In this document: positions 1-64,000 of the stretch, in pieces
How the letters are laid out: every line of letters starts with the position of its first letter
How positions within the stretch are numbered: position 1 is the stretch's first letter
Origin: Raillietiella orientalis
Taxonomy: Eukaryota
Reading direction: 5' to 3'
DNA: 64,000 bases
Assembly (NCBI GenBank): GCA_036172245.1
Contig: JAYWIR010000004.1
Span: 5,952,001-6,016,000, forward strand
Notes under the pieces: model-generated
Seen by the model: the letters and a program-made list of their open reading frames with translations, nothing else
Database searches by the model: none
Told to the model about the DNA's origin: nothing
Program-made: the position numbers and the translations under genes

Positions 1-3000
1 AAATATCATCATAAAGAATGCTTTCTCGGGCACTGAGTCCGTTGGATTGTGAAAGGATTTAGCAATGATTTTAGGATAATAATTTTAGGATTCTCTTAAG
101 TTCTATCCGAGTCCCTTGTGCGCCATCCGTAAAAATAAGTCACATTTCGGGAGAACGGAGTCACTTGACCAACACAAAGTAGTCATCACTGACTTACGAG
201 GACGCGCTCAATTGTGAAAATCTAAAAATGCCAAAAGATCAAATCTCAGTACAGAACGCATGTAACGATGCATCGTCATGTGATTTGTTATCTGAATACC
301 AGAGCTGGAGCTGTTTCCATTAATGGAAGGAGTGTGCCTTTCCAAACAAACAAACAAAAAATGACCGATAAGTGCGTTGCTAAAAAGCGTCGAGTCGAAG
401 GCGACGGCTCTCTTCTGGGAATAACAGTCAAGGAAGAAACAGAGTTTCGCTCTACAGTTTTATGAGAACACATTCTTAAATTTCAGTGTTCGAGATCTTT
501 CCAAAATGCTTCTAATGTTTGCCCACGAATGCGATGCAGGATGACGACGAGGGTGCTTTTAGACTGAGAGAATATAACAGGGAGGGATTGTGAACTCGAG
601 TAGAAGAGGAATGAAACATCCAGGAACGAATATTTGGTAATCGCAAAGCATGGGAGCATGCAACAGCAACCTTGGCAGGAAAGGTTTATTGTCACCAATG
701 CGCAACTGAAGTGGGAAAACGGCATCTCGAGGCTTCCAGAGGGAGGCATGGTCTTGGGGCCATCGGGCTCCGCTAGCACAGTTATCACCATCCCATCCCG
801 GAAATCCTGCTCTCGTAATAATGGCTAGCAACGTACACTGCGAAACTGTAAACTCTCTCAGGTCGTGTTCCGACACTGTTAAAAATTGATGGCCAGAACC
901 ATCGCGAATTTTCGATTGATTCTTTCCTTGGCTTTGTCATAAGCCTTGCAACCGAAAGCAGTTCTGCTGGTCGCATCTTCTCCTGATGCAACTCCTCGGA
1001 TTTCAAATCATCCTGCCATTCCAAAACTGTGTTCTTCAACAAAAAAGAGTTCTGTACATTGCTGTTGCATCTTTTGTTCATTAGGTCAGTTCTTGGCAGT
1101 TTTCTGGTGCTCGTGCGAAATGACGTGGGTTAACCGTCGGAAGCTTCTTCCTCTCGCTCAGCGAAATCCCATCCTTCCGAACCCTTCGTCAGACAATTCG
1201 TCCCTACTCTTCCTTGTAAGAATCCTGCGGCGTCCTCCGACGCGTCTTTCACCCCTAGCTTGGAAAATTCACTTTTTTTTTGTATGTGTGTCTTGAGCAT
1301 GTTGTCATGCCTCCTCCGTGAAATCCCTGGAGCCCAAATACTCAGTTGAACTCCACTGAATGCTCACCTTAACATGACTCGCCGGTCACCATGATAGCCA
1401 TTAGCTCTAGAGCACTGCCGATATTCCTAATTGTGGGTTGCGCCTCAGTTCTGTTCAAGCCTAGTGAATATCTGATGCATAATGCGCCCGGAGTATGGCA
1501 ATTGCTCTTCGAGCCATCAGATGAATGAACGATGGGTTCAGAAGTAGGAAGACAGTTTCACAATTCTCCGAAAGATGAATGTGATGGCGGGGGCTGCTGT
1601 GAATTATAGACAACATTTTGAAACCTCATATTCTCCCCGAAGCAGCATTCTTTTCGTCCGAGATGAAGATGATTATGAAACAAATCCACGAAAACAGCAG
1701 ATAAAAATCATCCGACTCCGTAGATGCAAAATGAGGATAATCCTATTAAATACGCCCCTTTTATGTATTCATGAACGATAACAATTAGTGACCCCAACAC
1801 GCAGCGACTCTCGGCGCTTCCACTTGGGGATAGCGTGCGGCCGTTCTTGGCACACTGGCAACCCTGGTGCCGATTTGCTCCGTGTGCGCCAATTGTTTTG
1901 CGTAGATCCATCTCGTTAGCTTATTTAATAAGTCGAATTGCCGGCTCCTTCGGTGATGCCCTTCAGGAGACTGCGGAAATCTTATGCCGCTCTTCTGCAT
2001 TGGCGGAAACAGCATCGCCGACGACCTGACATCTCCATGCACGTTCACGAACTCGGATGTGACTCCTTAGACAGGCAGCATAACGCGTGGCCCTCGCAGA
2101 GTGGTTTGTGGTAGAGGGCTGAGACTCGAGATTTTCTCAGTTTCCAAACCTCTTGCACTTTGTTAATTCCGTCGTTCTCCGGAGGTGCGGTCTTTATCGA
2201 TCCGACGAGGTTCCATCATTTACACTGCTTGTCCTTGTAGCTCTTGCAATCATTTTGCAGCCTCCTTTGATTTATGGGTGCTTGGGAGGACAAAGATCCT
2301 CAGAGTGTACACACAGCTCATGTTGCATTTCCGATGCTCCCAACCAATGGCACGTCCTCTTCCGTGCTGCTTGAACACATCGAACACGTTCCTCTTGTTT
2401 TGTCTTGTAATTTGCAGTTGTCTCACTTTCTGTAAAGGGTGCCTACTCGGAGTACAGAATTGCTCGCTCCAATGGTGTGGTAGGTGGACAAAGCTACTGG
2501 ACCTGAGTTTGTGAAGAAAGAGTTTATAAGCCCGAGGGCCATATACCAGTGCCGAATCAAGGCACCTGCATCGCTCGAAAAGGCTCCTGGAAGCGTTGGA
2601 CCGCGTCATGACAAGCGCGTTGCGTGACCGGTGGATCGCATGCAGGGAAAACCAGAGGAAAATGCGAAAACACGCTGTGCTTACCAAACTCGTGAAGAGG
2701 GAAAGCAGCGTGTATGAGTACACGTGTGCCATACGAGGCACACGCGTTCAGTACTTCAAAGCATCGCCTCCCTCGCACTCATGGCACTGAGGAGCACGTA
2801 TTTAGAGCATTTCGTTTCCCTGGAAATGTACACACCACTTGCGCATAACGTGAAATTTCAAGAAGCGAGTAGGTCTGTTTATTCATCTCCGGATGTGGAG
2901 TAGTCTGCTACTTTGTCTGAAACAACTTAAAGCAGAACTCAGTGCTATGACTGTGACCTCAGTAGTTTCTCATTTGAAAACGAAGAAAAGAGAGAAAAAA

Positions 3001-6000
3001 AAAAAACAAGATTGGATCATCTTGCTCATGGGTTTCCATATTTTTTGCTCGTGGTATCAAAAATATTCTCAAATCAAATTGCAAATCATTTGTTCTCGAC
3101 AGTAGCCCGGGTCCCTGAGAATGAATGAAAGGAGAACAAAATGGTGAAGAAGGAAGCAAAAACATGGGTCCTTCCCAGGGATCATCGGCTCGCATTCCTT
3201 GTGCACAGTGAGAAAATCTGTGCAACTTGCGTGCATTCAGACAAAGCCATCGTGGGTTTTTTTTTTTTTTCTTGAAAAAGCCAAAAAAAAACATTAATCA
3301 AGAAACAGTTCCACAGCATCTCGAGACAAGAATTGGCTGCAGAAGACGGAAGAAAAGGCGATGAGAGTAATGAGGAGAAAACCTGAGACGAATTTCGCAT
3401 TCAAAAGACAGATGAACTAGAGATGACGACTCAAGGCAAATAATGTCCCAAGATGATAAGCCGAGGGGCGTACCTGGAAGCCACTGTGAAGGCTACCAAC
3501 AACGCCCAACTGAAACTGAAAAGGATTCAAATTATCTCAACCCATATCACATGCGAAATTCTGTCAGAAGCAAAGGCGTAAAGTGACGGTGGCCGGAAGA
3601 AATAGAAAACGAAGGATTTCGATTAATGGATCACCATCAGTTGCGTTCGGTGAAAAGGGCAAGAGAGCTGTGAAAAAGATGAATTTGAACACTTCGGCAT
3701 TCACATGGCAGGACGTTCCAGTCAATTAACTTACTCCTGGAAATGCTGATGCGTGAAATACTAAACACAATCTGGCTGAAGTTTGCATAAAAAAGAAAGG
3801 CGTTTCTGGGATCAGCTGAAAATCTTCAGCGGTTGATGAATTCTTTGGCAGGATAAAAGACCAAACACTCAATTAAGCAAATACAATTTTGGACCTGTGC
3901 AGAAACCGATCACCGAAAAGTGTTCTCTCTTTGTCAAGGGAATAACAGGCGAAGCGAAATGCAGCATTCCATTGACACCTCAGCAACGACGGAAATGGAA
4001 TCAGCTTCCGCCGTATCAAAAACAAACGTACAATGTGAAACTTTGGATTCACGGAGAAACGGAATCTTAAACCAGCACAATCAGTAAAGAAGGGAAACAA
4101 ACGGATCTCCAGGATCATTGAAACCTGATTAATACGGCGACTGCTCTGATTCAGGAAACAAAATCAAATCAAAAAAAGATCGGCATTTTTGAGTGGATGA
4201 GACGTATCTTTCTTGTAATTTAGATGCACGTGTCCATCCAACAGGCAGAATGCAGCCAAACAGGAAAGATGTAATCGTGATCACATAAGGAAGCATTGAC
4301 GAAGGCTTCACTTTTCTAATGGGTATTTCGAAAATAACTTCACTTGACAGGATTTGCAAAGGATAACATATAACAAAGTGCACACAAACTCTAAAAATCT
4401 TCGGGAAGATTGCAGCAGAAAATTTTTCTCGACCGATCCCCGCATGCGATGCAAGATTTCATGTTGCTCCACATAGGTCGTCATGCTGACTGAAGAGATC
4501 CGTCATTTATAATTTATGAAAGGACTGTTCCTAATTGATGAAAAGAACGTGTAGCAGATTGTTTGGCTCAAGTGGAATTGGCGATTGTGGGTATCGCACG
4601 CTCACTCCACGGCTGCATGCACGAAAGCCTGCGAAGAGTTAAAAGGTTGCTTCACAGCCGTCCATTTTCATCTTGTCAAGGAAAGGGACTGACCCCAAAT
4701 CATGAGTGTGAGGGGGTGGAAGAAAGCTGCTTTTCCAGACGGACTGGTAACCGCAGATGAGTAGCCAGCGCTCATGGAAGGTGCTCGAAGGTCTTGCGAC
4801 TTGAAAAGCAGAAAACTGTCAGAGAAACAAATTCAATGAAAGGCATGCGGATGTTGACCTGGCTTCGGAACAGATTTGAAGAACAAGAGTCATGCTCGAG
4901 AAAGAAGTGTCATCAAATCTTGAAGGATTCAAACCTCGCAATGCAAAAAGGATTCCTCGTAATGTTATTCTGTTGAGGAACACTGAATTTCACTCACTAG
5001 TTCTATTTATAAACAATGTCACATGTGTGCATGAGGGCTGTGATCCAAGAAAAGACCAGTTTTACATTCTTCCGTACTCAGTTTACCAAACTGCACATTC
5101 TCCTGTGGATCAAGGCGGAAGTTTCAGTGTCGGCGCAGACTCGGAAATCAGAGTAACGAATCAAGTTGATGAAGTCATCAGGGTAGCTGTGAGGTGAAGA
5201 AATCATGGTGAACTTGCAGCAGCACGGTTTTTCTCCATCTCCTCGGAGTAGGAACAAAAATAACGTAAGCAATGTCGCATGTTCCTACGGTCAAGGAGAC
5301 ACCTACAAAAAAGGGGAACCTGCATACAACCCATGCACTCTGCATCCCTGCTCCCTGCGGAGATGTGTACTGATGTTTGCTAAGCTGCTAAGATCTGTGA
5401 TTATATCGGAAGAAATAACCACTGCATTTGGCCAACCTCTGGAACGTTTATGCCTGTGATCTGGAGAGCGCTCAGCCAACGGGGCTCTCCAAGAGAGACT
5501 CCCTAGCCATGGTCTTCCTAAATGATGTGTATTGCTTGCTTGACTAGAAAAGAATTGGGATAATGAATGGTGACTCCTTTCGTATCATTAGAAGTCGATT
5601 GGGCAACCTTAGACCACTACATTTTGAACTCTATTAATCTCAGATGAGGGTTTTTTCATGGTTCATGTGGCTGTTAAGGAAAATGACAAAAAAAGAACAC
5701 GCACGGAGGTTTAGGAGTTTTTTGAAATTTATTCCGGATAACTCTGTTTCCTCTTTTGAGGTTATAGCAGCTATGGTCTCAGCTGCTGATTTTCAAGGAA
5801 TAGTTCCCTTGCATAAAGAGGATGCAATTGCTTTTTTTGCGAGCGAAGAAAGATTTAATGAGCAACGGTTTGTTTCAGACGTTCAGGGAAAGTGTCATTC
5901 CCGAACAAACGAAAAGGACCCCGATTTTTAACTTGCAAAAATGAGCCACGTAATCGAAAATGATGAATCGAAACCGACTTCAACGAAGGGAGAAATGGGG

Positions 6001-9000
6001 AGGAAAATTTGCAAAATTCGCTGCCGTAAGATAAGCGCGAAGCCGCTTTGCCTGCCCAGATTGTGCAGCAAATGCAAGAGATTGATCCTCGTGATTTCGA
6101 AATAGGCATGGAAATATTCTCAAAACACCTCTGAGACCACTGCGCTGTGTTGACCACGGAAAATGAAATAGCTTACATGAAAAGGAAATTTCCTCCTTGT
6201 CAGCATCTTGCATCAGATGATGCACGTGCCTATAAATAAATGGCTATTTTTCGGCCTCTTGTGCCTAAAGTTCTCATTTAAAACGGTTCAAAGTCTCACC
6301 ATGTTTTAAAGTGAGAACGAAAATTTCAAGTCGTTCGCCGCACAAGCTGGAAAAGCAATGCAGCAAAGCAAATTTATGGAGAGATCAATCAGCTTGGACG
6401 TGTCCAACCCACGTCCTCTATTGCGGTGTTCATTGCAAACTTCAGCCAGAAATCTTAGTAAAGTAAGCCGTAATTTACCTTTAGAGGAATGAATTCAAGA
6501 TTCTTGGCCCACTCTTGCGCGTTTGAACGGGGAACGGTACTTGAAAACGATCTCACAACTCGTGTTACAAAACGGACTCTATTATTAGAACTCGAGTACC
6601 AAATCTAGTTAAAATAATCATGTACATGTGAGACACCGCATTATTTTAACCGGCATCCAGCTGTCTGGGTGTCGGCTAAAAGCACGTAGAATGACACGGC
6701 GTTTGCATAGATCCAAAGGGTGAGGCGAAAACATACCACGCAGTAAGAGAGAACGCACTCAAAAAAAAAAAAGAAAAAAAATCCTCTTGACCATTCTCTC
6801 CATCCTCTCTGCATCCAGTCACATCAATTGCAAACTGCCTTTCTTGAATAAGACATAGGTACACTGATTGATAGCAATATTTACTATTAGCCAATGCGAA
6901 TTTGCACCACTGCAATTGACGAAAAGAAAAACGAAAAAAATCGCGCTGGTCACTAAACCTATTGGTGACCCAAATTGCATTACGAATCACCCACGAATTA
7001 CGTTATGATCATGGCTCTTCTTACTGATGCCACACTGTTTGGGGTGCTGACAACCAGAGAAATGTTGGATGTGTACAAACAAGAATGGCAGGACAAGGGA
7101 AAAACACCAAGTTGAGACACGAAAATATAACCGGCGATTCCTGGATTGGCGAATGTATTTTGGACACAGGCTAAAAAGTGGGTCTAGCAAAATCATGAGC
7201 AATCCATAATGCCTAACAACAAGAAAAGGAGCTAAACAACATGATCGGGGAAGAAACATTCGACTCAAATTTTCAGAAGAGCAGGGAACAGACGAGAAAG
7301 CTTGTCGAGTCACCAACTTTGAGCTTCGAGAAGAAATAGGAGACATCAGTAAAGAAAGAAAGAGGTACAGATGCAATGCCAGTCACAAGGAGCCAGTTTG
7401 CTCGTGCACTAAAGCTCCACGTAGCGTTTTCCAAGAACTGCATAGATCTTGAAAGGGATCATGAGAAATCAAGACCGAAATCTTTGAGTCAGTGGAATAG
7501 AATTCCGAAGCTATGAACCCTAAATGGTGTCAAGATACTGTGGACATTTGAGTGATCTGCTAATAAAGAATGTATAAGGGATGCACGCATCTCTGAAGGC
7601 CACTTAAAAAAAAGAAAGAAAGGAAGCTACAGTACAACGTAAACTGTTTGACAACTCATGCTAAAAACGGTACTGACTTCCGTGATTTCAGCATCCTACC
7701 TCTCTCTCACTCTGTTAAGAGGCGGACCATCAGCTTAGTGGTTTGTTCAGCAAACAGTAGCTGATGATGGTGTAAACTTTATTTCATTGAGCATGTGAAA
7801 TGAATTCATCATCAACAGTTTCTTTAAGCACATCCAAGAGTGAATCCGAATTGAATGCTGCCATCTTTATGCTTGATTAATTTACAAATAAAGTAATTAT
7901 GGATACATGAACAAGATACATAGGTGAATTATCATTCGTATAATTCAACGTTACTTAAGAATGAAGTAAAAAGGGATGGAAAAAATCTAAAGTTGATACC
8001 AAGTTTAAATGGTCTTCTCGAATAAGTTCTACTTGTGAGTTCATCCGAAGCATCTAAAAAATACGCTGAGCTGAAGAGGGTAAAGTAAATCTAACGGGAT
8101 CTTGAACCCGAGTTATTGCAGTACTTTTTTCGGGAAAATGGGTCGTTGCTTCATAAAAATAAAAACCTTCGTAGCAATCTCCAGCTTTGCACTTACCTTT
8201 TGTAATTATCTATAAGAGTACTCGTGTATTACTCATGCGAAGACAGCTCTGAAGAAAATGAAGAATCTGCACTTAAACAAGTTTCCAACGAAATGGTGTT
8301 CTTGCGAAAAGGTTCCACCGCAATCATGAGTTCCAAAGTGAGGAACTTTTGACACGAATCGACCTGCCACTCTTCACTCCAACGTAGTCGTAATTCGTAG
8401 GAGTTATATGAACGTTGTCAATATGGAATCACGAAAAGAAAAAAAAAACACCATGGAATCTCGAGGGAAACACTCCTTCATAACTAAATTCGGGGAATCC
8501 ACGCATTCTTGGAGAATCACAACTCGCTAAGAGAAGCAAATCCAGGGAGAGCATGGAAACTTCCTCATCGAAACGTCAAAAGCTGAATTTGATTATCCTG
8601 GACCTCTGCAAACGCTCCGTGTTCCACGTCTTCTCAATTGTAAATCACGTCGTGTTTGACGGGATTCATGTACACCGGCATTCCCTACAAAAGTGGCACT
8701 TGTCTGACAGCTTCCTGAGTCACGTAAATAAAAATAAGTAGATCCTAAATAGGAACAGACCCTAAGACGGAAAAGTATGGAGCTGCGGTGTAATCTCATT
8801 GCATGCATCTTCTCTCACATATCATGAATCACATGCGTGATCCCTTGTGGATTCAAAACGAGAGTGAAATTCCAGTTCGAGAATGAAGGATGTCTTTGTT
8901 TCATTTCTTTCTTTCTTTCTTTTTTTTTTTTTTTTTACCACGAACCAGCTGTTTCAGATATTTCCCAGCCTTAAAACCGCTGCATGGTCTCTGCTGTTCC

Positions 9001-9300
9001 AAAATTAAGGTTTCCAAAGCTGTCGGCTATGCATTCGTTCTCTACGATTATTCGACGATTCAATTTTCCTTGAGCTGTTGACGCTTCGGTACTCCCGCTG
9101 ACAACTGAAAATGAGATCTCAGATATTAACGCACCTCTTTTTTCTGGACTGGGGTGTTTCGACATGCGGCTGGGTATGAGGAAATGCGTCCGATTTTTGT
9201 GATGGAGCAAATTCACCGTTCATTAAACGTATCAACGAATGTTAGAGAGTAAACACGCAATCGTTAATTAAGTATGGTCTATCCGTCACTGTAGCGATTC

Positions 9301-9340
9301 CTCCAGGAGTTCAGCGTCTTCCGACACTGAACTCCTGGAG
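9301..9340. repeat. Short hairpin: 14-bp perfect stem, mismatch, 3 bp, 4-nt loop
   Basis: CTCCAGGAGTTCAG-C-GTC-TTCC-GAC-A-CTGAACTCCTGGAG. Confidence 0.85.
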
Positions 9341-12300
9341 AAGACCGGTTCCCTCGTTGAAACGACGTCTACGCCATGCAACAGGGAAAAGCCAGATTCC
9401 CGTCTTGGACCATGTGTTTTCTCGCGCGGATGATAGGTGGCAGCAGCGGTCCGATCTCACGAGAGTTCACTTTTCGATTTTAATTTTCCCTGAAAGCGTA
9501 GGATTCCCCAGTGCAAATCGGGCGAATGTTCATTCAGTTCCGATCATTAATTTCCAAATTATTGCGATACCGGCTAATCCGATCGCGGCCATAAACTGTG
9601 TACGCTGATGCCAATTTAGATTCGTAATCCAACCGTTGCGTACGTTCCGTGTGACCTGAAAGCTGAAGCGCGCTTGTCATGCGTGTTTTTCTTTACTCTC
9701 GTCTTGGTGGTAAGGAGCAGTCACTTTCTTCGTCTACGAGGCCAAATGCTACAACGCTACCCCTTTAGCCACACGCACTGTTGATAATCGAAAGCATCGC
9801 GATGTGTAAATTGTGATTTCGTTCGCGATGACCGCAAGATGCAAAGAGCATAAGATGTGCATGTGCGTTGTTCAGCTTAGTATCCGATGGACAGTCTTGG
9901 ACATCCCGAGAAGAAAATAGCACATTGAGCAGCTCGTATGAATGAAAGACCACGGGGAGTATAGCAACTTCCACGGTTGAGAGGATTGGGGAGTGGTTTT
10001 CGTATATAAAATAAAAGCAATTGGATCTTGGAAAGACTACTGATAGCCAAAACGGATTATCATAAACAAAATTGGAAAGTTTATCCACATCTGCCTCTAA
10101 TCAGGGAGATTCCATAGCAATCCTTCACGAAATTTTGTAAGAAAAAAAAGCTGATTAATTATTCATCGGTTGTTTAAGTCTATGAATCACTTTCATCAGT
10201 TTAATGACATTCCTTATTACGAAACATTTTATACTAGCGATTTCCAAATTGGAAACAGTTATTTACAATCAATCTGAAGAATGAATCAATGTACGAATGT
10301 TTCTTTTTTTTTAAAAGAAAACACTTGTAAATATTCAAGGAAGAGAATAGATCCTCATAATTTTCTGCATGAGATTCGATAATTTTTTTAAAAAAATTCA
10401 ATGTCTGGTTTGGAACTGAATGAGGAGCGAAGGAGGTCAAATGACCAAAACAGAGTGAGTCATTTTATTTATTTAGAGCAGGTCTAAAATTTTGATAAAA
10501 TCCATCAAAAAGTGTCAACTCGTAAACAAAGTGAATGACACAGCTAAGTGAGATCAGTAGCGACGAAGAATAGAAACAGCCTGCATCAGGAATTAATCAG
10601 GAAAGGAATAGAGTATTCAGGGAACTCGTGGAAGGAATAGAAATCAGGGTAGACAGATATTAGGATGGACTGCTCAAAGGGAGAGGCATCTGTCCGGCGG
10701 TTTTCCTCAAGTCTCAAGGGGCATTCTCTTGTGGGGGGGGGGGGGGAGACAACGAGGTGCTTCAGCAATGGAATTCTTTTTCTTTCTTTGATGAGAGATC
10801 TCCATTAGTTAATTGGTTGCCAGATTTCCTTTCTGCAGAATAGGGTTCCATTTTATTCTTTGAAAGTTTTCGTTCGATCCTATTCAGCCACAAACACAAA
10901 GGTTCTCGTAGTGGATCAAAGAGCATTTGATCCACTACGAGACCAAAAAGACATCCACGCAGAAATGCGACCCGATTGGCCAGAGATTTGTCGTCCCTTT
11001 TACTTTTCCTTATGCACTTTTGCGCAGGGTACAGGAGAACCTCATCTGTTCGAAGGTGTTCAAAGACGAAACTTCGAAGTTGCACATTCGGGCACATTCG
11101 AAGCGTTGAGACTGATGACATCCTATGAAAGGATCACCAGGCGGGAAAAATGGGCTTTGAAACTCAGCAATCACAAAGCTGAAATGGTGCTCTTCGAACC
11201 CGCATGGGAAGTTGTTACTGGCCAATATGAGAGACCTTCCAAAACCCTTCAGAGCGGACTATCTATCTGAGGATATCTGAGGAATTCGAGAGGCTGTGGA
11301 GGGCACGCTGCCCAATGATCATCTGATGCATCCTCTTAGAGGAGAAAACCAGGTGCCTCACTCGAGGCAAAGAGAGTAAGACGGCGAAGGGATAAGAACG
11401 GGAATCTGTAGCCCAGCACCAAAGAATGCCGATGACAGAAGGAGCTACAGACAAGAAAGTGCCACCTCTTCCCAGCAGCGCATGAGTTCTCCAGAGACGA
11501 TCAGTCGAGGGCAGAAACACTGGGGGTGCCTTTCGATGGATTCAGCGAGCCAAGTTTCTTGGATGCGCTCAGTACCTCTTTCTGTCCTGATGAATATCCC
11601 GTTTCTTTCGCAACTATCCGGCCTTCGGACCACTTCAAGCCTCACATGCACGGGATGAGGTGAGAACGCGTTGCGGATTCCTCTTGCGCTCAATGAAAAC
11701 GAACCTGGGTTAGCATTTGCGCGAAGCCCCCCTTGCAAAGAATGCTGGGGTTCGCAAAGCCGAAGTTCTTTGTTTGAGGCAACTCTCACGCTTGACTTGG
11801 CCGTGTAAAGGACGTCTGTTGGCAATAGAGATGGTGGTCCACTTCTCTGAGAAAAGTGTCAGATCGTAGGTTCTTTCCAAACAAACGCGAATCGCTCAAA
11901 GACAGGTAAACTGGCGACAGTGAGACTGGTGGATTTTCGAAAGAGTTGGATAGCAAGAATCTAGGGGAAAAAAATCCTCCTCGAGGGACGTACCTTGATC
12001 TGAAAGACGTGCCAACGCTGTCCAAGATGGCATGGAAGATTTACGGTTGTATCATTGGCAGTACCGTCACGAGAAAGCTACCCAGCCGACGGATGCATTC
12101 TTCCAGAAACAAGCAACTCGAACAATCGTGAACAGGGACGCCCTTGGAATTCGAGTGCATCCTTTCTCTGAAAGAAGCCCTGAGGATTCCTGAGATACCC
12201 AAGAATTCTGCTACTGCCAATCCCAGTCAAAAACGAACGAGTAAGGGAACGGTTGAATCGGTTTGCATAGAGAAAAAACTATGATCTCTATGATACAATT

Positions 12301-15300
12301 CGAAAATTAAGATGATCGTCTTGGAAACAAACGCATGTGGATGATTCCAGTAGGTTAGACTAGATGGGCAACAGTGTCAAGGTTTGTAAATCTATACAAC
12401 ACGGCAAGGCATGGATGGAGGGAAAGTCCAATTTGGATGATTTGAAATGCTAACAGAGAAACCAAAAAAAAAAAAACTTCCTTTTATCAGGGTAAACAGT
12501 GGAAGTTTGCTGTGAGAACGCATGACAGAGACACAGAGAGTACCTGGACTTTCAGCAAGATCTAAAAGATTGAGGACACATCGTTCAAGTCCACACTTAA
12601 AAGGCGTGTTGCAGGGATGCCAGACCCTGGCAAGCCTTTCCACGTTGCGATGGATTCGTTCGACGTTTACCAAAATGCAAAACCATCAAAGGCATCTAAT
12701 GGGAAGATTGGTACTATAAGGGCACGTGCGTCAGATTCTCCTCCAAAGACAGCTGTTGAACGAAGATTCATTTGCGTCGCGACAAACCGAGGAATACAGC
12801 CGCTCCAGGAATAAGAATGGGAATAATGAAGCGTGGGACAGGGTTCCCCCCTCCATGGCCACTGGATGAGGAAGCCAAAAGCATGTAGGATCCGTCCGGA
12901 ATGCGTACCGATAGGGAATGCCGGCATCTGGAGCAACTCCTTGAGAGAGCGCCGGGACAGGCTCGAAGGAAACAAAAAAAAAAAATCCACATGCGCTCGA
13001 AAGTGCGTGCATATCCGCTTGCTGCGTGGAACGAGAGGATTGTTCCACGGTGCAACCAGCTGGATTAAGTCAAGCTGTGCAGAAACCGTCTTGATCAACC
13101 GTACTCGACGCAAAAGTCAGGTGTTCAATGGGAGAAGCACAATCGAGGTCATTAATTACTTGTGTTTTCGCAACTTCGCTGCGCAGGCTGCTGACTACGA
13201 AAGTTCAGCCGGAATTTATCGGGAAAATTTGAAAGGTCTTCACTTTCACTCGTCTTTTTTCAGACGCTGTTCCTTTAATGCAAATTCGGAATGCTCTGTT
13301 GATGATTCACGTCTGAGTTGGCCGTGAGCCTGGACCGCTGAGGATAGCTGAAAGGCATTGCGGTGCCGACGCGAGGGGGAGAACCCTCTAGGAGCGGGAG
13401 ATGTTCCTTAGCTCAGAGGACTCCCGAAAATGCACGCTCTCGCATCAGGAAGAATCCCTCGCTCCGGAAACTGCGGCCCGAAACGCGTTGGATCCGGGAG
13501 CAGGCGGATCCGTGAGAGGAATGGGAGGGCGCGAAACGAACCGACGAGGACTCGGGAGACTTCCTGGAAGGCGCGCTCTGCGGATCGTGGAGGCGAGGGA
13601 GGGGAGGAGGAACGGATGTCGCATGGAGCTTCTAGCCTCCGGACCAGCCGAAAGCGATCGAAGCCTTCGAGGCCCCAGGAAAAAGGAGGAGAGCTATTTC
13701 CAGGAAGAGATACGTCGAACGTCGTCCCGTACAGCCGAGCGAGCGCAGCCGACCGCGTATGGGACCTTCGCTTAGGATGAGAGCTAACTCGAGCCGAAGA
13801 ATGGAGCGCAGAGTGGGAAGAAAAACGGGGCTCCACGAAGACCATCCGGAGGAAGGCGGTGAAAGCAAAGACGTAAAAACGTTCACGGGAGTTATTTGTA
13901 CAAAAAGTAAGTTTTCCGAGGAGCGGAAGAAGAAAGCCTCCAAGTGACCTCGGGAAGGAACGAGTGGCACATTTCTTTTTCTTATTCTTTCTTTCTTTTT
14001 TCCCTCGCCTCACTTTATTCGTGGACGCCCTTAGCCTGAGAAAGCTTAAAGAGGAGGAGCCTTCAGGAGAGGGAATCGAGAGTGTAGGCTGCAGGAGCAC
14101 TGCGGAAAACCCCCTCCGGTTCCGGTCATGGTGACGTCCTGGAGAACGAAACGGGAAGGTGCTGCTGCTGCTGCGATCGCCACGGATGCATTAATCCTGC
14201 CTTCCTTCAGCTACGCCCGTGCTTCGTCCTCCCGAGGGAATCTGAGAGTCATGAACTTGAGGGGGGAGGGGGAGGACGGAAGCCGGATAGTCGCTCAACC
14301 GCCTAAGTCTCTTCAAGTGGCGGATCGTAACCGTGAGAGATGGGAACTTTCCGAGGAAACCGATTGCGCTTTCCATCAAGCGAAAGAAGGCTCAGGAAGA
14401 AGAAGGCAACGGCGAGTTTCGCCGGGGGGTGCTCTCCTGCATGCACGCGAGCTAACGGGGAGGAACGCGCCGTACCCAGTGCCCCTTGCCGAGCGATTGG
14501 TTGTCCCGCTGTGAGGAGCGCTCCCGAGGTCCGAACTGCCTGTGCTGAAGACACCTTTCGCAGTCAGGGATGCTGCTCGTTTTCTGCGTGCGCGGGCAAC
14601 ATGCGGGACGTGCAGTGGAGAGACACCGCTTGTGGGAACAGCCACGAGGCATCGGAAGCAGGAAGCGCTCCGAAGAAGGTTCCGGAGCAATCCTGGGGTC
14701 CACTGTGGTTCCTGAATCCAACAAAGAGGAGCTGCCCAGTTGGTGCCGGACAGCTGCAATGGAAGAGAACTGAACCCCGGCAGGAACCTGACGGCAAGAG
14801 ACAGATGCCGAAGAAAACAGTCGAAGAGCTCCGTTTCGAAAATCCTGGAAGGATCGCTACTACCGCCATCCCCCGTATGGTCCAAGGTCAAGGAGCTCTG
14901 TAGCCCGAAACGCTGGGCTGATGAATTTATGCAAATTCAGAAGAAAAGGAATTGGCGAGACGGAACTGATGGCACGTGGCAGCTGGGTCTGCAGCCACGC
15001 GCGCGATCGGCCCACGAGAATCGCTCCTCCGGCAGCCATCAAATTGCAATATTCCCGGTGCTATCCTCTGCAACACTGCCGCGTTCGCCAGGCTTCTGTT
15101 TCTGTGCCGAGTGCCGCGCTGCTCTTCAAGAGGCAAGAAGTTTACGTGTTGGAGGCAGTATAGTATTGTTATCGCTCTCTGTGTTGTCTTTTCGAGTAGA
15201 TCCAAGAATCAAGCGGTGCGAGAAAAAAGAACAAGAAAAAAAAACCCCTTAATTTTACGCAGGCTTGCTTAAGTCTCTTGAAAACAGCGGTCACTAAACG

Positions 15301-18239
15301 CCCCAACTGTTGGCGCCATCTGACATCCTGGCATGACGGCAAGCAGTCGATCAGAACGAAATCGTGTTTTTCTCTGGGGGCAATTTCCTGTCAAAGCCCT
15401 TCCTCCACGAGGTGAACAGTGACTTCTATTTCAAAACCAGCCAGCAATCTTAAGCTTACAAGGTGGCTAGCAGCTAGATGGCTTCAGAGACATTACGATG
15501 CTGAATTTTGCGCGCAGGTTCTTTTTTGTATCTTGCGCGATCCCAATACTTAATGGGTGTTGTTGGATGGGGAGGCGTTGGTTTCACGCCCTTTAGGGGC
15601 TCTATTTCTCAATGCCACCATCCGGTTTTCGATGAAAATCCAGGACATCAACGTTTGGGAAAAGAACCAGAATCCGCGCTGCTTCGGGGCCGTCGACGCA
15701 CCCGCGTTTCTTGCTGGTACCATAGCTGAAATCCATGAGGGCACGTACGTGAGTCACTGCACGCCACCCCGCGGATCACGTGACACAGATCCCCTCTGGT
15801 TCTGGCTCTACAGCTCATGGGCCTAGATGTTCACAGAATGTTCTCGAACATTGCCCACTTCGGTTTTGAAAACCTTGCGGAGGAACGCGGAATCGGATGA
15901 GTTGCACCTTTTGTTAGATCCCGGTCGCAATTTTTTGACAGCGACTGCGATCTCGGGATGCGGCGCCTCCAAATAGTTTCTGCTTCGTACGATCTTGCTG
16001 ATACCCTCTGTCGAACTTTGAGGTTTGGTGATAACTTCTCCCAAGTACTTCTTGAAGACATTGAGATGAAAATGCAAACGAAAATTTCAGCTCAGTTGAT
16101 TACTGTGGGCTACGAAGTCAGCAGGCATGATGATCTAGAGGCGCATGCTCCTGGCCTCATGCACCTCGTAGGATTCCGCTTTGAATTCTTTTGCTTTGCT
16201 GAGGAGAGTGGGGTGTTGAGGGAAAGTTCAAGAACTCTTAGAAAGAGCTGAGTGAAGGGATGACCCCTTGACTCCATGGGACTTATTACTTCGATCTTAC
16301 TTCACGTGCTGCCATATATTTTGCTGAAAAGCACACCATCAAAGACCACCATCAAAGTTTCAAAGTCGGAAATCTGATTAGAAAGCTGACTGCAGCGGAT
16401 CTGAAAGAAATCGAAGGGGACGCTACTTCACACCGGTGCATTCACTGCTACAAGACTCTTCGCAAGAGACCATCAGCATGTTTTCTAGGGTTTACTCGGC
16501 AACAATGGAGTTATCGCTTTCGGTACTCGCAGCTCGGATGTACTCCTGGATCGGCTGCTGAAGGAGTCATGGTGATCCCCTCAGCAGATAGGTGGCATCT
16601 AGATGAAAAGTCCGTTCCTTTCACAATGTTGACTTCGTAGGTAACCACAAGTCGTAGGTAACCGTTGAAGTTTGCAGAGGGAGCAGGGGAAGGAAAACTT
16701 GGGCCGAGATATATGAAATGCCTTTCCTGAATAGGGAATCGGCCAAGCCTCATTTCCTGATCCTTTTTTCCACAACTGTTCGGCTGTTCAGTATGGGATT
16801 ACTGGCAGTGGCCTCTTCGGTGTTTCCAGCAGATCTTTCAGGAGCCCTGAACAATGCCACTCTTACTTTCGTCGTTTTCAAGCGTCCTTGGCTTCTTGAA
16901 GATCCCGTCGCTTCTAGGTCTTTCGAAAGGACAAGCGCGAAATCGAGTACGACCATTCTCTCCTCGCTCCGCGGCGCCAGGTCAGGTGGGAGGCTACAGC
17001 CCGCCCGCGGAATCGGCTTGGTTGAATGACGACGTCTCTCAGAGTTCCGAAGGTTTCTGGTCCACAGCTCATGACGTTCGGTAGAGATGGGAGGGGGGGG
17101 GGATCTTCTCAGAGTGGACATTTAGTCGGCTCTGCTTCTGATCGGAGCACCTCCTAACGAAGTTACACTTGATTGAGTCTTCCTGGACCTACTTTGCAAG
17201 TTGCCAGAGCTCCTAGAATCTACGAGTTGACAGAAGAGCAGGTGTGCGGATAGGCCCTTTTGCCGCACTGTGATCTCGGATACCTGGCCATTTGGACGAC
17301 TCTGCGCCATTCGGAATGCGGTTCCTCTTCTTTTCACGTGTGCTTTGGAGAGCACGGATAAACAAGCAGGCACGGGTGAACGGACCCCGGCTCTCTACGT
17401 CCGCGACCTGCGTTGCCATTGGCGTCGCAACACGACACGGATCGCTTTGAAAGCTCCACTGGGAAACTGCCCAGCTTTACGATGCTCCTCCGCGAATAGA
17501 GTCGACCTCCCTGGGTCACTCCAATCTCGTGAACACTGCGACACCAGGGATTTGGGTTATACGTTTGGGAAATGGCTGCTTTCACTGAAGGATTCGAAAA
17601 GGGGGTGCTATCTCTTCATGACTTGTTCCCATGGGAGTGCTAACATCAACGAGGTGGATAGCGCTGGTTATCGACAACTGTATCGTGAAAACTGGATAGA
17701 TTCTTCGATGCCTGCTTATTCTAATCTTGGTGCTATCCTCGATCAACGAAGGCCCAATACCAACTCACCACTTGGCGATCAACTTCGCCGGAAGAGTCTT
17801 CTCCGTTCGAAGGTGCGTTTTTCTCTACATAAGCCGTTCGTCCTCAGAAGTCCAGAGACTACAGCATCCGAGATTTCCCAGTGTGCCTAATATCCGATTG
17901 TGCACCTCAGCAAATCTTGAACTGGTTGTGGCTTCCGCAATCACAGCTGGGATGTCGAGCTACTGAGACAGAGTGGTTCATCCTCGTTTGAACTTTGCAT
18001 CGGCAAATCTTCTGACCTCCACGCATCTGATCGCTCCCTTCGGTTTTCGTCTTTTCGAGCTCTCCCGTGGTCAGGTTTCTCTTTCTCTGTGAAGTCATCC
18101 GTTCTCAGGATAGTCCTCTTCGCTTATAACCACTAGTCCGTTGTCTGCTTCCAGACCTTTCAAGGGTCTGGAGGCGGACTCTTGCTTGTCTTTTGCCCCG
18201 CTGCCCTACCGTCACGCATCACGCGACGACATGTGCTCT

Positions 18240-18257
18240 CAGCAGCAGCAGCAGCAG
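18240..18257. repeat. (CAG)6 microsatellite
   Basis: Read directly. Confidence 0.85.
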
Positions 18258-21200
18258 CACTGGAGGTGCGCTAGACGGGTTTCATAGGCGTCCATTTTTT
18301 GCCTTCTCCGAGCGTTCCCAAACGAACCGGTTGTCATCAACGGCACTCCTTTCCTACTCTTCGGCAAACAAGATGCGTCCCTGTGTGTGTGTTTCATGAT
18401 CGTAGCTGTTCTCGGCTGCATTCTTGTCTCCCATCCTTCTCTGATTATGGATCTTCATGATCCTTGAGAGCGAAAGAGCTGCTCATATTCGGCTGCGCGA
18501 TTTTCATCTTCTCCAACTTGTCGAGAGAGTTAGAAACTTTCCTTCTCCGCCAGGCTTTTCATCTCCGAGGCCTGACGAAACCGGAAGACCCTTGCTTGAT
18601 TATCCGAATCAAAGGATTTCACGTCTAATCGACGAAAATTGCGCGATGCTCCTCACCAGCCATCGCCTCTCTGAGATCAGCATCCTCCTAGGGTTGAACA
18701 GAATCTGAGAATTCTATCTTTGCAAATTTTCCGGATCGAATCCTTCCCTCTCACTTAAGGACGGTCTGTCTCGGGGAATGAAGCGGCTGCTGGATGCTCA
18801 GCGTCTCGCATCATCATCGCCTTCAGTCGAGAGGAAAAGACCCATGGATTTCGGGACATCATTAATCGGCATCGTTGCTGCTTCCTTCAGCGGAAGAGAG
18901 CAGCAGCCGCATCCGTTTTCTCTTCCTCGAGATGCCGTCGCTGGGAGCGTCGACTCGCTGCTCTGCTGCGCACCTACCCAGCAGTAGAAGCTCTCTGTGT
19001 AGACGTTGGGGGAGGGGAGAGGGGAGTCCTCCTCTCGAGTCCGAAAGCGCTGAGCGGTTCCGCGCACCCTTCTTCGCAAGTTCCCTGCCAACCTATGGCA
19101 GAAGGAGGAAATCCAGCGGGTGCAGGACTCCATCGCTCGGTCACTCCTGGTCGTTTCGGTCATAGCACAACGCCTAGGGCTGTGACAGCAGTCAGGAAAA
19201 AAAGAGAGCGGAGAAGGAAAAAAAAGACTTCTCTCTGAGAGAGAGAAAAGGAAAAGGAAAAGGGTAGGGCCTATGACAGAACATACTGCGCAGCTCTTGA
19301 AGAGAAAGAAAGGGGCGTGGTCCACTCCTACTGCTCATGGAGACTGCAGAGAGAGAAAAAAAAAGGAGACATTTATGTGCATGCAGATGGCACCGAAGCA
19401 CGCACAAACACAAAGGTTCCTCCAAACGCTTGAAGAACAGGAAGAGTCTCCTAGGAGATCTGTCCGTCACCTGCCGAATCTCTGCCTTCTGAGGTCGTCT
19501 ACCCGTGGCACTTGTTGGCCTTCTACGGTTGTCTCGGGCGGCGGTAGTGCATCTTTCCACCCGGAAGCGGTACACGTCAAGTCCACCTCCTCAGCACAAC
19601 AACGGGATCTCTTCGGCGCAGAAACGGAACCCTTGCGGCGCAGCAACCTGACTTTCGAGGTTCGGCGTTCAGCAAGGCAGCGGAGCATGCAGAACGGTGA
19701 AGAAACGGAACGCATTTGGAAAGAAGTCCTTCGAGGGCTGCTGCGCGCGCCACACGGATCCTGATCTTCCGCGCCGGATGGGGAGCAAGTAGACCCCAGT
19801 GTTCGCCGCCTCACCTGTCTTCGGGAACGAGTGGTTTCCTGGTGGCAGAAAAACCCGGCGAAGACAGCGCCCTAATTCCCTCCGTTCGTTCGGAAGGTCC
19901 CCTGGTCTGGCAAAAGCTCCAGAGGGCAGCCCCCTTCCAGAGCAAGAGCGGAGGAGAGAACTCCCCCTCTCTCTTGCGCCAGGAGGGGACAGGTTGCGAT
20001 TCGGGGAAATCCACGGAGTCGGCAGCTCCTCACAGCTTCTCTCCTGAACGCACGGAGGCTCCAGGAGCGGAGGGCCACAGTTCCGGGACGCTGCTCCTAG
20101 GACGCTCCTGTTCTCGATCCTGAGCGCCTACCGTGTGATGACCCCTTTTTCTCATCGCGTTAGGGGGGAAGGGAGAGACCTTGCGGGCACAGATGCGATT
20201 CAGATATGCGCGACGAGTCACGCAAGGGTCGGAGGCATCTTCGAAGGATTCAAAGTTTGCGGATGAAGTGCGCGTGTTCTCCAGCAGTGCATCGCGGATG
20301 CATCTCCGGGTGAACCCTGAGTGGGGTTTCCTTTCCGCAGCTGTAGGCATCGAAAAGGACACCGGCGACTGTCTCACTGCACGCTGCCAATGATTCGATT
20401 CGTGCGCCACCCCCGCAGTCGTAAGAGTACTGTGGTTGAGAGGCGCCGCGTAGAGGGAAAACCACACCATCAAGAATGGGGGATCGAGGTTGATTGCGCG
20501 CTGCGCTGCCGACCCCATGTGCAGCTCCTCATCTCCGGCAGATCAAGCAGCACTGAGCAGCGGGTGCGGGACAACAACACCCATCGAGGATGCGTCGGAA
20601 ACGTCGGTCTGGTGGCTGAAGGCATTGTGTTGGATCCACGCTGGAAGCCATATTGCGTGATGGCTTGCAGGAAGCCCTGTCAGGTGGCGTTCGGCAAGGC
20701 AGTCGGCGTCTCCACTCCCGCTCTTCCGCGTTGGGAGGCCACGTAGCCACGGCGACCGCGCTCAGAACCGACAGTCGCGGGTTCGAATACCCGCGCGTGC
20801 AGTTCAGACGCGTCGTGGGCTGTTCCGGGTTCTCCCCGCATGGCGACAACGCCGGGCCGGCCACGCCCGAGTCGGCGGCCGGATGATCCGCTGACCGATC
20901 GGGGGGAGGGGGTTCGTCCCTTCGGGATTTCTGCCTTTTGAGGTACGGGTGCGGGTGCGGGTGGTGTTCGTGCTTGCCGTAAGAAACGCGGGAAAAGTGA
21001 GCCCACCCTGCTCGTTCGGCTAGCTTTGGCGCCGCTGTCAGCGCCTTCGTCGGAGGAGCAAGCACAGAGGAGGAGGAGGAGGAACCTGGAATGGATGACT
21101 CCTGTGAGCTCCCCCTCCCCTGTCTGCCTTGAGGAAGAAAAGAGATCTCCTCCGTTCCCGGCAGTCTGAGCGGAAGAACTCGCTGGAAGGTAACCGCAGC

Positions 21201-21446
21201 AGTGACCTTCCGGCTACAGACCATGGGTCGAACGCGCCGAGGTGGACCAGCGACGGGCGACCTGCGCCGCAGAGTTCGTGCCGCCGCTTCGCAGACTCGC
21301 GTCGCCCAGAGACCGCGCGTCGGCGCATCACTAGGAAGCATCTCTCTTGTCTGCTCCTGCTTACCCCTCTCTAACGTCTTTCGCAGACGGTCGCAACTCA
21401 ACAGTTAGACTTACCCTTCTTTTTTTTTTTTTTCGCATCTTTTCAG

Positions 21447-21662
21447 GGATGCCAGAAGTGTCTGAAGATCATTCCTGCTGGGGATATGGGCATCGTGGGA
21501 CCTAAATTAGGAGACCACATCGTGTGGCATCCCGTTTGCTTCGTGTGCTCTCTCTGCGAAGAGATGCTGGTCGACCTGACCTACTGCTTGTACGAAAACC
21601 GCATCTTCTGCGAGCGGCACTACGCGGAGCAGTTTCATCCGAGATGTCCTGCCTGTGATGAA
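21447..21662 (+). CDS. Lmpt: Coding exon: LIM1 and first CxxC of LIM2 (GCQKCLKIIPAGDMGIVGPKLGDHIVWHPVCF...CERHYAEQFHPRCPACDE)
   Basis: Poly-T tract plus TTTCAG acceptor ending 21446; 216 nt, phase 0/0; GTAAGT donor at 21663; prickle/testin/Limpet-type first LIM (WHP.CF.C..C.E.LVDL.Y...CERHYAE). Confidence 0.93.
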
Positions 21663-24600
21663 GTAAGTCTCCTAAGGCGATCACTCCCGGCGTCCAAGAG
21701 CTCCGTCCCCTACTCCTTCGGATGCTGCATCTTCTCGTGTGTGATGCGGAAACGGGAAGCGTAAGGCAGCGATCGAACCTCTGTCTCCTCGCCGTCCCGA
21801 GGCTATGGTACACTTCTGAGGTCGATGATGAACCTCTGAGAAAAGAGGACGGGAAGTTGCAAGGAGCGAGAGGCTCTCTTCCGTTCGCTCGCCCTTGTGC
21901 GCGTGCCCACACGGGGAATGGGTCGTTTCGCTTCCTTTTACCGGACCCTCGGCCGCTCGTCCCCGCGATTCGGTCGTTCCATCGCTCGGTGGGCGAAGAG
22001 AACGGCATGGCGGCTCGTCCCTCACGACGTCGAAACGAGGGGCAGGCAAGGGAATGGGTCGGACTTCATCTTGAGCCGAATGTTCCTCACCCACCACCAC
22101 CAAGACCACCAAAGCGCTCCTTGGCGAGGCTTATCCTGTCGCAACTTGACCCAGTGGAAAACTGCTCTGTGTCCCTTCGTGAAGATCAAATAGGGAGGCG
22201 GAAGAAGGGTGTGCCGATGACGCGGATGCTTTGTCTTGCTTTTCACTCCCAACGTTGCCTCACCATATCGCCGGTTTCTTTTTATTCCCGCGCCGTTTAG
22301 AATGCCAGAAAGGTTGCAGAGACCAGCATCTCTCGACTTTCGCGCTGACGACATCACTACACCTTGTTCCTTCTTGTGACCATGGGTCGTGAGTCCGTCG
22401 CGGAGCGGAAGTTCCACCACGTGTTCGCTACGAAGTGGTTCGTCCTCGAATCGCATCCTCTTCTAGATGACCTTTTTCACCTTGGAAGCATCCGGTCATC
22501 GCAGCAAATCTGCCCAAGACCACGAATGCATCATCGTTCACTGCTGCGTCGTTCCCGGAAATCGTTCCGGCGTCACGAAATGGGAAACCGGTGGGTGTTT
22601 GAGAGCTTGCCTCTTGCTATCCGCATCTGCGCTGGCGCGCTTAGATGATCAGATGATCCAGTTACGGAGGCTGGAATTTCCTCGTGGAAAATGCCATATT
22701 TTCCTTGAATGCAGTGGGTTCACTTCGGACTTTGCAAGGCGCGCCCACCACCACACCCACACGAGTGCAGGAAGCAGCAGCAGCTCGGATTCACAATGGA
22801 ACATGACGTCAGCCCCATTCGTCTGATAGGAACCCATTCGTCGTGGAGAGTGGGTGGTTTTCGAGGAGTCATGCTTTCCGCTTTCCATAGTGGGAGACGA
22901 AAGCATCCCACCCTCTTCTGAACTGAAGCGATGAGCCTCGTCCATGTTTCCCAAGATGGAAACCAACTCTCTCGAGGGAATCTGATGGGCTCAGCAGTCG
23001 AAATGCAGGCACAACATTCGTTCCGGCAGTTCGTGGAAAGCTGTAGAATATCGAAAGTGCAGAAACTCCTTTCTGGGAGACATCAGGCGGTTTTGAAAGC
23101 AAACAGAAGGCGACGCTAGCTGGAGAATTGGAAATTTCATGCTGGATACCATCTACGAAAATCTATAACTGAGAGTTGAGAAGAGAGGATTCGTTTCCAA
23201 GAGGAAATTTCTGTACAAACCAGCACTCTGCTCCATGTATTGCCCTTCTTGAATGCTTGGAGACCGAGTTCGGGGGACCAGAGCGCGAAAACCTCCTGCC
23301 GGCAAACCCAGGTCCAGCAAGCCCGCCTGCATCCTGGGAACCGCACACTCTTCGCGAAGAGAAACGGTTGCATTCCATCTGTGAGCAGCAAACTTGCCTC
23401 TTTTCTCTCCTGCAGCGATCAGAACGAGGAAATTAAGCGGCAAAACGGCGAAACGGGGAAGGAGATCACGGGTTTGCCTACTTCCCGCTTCCTTCTTCTC
23501 GCAATGACACGTTGTGCCGTTTTTTATATTTTATTTTTTTATCTTGATGATCTTTTGACGGGACTGTCGGAAAGTCGGCTAACCGGGAACCCTGACAAAT
23601 GACTTGTCCCGAATAATTATATATCCAGAGTAGTCATAGAGACGTCTTCCCTCTTCAAGATGATTCCTGAACTCCTCGATGAGAGAAACGTCGAGATATC
23701 CACAAACGGAAACGCTCTCGCTTTCAAGCACATGCTTCTTGCGCGACCTCAGGCTTTTCCCCTCCTGCCTTTTCCATTCCTGAAGCCCGCCCTCCCGAGA
23801 CACGCATCCCGGCTTGAGAGAACCTCGAGCAAACCCGCATCTCCGGCAGTGGACTGGCGCCAATCCACGCTATCATCTGCGAGACGGGGTAGGGAATTCT
23901 CTAAGGGACTGCGAAGTGTCGGTGCTGGTGGCATGCATTCGCGGGTGGACGAAGCCCGGCCTCTCGTTCCAGTGACTGCGCCGCTCTCTAAGAAAAGTGG
24001 ATCCATTCGAATTCCGCTCGTGGAACGTCCTTCATTTAAAACTGTCCCTCGCGACGCTAGGAAACACCAGAAGGAATGTTCGCTCCCCTCTTCGAGAAAG
24101 AATTACATTTCTCCCAAAGCAGAGGTCCAGAGAGATAGAATGTAGAGGGGCTGAGAGAGCCTAGATGACAGCAGGTCCCATAGACTTGCATGTTTAAAGA
24201 AGTGGGCATTTTCCCGGATGCTGACACGTCACGCATTCCGTTGCGACTGACACGATGCGGAAGTCCATTTGAACGGCAGGCCTGACTCCTGTGAAAAGCT
24301 CCTTCTATCCATCCTCCACTGATCTCTTTGGGTCTAAGTGGTACTCCAGTGAGCATCATTAGAACGCATCGGTGAAATGATTTTCTATATCGGAACAGAG
24401 TTGATGGAAATGGTCGGTGCGGAAGGGAAAAAAAACTCAACACCTCCTCCATATTAAGAAAGTACTTTTGGAATAATTCCTTGAGAAGGAGCCCCTCAGA
24501 TCATTCTGGAAATCATCTGAAGGTTTGAAGTTGAAGCACTTCTTTCCGATCCTCAACATTAAAATTGGGAATTTAATGTTTGATTCTTATAATGCGTCCA

Positions 24601-27600
24601 GAGCTTTCCGGCTGCGGAATGACTATTTTTTTTTTTTTTAGTTTCTGTTCAGAGGTCGTTAATCTTTTAGTGCTGTGTTATTATGCGGAAATTTCCCTGA
24701 ATCATTCACCGCTCTCTAGAGCGCGAAAGTGACATTACATGCACCAATCTTGCAGTAATACCACAGGCAAGAACGAATCAAAGTTCCCATCTATTTGTTT
24801 CCACCTCTGCTTCGCGTATCTGATGAACGGAACGTATCATTCTTTGACAAAAGGGGTTGGAAGCATGAATTTTCACTTCTTTTTTCTTCTTCTTCTTATT
24901 TTTTTTCAACAGGCACAACAGATCCACGAGACTCCCTGGACCACATTTTTACGAAGCAGCTTTCTCTTTCCGCAATTTTTTACATTCATTCCTCTCCGAT
25001 GAGTCCGGGACACCTGGAAAACCCAGACTTTGTGTGCTCCAAGAGAGAAGCGGTTCCTTTTCGTCCGAAGGCCTCTTTTTGAATGCTCGGCCTGGACAGT
25101 TCCTTGGCTCTTCTGCTGATTCGTGATTTGCCACCTTCTTCTGCCTTGATCTGCAGATCTCACTGCAGCGGAAAACATAGCCAGTTTTGTGCTCTGGTAG
25201 CACGCTCACTTTTAGCGATCTCCGTTGCACTCTAAGGACAAACCCGACATTTTCACGCTTCGCTTAGAATGTCAGTGAAATTGCCAAATAATGAAAATCT
25301 TGCGGCCACAGACCGTTCTCGAAAATTGGAATCTTTCGGTGTGCATCCTATGGAGCTTGAAAGCGTTCTCGAAGCGTGGTAAACCCCGCCGATGCGATTT
25401 TTCAGCTCTCTGCTGAGCGTCGTTGCGCGTCTCGACCGCCTTGTGGTTTTTCCGCCCAACATCCGAGGCACAGAACGCAAAACAGCACAGATAGAAAACA
25501 GCTTTATTTTTGTGTGTGAGAATTATTCATTTTTCCTACTAGAACCGGTAAACGTTGTTAAATGATTCAGGTTTCTAAAAATAGCAGCACTATCATGCAG
25601 GGAATCCAAGCTTCCTTTCAAGTCGAAGGTTTGCGGCTCTCCTTACCATCCTGATTTGAAAAACTGCGCAAAGATTTATCAGAAGTCAACTCGAGCACGG
25701 CATCCCAGTTTGCTGATTCGGTTTCCTTTTGTGGAGTTTCGAGTGTGGAGCATGACCTTTCTAATAGAGTGCTAAGGGAATCAGCACGGTTATTGCGTAC
25801 TCTCGATGAATCTTTTTCCCGTATCCTTCCTGCACCAAATATTCTTCTAAACCGATAAGAATCTCCATTAGAGGCTCATAAACGAAATCTTCGTTCAAAA
25901 AAAAAAAGGGGGGGAAGGGGGGGGGAGGGATGAAAAGAAGGAAAGGAAGAAAATGCGCTCTTTCGTCCAGATTTACTTTCCGTCGGATTTCGTGTTCCAT
26001 AATTTACAAACCTCCAGAACCGTAAGCCCGGCAAATGTAGTCCACTAATTCCATTACTTTGTCTGATTCACGTGCATGCACGCCTTGCACTTGCTGCTCC
26101 AGTTTCGAGATCGAGAACGAAGAACGTATTTCATGGTTGATCTTGACTCCTCATTGATCACTCCATCCACGGTCTCTATACATTCGTGGGTCTTCTTACT
26201 CACGGGTGCCGCTATTTTTTGTTCATTTTTTTTTTTACCACCATACGAAACAATCGCGAACAGTGCGCGAATGTCTTGTGATTCCATCATTCCCAGATGA
26301 TGATGGTAGCTGAACTGAAAAGTTCCCAGCAGTGATCGGGATGCTGCAGCTTCTCATCCACACGAAGGGAAAGCCACGACAAATGCAGAGGGGAACGGGG
26401 GGGGAGCTGCGCTGACTTTCAGTGTGCTGATTCGTCTCGTTACCACTACTTGATGATCCTCAAGTTGGGTCACTCGCTATTGTCACTTCTGTTTAAAAAT
26501 CAAAAATAAGTTCTGAGAGCAAGACAAACAGCCGAAATATCGGAAATCGGAGGCAATCCGAATGCGGTCGCTTAGAGATGATTTGAACAGCAAGTTTAGC
26601 TTACAAACGTTGGGCTCGTTTTCTTCTTTGCTGTACCTGTACACTATCTCCTTTTGGAGGGGGAAAAGGGCGAAAATTTGAGGGAGGGCAGCTCTGCTTG
26701 GTTCCATTTCCTGAAGTTCTTTTCCGAAAGAACTTCCCACGTTGCTTGCACTTCCTTTCGTCCAACCAACGATTAGGTTTATCGATGGAATCGGCATAAT
26801 TGGTAGTTTCTAGATGACCCGAAGTGCATCATGACTTTCAGCTCATGCTTGGAGCCTACTCCAAGTCATCGCATGTCGGAAGACCAAATCCAAACCAATA
26901 TCTCCCGTTCCATTTTCTCTCAGCTCAGATCTAAGTGATAACCATGGTTTCACATTCCCAAACTTCTGTTTCATATGGCTAACTCCCCCTTCGACGAGGT
27001 TTTTACAAAACTGCTTGATTTCAATTTGTCCTTTTTGATTACAAAGTCGCCCGCTTCACCTCCTCCTTTTGCTTCTCTTAACAGCTCCAAGGGAGATGCG
27101 TTTAGTAACGATCGGTATTCCTCATTTTTGGCTGCTTCGTTTGACCGAACGCCTCAGAGCAGCTGAGGATCTTTCGAGAGTTTCTCATTCATAAGGACTG
27201 CATCGTTTAAATCATTCGAAGCAAAGAGCTCGTGAATTGATCTTATCTGTGCGTTAAGACAGGACATGATATGAAATAAACAACTCCACGAGCGATGCAA
27301 AGCAGTGAATGCATGCGGACCATTTTCCTCCCACTCTTTGCACGCAAGAGGATTACCTATCGTATCTCTGGACCAAGAGAAACATGGTTTCTCTTGGTTC
27401 AGTGAGAGGAGGGCTTGCATGTCGCGCTCCTAAATAACAATCCTCTCCAAGATTTAGAGATGGTACATGCCCAGTGAAGATGTTTTTTTTTGCTGAGGTT
27501 ATGTTGTTTGCCTTAAGCCGATCACGTTCCGAATATTCCCCGCTAGGAACGGCTCCTGATCTTTGAAAAGAGCAAAGCATTCTGCGCACAGAGCTGTTAA

Positions 27601-30204
27601 AACAATCGTTTCAGAAAATTAGCAATCGGTCCGTTGATGACTGAAGAGAAAAACGAGCTGGAATTGGCATAACATGGGAGATGAGAGAGGAAGAACAGCT
27701 TTCACTTGGAAACAGTGTAGCTCAATGGACAGAGAGAGTTTGTAAAAGGAATTCGGAATTCCTGTGTGACGTCATCAGCTGCACCCAGAGAATTAAACGC
27801 GTCTGTTGTTGATTATGCTCAAAAGATTTCTTTCGAAACGGGCAAATGAATGAATGGAATGGACTGTGCGGGCAGCAGGATGGTACGTGTTGCAGAGTCT
27901 GAGATGGGAATGATGAGTCTCAACTGCGTGATTACTGAAACAAGACACTGCATAGAGCTTGCATAGGTGGTGTAGGCAGTCAAGGTTTCCAGAGAAATGC
28001 CACTACGATTCGCCGACGGACTACAGACTGCAGCCCGCAAAAAAGCAAGAAAAGAAAGATCTTCGACTCTGTACCTGGGAAGCAACGAATGATGAAACAA
28101 CATAATGCAACGATAAGATGTGGAGGAAGAGAGGTGACTTCGCGATTCGAGGATACAGGGACCCGTTTCGCGCATTTCAGGCGATTCCGGAAAGCCGACA
28201 CTCAGTGGAAATCCAACTTTGAAAGACTGAAAGTTGGCATTCAAGGAGACAATGTCTTGAGATTGGTTTTTCCTCTCGAGACAAAAGTTTTGTTGCGAAA
28301 GCCGAATTCCAGGTTCTCCCTCTTGACTCCGTTTCTTAATCCGGATGCGCAATCTAGGGGCACGGTAATGAATGGCTGTTCCCAGCTGAAACATCTTCTT
28401 GCACAGGTCGATGGATGGAATTTTTCGTTTGTGAGGTGATGGTTCTTCCGATGCGCTAATATTTTTTTCCTCCGGTTCGAATCTGAAGCGATCCAAGTTG
28501 TAGGTGGAACTTCACGCCTATGCGTTGCTTTTGTTGTGCTGGCAATGGAGAAATCCTCAAGTTACTCTGGCCGCACGGCCGTCCTATGAAAATCGCTCTT
28601 TGGAAAATGCGTTCGAAATCCAATTCCGTAATCATCTTCGAGAACTCAGCTGCTCCCCGACTTGGGGCGGTCGCCGATGCAAATACATCTTTCCGTGTTA
28701 TTACTAGGTCGCTATGGAGTTTCATGCTGGGGATCTCCTCCTGCTGGGGTAACAGAAAACCGTTCCAATAAAAAGTATGCTTCCTCTTGATGAGAATCTT
28801 CGCTTGTTTATTTTTTCCAAAAAAAAAAAAAAGGAATCCTTTTTTGATCCACGTCTCCTTTCTCAGTATTCGACTTACTTCGATTAGCAATTCCGCTTAT
28901 CTGATCCAGCAGGAATACTGTAAAAACACGTTTCACCTCTTCTCCAACCTGTTGCTTCCATTCTTTTTTTGTTGTCGTTTTTGTTGCCTTGTTCTGAGGT
29001 CACTATACTTGAAATGGGGACTTTGTTTAATCTCTCCTGGAATAGCAGGAAAGGCATCATCAAGGTTTTCTTGCAATGTATTTTCTGCATTTGTTGTGAT
29101 CACAGATTTCAGCGGAGCAGATGGATCCTTGTAGAAAGATGAGACTATGAAGCTTCTTGTACACTGCCTTAAGGCAATCACTGACAGGTAATTCTTGGAA
29201 CGTTTTCCAAATGGAACTCGACCGTTGCTCCACAATAGGGATACAGAATTTGATTAGAAAAAAAAAAACAGTACGTCTCTGGACATCTCCTGGTATGGAA
29301 TTCATATCGTTCGTCGCACCATAAAATGAGTTGATGGTTAATGAGTTGATGGTTGATAAAATAGTTGATGCACTCTTATGTTCCACAAGATGCAGGTTCT
29401 TCTGAGTCTTGTTCATTTTTGATACCAATCACCAGTTCATTCCAATATGTTCACAAGAGAAATGGGAACCGTTTATTTGTTACTTCTTCATCCTTGCTAT
29501 CGGATCTTCATTGAAGTTCTTTTGGAGCCTTAGTATTAACTTTGCTGTTGCATTTTATTGCATGTATCTTTGCTTTTGTCTTTGTTTTCATTTCCATCAA
29601 AGGCTGTACGTGGCAAAAAAAAAAGCTCCCATGCTTTTGTTATAAACCTAACCACTTCACAAACCTTTGCTAAGACGGCAAGTGAGGTTTAGATTGTTTT
29701 AGGTCCATGTAGCGTGAGGTCCGTTCTCAAGTCCATTCTGCAAACACCTCAGGTTTCAAAGAATTAATAGCTATCCATGGGTTCTATTAATTTCCAGCTA
29801 CAAAAATCTGGTTTTGTGATGGCAGTTGTTTTTTATTTTAGTTTCTTCACGTGCATACGAAGCAACTTGTGTTTTGTCATTTTGCTTTTGGTATCTCAGC
29901 TTCAGAACAAACACTTCATTCTCTACATCCCGTAACATCGACTGTTTGATGGCTTCTGCGAGCAAACTTCTCATTCAACCTTGCTGGAGTAACTAGTTTG
30001 CCTACAAAGTACTCGAAAGTCCCCTACCCGAGTACTTGGAAAAGGAGTATTCGATTACATAGGATCGAAAAACTTCCTGTTAGACTGAAAAATAACCGAG
30101 CCTGTCACAGCATCTATAGCTGCGCCTGAATATTCCCACAAAAGGCGTGTTTCAAGCCTCGGTGAATCGTCTAAAAGTGACATGCAAGATTTCGAGCGTT
30201 ACTT

Positions 30205-30534
30205 ATCATTTTAAGCCACGGATGTTGTGAATGAGGTGTATCATCATGAGGGAAGCATAAGCTGATTTCAGCTCATTAGCTCATGAAACCATCAGTGAAC
30301 GTCAAGATAAGTCTTTGAGGAAAAATATTCCAATACCTAAATGGGCAGTCATATCGAACAGGGAGAAAAAGTTCTGCATGTTCAGAGAAATGAACGACCC
30401 GAGGTGTTTCTAATGAGTTTATCTCGGAGGAAGAAGGAACCTACGTGCTAGGCACCACCATGAAACTTGTGGAGTGGAATAGAGAGGTGCGATCAATTTC
30501 CCGGATGAGCAGGATCATTTTAAGCCACGGATGT
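30205..30534. repeat. Exact 21-bp direct repeat (30205-30225 and 30514-30534) flanking 288 bp
   Basis: ATCATTTTAAGCCACGGATGT occurs twice. Confidence 0.9.
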
Positions 30535-31732
30535 CATCAGAATCATCAACTGCTCGTTGATACCGATGATGATTCTGATTTATGAAACTAGATAAAGGAA
30601 AAGGGTAACACATTGATCTCCACTCCCAGCCAAGCGAAAAAGGAATGAATCCAAAAATACAGTTTGAGCAGGAACGATGAAGAATTTCAAAAACCTCACT
30701 CGTGGTTAAAATTAAACGTCCAACATAATTGCAAGTACTACAGCAGGAAACGTACACTTTTGTTTACAGTAGGAAGATTCGGGCTGAAACACGAACAGAA
30801 AACAAACGTCCAGAGCATATGCACTCGTGGAAAAAAAAAAAAAAAAAAAACAGTGATCCTCTTCTGAAATTTTTGCTCTCGAATTTTTCTTCCTTTACAC
30901 ACGTACGCACTTTAGGTTTATACATTGCAGAGAAAGCTTCATGGTGCCAATGCAAGAAAAGCCTCGCCATTCTGTGCGTTCAAAGCTTTGAACAAGAAGA
31001 AAGAATTAGCTCAGATAGTTCAGGAGATGGAATTCCAAGAATCACTGTAAACTGAACCCGCAAGGGTTGGTACACATTCTACATATCCTTGTCGTCTCTT
31101 GAAAACCTCTTTTATCTTTCATTGAGTACCTCAGAGTAGCTCTTCACTTATAAGTGGCGTATTTTATTTAGGTTGTTTTCTAAGATTTTTATCTGACTGT
31201 AAAATCGGATCTCTCTTGGGATTATACATTCCTGGAGATGAAAGTCATCAAATTATAAATAAGTAGTTACAATATTATATTATTATCACCAACCAGCAGG
31301 ATAATTCGAAAATTACCTTCTCACACTCTTTGATGAGATTTTGCTTTTTGCCCACTTGGGAAAGCATTTAGCAGTTCAGGAAGAGCCTTCTGCTACAAAA
31401 CCATCCGCCTATAGGATCCAGACGCGAAACCGTGAACGGTCTTTTACAGTTTCCGGTACTTAGGATCAACGAATACAGAAGTCCTCCTCCAGAAAGATAG
31501 TTAATCTTGAAGATGCTGGCACATGTTTTTCGCTCTTTTTTATTTGGAACTCTTCCACTGGTTGCCTCTGTCTTCTAATGGTCAGAATGCACCTCGAATA
31601 ACCCAATACATCTGTTCTTCCAGTCTTCATGATTCCTGATATATGGTCAGTGAATTTGTTGTGAGGCGGTCCTTGGATATTGCAGGGATTCTTTTGTTGC
31701 TTCCACTCGGAAGAACTTTGCTGAATGTGGAC

Positions 31733-31760
31733 CTTGGTCCATGATTTTTCATGGACCAAG
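31733..31760. repeat. Perfect 12-bp hairpin with TTTT loop
   Basis: CTTGGTCCATGA-TTTT-TCATGGACCAAG. Confidence 0.85.
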
Positions 31761-34700
31761 TAGTTGTTGTAAAGGAAAAAGCTCTCTTACAGAATCTCGA
31801 TACGAGTATTCGTGTTACTGCTCTTGTCTGCCCGTGGAATAATGTTCCTGAAAGTACGATTCTTCGGCACCAGCATCCTTAAATGAGATTTGTTCACTGA
31901 AAGCAGCCATTATCTTCCCATTAATTTGTTCAGTTCTTCGAGCTTGCACACTGTATTTTGTTCTGCGTCACTTATGGCATCTTATAGCATTTTTCCAACT
32001 GGCTGATAAAAGCGATTCCCTGCATTTCTTCAAGTTTTGCTATGTAAAAGGAAATACTTTTCATCTGTCGGTGTCTCCAGAGGAATTTCGAGAATTTCAT
32101 CACTTCCGATTCTGTTAAGAAGGGTGCCCGAAAGAGAAAGAGCATCAGCGTGCCGGACTTGGGTTTTTTTAAATTTCATCCAAGGTCATTTCGCTGGAAA
32201 TTCCTCACAGCATTTCTTAATCACAGCTCTGGCTACATGCTGAACACATTTATTATGGCAGGCACGCTTACTCCGATGACACCCCATTTTAAAAGTAGCC
32301 TCAGAGAACACCTCATCTCGAAGCACTGTTCAGCTTACAGTTGGGCAAGCCTCGAAAAGCTCAGTGACTGCAAATATCCTTCTGGTAATCAAATTAGCCA
32401 CGACGCCGTTGCATGTGCCGACTGTCGGCTATAGGAAAAGCCACCACGTGGCATTCCCGAACTGTTTTCTTGTGATGGGTGACTTTCGATGCTTCCGCGA
32501 AACCGTCTTCTCAACTTTTCCTGCTGAACACCTCATTGCGCGGGAATCCCAAAGCATGACGCCGTCTCCCAATTCCTCTTGGAAAACAACTTTCATTTTG
32601 GGGCGAATGCTTTGATCTCCTGTAATCTACGGTTTCATCACATCGGAAAATACAAAATCCGTCCGTGCAATTCTGCGATCTCGTCGTGAAAGCCGGCTCG
32701 TCTGCTGTGAAAATAAACGCAGCGTGAAAGAATCGTGTTTACCAAACAAGATGGTCCACAGATTCGTTCCCGTTACCGGAATTTGTTTCATATGCGGTTC
32801 CCTGGATCAGATGATGGAGCAGTTCCTTTGGAAATTCGGAAAAGGGAAATCGGGAAGGCACAGGGGCAGTTTAAGGGAAAAACTCGCTTTTGACCGGGAT
32901 CGACCCTCCTTTACGGTAGATCCAGCCACTCTGCATTCTGTCCTTTTTGATGACTGTGGAGGAGAGAACCTCCCATCATTCCAGTAGAACTTTGGAAATT
33001 TCTGCTGGATACGCAAAACTACGATTTCAGCTGCTCAAGAACTTGACACGCCGTTTAGAATTTCTGCTCCTCTGCAGAAATCATTAGCAGCAGCCGTACG
33101 CTGAGCGCGTCTGAAGCGAATATTGCACGACCCATTACTACCGTCGGAAAACAGATTTTCGTCTCCCTCAAATCTACCATATCTTAGGCAGATCAAAGAC
33201 TATATACGTCTTTCTTGGTACACTTTGCCCAAGTGGACTCGTCACACTCGTGCTTGTGTTGCCGATGGTTACAGTGGTCCCCACTGCTCAGCACGACTGC
33301 TGTGGCAATCCTTCACCAGTGTCCTTTATGCAAATGATCTCATAAACTTCTCGGAATCGAAGTCCATTTTCTTCCTCACCTGCGCTTGTTTATTCAGAGC
33401 CTTCTGCCCACCGACTGGTTTCATCCTCCGCTTTTCATTGAGAAGATTTCATTGAGCACAAGGTTTTCGGATGGACAAAATAAGGTGGCTGAGGAATCAA
33501 AAAGTCATTTGCCTTGATGCTTTGGGTTTCTTCGGGCTCTCTGTAAAATTCGTGAGCAATTTTCGAAACCTAAAAATCGAAAATTATTTCCTTAGATCAG
33601 CAGTTTTCCTCAGATGACTGCAGCCGTGGCATCCGAGTTCTAAACATCGTTTTTCTTCTTTCTCTCCTCTCCCTCCCCCCCCCCCCCCCAACCTTTCAAT
33701 CCCGTTTGCGATGCCTCATATTTACAGACGCTCTCTTTGCTCTCACTCAGATGAAAGTTCTAAGAAAGGGATTCCTCACGGTCACCAGTACAAAACTGAA
33801 GTCTACGAAAATAGTTCCAAAATTTTAGAGCCAAGGATGAGCTTAAGTAGAATTTTCGGAAAGTGACAATCAGCTCCTGATTTGATGATCCCGTTCGTTA
33901 ATGGATCACGTTTGATCTTGAAAATTTCGGGTTGAGAACTCGAGATCGTCAGTTCAAATCGTCCGCTAGATGCAAATCTGCTCTCTAGGCGATCTCCGTG
34001 TGCATCTCCTCAAAATAATTCGTGACCCATCCAACCAACACATCTGTTACGCTCGGCAAAGCATCCACGTGATGATTTCTTTCACCATCGGTGATCATAA
34101 GCTGCGGAGTATTTACGATGGGAGTGACACTTTTTACAGTTGAATCGTTCCTCTTATCTGGGAACCCATTCCCTCTTCAGAAGACTCTGGACGCTTCTTG
34201 CCAGCGTTCGATGACTGGAGGTTTTTTCTTTCTTTCTTTCTCTCTCCATTCATTCCTGGTAACGCAGATAGGACCACGTTGCTCACCACCCCCGTGCTCC
34301 TCGATCGACTCGGTCTTCGAATTTCCAACAGAGACGGAATCAGATGTTTGCTCTCCGGGTTTCCCCCTTTCGCTTTGAGCTTTAGGAACTCGCGTTCCAG
34401 GAGATGGTGCTGAAACGAACAGAGCAAACAGTAAGATTGAGTTTCGATTTCCTTCTGCAAGCGTTGGTTGTGGTTTTGTGCGTCCAAATGTCAGGGGACG
34501 ACTTCCGCACACGATGAACTCTCTGGGAGACCGCGTTCACCAGTCTTGCGAATGGTAGTGCATTCGTGTAGAGTGCTGCTCTTCAACTCTGCAACCTGTC
34601 GTGTTCTTCTCCGATGCGGTCAAAATTTGGTCGGATGTAAACCGAATTGCGTTCTTTGTCTGGCTGCTTGGGGCTCCAAGAAAGTCAGACTAAGGCAAGG

Positions 34701-37700
34701 TCGTCAATGATTATTCATATGATTTCAAGAACCGTTTTCATCTCAATATGTTTTGTGGATCAGAGTTCATCATCAGGCAAGTCAGTCGGTTTTCATCTGA
34801 GCTGCAGAAAGTTGAGAACTGACTCATCACTTGATGGGGTTATTGTCTGTAGTGTCTAAAAGCATTTTGGCAGAAAAACATCGCCCCTCTGGTGCCTTGT
34901 TCAGGCTTTGCTTTTTCTATTTGAAGATATCTGTGCTTGTATCTGTGAAGATGTATTTCTAACAATTAATCGATGCTCATCAGACTCTTTCCTGCGATCT
35001 GTGAGCTACGAGGTAAGAGTCTCTTACAGAGATTCTGAGAATATCTCAAGCCCAAATGAAAACTCAATGCCTCTTTCTGTGAGAGGCTTTCTCCCTCGCT
35101 CCAAAGAACTGGACTGCTCAACCCTTTGAAGAGTTTTTCTTTCTTTGCAGTCATCTTTTGAGAAACTCCATTAAGTAATTATAAGATCTACATTAGAAAT
35201 GGCTTCGTCGATTTCTTGAATACTTTTTGGGAATTTCAGTTGCCCCATGTGTCCACTAAGGTGACACAGCGTTGTCCTTAGGTGTATCTTCTGTCGAGAA
35301 AACCTTTGTGATGTTTGCCTGTAGCAGCCTTTAATAATTTTAAAAATTACTGTGTGACAGCGTATCGTAACAGCTAGCTAATAATCCCTGCTTTCCTATT
35401 TGAGCAGACTTCCTCAGAACATCCGAAGCGTGCTCCTGGTTCTTGGTATCTGCACACAGAGACACGAATTGACTGTCTTCCATCAAACATTCCTTTTTCC
35501 TTTCTTAGCTCATACAGCCTCCATGTCTTCCAGTAACTTTTCTGGACATCCCATGTTATAAAGTGCCTTTCAGAAGTCTCCTCTGATCTGTTTGTATGTG
35601 CATGAAAAATTAATCGGAAGTCGATGTCGTTTTGTTTTGTTGTGTTTTCATCATTTTCCTCTCCAGATGCATGTTTGTATCGAATCTCTGAAATTTTCTT
35701 TTGTCTCCTGAACTTGAGAATTCCTCGTTGAACGTTTACCTCTCATTATCTCCTTGCGGCATATCCTTCAGTACGGCTTGATTTCTTAAACGCACATGCA
35801 TTTAACGTTCCTCGAGAAAATTCATCGAAAATATTGGTTTTGTGCACCTCGTACAGCGTTTTTTTTTTTTTTTTTTTTTTTTCTCGTTCCTGAGATAGTC
35901 CAAACAAAGCTTCCTCGGCGGTGCCTGTGACCTTTTGTCACTGCGCAATTCCCCGGCTTGTTTGCACGAAAATCCGAGCGGAAAAAGCTCGTCTTGGAAA
36001 CCAGAACTTTGTAAGAACAGTCACTGGTGCACTAGTGCACTAATGCAACTCTTCTCGAGCAAGAGACCGGTGGAAATGGAACGCCATCTCTATTTCGTGC
36101 ATTGACGACAGTTCACTGGCTACCCTTGCAGCACTTCGATCACTCCAGTTCAATCGGGTTGATTCCAGGTGCAGAATCCCTGAGGAATCCTTATCCTCGT
36201 ATCTTCAATAATCCCTATGTTCTGGCACTGTTTTCCTGTTTGCAGTATTCCTCTTAAACATCCTTGCCTCTGCGTCTTTTTGAGAATAAAGAGTCGTCAA
36301 AGACCTGCTTGAGTCTTCAGAGTCACGTTGCAAAAGTTGCCTAACTGGAAACTCAGTCGATGTCGTCAAGATGTTGCTGAGATAAGAAAAAGTGGCACTG
36401 CAGCAATACATCTGTTGTTCAGATTCGCTTGATCCCTCTCGCTGCTGGAAGACGGCGGCGACGAGGTTTGTCCTGCACAACCTTGCGAATTGGAAGTTTC
36501 GACTGCCGACGAAATGAGAAGTTTCATCTGAAATTTCGAAATCTCGAGTTGGCCTAGAAAATGCTGACTCCTACATCAAGGATTCAAAGGGATCCTAGCC
36601 ACACAACCTCTTTTGGCTGCTTGCTGATCGTACCTAGTGTCAAACATTTGTTGCTCTTGAAGAAACGGATGTTCTCCTGGTCGCTGGTAGTAATTCTAAC
36701 GAATAGACATGGTTCCATCGACTGTGTGCTTAATGGCATCTGATCTGCTATGCCACAATCAAAGGATACCACTTCCAGATTGCTTAGTTCAAGGTGGAAA
36801 TTCATCTAAAGAGTTTTGACAGTAAGAAAGTTTGTTCGTGAAAGCGATCATGCTGTAGCTTAAGATGCACCTGCCTTCGCTATTACATAAAATTTCGCTT
36901 CGCTTTGGTCATATTAGGCATGAGCTCTAACTTCCAAATGCACAATTCGAAATTATTACACCCTTTTGGGTAGAACGCAATCCTAGGATCTGGCAGAATC
37001 TACCATCAATAGCCATTTTTAGGTTGCATGAAATTGCTTTATTTTTATTTGTTGTTATTACCTTGATTCAATGGAAGACGATATTTGGGACACAGACGTG
37101 CATCGAATTTCTTCATTGCTTTTGGATCTTTTTGGATTGTCTTTCCGATTTGTCTCGAGCGTTTGGCTTCTTGAGATTTTGCTGAAGTTCTTTCGTGCTT
37201 CAGGTTATTACTACAGTTCGCCAAGTCCCATCGTTCGAATTCGTCTGGACGCTGCTCACACCAGAATCACACGGTCCTCCAGACATTCTGGAACGGAATG
37301 TCCAGAAAGCGTATTCACCTATACGTCCGTTTACTTCCGATCCTGTTAGAGCCATTCAGTCTTTCTTGAAACGCGTCGTATTTGATATTTGACGGCCTCT
37401 CCCGCAAACAACCTGGACGCCATTGGTTGAAATTTCCGAATGCATCTCTTATTAAGCTCGAGATTCCCATCGCTTGGACTATAAACGGAGAGGAACCGAT
37501 GATTTGCATCACTGGAGCATTTGTTTGTGTCCTTGTTTCACTAGATAACCACTGTTGCTTGCGTCTTCGAGGTTTCAGCAAACCTCCTTGATGATTGTTT
37601 GGCACTGACTTGTGATTTCAAGGGACAAAGGCTTTCTATGACCAAAGGTTTTCTTTTTCTTATGATGTTCTCAAGACGCCATCCATCCTTTTGACTTCTC

Positions 37701-40700
37701 TTTAAGAGACTGCTGTTTCCAGACCACGACTTGGTCGTTGGTCGTTCTCTCCATTCGAGCTGACGTTTCGCTGTTCGTTATCTCTGGATATTCAGCGTCT
37801 TTAATCGCCTTCTCAACGATCATGTTTGCGATTTTTCGTTTTTGTTTTCCTTTTTATTTTGTTTTTCGCTTAGCGATGAAAGTTCTCTGATGCATCAGAT
37901 GCCTTGGGATTAATCTTGCAGACCAGCCAATTAAGAGACCGACTGGGTGTGCTGGCGCTGAATTTCAATCCGAGTGAATAAAACTCTGGGAAAAAGAGTG
38001 GAAAAGTAACAGCACGATTAAACGGACCTGTAGGCAGAATCCAAGAAAACGAGATCAAACAGTGAACGGTCGAAATGATAACAAAAAAAAAACATCCTTT
38101 TAAGAAAAGATAAGAATAAAGCAGGTAGATGACAATTTGCTTCCTAAGCAAGTTGAATACTTGATTCGGACCTCAGCATTCGATTTCGAGTGCTTTATAC
38201 CTATCATCTCCTGGAGCATTCCCCATCTCCATTTAATTTGTTACCGAAATTTCCATCCATTCTGCCCTCGTGCCGTCTCTGCGACCGGAGACACAGGTGC
38301 ATTCTTTCTGAGGCGAAATGAATCTTATCCGCGCTCCTCGGATCCTGTGGCTGGATGAAGGTTTTGAGATGAAAGCTGCGAGCCCAGCCATATGTGCTTC
38401 GTATCTGCTACACACCTACTAACCCTTAGTCGCTGGCGTTCCGGACTGACCTCAGGAAGAGCGCTCGCCTCTCCGATGACTCGGGGAATTTTCGCATCCC
38501 TTGCCAGTCAGCAGATCTGCGTCTCTCTGTGTTTCGCAGCCGGAGTCCCCATAGGATCCCATCTTCCTGGAACCAGTTTTTTTTTTCTCCAAGCATGGGA
38601 TCGGAGTTGATGTGTCTCGAAGTTTCCTCGGAAACAGATGTCTCTCAAGCTGTCCGAACAGCTTTCGATTGGAAAAGCGACGATCCAATCGTTGGATCCA
38701 CAAAAGGGCGGCGAAGCAGATCCAAAGGTACCAGACCAGGCAGGATGCTTTTCCATACATCTGAAATGCTACCATCGCTCCAAGGCAGGAGTGAACTGCG
38801 ATGCCTGAAACGTGAGCTCGTTCGCATCTCTCTCAAATGATCTCATGGTTTCGGCTGTACCTGCGAGGGAGCTATTTCTGTTGAACGCCTTGCATTTGAC
38901 ACTTGCATCCTGGAGTCATCTTCCCATTCGTTTCCCATTTTTTGACTGACTGCTGTCGCTGGCATCTTTGAAACGCTAGCTGGAGTCTTCTGCACCGTTT
39001 TCACCGATCTCCAGGCATTCAGACGAATTTCTCCTGCATTCCGATTTAGAGTCCCGAAAAGTCTCTCTCCCAACCTCCTATGTCACGGCTAAGAGTTTTG
39101 GAAGGCTTTCGTTCCTGGCGGCAAGCTAATAAATCACGTGATCCCGTTTCTCTTTGCGCGATTTGGGTGAAGAGGATTCGGTCGGAATACCGGAAGAATC
39201 AACAACCTGGCAGGGGTCCCCCTACCCCTGCAACCGGATTCATGTCCAACCGTTCGTTCCTCTCTTTTTCGTTTGGAATGATGGGAACCCTGAGTGAATG
39301 CTCTCCTCCAGAGTCTCGCTGGCGCAGAGAGCTCCAGGAATCGGAAGCGAGGCTGATTTCTCAAGGTCATCGATAAGGTCTTTTGCGGCACCCATGAGAG
39401 GGCGGTCGCGGCACGCTCTACAGCACCATCCGGCTCGGCCTCTCAGAGACTCGGTCCGCGCCCGTGTGGATCACTTCCGTGCCGCCGCCGCAATTCGCTG
39501 TGCGGTTTCTTCTTCTTTTTCGAACCACGTGATTCAGATCAAGGTCACAAGCACGTTTCCGGGACTCCTTCTTCCTGCTCCGAACGTTCCTCCCCCTCCC
39601 TTGCTCCCATTTCTCAAAGGTGCTTCCGAAAGAGCGCGGTGTTTCCCTCAGCAGGTAGCACTCAGTGGCGCGCATGCATGCCAGGATGTGGACGTGTCCA
39701 CTGCGTTCTCCAACACGGGCGCACTCGGAGTTCTCAGAGCGGCTTCATTCACCACCTTCCTTCAGTTTGCTTGCTCGCTGAGCATTCCAGCCCCCGGCGG
39801 TCGTCGAGCCACCGCGGTGTCCACTCGGGCGGGCAAACTTCCTCCCTCCACGATCGAGCGTAACCATGGGGGCGGTGCCTTCCACCGTTTGGGGAGATGC
39901 CGAGTTTCGCTCCTTCCTGCATCGCCGCGAACTCTTCGGCCTCCCTCGAACGCTTTCGCCGTCCACGAGTGGTGCTGCACGCTAGCGGCCGTCTGTCTGC
40001 GGTCTCCGTCGTGAGTTCGAATTCCACAGGGGGAAGAAAGATCGACACTGAAAATGGGGGGGAGGGGGGTCAGCGTGGACCAACCAGCGTCGTCATTCCG
40101 CAGGATAACACTGGTTGGCCTGCAGGTTCCGGGTGGAAACTGGAAACGGAATGCTCCCGTTGATAGGCCAGGATTGGGAGTTGACCCTCTGGGATTCTTC
40201 CAGTTCCCTTCGGAGCCCCCTCCGGCTGCAAAAATGGAGCCCTCCCAGCAGACGTTGGAGTGGGGCCTCCATCCTTTGCGAGCCATGGAGCTGGTTGACT
40301 GACACCTCTCCAGAGGGTGAAATGCGCTGCTCTCTTAGGGAGCGACCCTTCAGTGAAAATCTGGAAGCGTACCTTCAGAGTCCTCTTCGTAGGAAAAAAC
40401 AAGGAGAGGTTCCCTTGCAGGTGCCCTCTGGAGAAGAAATGAGGAGTGGCACCCTTTGGGGGACCCCTCCGGAGAGAAAGAGGGAGGGATTCTCTTCGGA
40501 ACTCCCTCCCAATTGTGAGAGGAACGGACTCCTTCCTCCGGAGTCCTTCCTAGATTCATAGGGTGGTCCCCTCCCGGGGAACCCCCAACTGGAAGAGTTA
40601 GACTCACCCCTGGATGGGGTGGACATCATTAAAGAGTTTCATGAGTCTCCCCTAAGGCAGCAACGACTCTTCAGCACTTCAGACGATGGTCAGGCGGACC

Positions 40701-43700
40701 GCTAAGCCCGATGGCCGCCGACGCGCGTCCATCCCTCCACGTGGCCCCTGCGCTCCCCACCCCTTCCATCGTGGGAGCAGCGATCGAGGGTGGATACGAA
40801 CCCGGCCCTTGCAAAAATTTATTGCGAGCACTCCGGGACGAAAATAAAATCAGCAGTGTTTTTGGAAATCCCAACTGGCTTTTTGTCAAGCGAATTTTTT
40901 CTTCTTCTTCTTCTTTTCGCATCCTTTTCTCCCAGCTCTTCTCGGACTCGCGTTCCTTTGCTAAGGAGAAGAGCAAACGAGCGCGAATGTAAAGCAAAAC
41001 GAAAAGTAAAGCGAGGGAGCTCAAATGCTGCTTCCCTTCTTTCCTTGGGGAAGAAGCTGCCTCCAGTCAGCTCTCCTCACGCTCCTGGCTTCGCCACCCT
41101 GACCTCCGACGGCTTTCCTCGCGCACGAGCCTACGGGCAGCCCGGATTCGAAATCGCCCGCGAGCAAGCGTCTCCGCTCTTTCTCACCACCAGCGTCCCT
41201 AGCCGTCCCGCGTCTCAATCCTTCCAGGAAAATCCGGAGCACCTGGGCGGACGCGTCCCCAGTCCGTCACGAGTCGCAGCCACCGCCCTTCGCCCACCCG
41301 CAGGTCCCTTCGCGAGTTTCGAGTGCGCACCTCCCGTTGGCAACGGGAACGGGTGGGGAAGGGCTCCTTGCCGGCCCGTAGCAGCTCTCTGCGCACCCGT
41401 CGCCTCCTCTTCCCTGGAGGTTCATGCGTGCCCTGCGAGCGGAGGAAAACGCGTGCCAGAAGGGATGTTGCCTCCGCGGTCGCTGCAAGCTGGGCGGCAG
41501 GGAGGATGCCTCCCAGGCGAGCGAGGGGCAAAGGTCACCACTATCCAGCCGGTTCCTCCGCGACGCCTCGTCGCCGCATTCCCTCCCTACCCCTGCAGGG
41601 ACCCACGGAGACGCAACGACCGACCGCGGGACGTACCGCGTCTCGAGAAAGGTCTTGGAAATTTCCTCGCGGCCATCTTGGTCGCTTCTTCTTCGGAGGC
41701 AGAGCGCGGGGTCCGCGAAGTGGTGCTGGAGGGAAGGTCTGCCACTCGAAGAAGCGGACCTCGGCGCGTTCCTCTTCGTCGAAACGTGCGCCCGAGGGTG
41801 GGGGTCGGGGGAGGGGGGCGAAGCTGAAGGGCATGTTCCTTCCGTGGCTCTGCCCGCACGCCGACACGCAAGGGTTGGACGGTCCCCGAGAGCTTCGCCG
41901 ATAGAAAGCCCCGGGATTCCGAAAGGGAGAGGCAAGGGGGGAGAGGAAAGGGAGGTCTAAAGGGAGTCGACCGACCGACCTCTTGACACGTTGCTCCTGA
42001 CCGCGGCGGGGCGACCGACTGAGAGAGCCGGAGAGCTCGGGGCCGAGTTCGCTCCTGGCCTTCCCCTTCAACCGCCACCAGCACCACCATTACCACCACC
42101 ACCAGCCAACTCCGGACGCAGGCGCGCCCGCCTACCGACCCCGCTCCCGGCTCGCTCCGCAGCGGCAGAGGGAAAGGACGGGGCGTCGCACTCGACGACT
42201 CGCCGTGCGCAGCCGCCAAGCGCCGTGACTGCGCCGCCGCTGCACCCCGCGCGCTCGGACACGCCGTGTGCAAACATTCCGCGTCGGGCTTCCGAGGTGA
42301 AACGTAACGTCTTCCCGACTCCGCGATGTGCCAAAAAGGGGATAAAATATTTCCGACAATGAGCTCTCGTTTTCCGTGTTTGGCCACGCTTCAATCTGTT
42401 CTATTTTCGTCTCCTGGAGAAGAAGAAGAGAAGGTTCCTCGAAGAATGATGGAAATCAAATTCCTCTGCCGCTTCCTCCTCTTCCCCCTCCCCACTCCCC
42501 CCTCCTCCCCTTCTTACCCCATCCTCCTCGGAACTGGCCGCTGCCGGGTGGCTCGCTGGGAGCAGCCGACCCCGGGAGCTCCCCTCATTGCTCGTTCCTG
42601 CAAGCTGCTGGCGCCTGAAGATGGGGAAAAGAGAAAAAGGAAGATGTCGACCTCCAGCAAGCGAGCACCCGAGGGCGGGCGATCACTACTGGCATGGGGA
42701 GGATCGCCCAAGCCCTCCGCGAGGTGTCCCGATTCCCCTCGAAACGGCGGTCTCGGGCCGGACCGGGAAAACCGGGCAAAGAGGGCAGGCTGCGGCTTAC
42801 CCGCGCGCCCCACTGCGCGGGTCTTCCGTGGCTTCGACCGCCGCCTCCGCTGGCAGCCGCCCGCCGGATGCAGATCTCTTGCTCCGCTGCTACCCTGTCC
42901 GGTTTTTTCCGGAAGCCTTGGATGGCCTTCCCGGGGGGGAGGGAGCGGGGCCCGAGGAAGGAAGAGATGCTCCGAGGGTGAGCGTTTCTTTTCTTTTCGT
43001 CTTTTGAAGGGAGGGAGAGGAAAGGAGAGGTCCAGGGCTCGCCCCGTGAGCCCATTACGAATAGGGGAGATCCCTGCCCCTCTCTCGGGGTCAGCGGAGC
43101 GGGAGGAAGCTGCGAACTGGCTGGCGCCAGCAGCGCCACCCGGCCTTGGAGTGAGGAAGGAGTGACGCGCGGGGAAGACGACAAGGCTAGGTGGGCCCAC
43201 CGTGTCTTTCCGGAGTTTGGACCTCCCCTTTGGTCCCCATCCAGCCGAGGACCGCTCCTTTCCCACTACGCCCATCCTCAGAGCGATCCTACGACTCTTC
43301 CCAATGCATCTGCTGTGCCCGCTCCCACCACTTCACCCGCGCGCGCGCAGGCGCACCTCCCCTATGAGACGGCGCCGACGTCCGGCGATCGCTTTCCGCC
43401 GTCGTGAGGCGCAGTCCCGGGAGGCGCCCTTTGACCAGGGGCGGGCATTTCCGGGAAAGCGCTCGAGAGACGCGTCTCCTCCCGGTATCCCTTGGAGACC
43501 CTTCCGAAGGCGAACGGGGAAAAGGAGAAGAAAGGGGGCAGCGTCTCCGCTTCCCCAGGGCGGAAAGGAAAGGTTTCCAGGCAACGGCAGCTTGCGGGCG
43601 CGGAGGGGATCAGTGAGATCACCTGCGCGTCGTCTTTTGCGGCTCATGAGGGGGAAGAGTCCAGGCAGTTCCTCCACGCCCCCGTGGAGGGGGGTGCGAC

Positions 43701-44319
43701 CGCCGCCCCTCCCGAGGGACTCTCGCGCCGAAGCACGGAGAGATGCTCAGGAAAGCGGAAGGAGGGGCCCGGAGGAGGGAGATTTTGTCTTGACTTCCCC
43801 TTCTTCCCTCCCAGACTCTCCGAAACCCGCAGGGACGAGGTCCCCCAGCGGATCCTTGCCCCCCCAGGAGCGTCCGCTCGTTCGAGAAGCACCCGGAAGC
43901 GCTCCGGCAGTGGGGGTTTCCAGGCAAGGTCGCCGCTTGCCCGCTGCCCCTGTCGCCCCGGAAAAGGAAAGACTGGGGAGGCCTCCGGGGGAGGGTCAAT
44001 CCCCGAGGGTCTTGAGGAGAAGGACGACTGCCTCGTTTCCCTGGTGAGTCTGGGGCGCAGCCTACGAGGATCTTCGACGCCGAGAGGTGGGCGAACCTCC
44101 ACAGCTGGGTGCGTGGTGCCCGTCCGTCCATTCTTACCTACACGCTCTCCCTTCCCTCCAGGGAACGCGCTCTGACCGCAAGAAGCGCCGGTCCTCCCGT
44201 TCATAGGGGTGGGTACGGACGTGGCGGAATGACCGCTCCGTGCAAAGGAGAAGAGGGTGGTTCCCCAGCGCACCCACTCCGCGAACACCCTCGGAAGCTT
44301 CGCGGGGAGGGGGGGGGAG

Positions 44320-44577
44320 CTTCAGGCTCTCTCCCCCACTCGCCCAGGCTTCCCTTGGGAGGGGAAGTCTTGGCGGGAAACTCCCCCCAGGGGATCTCGA
44401 GAGCGTGCTGTAACACCCCCAGAGAGTCATCTGGCACTCCCGCCGAAAAGGGAGGAGGGGATCGCTCCCGGCCCCACTTTCGAGAGGGCGGGTCGGGGCC
44501 AAAGAGTAGCGCGAACGGATCTCCCACTAATAGGGGAGGCGGTCGCAAGGGGCCGACGGGTGAGCCACTCCCGTCCT
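44320..44577 (+). repeat. Left arm of a long inverted repeat (partner 46793-47048)
   Basis: Manual alignment to the reverse complement of 46793-47048 is nearly ungapped at roughly 80% identity, e.g. GTCATCTGGCACTCCCGCCGAAAAGGGAGGAG vs GTCATCTGGCTCTCCCGCCGAAAAAGGAGGAG. Confidence 0.92.
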
Positions 44578-44614
44578 GCACCACCGCCCTCTCGAAAGTG
44601 GTGCCGGGAGTGAT
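44461..44614. repeat. Local 31-bp inverted repeat (44461-44491 / 44584-44614), 92-nt loop
   Basis: ATCGCTCCCGGCCCCACTTTCGAGAGGGCGG pairs with CCGCCCTCTCGAAAGTGGTGCCGGGAGTGAT: 29 Watson-Crick pairs, 1 G-U, 1 mismatch. Confidence 0.93.
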
Positions 44615-45049
44615 GTGCCCCATTTTTGTTTTTTTTTTTCTTCCCTTCCCCTTTTTTGACCGACGGCTGTCCCCCGTAGACTCTGCGAGACCCCAGCGCC
44701 GCATCCCCGCGGCGGCGCTCTTGGACAACCCTTCCGACCACCGCGCTTGCTCGCGACTCGGCCCCCTGCGGGTGGGGTCGTCGTCCCCCCCCTCCCTCTT
44801 TCTCCCCTGCTTCTTCTTCGAGAGGGTATAGATCCTGCGCTCCGCTTCTGCCTTAGGAGGCAGGGGAGGGGAGAGGAAAGGCGAACCCCCTCGCGAGTAC
44901 CGTTCACTCCCAGCGCCTTTCCCCCGGATGTCGCGCGAAAGCGCGGCACGCGCGCGGAGGTCCCCTCGACCGAGCCGCGGAGGAGGGAGGGAGAGAGGAG
45001 GGAGGAGGAGGAGGCGAGGCGCTCCAGAAAGCCAGGAGAGCGGGGAGAG

Positions 45050-45300
45050 ACAGGGATTCAAAAAATAGCAACCTTCTTGGTACTTCGCCCGCGCAGGTGC
45101 GTTCCGCGGGCGGATGGGGGCGGGAAGAGAGGGAAGGCCGGGAGCGATCCGGGATTCCGGGCATCAGTGCCGTGCGCGAAGCCGAAGGAAACGATTCGCC
45201 CTCCGGGTGTCCCTCCTGCAGCAGCAGCAGCAGCAGCCAGAGCGCGCGCGAGTCGTCCGTGAGAGTCCCGTCGAGTTCACCAGGAAGGACAGTCAAATAG
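45050..45300 (+). promoter_or_regulatory. Candidate internal promoter / non-coding first exon for the 45.4 kb isoform
   Basis: CpG-rich; one-mismatch MEF2-like CAAAAAATAG near 45059-45068; Inr-like TCAGTG at 45164; candidate donor TAG|GTAGCG at 45301 and acceptor at 45388. All motifs are short and imperfect. Confidence 0.3.
45219..45236. repeat. (CAG)6 microsatellite in the putative 5' UTR of the internal isoform
   Basis: Repeat read directly; the UTR assignment is inferred. Confidence 0.8.
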
Positions 45301-45401
45301 GTAGCGCCGGGAAGGTGTGGGGAAGGAGGGGTCGAGTGGGAGGGGGGGTGAAGCGGGACCGGGTCCTGAACGGGCCTCTTCTTTCAAGCCGGAGGAGGAG
45401 G

Positions 45402-45607
45402 ATGGATCAAGTGGCCGAAGTGGTGACCATCGAGAAGAAGAGGACCAAGAAAACGGTCAAGTCGACCAAGAAGACACGAGACGAAAAGGATGGGCGGGAA
45501 GTCGTCACCGAAGTCCGCACCGAGATCACCGAGATGAACGACGAGGGGGACAGGGACTACGATAAAGAGCCAGTCAAAGACACCAACGATTTTTCGGCCC
45601 TCGAAGA
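45402..45607 (+). CDS. Lmpt: Probable alternative N-terminal coding exon (MDQVAEVVTIEKKRTKKTVKSTKKTRDEKDGREVVTEVRTEITEMNDEGDRDYDKEPVKDTNDFSALE) of a 4.5-LIM isoform
   Basis: Clear codon-like, K/T/E-rich stretch unlike the flanking low-complexity DNA; ATG in context GGAGGATGG; candidate acceptor CTCTTCTTTCAAG ending 45388 and donor GA|GTAACG at 45608 (phase 2). Resembles, from memory, the basic-then-acidic leader of short arthropod Limpet isoforms. Confidence 0.72.
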
Positions 45608-46792
45608 GTAACGTATTTGGGGGGACCACCCCCTCGCTGCGGGGGGAAGGGAGGAACTCCCTGTCGGGCCCCTCTGGCGGAGGAGGAACGGGCGGCGCGA
45701 GGCGGGCGGGGGACGCAGCACGCGCGCCGGGAGGAAGAGGAGACACCAGGGAGAGGAGGAGGCTTTTGCCCCCCTCTCTCTCCCCCCTCTCCCTGAAAAC
45801 GGTGCGCCCATCCCCCTTCTGCGCAAAAAGTGCCCGTCTGCCCCCCACCCTCCTCCGTGCGCGTGGGTCCCTCCCCTCCCCCCGCCGTGAGGAGCCTCAG
45901 GGGTACTTCTCCCCCCACCCTTCCTCCCCAGTCAGTCCCCTCCCACACACCGCCCCTCCCACTCTTTCACCGCGGTGTACCCTCCCTCCCCCCCTCAGGC
46001 GGCGGGAGGGCGCCCCGTCCACAGTCGACCCCCGCACCACCCCCGAAAGTCGTTTGATTTGACTGGCTCTTTATGTGGCTCCACGAAAGGTAAACACCCC
46101 CTCCTTCCCCTTTTGCTCCCCCTTCTCCCTCTGCAGGGAGAGCTGGAAAGGCCTCTGGGCGCGAGGGGGAGCGGGAGGAAGGCGATGCTCCCGAGCTTGG
46201 GGCTTGACCCTGGCGCTCACCCAAGACCTCTTCGAACCCCTGACATTTCGGACAGCCCCTCCCCCCCATCTCCGAGCCGCCCCTCCAGGTCCCTCCGGAA
46301 TGCCTCAGCGCCGCCGGCGCTCTCCGCCAGGGTCGCCACTGTTGCTGCTCAGCCGGCTCTCTTTTCCTCCCAACCGTCATCCGTCCCTCCTCACCGACCC
46401 CCTTCCTCAGGAAGAAGAAACCCCACTTGTCCCCTGGACCTGGGGTTCCTCCCGGAAAGAAGAGCGTGTCTTCACCTCCCTTCTCCCCGGGCGTCCTGGC
46501 GCCCTCTCCGTGAGACGAAGCCGAGTCCGCAGGTGCAGGGGGAAGGGTTGGGGTGATGCCTGGAGAGCTGCGTCTCTCCGGAATGCTGCGGGAGGAAGGC
46601 GCCTCCCTGGAACCACCTCTCCTCTTTGGGGTCTCCAGCTTGAGTGTCTGTCGGAAGGGAGGAAGCAGGGGGGGAAGAGAGGACCTCTGCCTTCCCAGGG
46701 CGCTTCTGGGAAGACTCCTCTCCTCCTTTCCCGTGAGAGCCTCTGCCCCCGTGAGCACCTCCCCCCTCCGCGACCCGGAATGAAAGGCGGAA

Positions 46793-47048
46793 GGGACAGG
46801 AGTGTCTCGCCCATCGGCCCCCTGCGACCGCCTCCCTCGCTGGTGGGAGTTTCGTTCGCGCCCCTCTTTGACCCCGTCCCGCCCTCTCCAAAGTGGGGCC
46901 AGGAGCGATCTGCTCCTCCTTTTTCGGCGGGAGAGCCAGATGACCTTCTGGGGACGTTCCGTGCGCCCTCGCGATCCCCCGGAGGGCGTTTTCCGTCAAG
47001 GCTTCCTCTTTCGAGGAAAGCAGGTGGGAGGGGAGGGAGAGTCTGAAG
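46793..47048 (-). repeat. Right arm of a long inverted repeat (partner 44320-44577)
   Basis: Same alignment; also visible as homologous translations in ORFs 44109..44831(+) and 46407..47282(-) (SSGTPAEKGGGDRSRPHF vs SSGSPAEKGGADRSWPHF). Confidence 0.92.
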
Positions 47049-47121
47049 GGTCTCCCCCCTTCCTCCGGGCGCGCGCCGCCTCACAAGGACGGTCTCCCTG
47101 GCAGGAGGGGTCGCGCTCCGA

Positions 47122-47161
47122 TGACCTTTGCTGGCGCTCCAAGCGGCGCCAGCAAAGGTCA
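47122..47161. repeat. Perfect 16-bp hairpin, 8-nt loop
   Basis: TGACCTTTGCTGGCGC-TCCAAGCG-GCGCCAGCAAAGGTCA. Confidence 0.9.
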
Positions 47162-47348
47162 CGGTCGCCTCCTTCCAGAAGGAGCCGAGCGCTTGAGCTG
47201 CCCGCCCCCTCCGGACCCGGAAGAGCACCCCCGCGTGCGGGCGGACGCGCACGAGATTCCTCCCTCCCTCTTCTACCACCACCCCTGCATCCCCCAGCAG
47301 GCCGCGGGTCGCCGGAAGGCGCGATCGAGGAAGGAGACGGCAATGGAT

Positions 47349-47388
47349 GGAACGTCCGTCCGTCTCCGGGGAGCGGGACGGACGTTCC
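47349..47388. repeat. Perfect 13-bp hairpin, 14-nt partly paired loop
   Basis: GGAACGTCCGTCC-GTCTCCGGGGAGCG-GGACGGACGTTCC. Confidence 0.85.
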
Positions 47389-50300
47389 CCACAGGCACGG
47401 CCTTCCCGTGACCGCGAACTCCTCAGGGGAAAGAAGAGGGGGACGGGGTCAGCGGAGTGAGAGGAAGAAGGGCGCTTTCAGAACCCTTTTCCTCCTCCCC
47501 CGTCCCTCCTCTTACGCTGACCGCCTCCCAGGTGCCTTCGAAAGCGAAAGCGGCGGCTCGCGACTCGCGAGCCCGCCGCGCGCAGCAGCCTCGCCCTGCT
47601 GTCTCCCGGCAACGAATGGCAGGGCGCAGTTATTTTGAGCCGACCTTTCCCGGCGAACCGCGCTAAATGCGTCCTCTCCTCTGCTCCCCTGTCAAAGTCA
47701 CCGCGGTGACACGGGAAGCCTCTCCGCGCGCTTCCCTCCTCTCGCGCGCCGAGCTTCCTCACGCGCCCACCCCGGCGCCACCCTGCGCTTCCTTCTCGTC
47801 GACGCCCCCGCGTTCGTTCTTCCCGTCCTGAGGCCGAATGCGCCCCAGGAGTGGGAGCTGCGCCTTCCTTCGAGGTGCTCCTCCCTCTGCCTCGCAAGCC
47901 GCCAGGACCAATACCAGATAGGGCACTGCTCGAAGCGCTCTGCCCGCTCTTCCCGAAGAGATCTCGGTCGGTTGCCCCTGGCTCAGGGAGTGGGAGGCGG
48001 GACCGTGGGATGTCCTCGAAGCCTCGACCTACGAAGAGGGCCGGAAGCGACCGTTTCAAAGGGCTTCCGCCGGGACAGGCGGCGCACATCTCCCGCCTTC
48101 GAGCACCAGCGCAGGGAGGGGGAGCTCCTGGTTCGCGCGGGAAAAGGGAACGCCAAATGGCGAGGCGCCACGTGTCGATTTCCTGTTCGCCCCCTCCTTC
48201 GTGGACGCTAGCCAAAACGGCAGCGAGTGACGGGTCCGTTCTGTATCTCTCCGGGTCCTCCCCGAGCGCAAGCTGCGCCACCCTTTTCCCTTCGCGGAGT
48301 TTCCCCTCACTTCTTTCCCGGCTCCGCCGAAGCTCCTGCCGCCGGCACTCCCTGCGTCGAGCGAAGCGAGGCAGGCAAGGCGGCATCTCTGGGGCTTCTC
48401 CCCTCCGTCGGCGCCCTCGCGTTTTTCAGCTGAACGGTTTCGGCGCGAGGGACGCGGGGCCATCCGCGCGTGCCCCTTGCGTTCCGGCCTGCGGAGCCTC
48501 GAACTCCCGCCGCCGCGGAGCTCTGGCGGCGCCTCCGCGGATGGGTGGGCGTTCTTCGCACCGGCTCCGTCTTGTTCCTTCGAGCGGAATGCTCGCAGCC
48601 TCGGATCCTTCCTGGAGGTCCTCCTCGACGTGGCTCCCATCTCCGATGCTCGGCGATCGATCATTCCATTCAAATCGCTTTCACTTTCCTCGCGCTTGCG
48701 ACACCGCCTCGACCTCAAACGCTGAGGGATTTGCGCAGCATGGATCAGGTCGGTATGCTCCTTTTGTGGCGGGACCCCCACTCGCCCTGGACCGGGAGAC
48801 GGCGCGACGTCCAGTTAGACGTTTTAACTCCCCTCCCCCCCACTCCAGTTCCCTCCCGCTCGATCGGACACCCACTCCGAGGTTGCCTCCTTCTGCTACT
48901 CCCGCGTTCTTCCTTTCTTGCGTGCCTCTGCGGCGCCTTCCTTCTGGAAGACCGCGACCAGGAGGTCGCGACAGCGGCACCCCGCTGCTCGTGACAAGAA
49001 GCGAAGCCAGTGACGTAACCACGTTTATCTGGATGACAAAGAATTGCGTCGGTGTGGCCACAAACATGGCCTCTCGCGTTGCACAACGTGGAACGATCTC
49101 TTGCGCCCAGCTTCCGCCGCCGAGACTGGCCCGGTCCTCGCCTGCAGAACGGTTCCGTTGCGCCCGGGACAGCATCCTGTCAGATGGCTTCACGCGAACG
49201 GCAGCCGGCTTCCTCTTTGTTTATCTTAGGCTCGCACGCGTTTGATACGGAGGGAATATTTTTAACTGCGGGCGGCGAGGATTGGTCCAGATTTCGGATT
49301 CTGCAGCGTTCTCGTGCGCACACTCAGCGTCTCTCCTCCCCCCTTGTTTGCTCGTTTGCTGGATCGCCGCGCTGATGCCGGAGCTTTTGCCTCAGGACGA
49401 GTCATCTCCAGCCGTTTTGTTCCCCCGCAGCGACTGTTGAGGTCTTCCTCTTGCAGTGGCGCGACCCTGGACGCCCACTTTTTTTTCTTTGCCTTTTTTG
49501 GTCCTCCGTAAGAGGATTCGAGAGGCGCTCCTTGCGGAGCCGCTTTCGCCGTGCCAGGAGTATCTTGGAAATGACGAATGGGAGCAGCTCGGGAGAGCGC
49601 TGTCTTCCTGGGCCCATCGGGCGGGACCCGATCGGGTCGAAGCCAAGGGATTGCGCGTTACCCGGGAAGGCGCTACCCATCCAGTCGAGATCCTCGGTCT
49701 TGTTGCAAGCGTTTCCGTGCTCCTTCGGACGTTGCTGTAACGCCCTCTCCGGCGAACTGCGAGAATCCTCCCGCCGGGCACAGCATGGACCGCGAAGAGC
49801 TGGTGCACCTTCCTGCCATTACTACAGGGAGCAGCGTAGGGGCTGAGCCACGTCTCCTCTGCGCAACAGCACCCAGAGGGTCTCCTCCTTGGTCACTCAC
49901 TCGGTCTGCGACCATGGATGATTGGAGAGGCGGCAGACTTCTTCCAGACTGCTCTCTTTCTTTCTGCTTTAGACCCACCGTTCTGGGGAAACGCCGTCCG
50001 TCTGCCTTCCCTCCCGCTCCCCCCTTCCTTTTCTCTTTTCCGGTCCGCCGCGCCTCTTTGGTCCCTCTGAAAGCTGCGACGCTGCTGCCCGATGACGAAC
50101 CACCTCTCCCGGCGATCGTCCGCCCCGGGCGTTCTTCCGGCGTGGCTTTTTTTTTGTTTTCTTCAGCGTCCCCCGAGCTTCCTGCGGCAGCTGAAGTGCG
50201 GAAGCCCAAGCTGCCGCAGAACCGAACTGCACGGAAACCTATCCGACTGATTGTTATCCTTTAACTCGGATACGCGCTGCTTTTGGAATCCGTCCATCCT

Positions 50301-52176
50301 CACCTTTACTTAACGGTAAATTTAGATCCTCTTTCTTCTTGCCAACAATGCAGGCGGCAACGTATTTTTAACGAACGGATACCAATGGGCGCTGCAGGCA
50401 CATTATGGGAAGTGGATTGCACTGTTCCTTTTTTTTTCCTTCCCTCCATTAGAATAAACTGCTATGGCCGACCCCCTCTCATGTGCGCTCGAAAATGACC
50501 CCTTTTTTAAAAAAAAAGGAAAAAAAAAAGGAAAAGAGGGGGGAAAAAATGGGTTGCCCTTTTCCTTCTTGAGAGGGGCTCTGCTAATTAATTTGGAGTC
50601 CAGCTTTGCTGTGATCTGAGGTTCCTGGGATGCGCGTAGCCGATCACGGAAATCTGTGCAGAAAGAGCTCCTTGCCCAGCCGACCGACCTATTTGCTCAC
50701 CAAACATCCTCCTCGCCTGTATTTATAGACTTGCACAGAATCGTTCTTTAATTAGGGATCTCCGTGGGGAAAAGAACTGGCAAAATATTTGGATAGGTTC
50801 CGTACGTGAGCGCGTGTTGTGTGCGGCTTTTACTTTCGGCAGCCTCCCACGGGTACTTCGTCCGACATTCGCTCCGTGCCTGCAGCTCCCACCCCGTGGC
50901 TTTGCCTCTGCGATCGTACGTTTCGGATGTGGGAGGCGATTTTTAGCCACCTCATGAACAGCAGAAGGATAAATAAATACATAAAAAAAAATTCTCGGAT
51001 TCTTCTTAAAACCAAAACTAAGATTCGGTGTTCGTTTTACTTATAGAGTTCAGAGAGTTCGCTCTCGACACCGAGGGCGAAGCTGAAGACGGGCCTCACC
51101 CGAAAAAGCCCGTCGGCTCTTAATCTCGGAAGCCATGGTTGCGGACTTTTCAGCAGCGACAAATTCAAGGGTTGCACCGGCATGTCCCCAGTAAGAGCCA
51201 AGTCCCATTAGAGTCGACCAGGGGAGAGAATCGGCGCTCGGGATTCCTGGAGATCTCCAGCTGCTCCTCCTTCGATGCGCACGCGCCGGCAGGGACGTGG
51301 GATGCACCCCTACCTCCCTGGAGTGAGGAGGAGGCGCTGCTAGCTGCTCGTCTCTCTCGCTTGGTTTGGGCTCTCGCCATGGAAACCAGCAGAGATTTCC
51401 TGCTGCTGATCCAGCTTCAGTTACATCCACTCGCTCGGAAAGCTCGCCAGATCTGCTCGTTTCACGTCGACGGTGCTCCTCTGTGAAGGCGAGTGCCGGG
51501 AAGTAAGGGACGTCACGCTTCTTGCAATCCTGCGACCGACCCGAGTTCGGTTCCCCCCCCCCCATCCCCCCTCGCTATCCGTGCGCTTCCGAGAAATGAG
51601 CAGAAGAAATGGACAGGATGATGCCCCCGAAAGCTGGTCTCTCTCACTTCCCGTAAAAGACGCCGCCTGTGCTCCCCCGTGCCCGCGTTTATGTATGTGC
51701 ACATGGCGGCGTCCTTCGCAACCGCGGAGTGAATAGAGCGCAGTGTACACATCCGTGCACGTACGTTCAAAAGGTTCTCGCAAGGCATCCGTGCCGCCGA
51801 GACGGCGGCGGGCTGGCTCCTCGGAGTGCTCGTGCCGTCTGTCGATCCGTTCCACGAAAACAGGTCGAGGTGAGATGAGGTGCCCGCTGGTCCAGATACA
51901 AAAACGAACGAACGGGCGAACGGGCGTTCCGAGCAAGCGCAAGCAAGAGAAGATTCGGTACGTGGGTTCCCGGAGGCCGAGCGTTGGTCCGAAAAGACAT
52001 CCTTCTTCTGCAAGTCCCGCGCGCGACTTCCCCGCCGCTGAAGCGCGAGCTAGGCGATCAAACCCGCAAGACCACACCGCCTCCCCCTCTCGACGCCTTC
52101 GCACCGTCCGTCTGACATGCGGTCGAGCGAAGCGATTTTTTTCTGTCGTGACTGAATTTTGTGTTTTTCTTTGCAG

Positions 52177-52377
52177 TTGATTTTTAGTGCCGAATACACC
52201 AAAGCGATGAACCGGGATTGGCATGCAGGCCACTTTTGCTGCTGGCAGTGCGACGAATCCCTGTCTGGGCAGAGATACGTGCTCAAAGACGATCATCCCT
52301 ACTGCATCCGTTGCTACGAAGCACTGTTTTCCAACACTTGCGAGGAATGCAACAAAATCATTGGCATCGACTCCAAG
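52177..52377 (+). CDS. Lmpt: Coding exon: rest of LIM2 and start of LIM3 (LIFSAEYTKAMNRDWHAGHFCCWQCDESLSGQRYVLKDDHPYCIRCYEALFSNTCEECNKIIGIDSK)
   Basis: TTTCTTTGCAG acceptor, 201 nt, phase 0/0, AAG|GTACAA donor. Confidence 0.96.
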
Positions 52378-53230
52378 GTACAACCACCATCATCTGCGCC
52401 CTGCCGCGCTTTCTTTGCTGGTTGGGAACCTGTTGCCGATTCCTGGCGTCCGAGTCTTGTCTGGTGCCGACGGGGACGGCCCTGAATTTCGCTCCCCCCC
52501 CTCATTTTTTTTTTTTTTTTTGTTTTTTTTTTTACCTTGCTTTGAGATTTCTTCCCCGGTACTCTTCGGTTATGCTGCTCGCAATCCCGAGTTACAGGAT
52601 CCAGTACCCTCTGCTGCCAGCTTGGACAACCCATTCCCCAATCTGCAGGTGAAGTTTCTCCTCTTCGGATATCAGCCGCCCGCGCCTACCAGTGAACTTT
52701 CAGTTTCCAGCGTTAAGCCCTGCCGCGAAAGTAATGACCCATATTTTTTTTGGCTTTTTCCCACCCATTCAGTTGTCGCACTTTGCAACCGGGTCGGATG
52801 ATTTATCTTACATTATTCTTCCACTTGACGAGATGCTGCTGAATCTCCACGAACCCGTAACTCCTCGAAATGGCCCGTGCCTATCGTCGTGGTCGTGGTC
52901 GGTACCCGCGCACGCGCAAATTCTCTGCCCACCCCGTCTGGGATCCCCACTCGAAGGAACAGAGCGCCAGTTTCTCGGGAATGCTTCCGGGGCAGGGAGA
53001 GGTCTGGGTGGAACAGCGGGAGGCCCGAAAGCCGTCGAGCTTGTGGGGACTTCCCACCGGGTGGTTGAGAAGAGGAGGGTAAGTAGCTCCCCCTCCCATT
53101 CGCGAAAGCAAAGGCTCCTGCACATTTCGGGGGTGGGCATGCCTCCTCGATGACTAACCGGGGCGGCTTGGACCAGGCAACGTGGACATGTCCCACCTCG
53201 GATGCCCAGTGATCGAGTTGTCTCTTCCAG

Positions 53231-53405
53231 GATCTGTCATACAAAGACAAGCACTGGCATGAAGCCTGCTTCCTGTGTAGCAAGTGTCGTGTGTCTCTGG
53301 TGGACAAGCAGTTCGGTAGCAAGTTCGAAAGGATTTACTGTGGAAACTGCTACGACTCCCAGTTCGCCACCAGATGCGACGGTTGCGGGGACATTTTCAG
53401 GGCCG
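53231..53405 (+). CDS. Lmpt: Coding exon: rest of LIM3 and start of LIM4 (DLSYKDKHWHEACFLCSKCRVSLVDKQFGSKFERIYCGNCYDSQFATRCDGCGDIFRA-G)
   Basis: TCTCTTCCAG acceptor, 175 nt, phase 0/1, G|GTAAGT donor. Confidence 0.96.
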
Positions 53406-56073
53406 GTAAGTTCTTCCTCGGAACCAGTCCCGCCGCGCCTGAGGGAGCGGCAAGCACCCCGGCGAATCGCTCTGCTCTCCATCTTCCGTTCGGCTCCTGA
53501 GATCTCACCCTCTCCCATTCGCCTTCAAGCTCCTAACCCACCAACTCTTCCCTGGTGCTACCGTTCCCGAGCGTGTGCGTCTAAGAATAAGCCGTCTTCC
53601 GTCTTCTTTCGCGGCCACGCTCGCGACAACGAGATCCTCAATCTCTTCTTGCCCACTTCACTGGTCGCATCCCTGTCGTCAGTCCTCCCTCAAGATCGGC
53701 CCCCCAGTAGGGGAAGGTCGGTTGCCAACTCGTGTTCTGATAGTGCTCTGAGCTCGTTGCTGGAATCGCTATTATTAGCAGCAGCGCTCCGGACGCCACA
53801 CATCATTCGGAAACTTTGTTTTGACGTGCCTGTTGTGCGCCGGCGTGGGTAAGGCGACCATTGTCATCTCGAGATGAATGGTCTCTTCACTTGGATGACA
53901 AGACGCGCTTTTGTTTTCCCCCCTTCTCTGCCGATTCTTCCCAGCAGAGCTCATCTCCCTGCAACCCAGAGTATCACTCTCTGCGCTTGATAATTGAGGT
54001 TGCACCACCGTTGGGAATTCGGACCACCTCGTGCAATCTCCCCTTACGTCATCCCCTGTTTCCATTCAGTCTTCGCATTCCTTGTCTTGTCTTCCGTTTT
54101 CCTTTCTTTCTTTCTGGCAGTCCCTGGAGAAACCGAGTTTCAGACTGCAGTCCTCCTTCCCCTCGTTTTATTTTCTTTAGCTGCTCAGGTATAGACCGCC
54201 ATTACTCGTACGGCACAATACCACATAGCGTTGGCGAACCGAACATGACAAGAGAGGTCACTGAGCAACCACAACTTCTCGTACTCCGTTTCCCGGCCAG
54301 TCGTCAGCACGCCCCCTCTACTGCCGTTTTTGTGTTTGCTGATGCTCTTGCCCGCTCCCACTCGCGAGCTTGCCCGGCTGCGGAGGTGCCGGCGCCGGCC
54401 TTTCCCTCACTCAAGGGAGCGCAAAAGGCCTTCGAGCTCAGCCTAGGACTTGCTCGCAACAGCCGAGAGCGAGAGCGGAGGCGCGCCGCCAAGACCTCTC
54501 GAACCGCGCCGATCGCTCCAAAGGGGAGAAAGCGAAGCAGACATCACGTGACCTCCATCGCCAAAGTAACCGTCCTTCCAAAGAGCATCTAGTGGGACTT
54601 CACGGATCTCGGCTTCCAAAGAAGAAATCCTTCATTCCCTCTTTTCGCCTCCCGTCTCAAAGATGAACAGCCTGTCGGAGCTTCCGGATGTACTCCAGCC
54701 CGAGTGATTCTAGTCCTCTCGTCGAGCTGCTCAGCTTCCATCCGTGCCATCCGCTCTTTTTTTTCCCCGCTTTCCCGGGTCGTTCTGGCTGATCTGAACG
54801 AACAGTTGTCTTTTCGGATGCTCCATTCGGGCTTGTAGCTCTCCTGATCGGGATCTGACCTTTGAGGGGTGCGGCGCGTTCCCAATTCATGTGGCAACAG
54901 AGATCAGCAGCACGAGTCCTACGTCCGTTCTTGGCTGCCGAGTTCTTTATTTGTTCTTTTCCTTCTTCCAAAAGGAGTGGGTACTCCAGCCGATCCTTTC
55001 TGACCTTCCGGGACAAAGGAGCTTCCAGGGTTCCTTCTCGTCCAGTGTCCCTTTACGGAGGGCGTACGATGAGGGTGCTCCGTGCCAGAACGAAGAGATC
55101 TCGCGAGACTATGCGGTGGAAGATGTGCTTTTGTGACAATGCCCTCCTCCGTGTCTGTCGAGTGCTTCCAGTCTTGACCCCGCTGCTCCCGGGCACAGCA
55201 CTCTTGCACCTCACAGGCAGTCCTTCAAAACGCCTGGCTTGGGAGCTTCTGTCAGAAAGGGCCGGGCTAGGCCCTCGTGCCAACTGGACGCGCGGAAGAG
55301 CGACCTCCGCAACCTCCTCAAAGTGTCCAGCCGGGTTTGTTTCGAGAGAAGCGGCGGCGAACAAGGAAAAATCAAGGATCCATCCATCCTTAACCGCGGT
55401 GGCGGAAGGCGAGCTACATCCCGAACCATAGGCGGGATGGAGGAGAGGCGGCTGCCCTCCGGGATGTAACAGCAGAGCGGAACTCCTCCGCGGTTAAGAA
55501 CAAGTAGGAGCTCCTCGGACTGCCACCGGAGGTCTCCTGGACCCCATCCGAAGTTCCTCTTGCCTCACAGAAATTGGCGGCGAGGCGTAGGACCGCGCCA
55601 TTCTTCCTTCGGGAAGGAAGTGTGGCTTTCCTGAGCGTCTGCGTGGGCGCGCTCTCCTGGCAGAGTGATCGCCCCTCACCCAAAGGCGACGGTTCGCCAT
55701 GCCACCTCCCCGCTGCGGGAGATGGCCACGCGACCAACTCAAAGTTGTCGGGCGTTCCCACAGCCGCATGATGGAGCTGCGACCTGCCCTTCGCGTAGGG
55801 GAACACGCGGGGATGCGGTGCTTCCGATCCCCCTTTCGCTGTCTGGGGTAGCTGAGGGCTGCTGACGCCCCGAGAAGATTGCTTCCTGGGCGTTGACAGA
55901 GATCGAGCGGGTCACCACCACCACGGAAGCCATCCACACTCAAGAGTCGGAGGAGCTCGCGCGGAAAAAAATCAATGGTTGCACGAGGCTCGTACGAGTC
56001 GGTGACGAGCCGAGAGGCAACAAAGGGATGCGGGCGCGTTGCTATGGATAAGCGGGTGCTTCTTCGTCTTCGA

Positions 56074-56091
56074 GTGTGTGTGTGTGTGTGT
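56074..56091. repeat. (GT)9 microsatellite
   Basis: Read directly. Confidence 0.85.
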
Positions 56092-56762
56092 TTTTTTTTA
56101 TCTCGTTTGTTTGTTAGTTTGTTCATGTTTTTGTTTTCGTCTGTTCTCTTTCTTCGTCTTCTTTCTGGTCCCGCGACCGCCGTTCACGCAGACCCTGTTG
56201 CCCTGATACGTGTGAGTACAAAGTTGCGCGCGTGCCCGACGGTCGGCAGCAGTCCAGCGCAGCCGTATGCGAGGGTTTCAAGGTCAGTACCATCGGACGG
56301 CCTCGCTTCATCCCCTCTCGACAACCATAAAAAATGAAAAACAAGGGTGCTTCTGCATTTTGAGGGAAGGAGGGAGGGAGTCCGAGGGATGGTTGGAGCT
56401 AGAAGGAAAGGAGAATGGACCACTTCCAGGGAGCCTCTTTCCCCTTGTCGTCGCCGTTGCCGATGGCGACGGCGACGACTGACGGGGGCAGCGTGTGACA
56501 GTTCCCGTCTTCCACTCCGCCTTCCCTCCGTGGCCGGGAAGTTCCACCCGCGGAAGAAGGGTGGAAAGCGAAGAAAAAAAAAAAAAAAAAAAAGCAGAAG
56601 CCTTCTTTCCCTCCTCGCGCTCCGCTGCAGCTACTGCCGACCGCTGTCCGCGATACGCGCCCAGGAAACGACCACGTACAGTTACAGGACGAGAGAAGGC
56701 AGAAAACCACAACGTGCGAGCGCTCCCCCGTGTGACTGCCATCGATCGGGTGCAGCGGAGAC

Positions 56763-56937
56763 ATGTCGGAGAGTGAAGCCGCCGCCGCCGCCGCCGCCGT
56801 CGCGGCCGAGGCGAACTCGAAGCCTCCTGCCGAGATGGACGAGGCGGCCGTCCTGTCAGAGCTGCTCCCGGAAGACACGTTCCTCTGTGACAGGAAGGAG
56901 CAGTGCCTCGAAGGTGACCCGCGGAAGAAGGAACCAG
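56763..56937 (+). CDS. Lmpt: Probable alternative first coding exon (MSESEAAAAAAAVAAEANSKPPAEMDEAAVLSELLPEDTFLCDRKEQCLEGDPRKKEP-G) of a 2.5-LIM isoform
   Basis: ATG at 56763, acidic protein-like frame with (GCC)7 poly-Ala; CAG|GTACCA donor at 56938 is phase 1, matching the acceptor at 57110. An alternative phase-1 donor AAG|GTGACC lies at 56914. Confidence 0.6.
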
Positions 56938-57109
56938 GTACCACCTCTTCAGCCGCCCGTTGCACGCCGACTCCACGAGGCGGAGGCAGCGCTCGCTTGC
57001 CCTTCCTCCTCCCCCTCCTCCCCTGTTCCGTCCTCCTCTTCCTCGTTTGGCTCGTCCTGCTTCCGACGGCGGCGCTCTCGTTCCCTCTTAACTCCTCCTC
57101 CCCCTCTAG

Positions 57110-57279
57110 GAATGAAGAAGATGGAATACAAGATGCGCCAGTGGCACGAGAAGTGCTTCGTCTGCTGCGTGTGCAAGCAGGCCATCGGCACCAAGTCCTT
57201 TATCCCCAGGGAGCAGGAGATCTACTGCGCCAACTGCTACGAGGACAAGTTTGCGATCCGCTGCATCAAGTGCGGGAAG
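57110..57279 (+). CDS. Lmpt: Coding exon: rest of LIM4 and start of LIM5 (G-MKKMEYKMRQWHEKCFVCCVCKQAIGTKSFIPREQEIYCANCYEDKFAIRCIKCGK)
   Basis: C-rich pyrimidine tract plus TAG acceptor ending 57109; 170 nt, phase 1/0; AAG|GTTAGT donor. Confidence 0.96.
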
Positions 57280-57346
57280 GTTAGTCCGGGTCCGCCGCTC
57301 TGGAACGAACGGGAACGCGCTCGCCTCCCCTCCTCTCCTCCCCTAG

Positions 57347-57533
57347 GTCATCACGGCAGGCGGAGTGACCTACAAGAACGAGCCCTGGCACAAGGAATGC
57401 TTCACCTGCACGAACTGCAACACATCGCTGGCCGGCCAGCGCTTCACCTCGCGCGACGAGAAGCCCTACTGCGCCGACTGCTTCGGAGAGCTCTTCGCCA
57501 AGCGCTGCTTCGCCTGCGGGAAGCCCATAACAG
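57347..57533 (+). CDS. Lmpt: Coding exon: rest of LIM5 and start of LIM6 (VITAGGVTYKNEPWHKECFTCTNCNTSLAGQRFTSRDEKPYCADCFGELFAKRCFACGKPIT-G)
   Basis: Follows a 67-nt intron ending CCCCTAG; 187 nt, phase 0/1; CAG|GTGCGT donor. Confidence 0.96.
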
Positions 57534-57943
57534 GTGCGTGGGGCACAAGCGCCTTTGTCACGCGCTCCCTTCTTCCCCTTTCTCGTCCTCCGGCGCTCCC
57601 GAGTGTGCATCAACAAGGTGGGGGTCGCAGCCCTTTATGCAGCTCCCACAAGGCACTCCGTTCGGAAGATAGCGGAAGAGGGGGCAAGTAGGGAGCGCGC
57701 ACCTCCCATCCAACTTTCCTCCTGCTTTTCCCAGACGCCAAAAGCGCGGCTCCGGAACACGGGAGGTCCGGCTCGCGGTGGCAGCGACCCCCAAGCGAAT
57801 TAGTTCCTCACCTCTCCCTTTTCCTCCGACGCACGCGCACTCCTCGCCGGAAACCCCTCGGAGGAAAGAATCGTGGATCCTTCCCTCCGAACACGTCTCG
57901 GCTCTCCTGGAGGACCGGGGTCATCGTTCTCCTTCTTCTCCAG

Positions 57944-58101
57944 GCATCGGCGGCACGCGGTTCATATCCTTCGAAGACCGGCATTGGCACAACGACTGCT
58001 TCTACTGCGCCGTGTGCAAGAACTCGCTCGTAGGCAAGGGCTTCATCACCGACGAGGCCGACATTCTCTGCCCGGAGTGCGCCAAGCAGAAGCTCATGTG
58101 A
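57944..58101 (+). CDS. Lmpt: Terminal coding exon: rest of LIM6 (G-IGGTRFISFEDRHWHNDCFYCAVCKNSLVGKGFITDEADILCPECAKQKLM*)
   Basis: CTTCTTCTCCAG acceptor ending 57943, phase 1; TGA at 58099-58101. Confidence 0.96.
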
Positions 58102-58159
58102 GGACACCGCCCGCGCGCGCGACTAGGACGGCAAGAATAACGACGGCAGCTTCCTGGCA

Positions 58160-58165
58160 AATAAA
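58160..58165 (+). terminator. Candidate proximal polyadenylation signal AATAAA
   Basis: First AATAAA after the stop codon; the downstream U/GU element is weak. Confidence 0.35.
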
Positions 58166-61100
58166 ACGCCCGCTTCAACCGCCCCTAGGGTGCCTTCATT
58201 GTCCAGCCCCTGAGTGGGACGATGGGCACTGGGAAAGAGGGGAGGGAAAAATGGGAACGAAAAGGGTGGTCCCTCGTGAAGGAGGAGGGGAAGAGGCGCT
58301 GGGTGAGGACGACGAGGACGGTGGTGGAGGCGACGAGGATGCGATGATGCTGGCAAAGATGAAGAGGAGGAGAGGGGGGGGACGAAGGTGGTGCTGGGTG
58401 GATGCTGTGGGCCTGAGCCCCGTCGCAGGTCTCCTAGGAGTTCCAGTCGGCTCGCGACCATTACGGGGCGCCGTCTCCCTTGGCAACGACGGCAGCGGCG
58501 GAGCAGAGGAAGAGGGAAAGGGCGGGAAGGTCCTCCCCTCCGCTGGCACTCCTTCCTTCCTTCCCCAGACCCCCACCACTCGGCGACGTGGAGCCGGCTG
58601 GAGCGGGACTCCATGCACCAGGAGGGTCTCGATCACAGCCCACCTGAGCTCTGGCATCCTCATCTTCAGTGATGACCATGAGCGGCAGCAGCTGCAGCCT
58701 CCACGAAAACAGGCGCCAGAAAGCACGTGCGGACGCCGCCACCCCTTCCTTCCCACCCGCCCTCCTCGTACTTCCTTCGCCCTCCCTGATTCCCATTTCC
58801 ACGTCCGGAGATTCCTGAGCTGCGGCCGCTGTCGAACGCCGCCCGGAGGGCAAGATGAAAACACCACCTACTAAACACACACACACAAAAAAAAAACACA
58901 CCATCTTCTGCAGCCCCCGCTGCCGAGCCGGTCTCCGTGGAAACTTCTCGGGATTCACACGAGTGGGCGGAAGGGATGGAGCAAAAGAAAGACTCTCAGA
59001 GGTCACCCCACCCACCCGCCTGCGTTTCCACGATGGAAAAAAAACTTCCCAAGCCGCTCTTTCGAGGAGGGAAAGGGGGTGAGAGAGAAAAGGGATCGCT
59101 CCTTTCGTGCCGAGCCTTCCCTCCAACGCTCTGACCCTCAGAGAGAGCCGGAGTCAAGTACGGATGATACCGGGCCGATGGTCGCATACGTTTCTGCCCG
59201 CGAGACCGCACAGTCCTCCCCGAAGTCTCCCTTTTTATTTTTTTCTTTGCCTAGAGGCGGCTTCGAGTCACCGACCCCTGTGACCAGGGCGTGCGAAGGC
59301 GCGCGTCCCTTTGAAGGCTAAGGCTGCAGGACGAACACCTCGTCCCTCCTCCTCGGCGAAACGGAGACGGTGAGGACGACGCCCTGGGAAAGGGAGAGTG
59401 CGCTTACGGAGTTCCTCCCCCGCGTCGCGAAGGCTGGTGAAGGCGACGCTCCTAGAGCGGCTTTTCGTGCGATCGCTCAGGGTAGGAGGATGCTCCATCG
59501 GAGCAGGCCCCCGGAAAGCAACGGAGGCCCCTCTCCTTCCCTGACCACTGGCCATCTCGTCCCGTCCCCTGCTCAGCAGAGGACGGCAGCTCAGACTCCC
59601 GGATGCGTCCGCCCTACGCAGTTGACATCTGCACAGGAGGAAGGCTGGTCCGGGATGAGTCCCGTGACCTGGGCGCTGCGTTGTGCTCCTTTTTCTGTGC
59701 TTCCCTTCCCATCCAGCCCTTTCCCCCTCTAGCCCTTCGCGCACGAGGGCGTTCGCTCGGCCGAAATCCCACCCTCGAACGTGTGCCCCTCCGGGCAAGG
59801 CGCCTGCCGAGGGGACCGTCCAGTCAGAGATGGAAGAGGAGGGGAGGGAAGCTGGAGGTCGCTTTTTTCGGAAAGTGTCTGGGAAGTGCTGCTGCTGCCT
59901 GACCCTTGGGGAGGATTTCGTGCCATGCAGAGGAGAGGAGGATCCTGTCGTCTCGGACGCGGCCGTCGCTGCCCATCAGGAGTGGAGGGGAACAGGACGG
60001 GGTGCGGACATGTGAAACCATCGCTGTTCCGTATCCCTTCCAGGCCCCCCAAGCCCCACTCGGCAGGCAGATGCGGTTGCTGCGAGAGAAAGGTCTTGAG
60101 AATCTCCCGGACCGTCTGTTGGTTCTGAGGGTGGCTCAGAGATGGAGCTGAAGGCAGACTCCTTTCCCTCTCGCGTTCCTCGTGAAATAAGCAGCCAGTC
60201 GTCCGACCCTCTCGGCGGCGCTGCACCCTTAGGGGAGAAAGTGAAAGTGAAGGGAAGAACGGGCGGAAAGGCGGCTGCAGCAGCGCCCATCGATCTCGGG
60301 GTGTGCATGGACGCGTCGCCTCCTCTTGCCATCCGTTCGTCGGGGCCACCGCTTTCCCTTTCGCGCCGCCTTCCCTCTCACGAAGAGGGACGCGAAGAGT
60401 TGAGCTGCTTGGAAGGAGTTGCAATGCCGCCTCCGCCACCCAGAGGAGTGCCGATCCGCTAGGAAGAAAGGGGACGCCTTCGCGAGGCACAGGTCTCCGT
60501 GAAAGAAAGAGGGAGGACGATATTCCCCTCCGCCGCGCTTGCCAGGCAGCGCTGGCGCTGCACCATCCTCGCGGCGTAAAGGTAGCGGGAAGAAGAAAAG
60601 GATGAGGGCTGCCAGGGTTGTCACGGTAGCGGAGGGGAAAGGGGGGGGGGAGTTTGCAGCTGCCTAGAAGAAGGATGCGCTAAGGGTCGCTCCGAGCGCG
60701 GGAAGGAGTGGGGAAAAAACCTTCCACCTCTCTCCAGGTAGATCAGGAGAAGCAGTAGCCGGATCTCTTCCTCCCGAGAGCGGATGCTCCCTGGAAGTTG
60801 CCCCTCCTCTCCCCTGCTACCCTCCTGAAGATGCAAGCGAGGGTGTTGGCGCGAGCCGACTGTCTGCTGGGAAGCGTTCCCGTTCCCCCTCCGGGGAAAG
60901 CGGGGCGCACGTGGGCAGGACAGGAGGGGCTTCCCTATGAAAGCGAGGGAGCACGCGATCCCCTCCGGCGGCGCAGCAAGGAACGCGGAAGCGGGGGGGG
61001 GGGAGGAAGGGGCTGGAGAGCGTTCCCATGGCAGCCGCGATCGGCGAGGCGCCGGCCCCCCGACCTCGGCTCGCCCGAACAAAGGCACATCGAGGGGGAG

Positions 61101-63132
61101 AGGACGGGAGCGACTTCCGCTCTCTCCGCGAGGCTTCCCGGCAGATCAGAAGAGCGGACGAACAGATGGCCTCGAGAGATCCCGATAACCGGGAAAGGCC
61201 GCCGGGGAGGTGACCGTGGTTGGAGGCAGGCTTCGCCGCCCCGGCGACGGCCTCGGCAGAAACGGCGCGCGGCGATCCCCACGTGTCAGTGGAAAATCGT
61301 CCCGAGGAGAGGGTCCCTCGGAGTTGTCTTGACGTCTTCCGAGGGGAGCACTGAAGGCAGGGGAGGGAAGGGGTCTCTCCCTCTTCCCGTAGGAAAGATG
61401 AGGAAGGGACGCGACCTGACCTCATTCCCTCCACTCGCTCCCGAATTCCCGCTGCAGCGAGGCGAGGGCAGGGAAAGGCGAGGAAAAGGAAGGAAGAGAT
61501 ATGATGACCACCAGCTTCGTCTTCCGAAAGCTTCTCCCCCTACACCCTCCCCTCCCTTCTTCCCCCCTCTTCCAGGACAAGCAGCGAGAGTTCGGGGTCA
61601 CGGCGAAGGCGGCAGCGAGTGGATGGCATCGGTCTCGTTGATCCGCAGCGAGGGCAGGGAGGCACGAAGACAAGTTCTGAGGAGTCTGCCTGGACACTGG
61701 CCGTTTCCCAGTGCACTCTGCTCCCGTGCCGCCTCGCACAGCTTCTGGAGCCAGAGAGAAACGCCTTCAGCAGAGGGATCGGTCTCCTAGTGCACCCGAG
61801 GTCACTCCCCCTCCCTCAGGAAAAGAAAAGGGTGCGGGCAGTAGCTTCGTCATGGACCAGCAGGAAACTGAACGGGACGGGATGGCGGGAGCGCCAGAGT
61901 CCCAGATGCTGCCACCCAGGGCAGGCAAGAGTACCGAAAGCAGCATCTGAGACCCTTGCTTTCCTGGGTCAGCATGTCGCGATGGGAATGCCTCTTTTAC
62001 CATTGTTCGAATGCTGCAGAGCCACCTCGCATGCACCTCGAGCATACTTGGAACCGGAATCGACCGAGATCTGTCTCCGGATCACGACGTCAGCTTCGGT
62101 TGGCACAAAAGACCACCTGCCGCAGAAAAGAAGGGAGATGAAGGGGAAGAAAGATGTCGCCACGGCCAGAGACTTTCTGGTGTCTCGTCTCCCCTGAGAA
62201 GGAGACCTTCTCTCGGCTTCCCCTCCCAGAAATGCAATCCTCTCCCGAGACCCCCTGCTCTTCCGCGCACGCACAATGGTCGGCCTCTTCTAAAAAGCTC
62301 CACACCTCACGGTCGTCCGCGCCACTGCTGCAAAGAAGAGGGGAAACTCCAGGGGTTCGGCCTCAACACCCAACACCCCTCCCACCCTTCCCCTTACTCG
62401 GCGAACCTTCTCCTTGCAATGGGAACGCGAGTTCGATATGGGATGAACAGAAGAAGCAGCAAAAGATGGCGAAGAAAGGGAGAGCAGCGCACACAGCCCA
62501 AAGGCTCCGCCCAACTGAGTGGACAGGTTCTCTTCTGGAAGCCGAGGTAAGGGCGAGTGTGACGTCTCCCGTGTTGCCCTCGGATGGTTCGGGTGGATCC
62601 AGCTATGCTGAACACGGTTTCCACACCGCGCCTCGGCCCAGTCAGTGCAGTGGGCTGAACGATCGAGATGCGGATCGAGCAGCCACCGCAACGAAAGCTG
62701 AAAAGGAGCACCCAAGACCTCCCCGAGAACAGGGACGACGGTGCGGGCTCTGGGACCACCTCGAACTGTGCGGACCCCGAACCGCTCTGTTCGCGGCGTG
62801 CCCCTTTCCCAGAAACCTTACGAGTCGGGCATTTCCCGACGACCAGAACGTTCGCACTCCCCTTTCGATCTCTCCGAAACGCATACGGCAAAGGCATCTG
62901 AGGTTCCTCCTGGAAAAGGAGAAACTAGGAACACTCTAATCGCTTCGTTCCTCCCTGACGGAGTTTACTCTTGTGCCCTTTCGGACCGTTCGTGGAAGGA
63001 GGACGGGGACGAACGCATGCCCCACTTCACTCCGGAATTTGCTGGAGTTGCAGCCAGGCTAAGAGTAGTTGTTGCTCGCTGAGTAGCGGCGAATCTGCCG
63101 CTTCTGTCGAGCGACGCCTCGCGTGGAAACCG

Positions 63133-63138
63133 AATAAA
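63133..63138 (+). terminator. Candidate distal polyadenylation signal AATAAA
   Basis: AATAAA where the GC-rich domain ends; would imply a ~5 kb 3' UTR. Confidence 0.25.
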
Positions 63139-64000
63139 TGAAAGCGCTTAAGATACCACGTGCAGACCACTTGCTGAAGAAACGGAGCCTCCGGGAACTG
63201 AATCAAGTCAGACCGAGTACCGAGCTCCAGTGAAACTCAACTCTCATTGAGGTCGATCCGGGATCAATGGAACGAAATCCCATTGTTTTAAGAATTCCCT
63301 TTACGTGCAGAGATACTCCTCCTTTCGACATATCTTTAATTTGCTTGTCTTGACTTCCGTTTCCATTTCTTCTTCAACCTGCTTCGTTGATCCAGAATGC
63401 TCGCGCTGATGCTATGCGAAATCGATAGCTTTCATCTTGGCTTCTGGGAAATTATCATTCTCGGAAGTTCCCGATGCAAAGCGAAAAGACTGGTGGTAAC
63501 CAGGCATCAGACGGCCTGGTTAATGAAAGTCCACAATTGATGAGCCTGTGATAAACCAGACGAGTGTCGGAGCGAAAAGCTCCTCCTTGTATCTGTACCT
63601 TTGGGCCGGGAGAAGACATCCATTGCAATCTTCTGGAGTGCGAGCAATCAGCACTGCACATGGATCACGTGTTACAAAGTCCAGCGTGTCTCCTGCAAAG
63701 GCATCCTTTCCAACGATTCCCGGGTACTTAACAAGCACCAAAAAAAAGTCAAAAGTCGCTATCACTCCCTCCTCCCCTTCACTGTTTCTGCACCTCGTCT
63801 CAATACGTAATCTTTGGTGAATTTCATGAGCTGCATGGTCGTTCGCTGAACAGTCCTCTGACACAAAGTAGCCAACATAAACACTTCCTGGTTATTCAGG
63901 TCACATCCTAATTATTCAAATCAATTATGTATCAATGTTCATGAATGACATCCTCTGATTAAGTCACAAATCTCGATGAGTTGTGTCTTTTGCAAAAGCG

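Follow-up and report, generated by a model that had tools for sequence, protein, structure and literature searches.

The window (the whole 64-kb stretch of DNA analysed) contains a gene that sequence homology identifies as the arthropod Limpet (Lmpt), a PET/LIM and FHL-like muscle LIM gene. Homology places its LIM2 exon, the "half-LIM" exon common to all isoforms, at 52177-52377 on the plus strand. A search with this exon recovers 467 relatives at E<=1e-10, and the named relatives among the matches listed are arthropod Limpet, FHL, and prickle-like proteins; identity to insect Limpet proteins is 82-84%. Further, a tblastn exon map aligns five downstream exons, in order and with 72-90% identity, to fly, planthopper, cricket, and horseshoe-crab proteins. 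The LIM1 exon of the long Limpet isoforms lies at 21447-21662 on the same strand and ends in phase 0 on a codon boundary (GAA/gtaagt), and the intron that separates LIM1 from LIM2 spans 30.5 kb. No match to the PET-domain exons was found within the window at E<0.1. Metagenome contigs yielded five loci for the LIM2 exon, four of them on contigs of 1.3-3.3 kb that reach at most 195-447 nt upstream of it and a fifth that matches 8 residues only; all five were set aside. Both the identity and the order of the LIM exons are those of Limpet, and between LIM1 and LIM2 sits a start exon that is T/K-rich and has the right junction.

This start exon occupies 45389-45607 on the plus strand, with an AG at 45387-45388, coding sequence from an ATG at 45402, and a phase-2 end followed by a GT at 45608-45609. 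The initial annotation had read it as an internal start-codon exon with both a candidate acceptor and a donor. Indeed, both dinucleotides are in place, and the exon matches, in position, motif, and junction, the one that encodes the N terminus of insect short Limpet isoforms. We compared the predicted peptide with three such isoforms, from Diachasmimorpha (P0090, 347 aa), from Gryllus (P0093, 350 aa), and a further protein of 346 aa (P0111). The N terminus has in common with the insects an M-(A)-D start, a basic stretch rich in T, K, and R, and the motif EV..TITE, and its junction with the LIM2 exon likewise falls one residue (D or G) ahead of (G/A)EYTKAM. The corresponding junction, 45607->52188, is in frame, and its conservation supports the donor 45607/GT. 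Identity of the start exon is 31-32% to the insects and 43% to a millipede segment (P0001, residues 459-514). A library-wide phmmer search with the peptide gave no significant Limpet match, its one match being a repetitive 2326-aa protein, and a word-index search of longer proteins gave no match. Since identity is low and phmmer returned no Limpet protein, orthology rests on position, motif, and junction, and on that basis 45402-45607 encodes the N terminus of a short, FHL-like Limpet isoform.

The long and short isoforms place different demands on the LIM2 exon, which has two tandem acceptors, 52177 and 52188 (+11 nt). Acceptor 52177 suits the phase-0 LIM1 exon, and 52188 is the only one to keep the frame after the phase-2 donor at 45607. 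Masking of acceptor 52177 by RNA pairing was considered and rejected; in an RNAduplex scan of the intron against it, the best of 1520 windows reached -33, where the mean was -19.4 (sd 4.1), and the top matches are purine-rich low-complexity stretches. The arithmetic by which the start exon had been called a poison exon is correct: entered at 45389 in the phase of LIM1, it is read in the open reading frame 45305-45565 and meets the stop TAA at 45563-45565. The candidate acceptor, ttctttcaag/C, includes an 11-pyrimidine tract, and it could instead belong to a short intron within the 5'UTR of the short isoform. Unless a 3' splice site upstream of it is used, a first exon escapes exon definition, and it can then be skipped without any RNA loop.

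On each side of the start exon lies one arm of a reverse-complementary repeat. The left (5') arm, delimited by alignment, is a non-coding segment at 44303-44576 on the plus strand with 67.5% G+C; the right (3') arm, at 46794-47067 on the minus strand, is its reverse complement with 79.7% identity over 276 columns. The local alignment (44303-44576 against 47067-46794) comprises 220 identical positions, 52 mismatches, and 4 gap columns. A blastn comparison gives nearly the same extent (44306-44576 against 47063-46794, 79.8% over 272 columns, E 3.7e-63), and a repeat search delimits arm cores at 44412-44576 and 46794-46958, 165 nt long, 84% complementary, and 2217 nt apart. Of the initial description, arms of ~255 bp that are ~80% complementary and 2.2 kb apart, the identity and spacing hold, whereas the arms are slightly longer at ~275 nt. 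The pair is far beyond chance and is the sole non-self match (one of one) in a self-blastn of the entire window at E<1e-6.

The left arm lies ~0.8 kb upstream and the right arm ~1.2 kb downstream of the start exon. The homology-based exon map puts both arms and the exon inside the LIM1-LIM2 intron, in agreement with the proposal that both arms would be present in RNA initiated at an upstream promoter. A loop of the same size placed at random within the intron encloses the exon ~7% of the time, a test made post hoc; on this measure, the fact that the one repeat pair in 64 kb brackets the exon hints mildly at something other than accident. Around the presumed internal promoter, where the arms lie, G+C content is high (60-67% between 40 and 50 kb). 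A T/CT-rich tract at 44622-44656 on the plus strand lies directly 3' of a local hairpin in the left-arm region, and no equivalent adjoins the right arm.

The best-kept stretch of the left arm in the alignment is a 31-nt core at 44461-44491 on the plus strand. Repeat search and alignment place its counterpart inside the right arm at 46879-46909 on the minus strand, and a third, short inverted copy lies at 44584-44614, also on the minus strand, 92 nt downstream of the left-arm core. The core thus has two possible partners, one local (44584-44614) and one distal (46879-46909), and each matches it at 29 of 31 positions. With the local partner it gives a strong hairpin, the fold of 44455-44620 reaching -101.8 kcal/mol. 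The better preservation of the core relative to the arms overall, together with a third copy that forms a competing hairpin, could reflect constraint. Formally, 44461-44491 with its two alternative partners resembles a Dscam1-type docking site that faces two selectors. Unlike Dscam1, Limpet has no cluster of mutually exclusive exons here, and the would-be selectors do not lie beside alternative exons. Competition between partners of the core at Limpet is an incidental consequence of the third repeat copy.

With 80% complementarity and a high G+C content, the two arms are predicted to pair in any RNA that carries both, looping out 2.2 kb that include the exon. Indeed, RNAduplex gives the arms -478.4 kcal/mol, compared with -215 +/- 10 for 100 shuffles, and in the minimum free energy structure of the 2871-nt segment, pairing with the right arm involves 240 of the 274 bases of the left arm. 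The pairing put forward in the initial annotation is therefore borne out as a prediction. Among the mismatches between the arms, 36 are transitions and 16 transversions. On the transcribed strand, 20 differences are compatible with G-U pairing and 16 are of the A-C type, so that no G-U bias is detectable (binomial p=0.62); an earlier manual count, which had found the two types about equal, was right. Considering the 16 transversions and 4 gap columns as well, the arm differences carry no sign of selection on pairing. Judged as a long-range structure, the pair accordingly combines a stable stem with an unbiased pattern of substitution. The K2P distance between the arms is ~0.23.

The origin of the repeat was approached through its coding potential, its boundaries, and its copies. 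Mismatches between the arms show no codon-position bias (11/9/6, p=0.48), Pfam assigned no family to any of the nine ORFs spanning the arms, and when the stretch of ORF 44016-44831 that lies in the arm was used as a protein query, none of 401 candidates received a score. Rfam returned 14 matches at E<=1, every one far below the gathering score. Homology between the arms stops at both ends, with an outer flank score of 21 against a shuffle mean of 20.9 and an inner flank score of 28 against a shuffle maximum of 29; on these scores the repeat is a discrete unit with sharp boundaries. Of the hallmarks of a transposable element that were sought, no target-site duplication of at least 6 bp is present (no flanking direct repeat exceeds 5 nt), ARAGORN found no tRNA gene in 43500-48000 and the repeat has no tRNA-like head, the two copies have no tail in common, with a T-rich tract following the left copy only, and the window holds no further copy of the arms. 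Similarly, the core motifs of the arms gave no match in the metagenome, genome, and viral contig collections.

We favor, by a modest balance of probability, the reading that the arms are a diverged and probably neutral repeat pair, a by-product with a possible molecular effect and not a selected switch. They would be diverged copies of one non-coding unit of ~275-320 nt, set in opposite orientation in the Limpet intron, having arisen presumably by a small local inverted duplication or by two nearby insertions of one repeat, followed by neutral drift. A pre-mRNA with its start upstream of 44303, such as one from the promoter of the LIM1-containing isoforms, would carry both arms, and by analogy with known cases a stem across the exon would reinforce its skipping in these long transcripts. 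Use of the AG at 45388 would also permit back-splicing into a 219-nt AUG-containing circle. An RNA that starts between the arms could not form the stem. The analysis demonstrates the repeat, the gene model, the homology of the exon, its frames, and the pairing in silico; we infer the origin, the transcription start, the splicing effect, and the neutrality, the last as judged from two copies.

Several known systems bear on how such a pair might act. At exon 2 of Drosophila laccase2, inverted DNAREP1_DM repeats flank the exon (75% over 106 nt and 69% over 272 nt), and their base pairing is reported to loop the exon out (Kramer et al. 2015, PMC4617980). The Limpet arrangement is similar in that an arthropod exon is flanked by a diverged inverted pair of comparable size and identity, here 80% over 276 columns. 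It differs in that the laccase2 repeats are members of a named high-copy family and sit very near their exon, whereas two copies are seen here, 0.8 and 1.2 kb away, and in that the enclosed Limpet exon is an alternative start exon with a candidate acceptor. According to the same report, conservation of the laccase2 repeats is missing from most sister species; function at that locus therefore does not depend on it. In zip-2, a stem across an exon favors skipping and circularization, the same consequence as predicted here, but the match there spans 13 nt and is conserved in five nematodes, compared with arms of ~275 nt in Limpet. On a broader scale, looped-out exons are reported to be less included, and annotated 5' ends and CAGE tags to be enriched inside loops, in a 2021 study (PMC8052449); conserved long-range stems of 9 nt or more are described in Drosophila introns by Raker et al. 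(2009, PMC2724269). Limpet resembles these PCCR and Raker cases in that long-range intronic pairing would loop out an exon, with an internal start exon inside the loop. The criteria for those sets, however, are conservation across species and compensatory substitution, whereas for Limpet the comparison of G-U with A-C differences within the one sequence is neutral.

The reading that competes most directly with neutrality is a selected, promoter-dependent RNA switch, in which the stem would hide the poison exon in the long pre-mRNA while transcripts from the internal promoter, lacking the 5' arm, would use the donor freely. Much of the architecture suits it: both arms lie inside the LIM1-LIM2 intron, their predicted pairing is strong, splicing to LIM1 would put the exon in the wrong frame, with a stop at 45563-45565, and its candidate acceptor carries the 11-pyrimidine tract. 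The only repeat pair of the window, too, is the one that encloses the exon (~7% by chance), human data document both the looping out of exons and the presence of 5' ends within loops (PMC8052449), and long-range stems modulate splicing in Drosophila (PMC2724269). We nonetheless consider such a switch unlikely. Pairing-preserving differences are not in excess (20 against 16, p=0.62), 16 transversions and 4 gap columns have accumulated, and the arms stand 0.8 and 1.2 kb from the splice sites. Further, a first exon can be skipped without any loop, and the same start exon is present in insects and a millipede. Slightly less credible still is that the arms drive back-splicing and that, by analogy with laccase2 exon 2, whose circle is driven by the flanking DNAREP1_DM repeats, exon 45389-45607 (219 nt, with AUG) is circularized from transcripts with both arms. 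An AUG exon with AG and GT, a long flanking intron, and an inverted pair whose length and identity resemble those given for laccase2 (PMC4617980) are all consistent with it, and reverse-complementary matches are described as promoting both circles and skipping (PMC8330042). Set against this, the acceptor is only a candidate, with an A at -3 that makes for a weaker site, the arms are not near the exon, and no paper linking Lmpt with circular RNA was found, as judged by title and the start of the abstract. Combining the two ideas, a selected device might couple promoter choice to the use of the Limpet start exon, which would be sequestered or diverted into an AUG-bearing circle, with 44584-44614 tuning the long stem as a local competitor; we regard this as no more probable than back-splicing itself.

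Two further explanations would leave splicing aside. The arms might act at the level of DNA, either as inverted duplicated regulatory modules (enhancer, insulator, or promoter-flanking) or as copies of a mobile element with a preference for the open chromatin of promoters. Their place in the G+C-rich block around that presumed promoter, the retention of the 31-nt core in three copies, and the sharp boundaries of the repeat unit would fit such a role, but inspection by eye against consensus sequences recognized no transcription-factor or insulator motif. The mobile-element version, for its part, lacks any hallmark and any further copy in the window or in the contig collections scanned, and we judge DNA-level action as a whole improbable. 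Least plausible of all is a hairpin that has no part in splicing and serves as a source of small RNAs, in the manner of an hpRNA-type endo-siRNA locus, or as a substrate for A-to-I editing. The intramolecular duplex is long and strongly predicted, and arthropods process long hairpin RNAs. Known hpRNA loci, however, are near-perfect hairpins with short loops that yield 21-nt RNAs, and an identity of 79.7% with a loop of 2217 nt is unlike them in structure; we give this reading very little credence. The neutral repeat pair remains the interpretation that we prefer.

Exon-flanking inverted repeats are a kind of element already known, and the Limpet pair is a new instance of it. For now, the pair amounts to two ordinary diverged repeats within a long intron, a candidate and not evidence of a new mechanism. 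In human genes, the configuration of an internal start inside an RNA loop is reported as statistically enriched (PMC8052449), and it has rarely been dissected. Limpet is a convenient test bed, in that its long and short isoforms have all downstream exons in common and need different tandem acceptors (52177 and 52188, respectively) to keep the frame. If the stem acts, this gene would provide a clean invertebrate example of an internal promoter inside an RNA loop, in which the site of transcription start would decide whether the structure can form.

LIM zinc-finger motif scanning and tblastn placed LIM-domain exons on the forward strand at 21447-21662 (LIM1), 52177-52377 (LIM2), about 53228-53407, about 57109-57282, 57347-57535 and 57943-58098. 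Searching with the LIM2 exon yielded 467 relatives at E ≤ 1e-10. Of these, the 120 matches listed are nearly all arthropod proteins with assigned names ("four and a half LIM domains protein limpet," "prickle-like," and "testin," with Drosophila limpet isoforms included), and their identity to the exon is 82 to 84% for insects and 71 to 79% for chelicerates and a millipede. On the basis of these relatives, the gene is identified by sequence comparison as an arthropod Limpet (Lmpt) orthologue. No PET-domain exon of Limpet turned up in the window, and searching upstream of LIM1 (1-21446) by tblastn with proteins of fly, horseshoe crab, and planthopper gave no PET match at E < 0.1; these exons may lie before the window's start. 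G+C content varies strongly, reaching 60 to 67% in blocks at 38000-50000 and 56000-62000, versus 40 to 45% in 0-12 kb and 24-38 kb, while CpG observed/expected is about 0.8 to 1.1 throughout, with no depletion seen.

The 30,514-nt intron between LIM1 and LIM2 holds an exon at 45389/45402-45607 and both arms of an inverted repeat. The exon sites named in the initial annotation are present (AG 45387-45388, ATG 45402, and GT 45608-45609), as is the frame that led it to propose a poison exon: LIM1 ends on a codon boundary (21662, GAA/gtaagt), and the reading frame from 45389 in that phase stops at TAA 45563-45565. The exon's donor at 45607 is in phase 2, with two bases left over. A second acceptor lies 11 nt inside the LIM2 exon (tttttag/T at 52188), and splicing from 45607 to this acceptor keeps the frame and places one D before AEYTKAM. 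Insect short isoforms share this layout, with D or G before GEYTKAM. Among the LIM2-exon matches listed are PET-less isoforms of 346 to 350 aa from Diachasmimorpha (P0090), Gryllus (P0093), and a third short Limpet protein (P0111), in which a basic, T/K/R-rich peptide of about 60 residues runs directly into the EYTKAM of the LIM2 exon. The peptide of 45402-45607 is 31 to 32% identical to their N termini, and its identity to a merged millipede model (P0001, residues 459-514) is 43%. A library-wide phmmer search with this peptide missed the Limpet relatives, its one match being a repetitive 2326-aa protein, and a word-index search gave no match; orthology is therefore based on position, motif, and junction. 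The shared junction identifies 45402-45607, at the level of sequence, as the conserved start exon of a short FHL-like isoform.

P0001 itself (817 aa, "hypothetical protein") apparently merges a testin-like PET/LIM gene with Limpet at residues 445-525 and reads the start exon as internal, which is probably a gene-model artefact. Upstream of the ATG lies a (CAG)6 run at 45219-45237. A donor-like AG/GTAGCG at 45300/45301 would, with AG 45388, delimit an 88-nt intron (45301-45388), suggesting that the candidate acceptor may be the 3' end of an intron in the short isoform's 5'UTR.

The inverted repeat is real and far above chance. A repeat search reported one long inverted pair in 43500-48000 (44412-44576 and 46794-46958; 165 nt, 84% complementary, 2217 nt apart), and comparing each arm region with the window by blastn extended it to 44306-44576 versus 47063-46794 (79.8% over 272 columns, E 3.7e-63). 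Smith-Waterman alignment gave 44303-44576 versus 47067-46794, with 220 of 276 columns identical, 52 mismatches, and 4 gap columns, so the arms are slightly longer than initially described. They lie 813 and 1187 nt from the exon and form the sole non-self match at E < 1e-6 when the 64-kb window is compared with itself. Beyond the right arm, 55 nt away, is a perfect 16-nt palindrome (47122-47137 and 47146-47161, 8-nt loop).

Folding of the arms is strongly predicted, a trivial consequence of 80% complementarity at 66% G+C. RNAduplex gives -478.4 kcal/mol for sense and -453.6 kcal/mol for antisense RNA, against -215 ± 10 kcal/mol for 100 dinucleotide shuffles, and when 44250-47120 (2871 nt) is folded to minimum free energy, 240 of 274 left-arm bases pair with the right arm. 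The left side also carries a short inverted copy of its 31-nt core (44584-44614 versus 44461-44491, 29/31), predicted to form a local hairpin at 44455-44620 (-101.8 kcal/mol), after which comes a T/CT-rich tract. The right-arm counterpart (46879-46909) likewise matches the left core at 29/31, yet 4 positions distinguish the local copy from the distal one; of the three copies, the left core therefore looks ancestral-like, with two competing partners.

Any transcript that begins upstream of 44303 would include both arms, and the start exon would then sit in the loop of the predicted stem. Published work documents the effects of such stems: the Drosophila laccase2 exon-2 circle needs pairing of flanking DNAREP1_DM repeats (PMC4617980), reverse-complementary matches in C. 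elegans favour back-splicing and skipping alike (PMC8330042), conserved long-range stems change splicing in Drosophila (PMC2724269), and looped-out exons of human genes are less included, with transcript 5' ends and CAGE tags enriched within such loops (PMC8052449). By analogy with these stems, the promoter-dependent switch proposed initially would be a known type of mechanism at a new locus. Its checkable premises (repeat, exon sites, and frames) hold, but we consider a selected switch unlikely. The need for it is doubtful: splicing would bypass an internal first exon anyway unless the upstream AG is used, and that AG may instead end the putative 5'UTR intron. The class of arm differences, the sole within-sequence test of selection on sense-strand pairing, comprises 20 G-U-compatible, 16 A-C, and 16 transversion differences plus 4 gap columns, with no bias toward preserved pairing (20 versus 16, p = 0.62). 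If a loop of this size were placed randomly in the intron, about 7% of its possible positions would enclose the exon, which is suggestive, though post hoc.

That the pair serves as a circular-RNA driver is quite unlikely; its physical features are comparable to those of the laccase2 pair as described, but its arms lie farther from the exon. That the arms are elements acting at the DNA level, or a mobile element that seeks out promoters, is very unlikely. As for the nature of the arms, homology ends sharply at both arm ends, alignments of the flanks score no higher than those of shuffles, and no flanking direct repeats exceed 5 nt. The arms contain no tRNA-like head, no Rfam match near a gathering score, and no Pfam family in the 9 ORFs spanning them; a protein search with an arm ORF found no relative, and the core motifs had no matches in metagenome, genome, and viral contig collections. 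Coding signal is absent, with similar amino-acid identity in all 6 frames and no codon-position bias among mismatches (11/9/6, p = 0.48). That the predicted duplex is a small-RNA or editing substrate is highly improbable. The transition/transversion ratio (2.25) and K2P distance (0.23) look like ordinary drift. We lean modestly toward a pair of diverged and probably neutral repeats whose incidental effect, in long transcripts, would be to promote skipping or back-splicing of the start exon.

The LIM1 exon, which ends in phase 0, can join the acceptor at 52177 in frame, and the start exon's phase-2 donor is compatible with 52188 alone. Judged by these phases, long and short isoforms must splice to different tandem acceptors, and the same junction in insects implies that the choice of first exon and the choice of 3' splice site must be coupled, putatively across arthropods.
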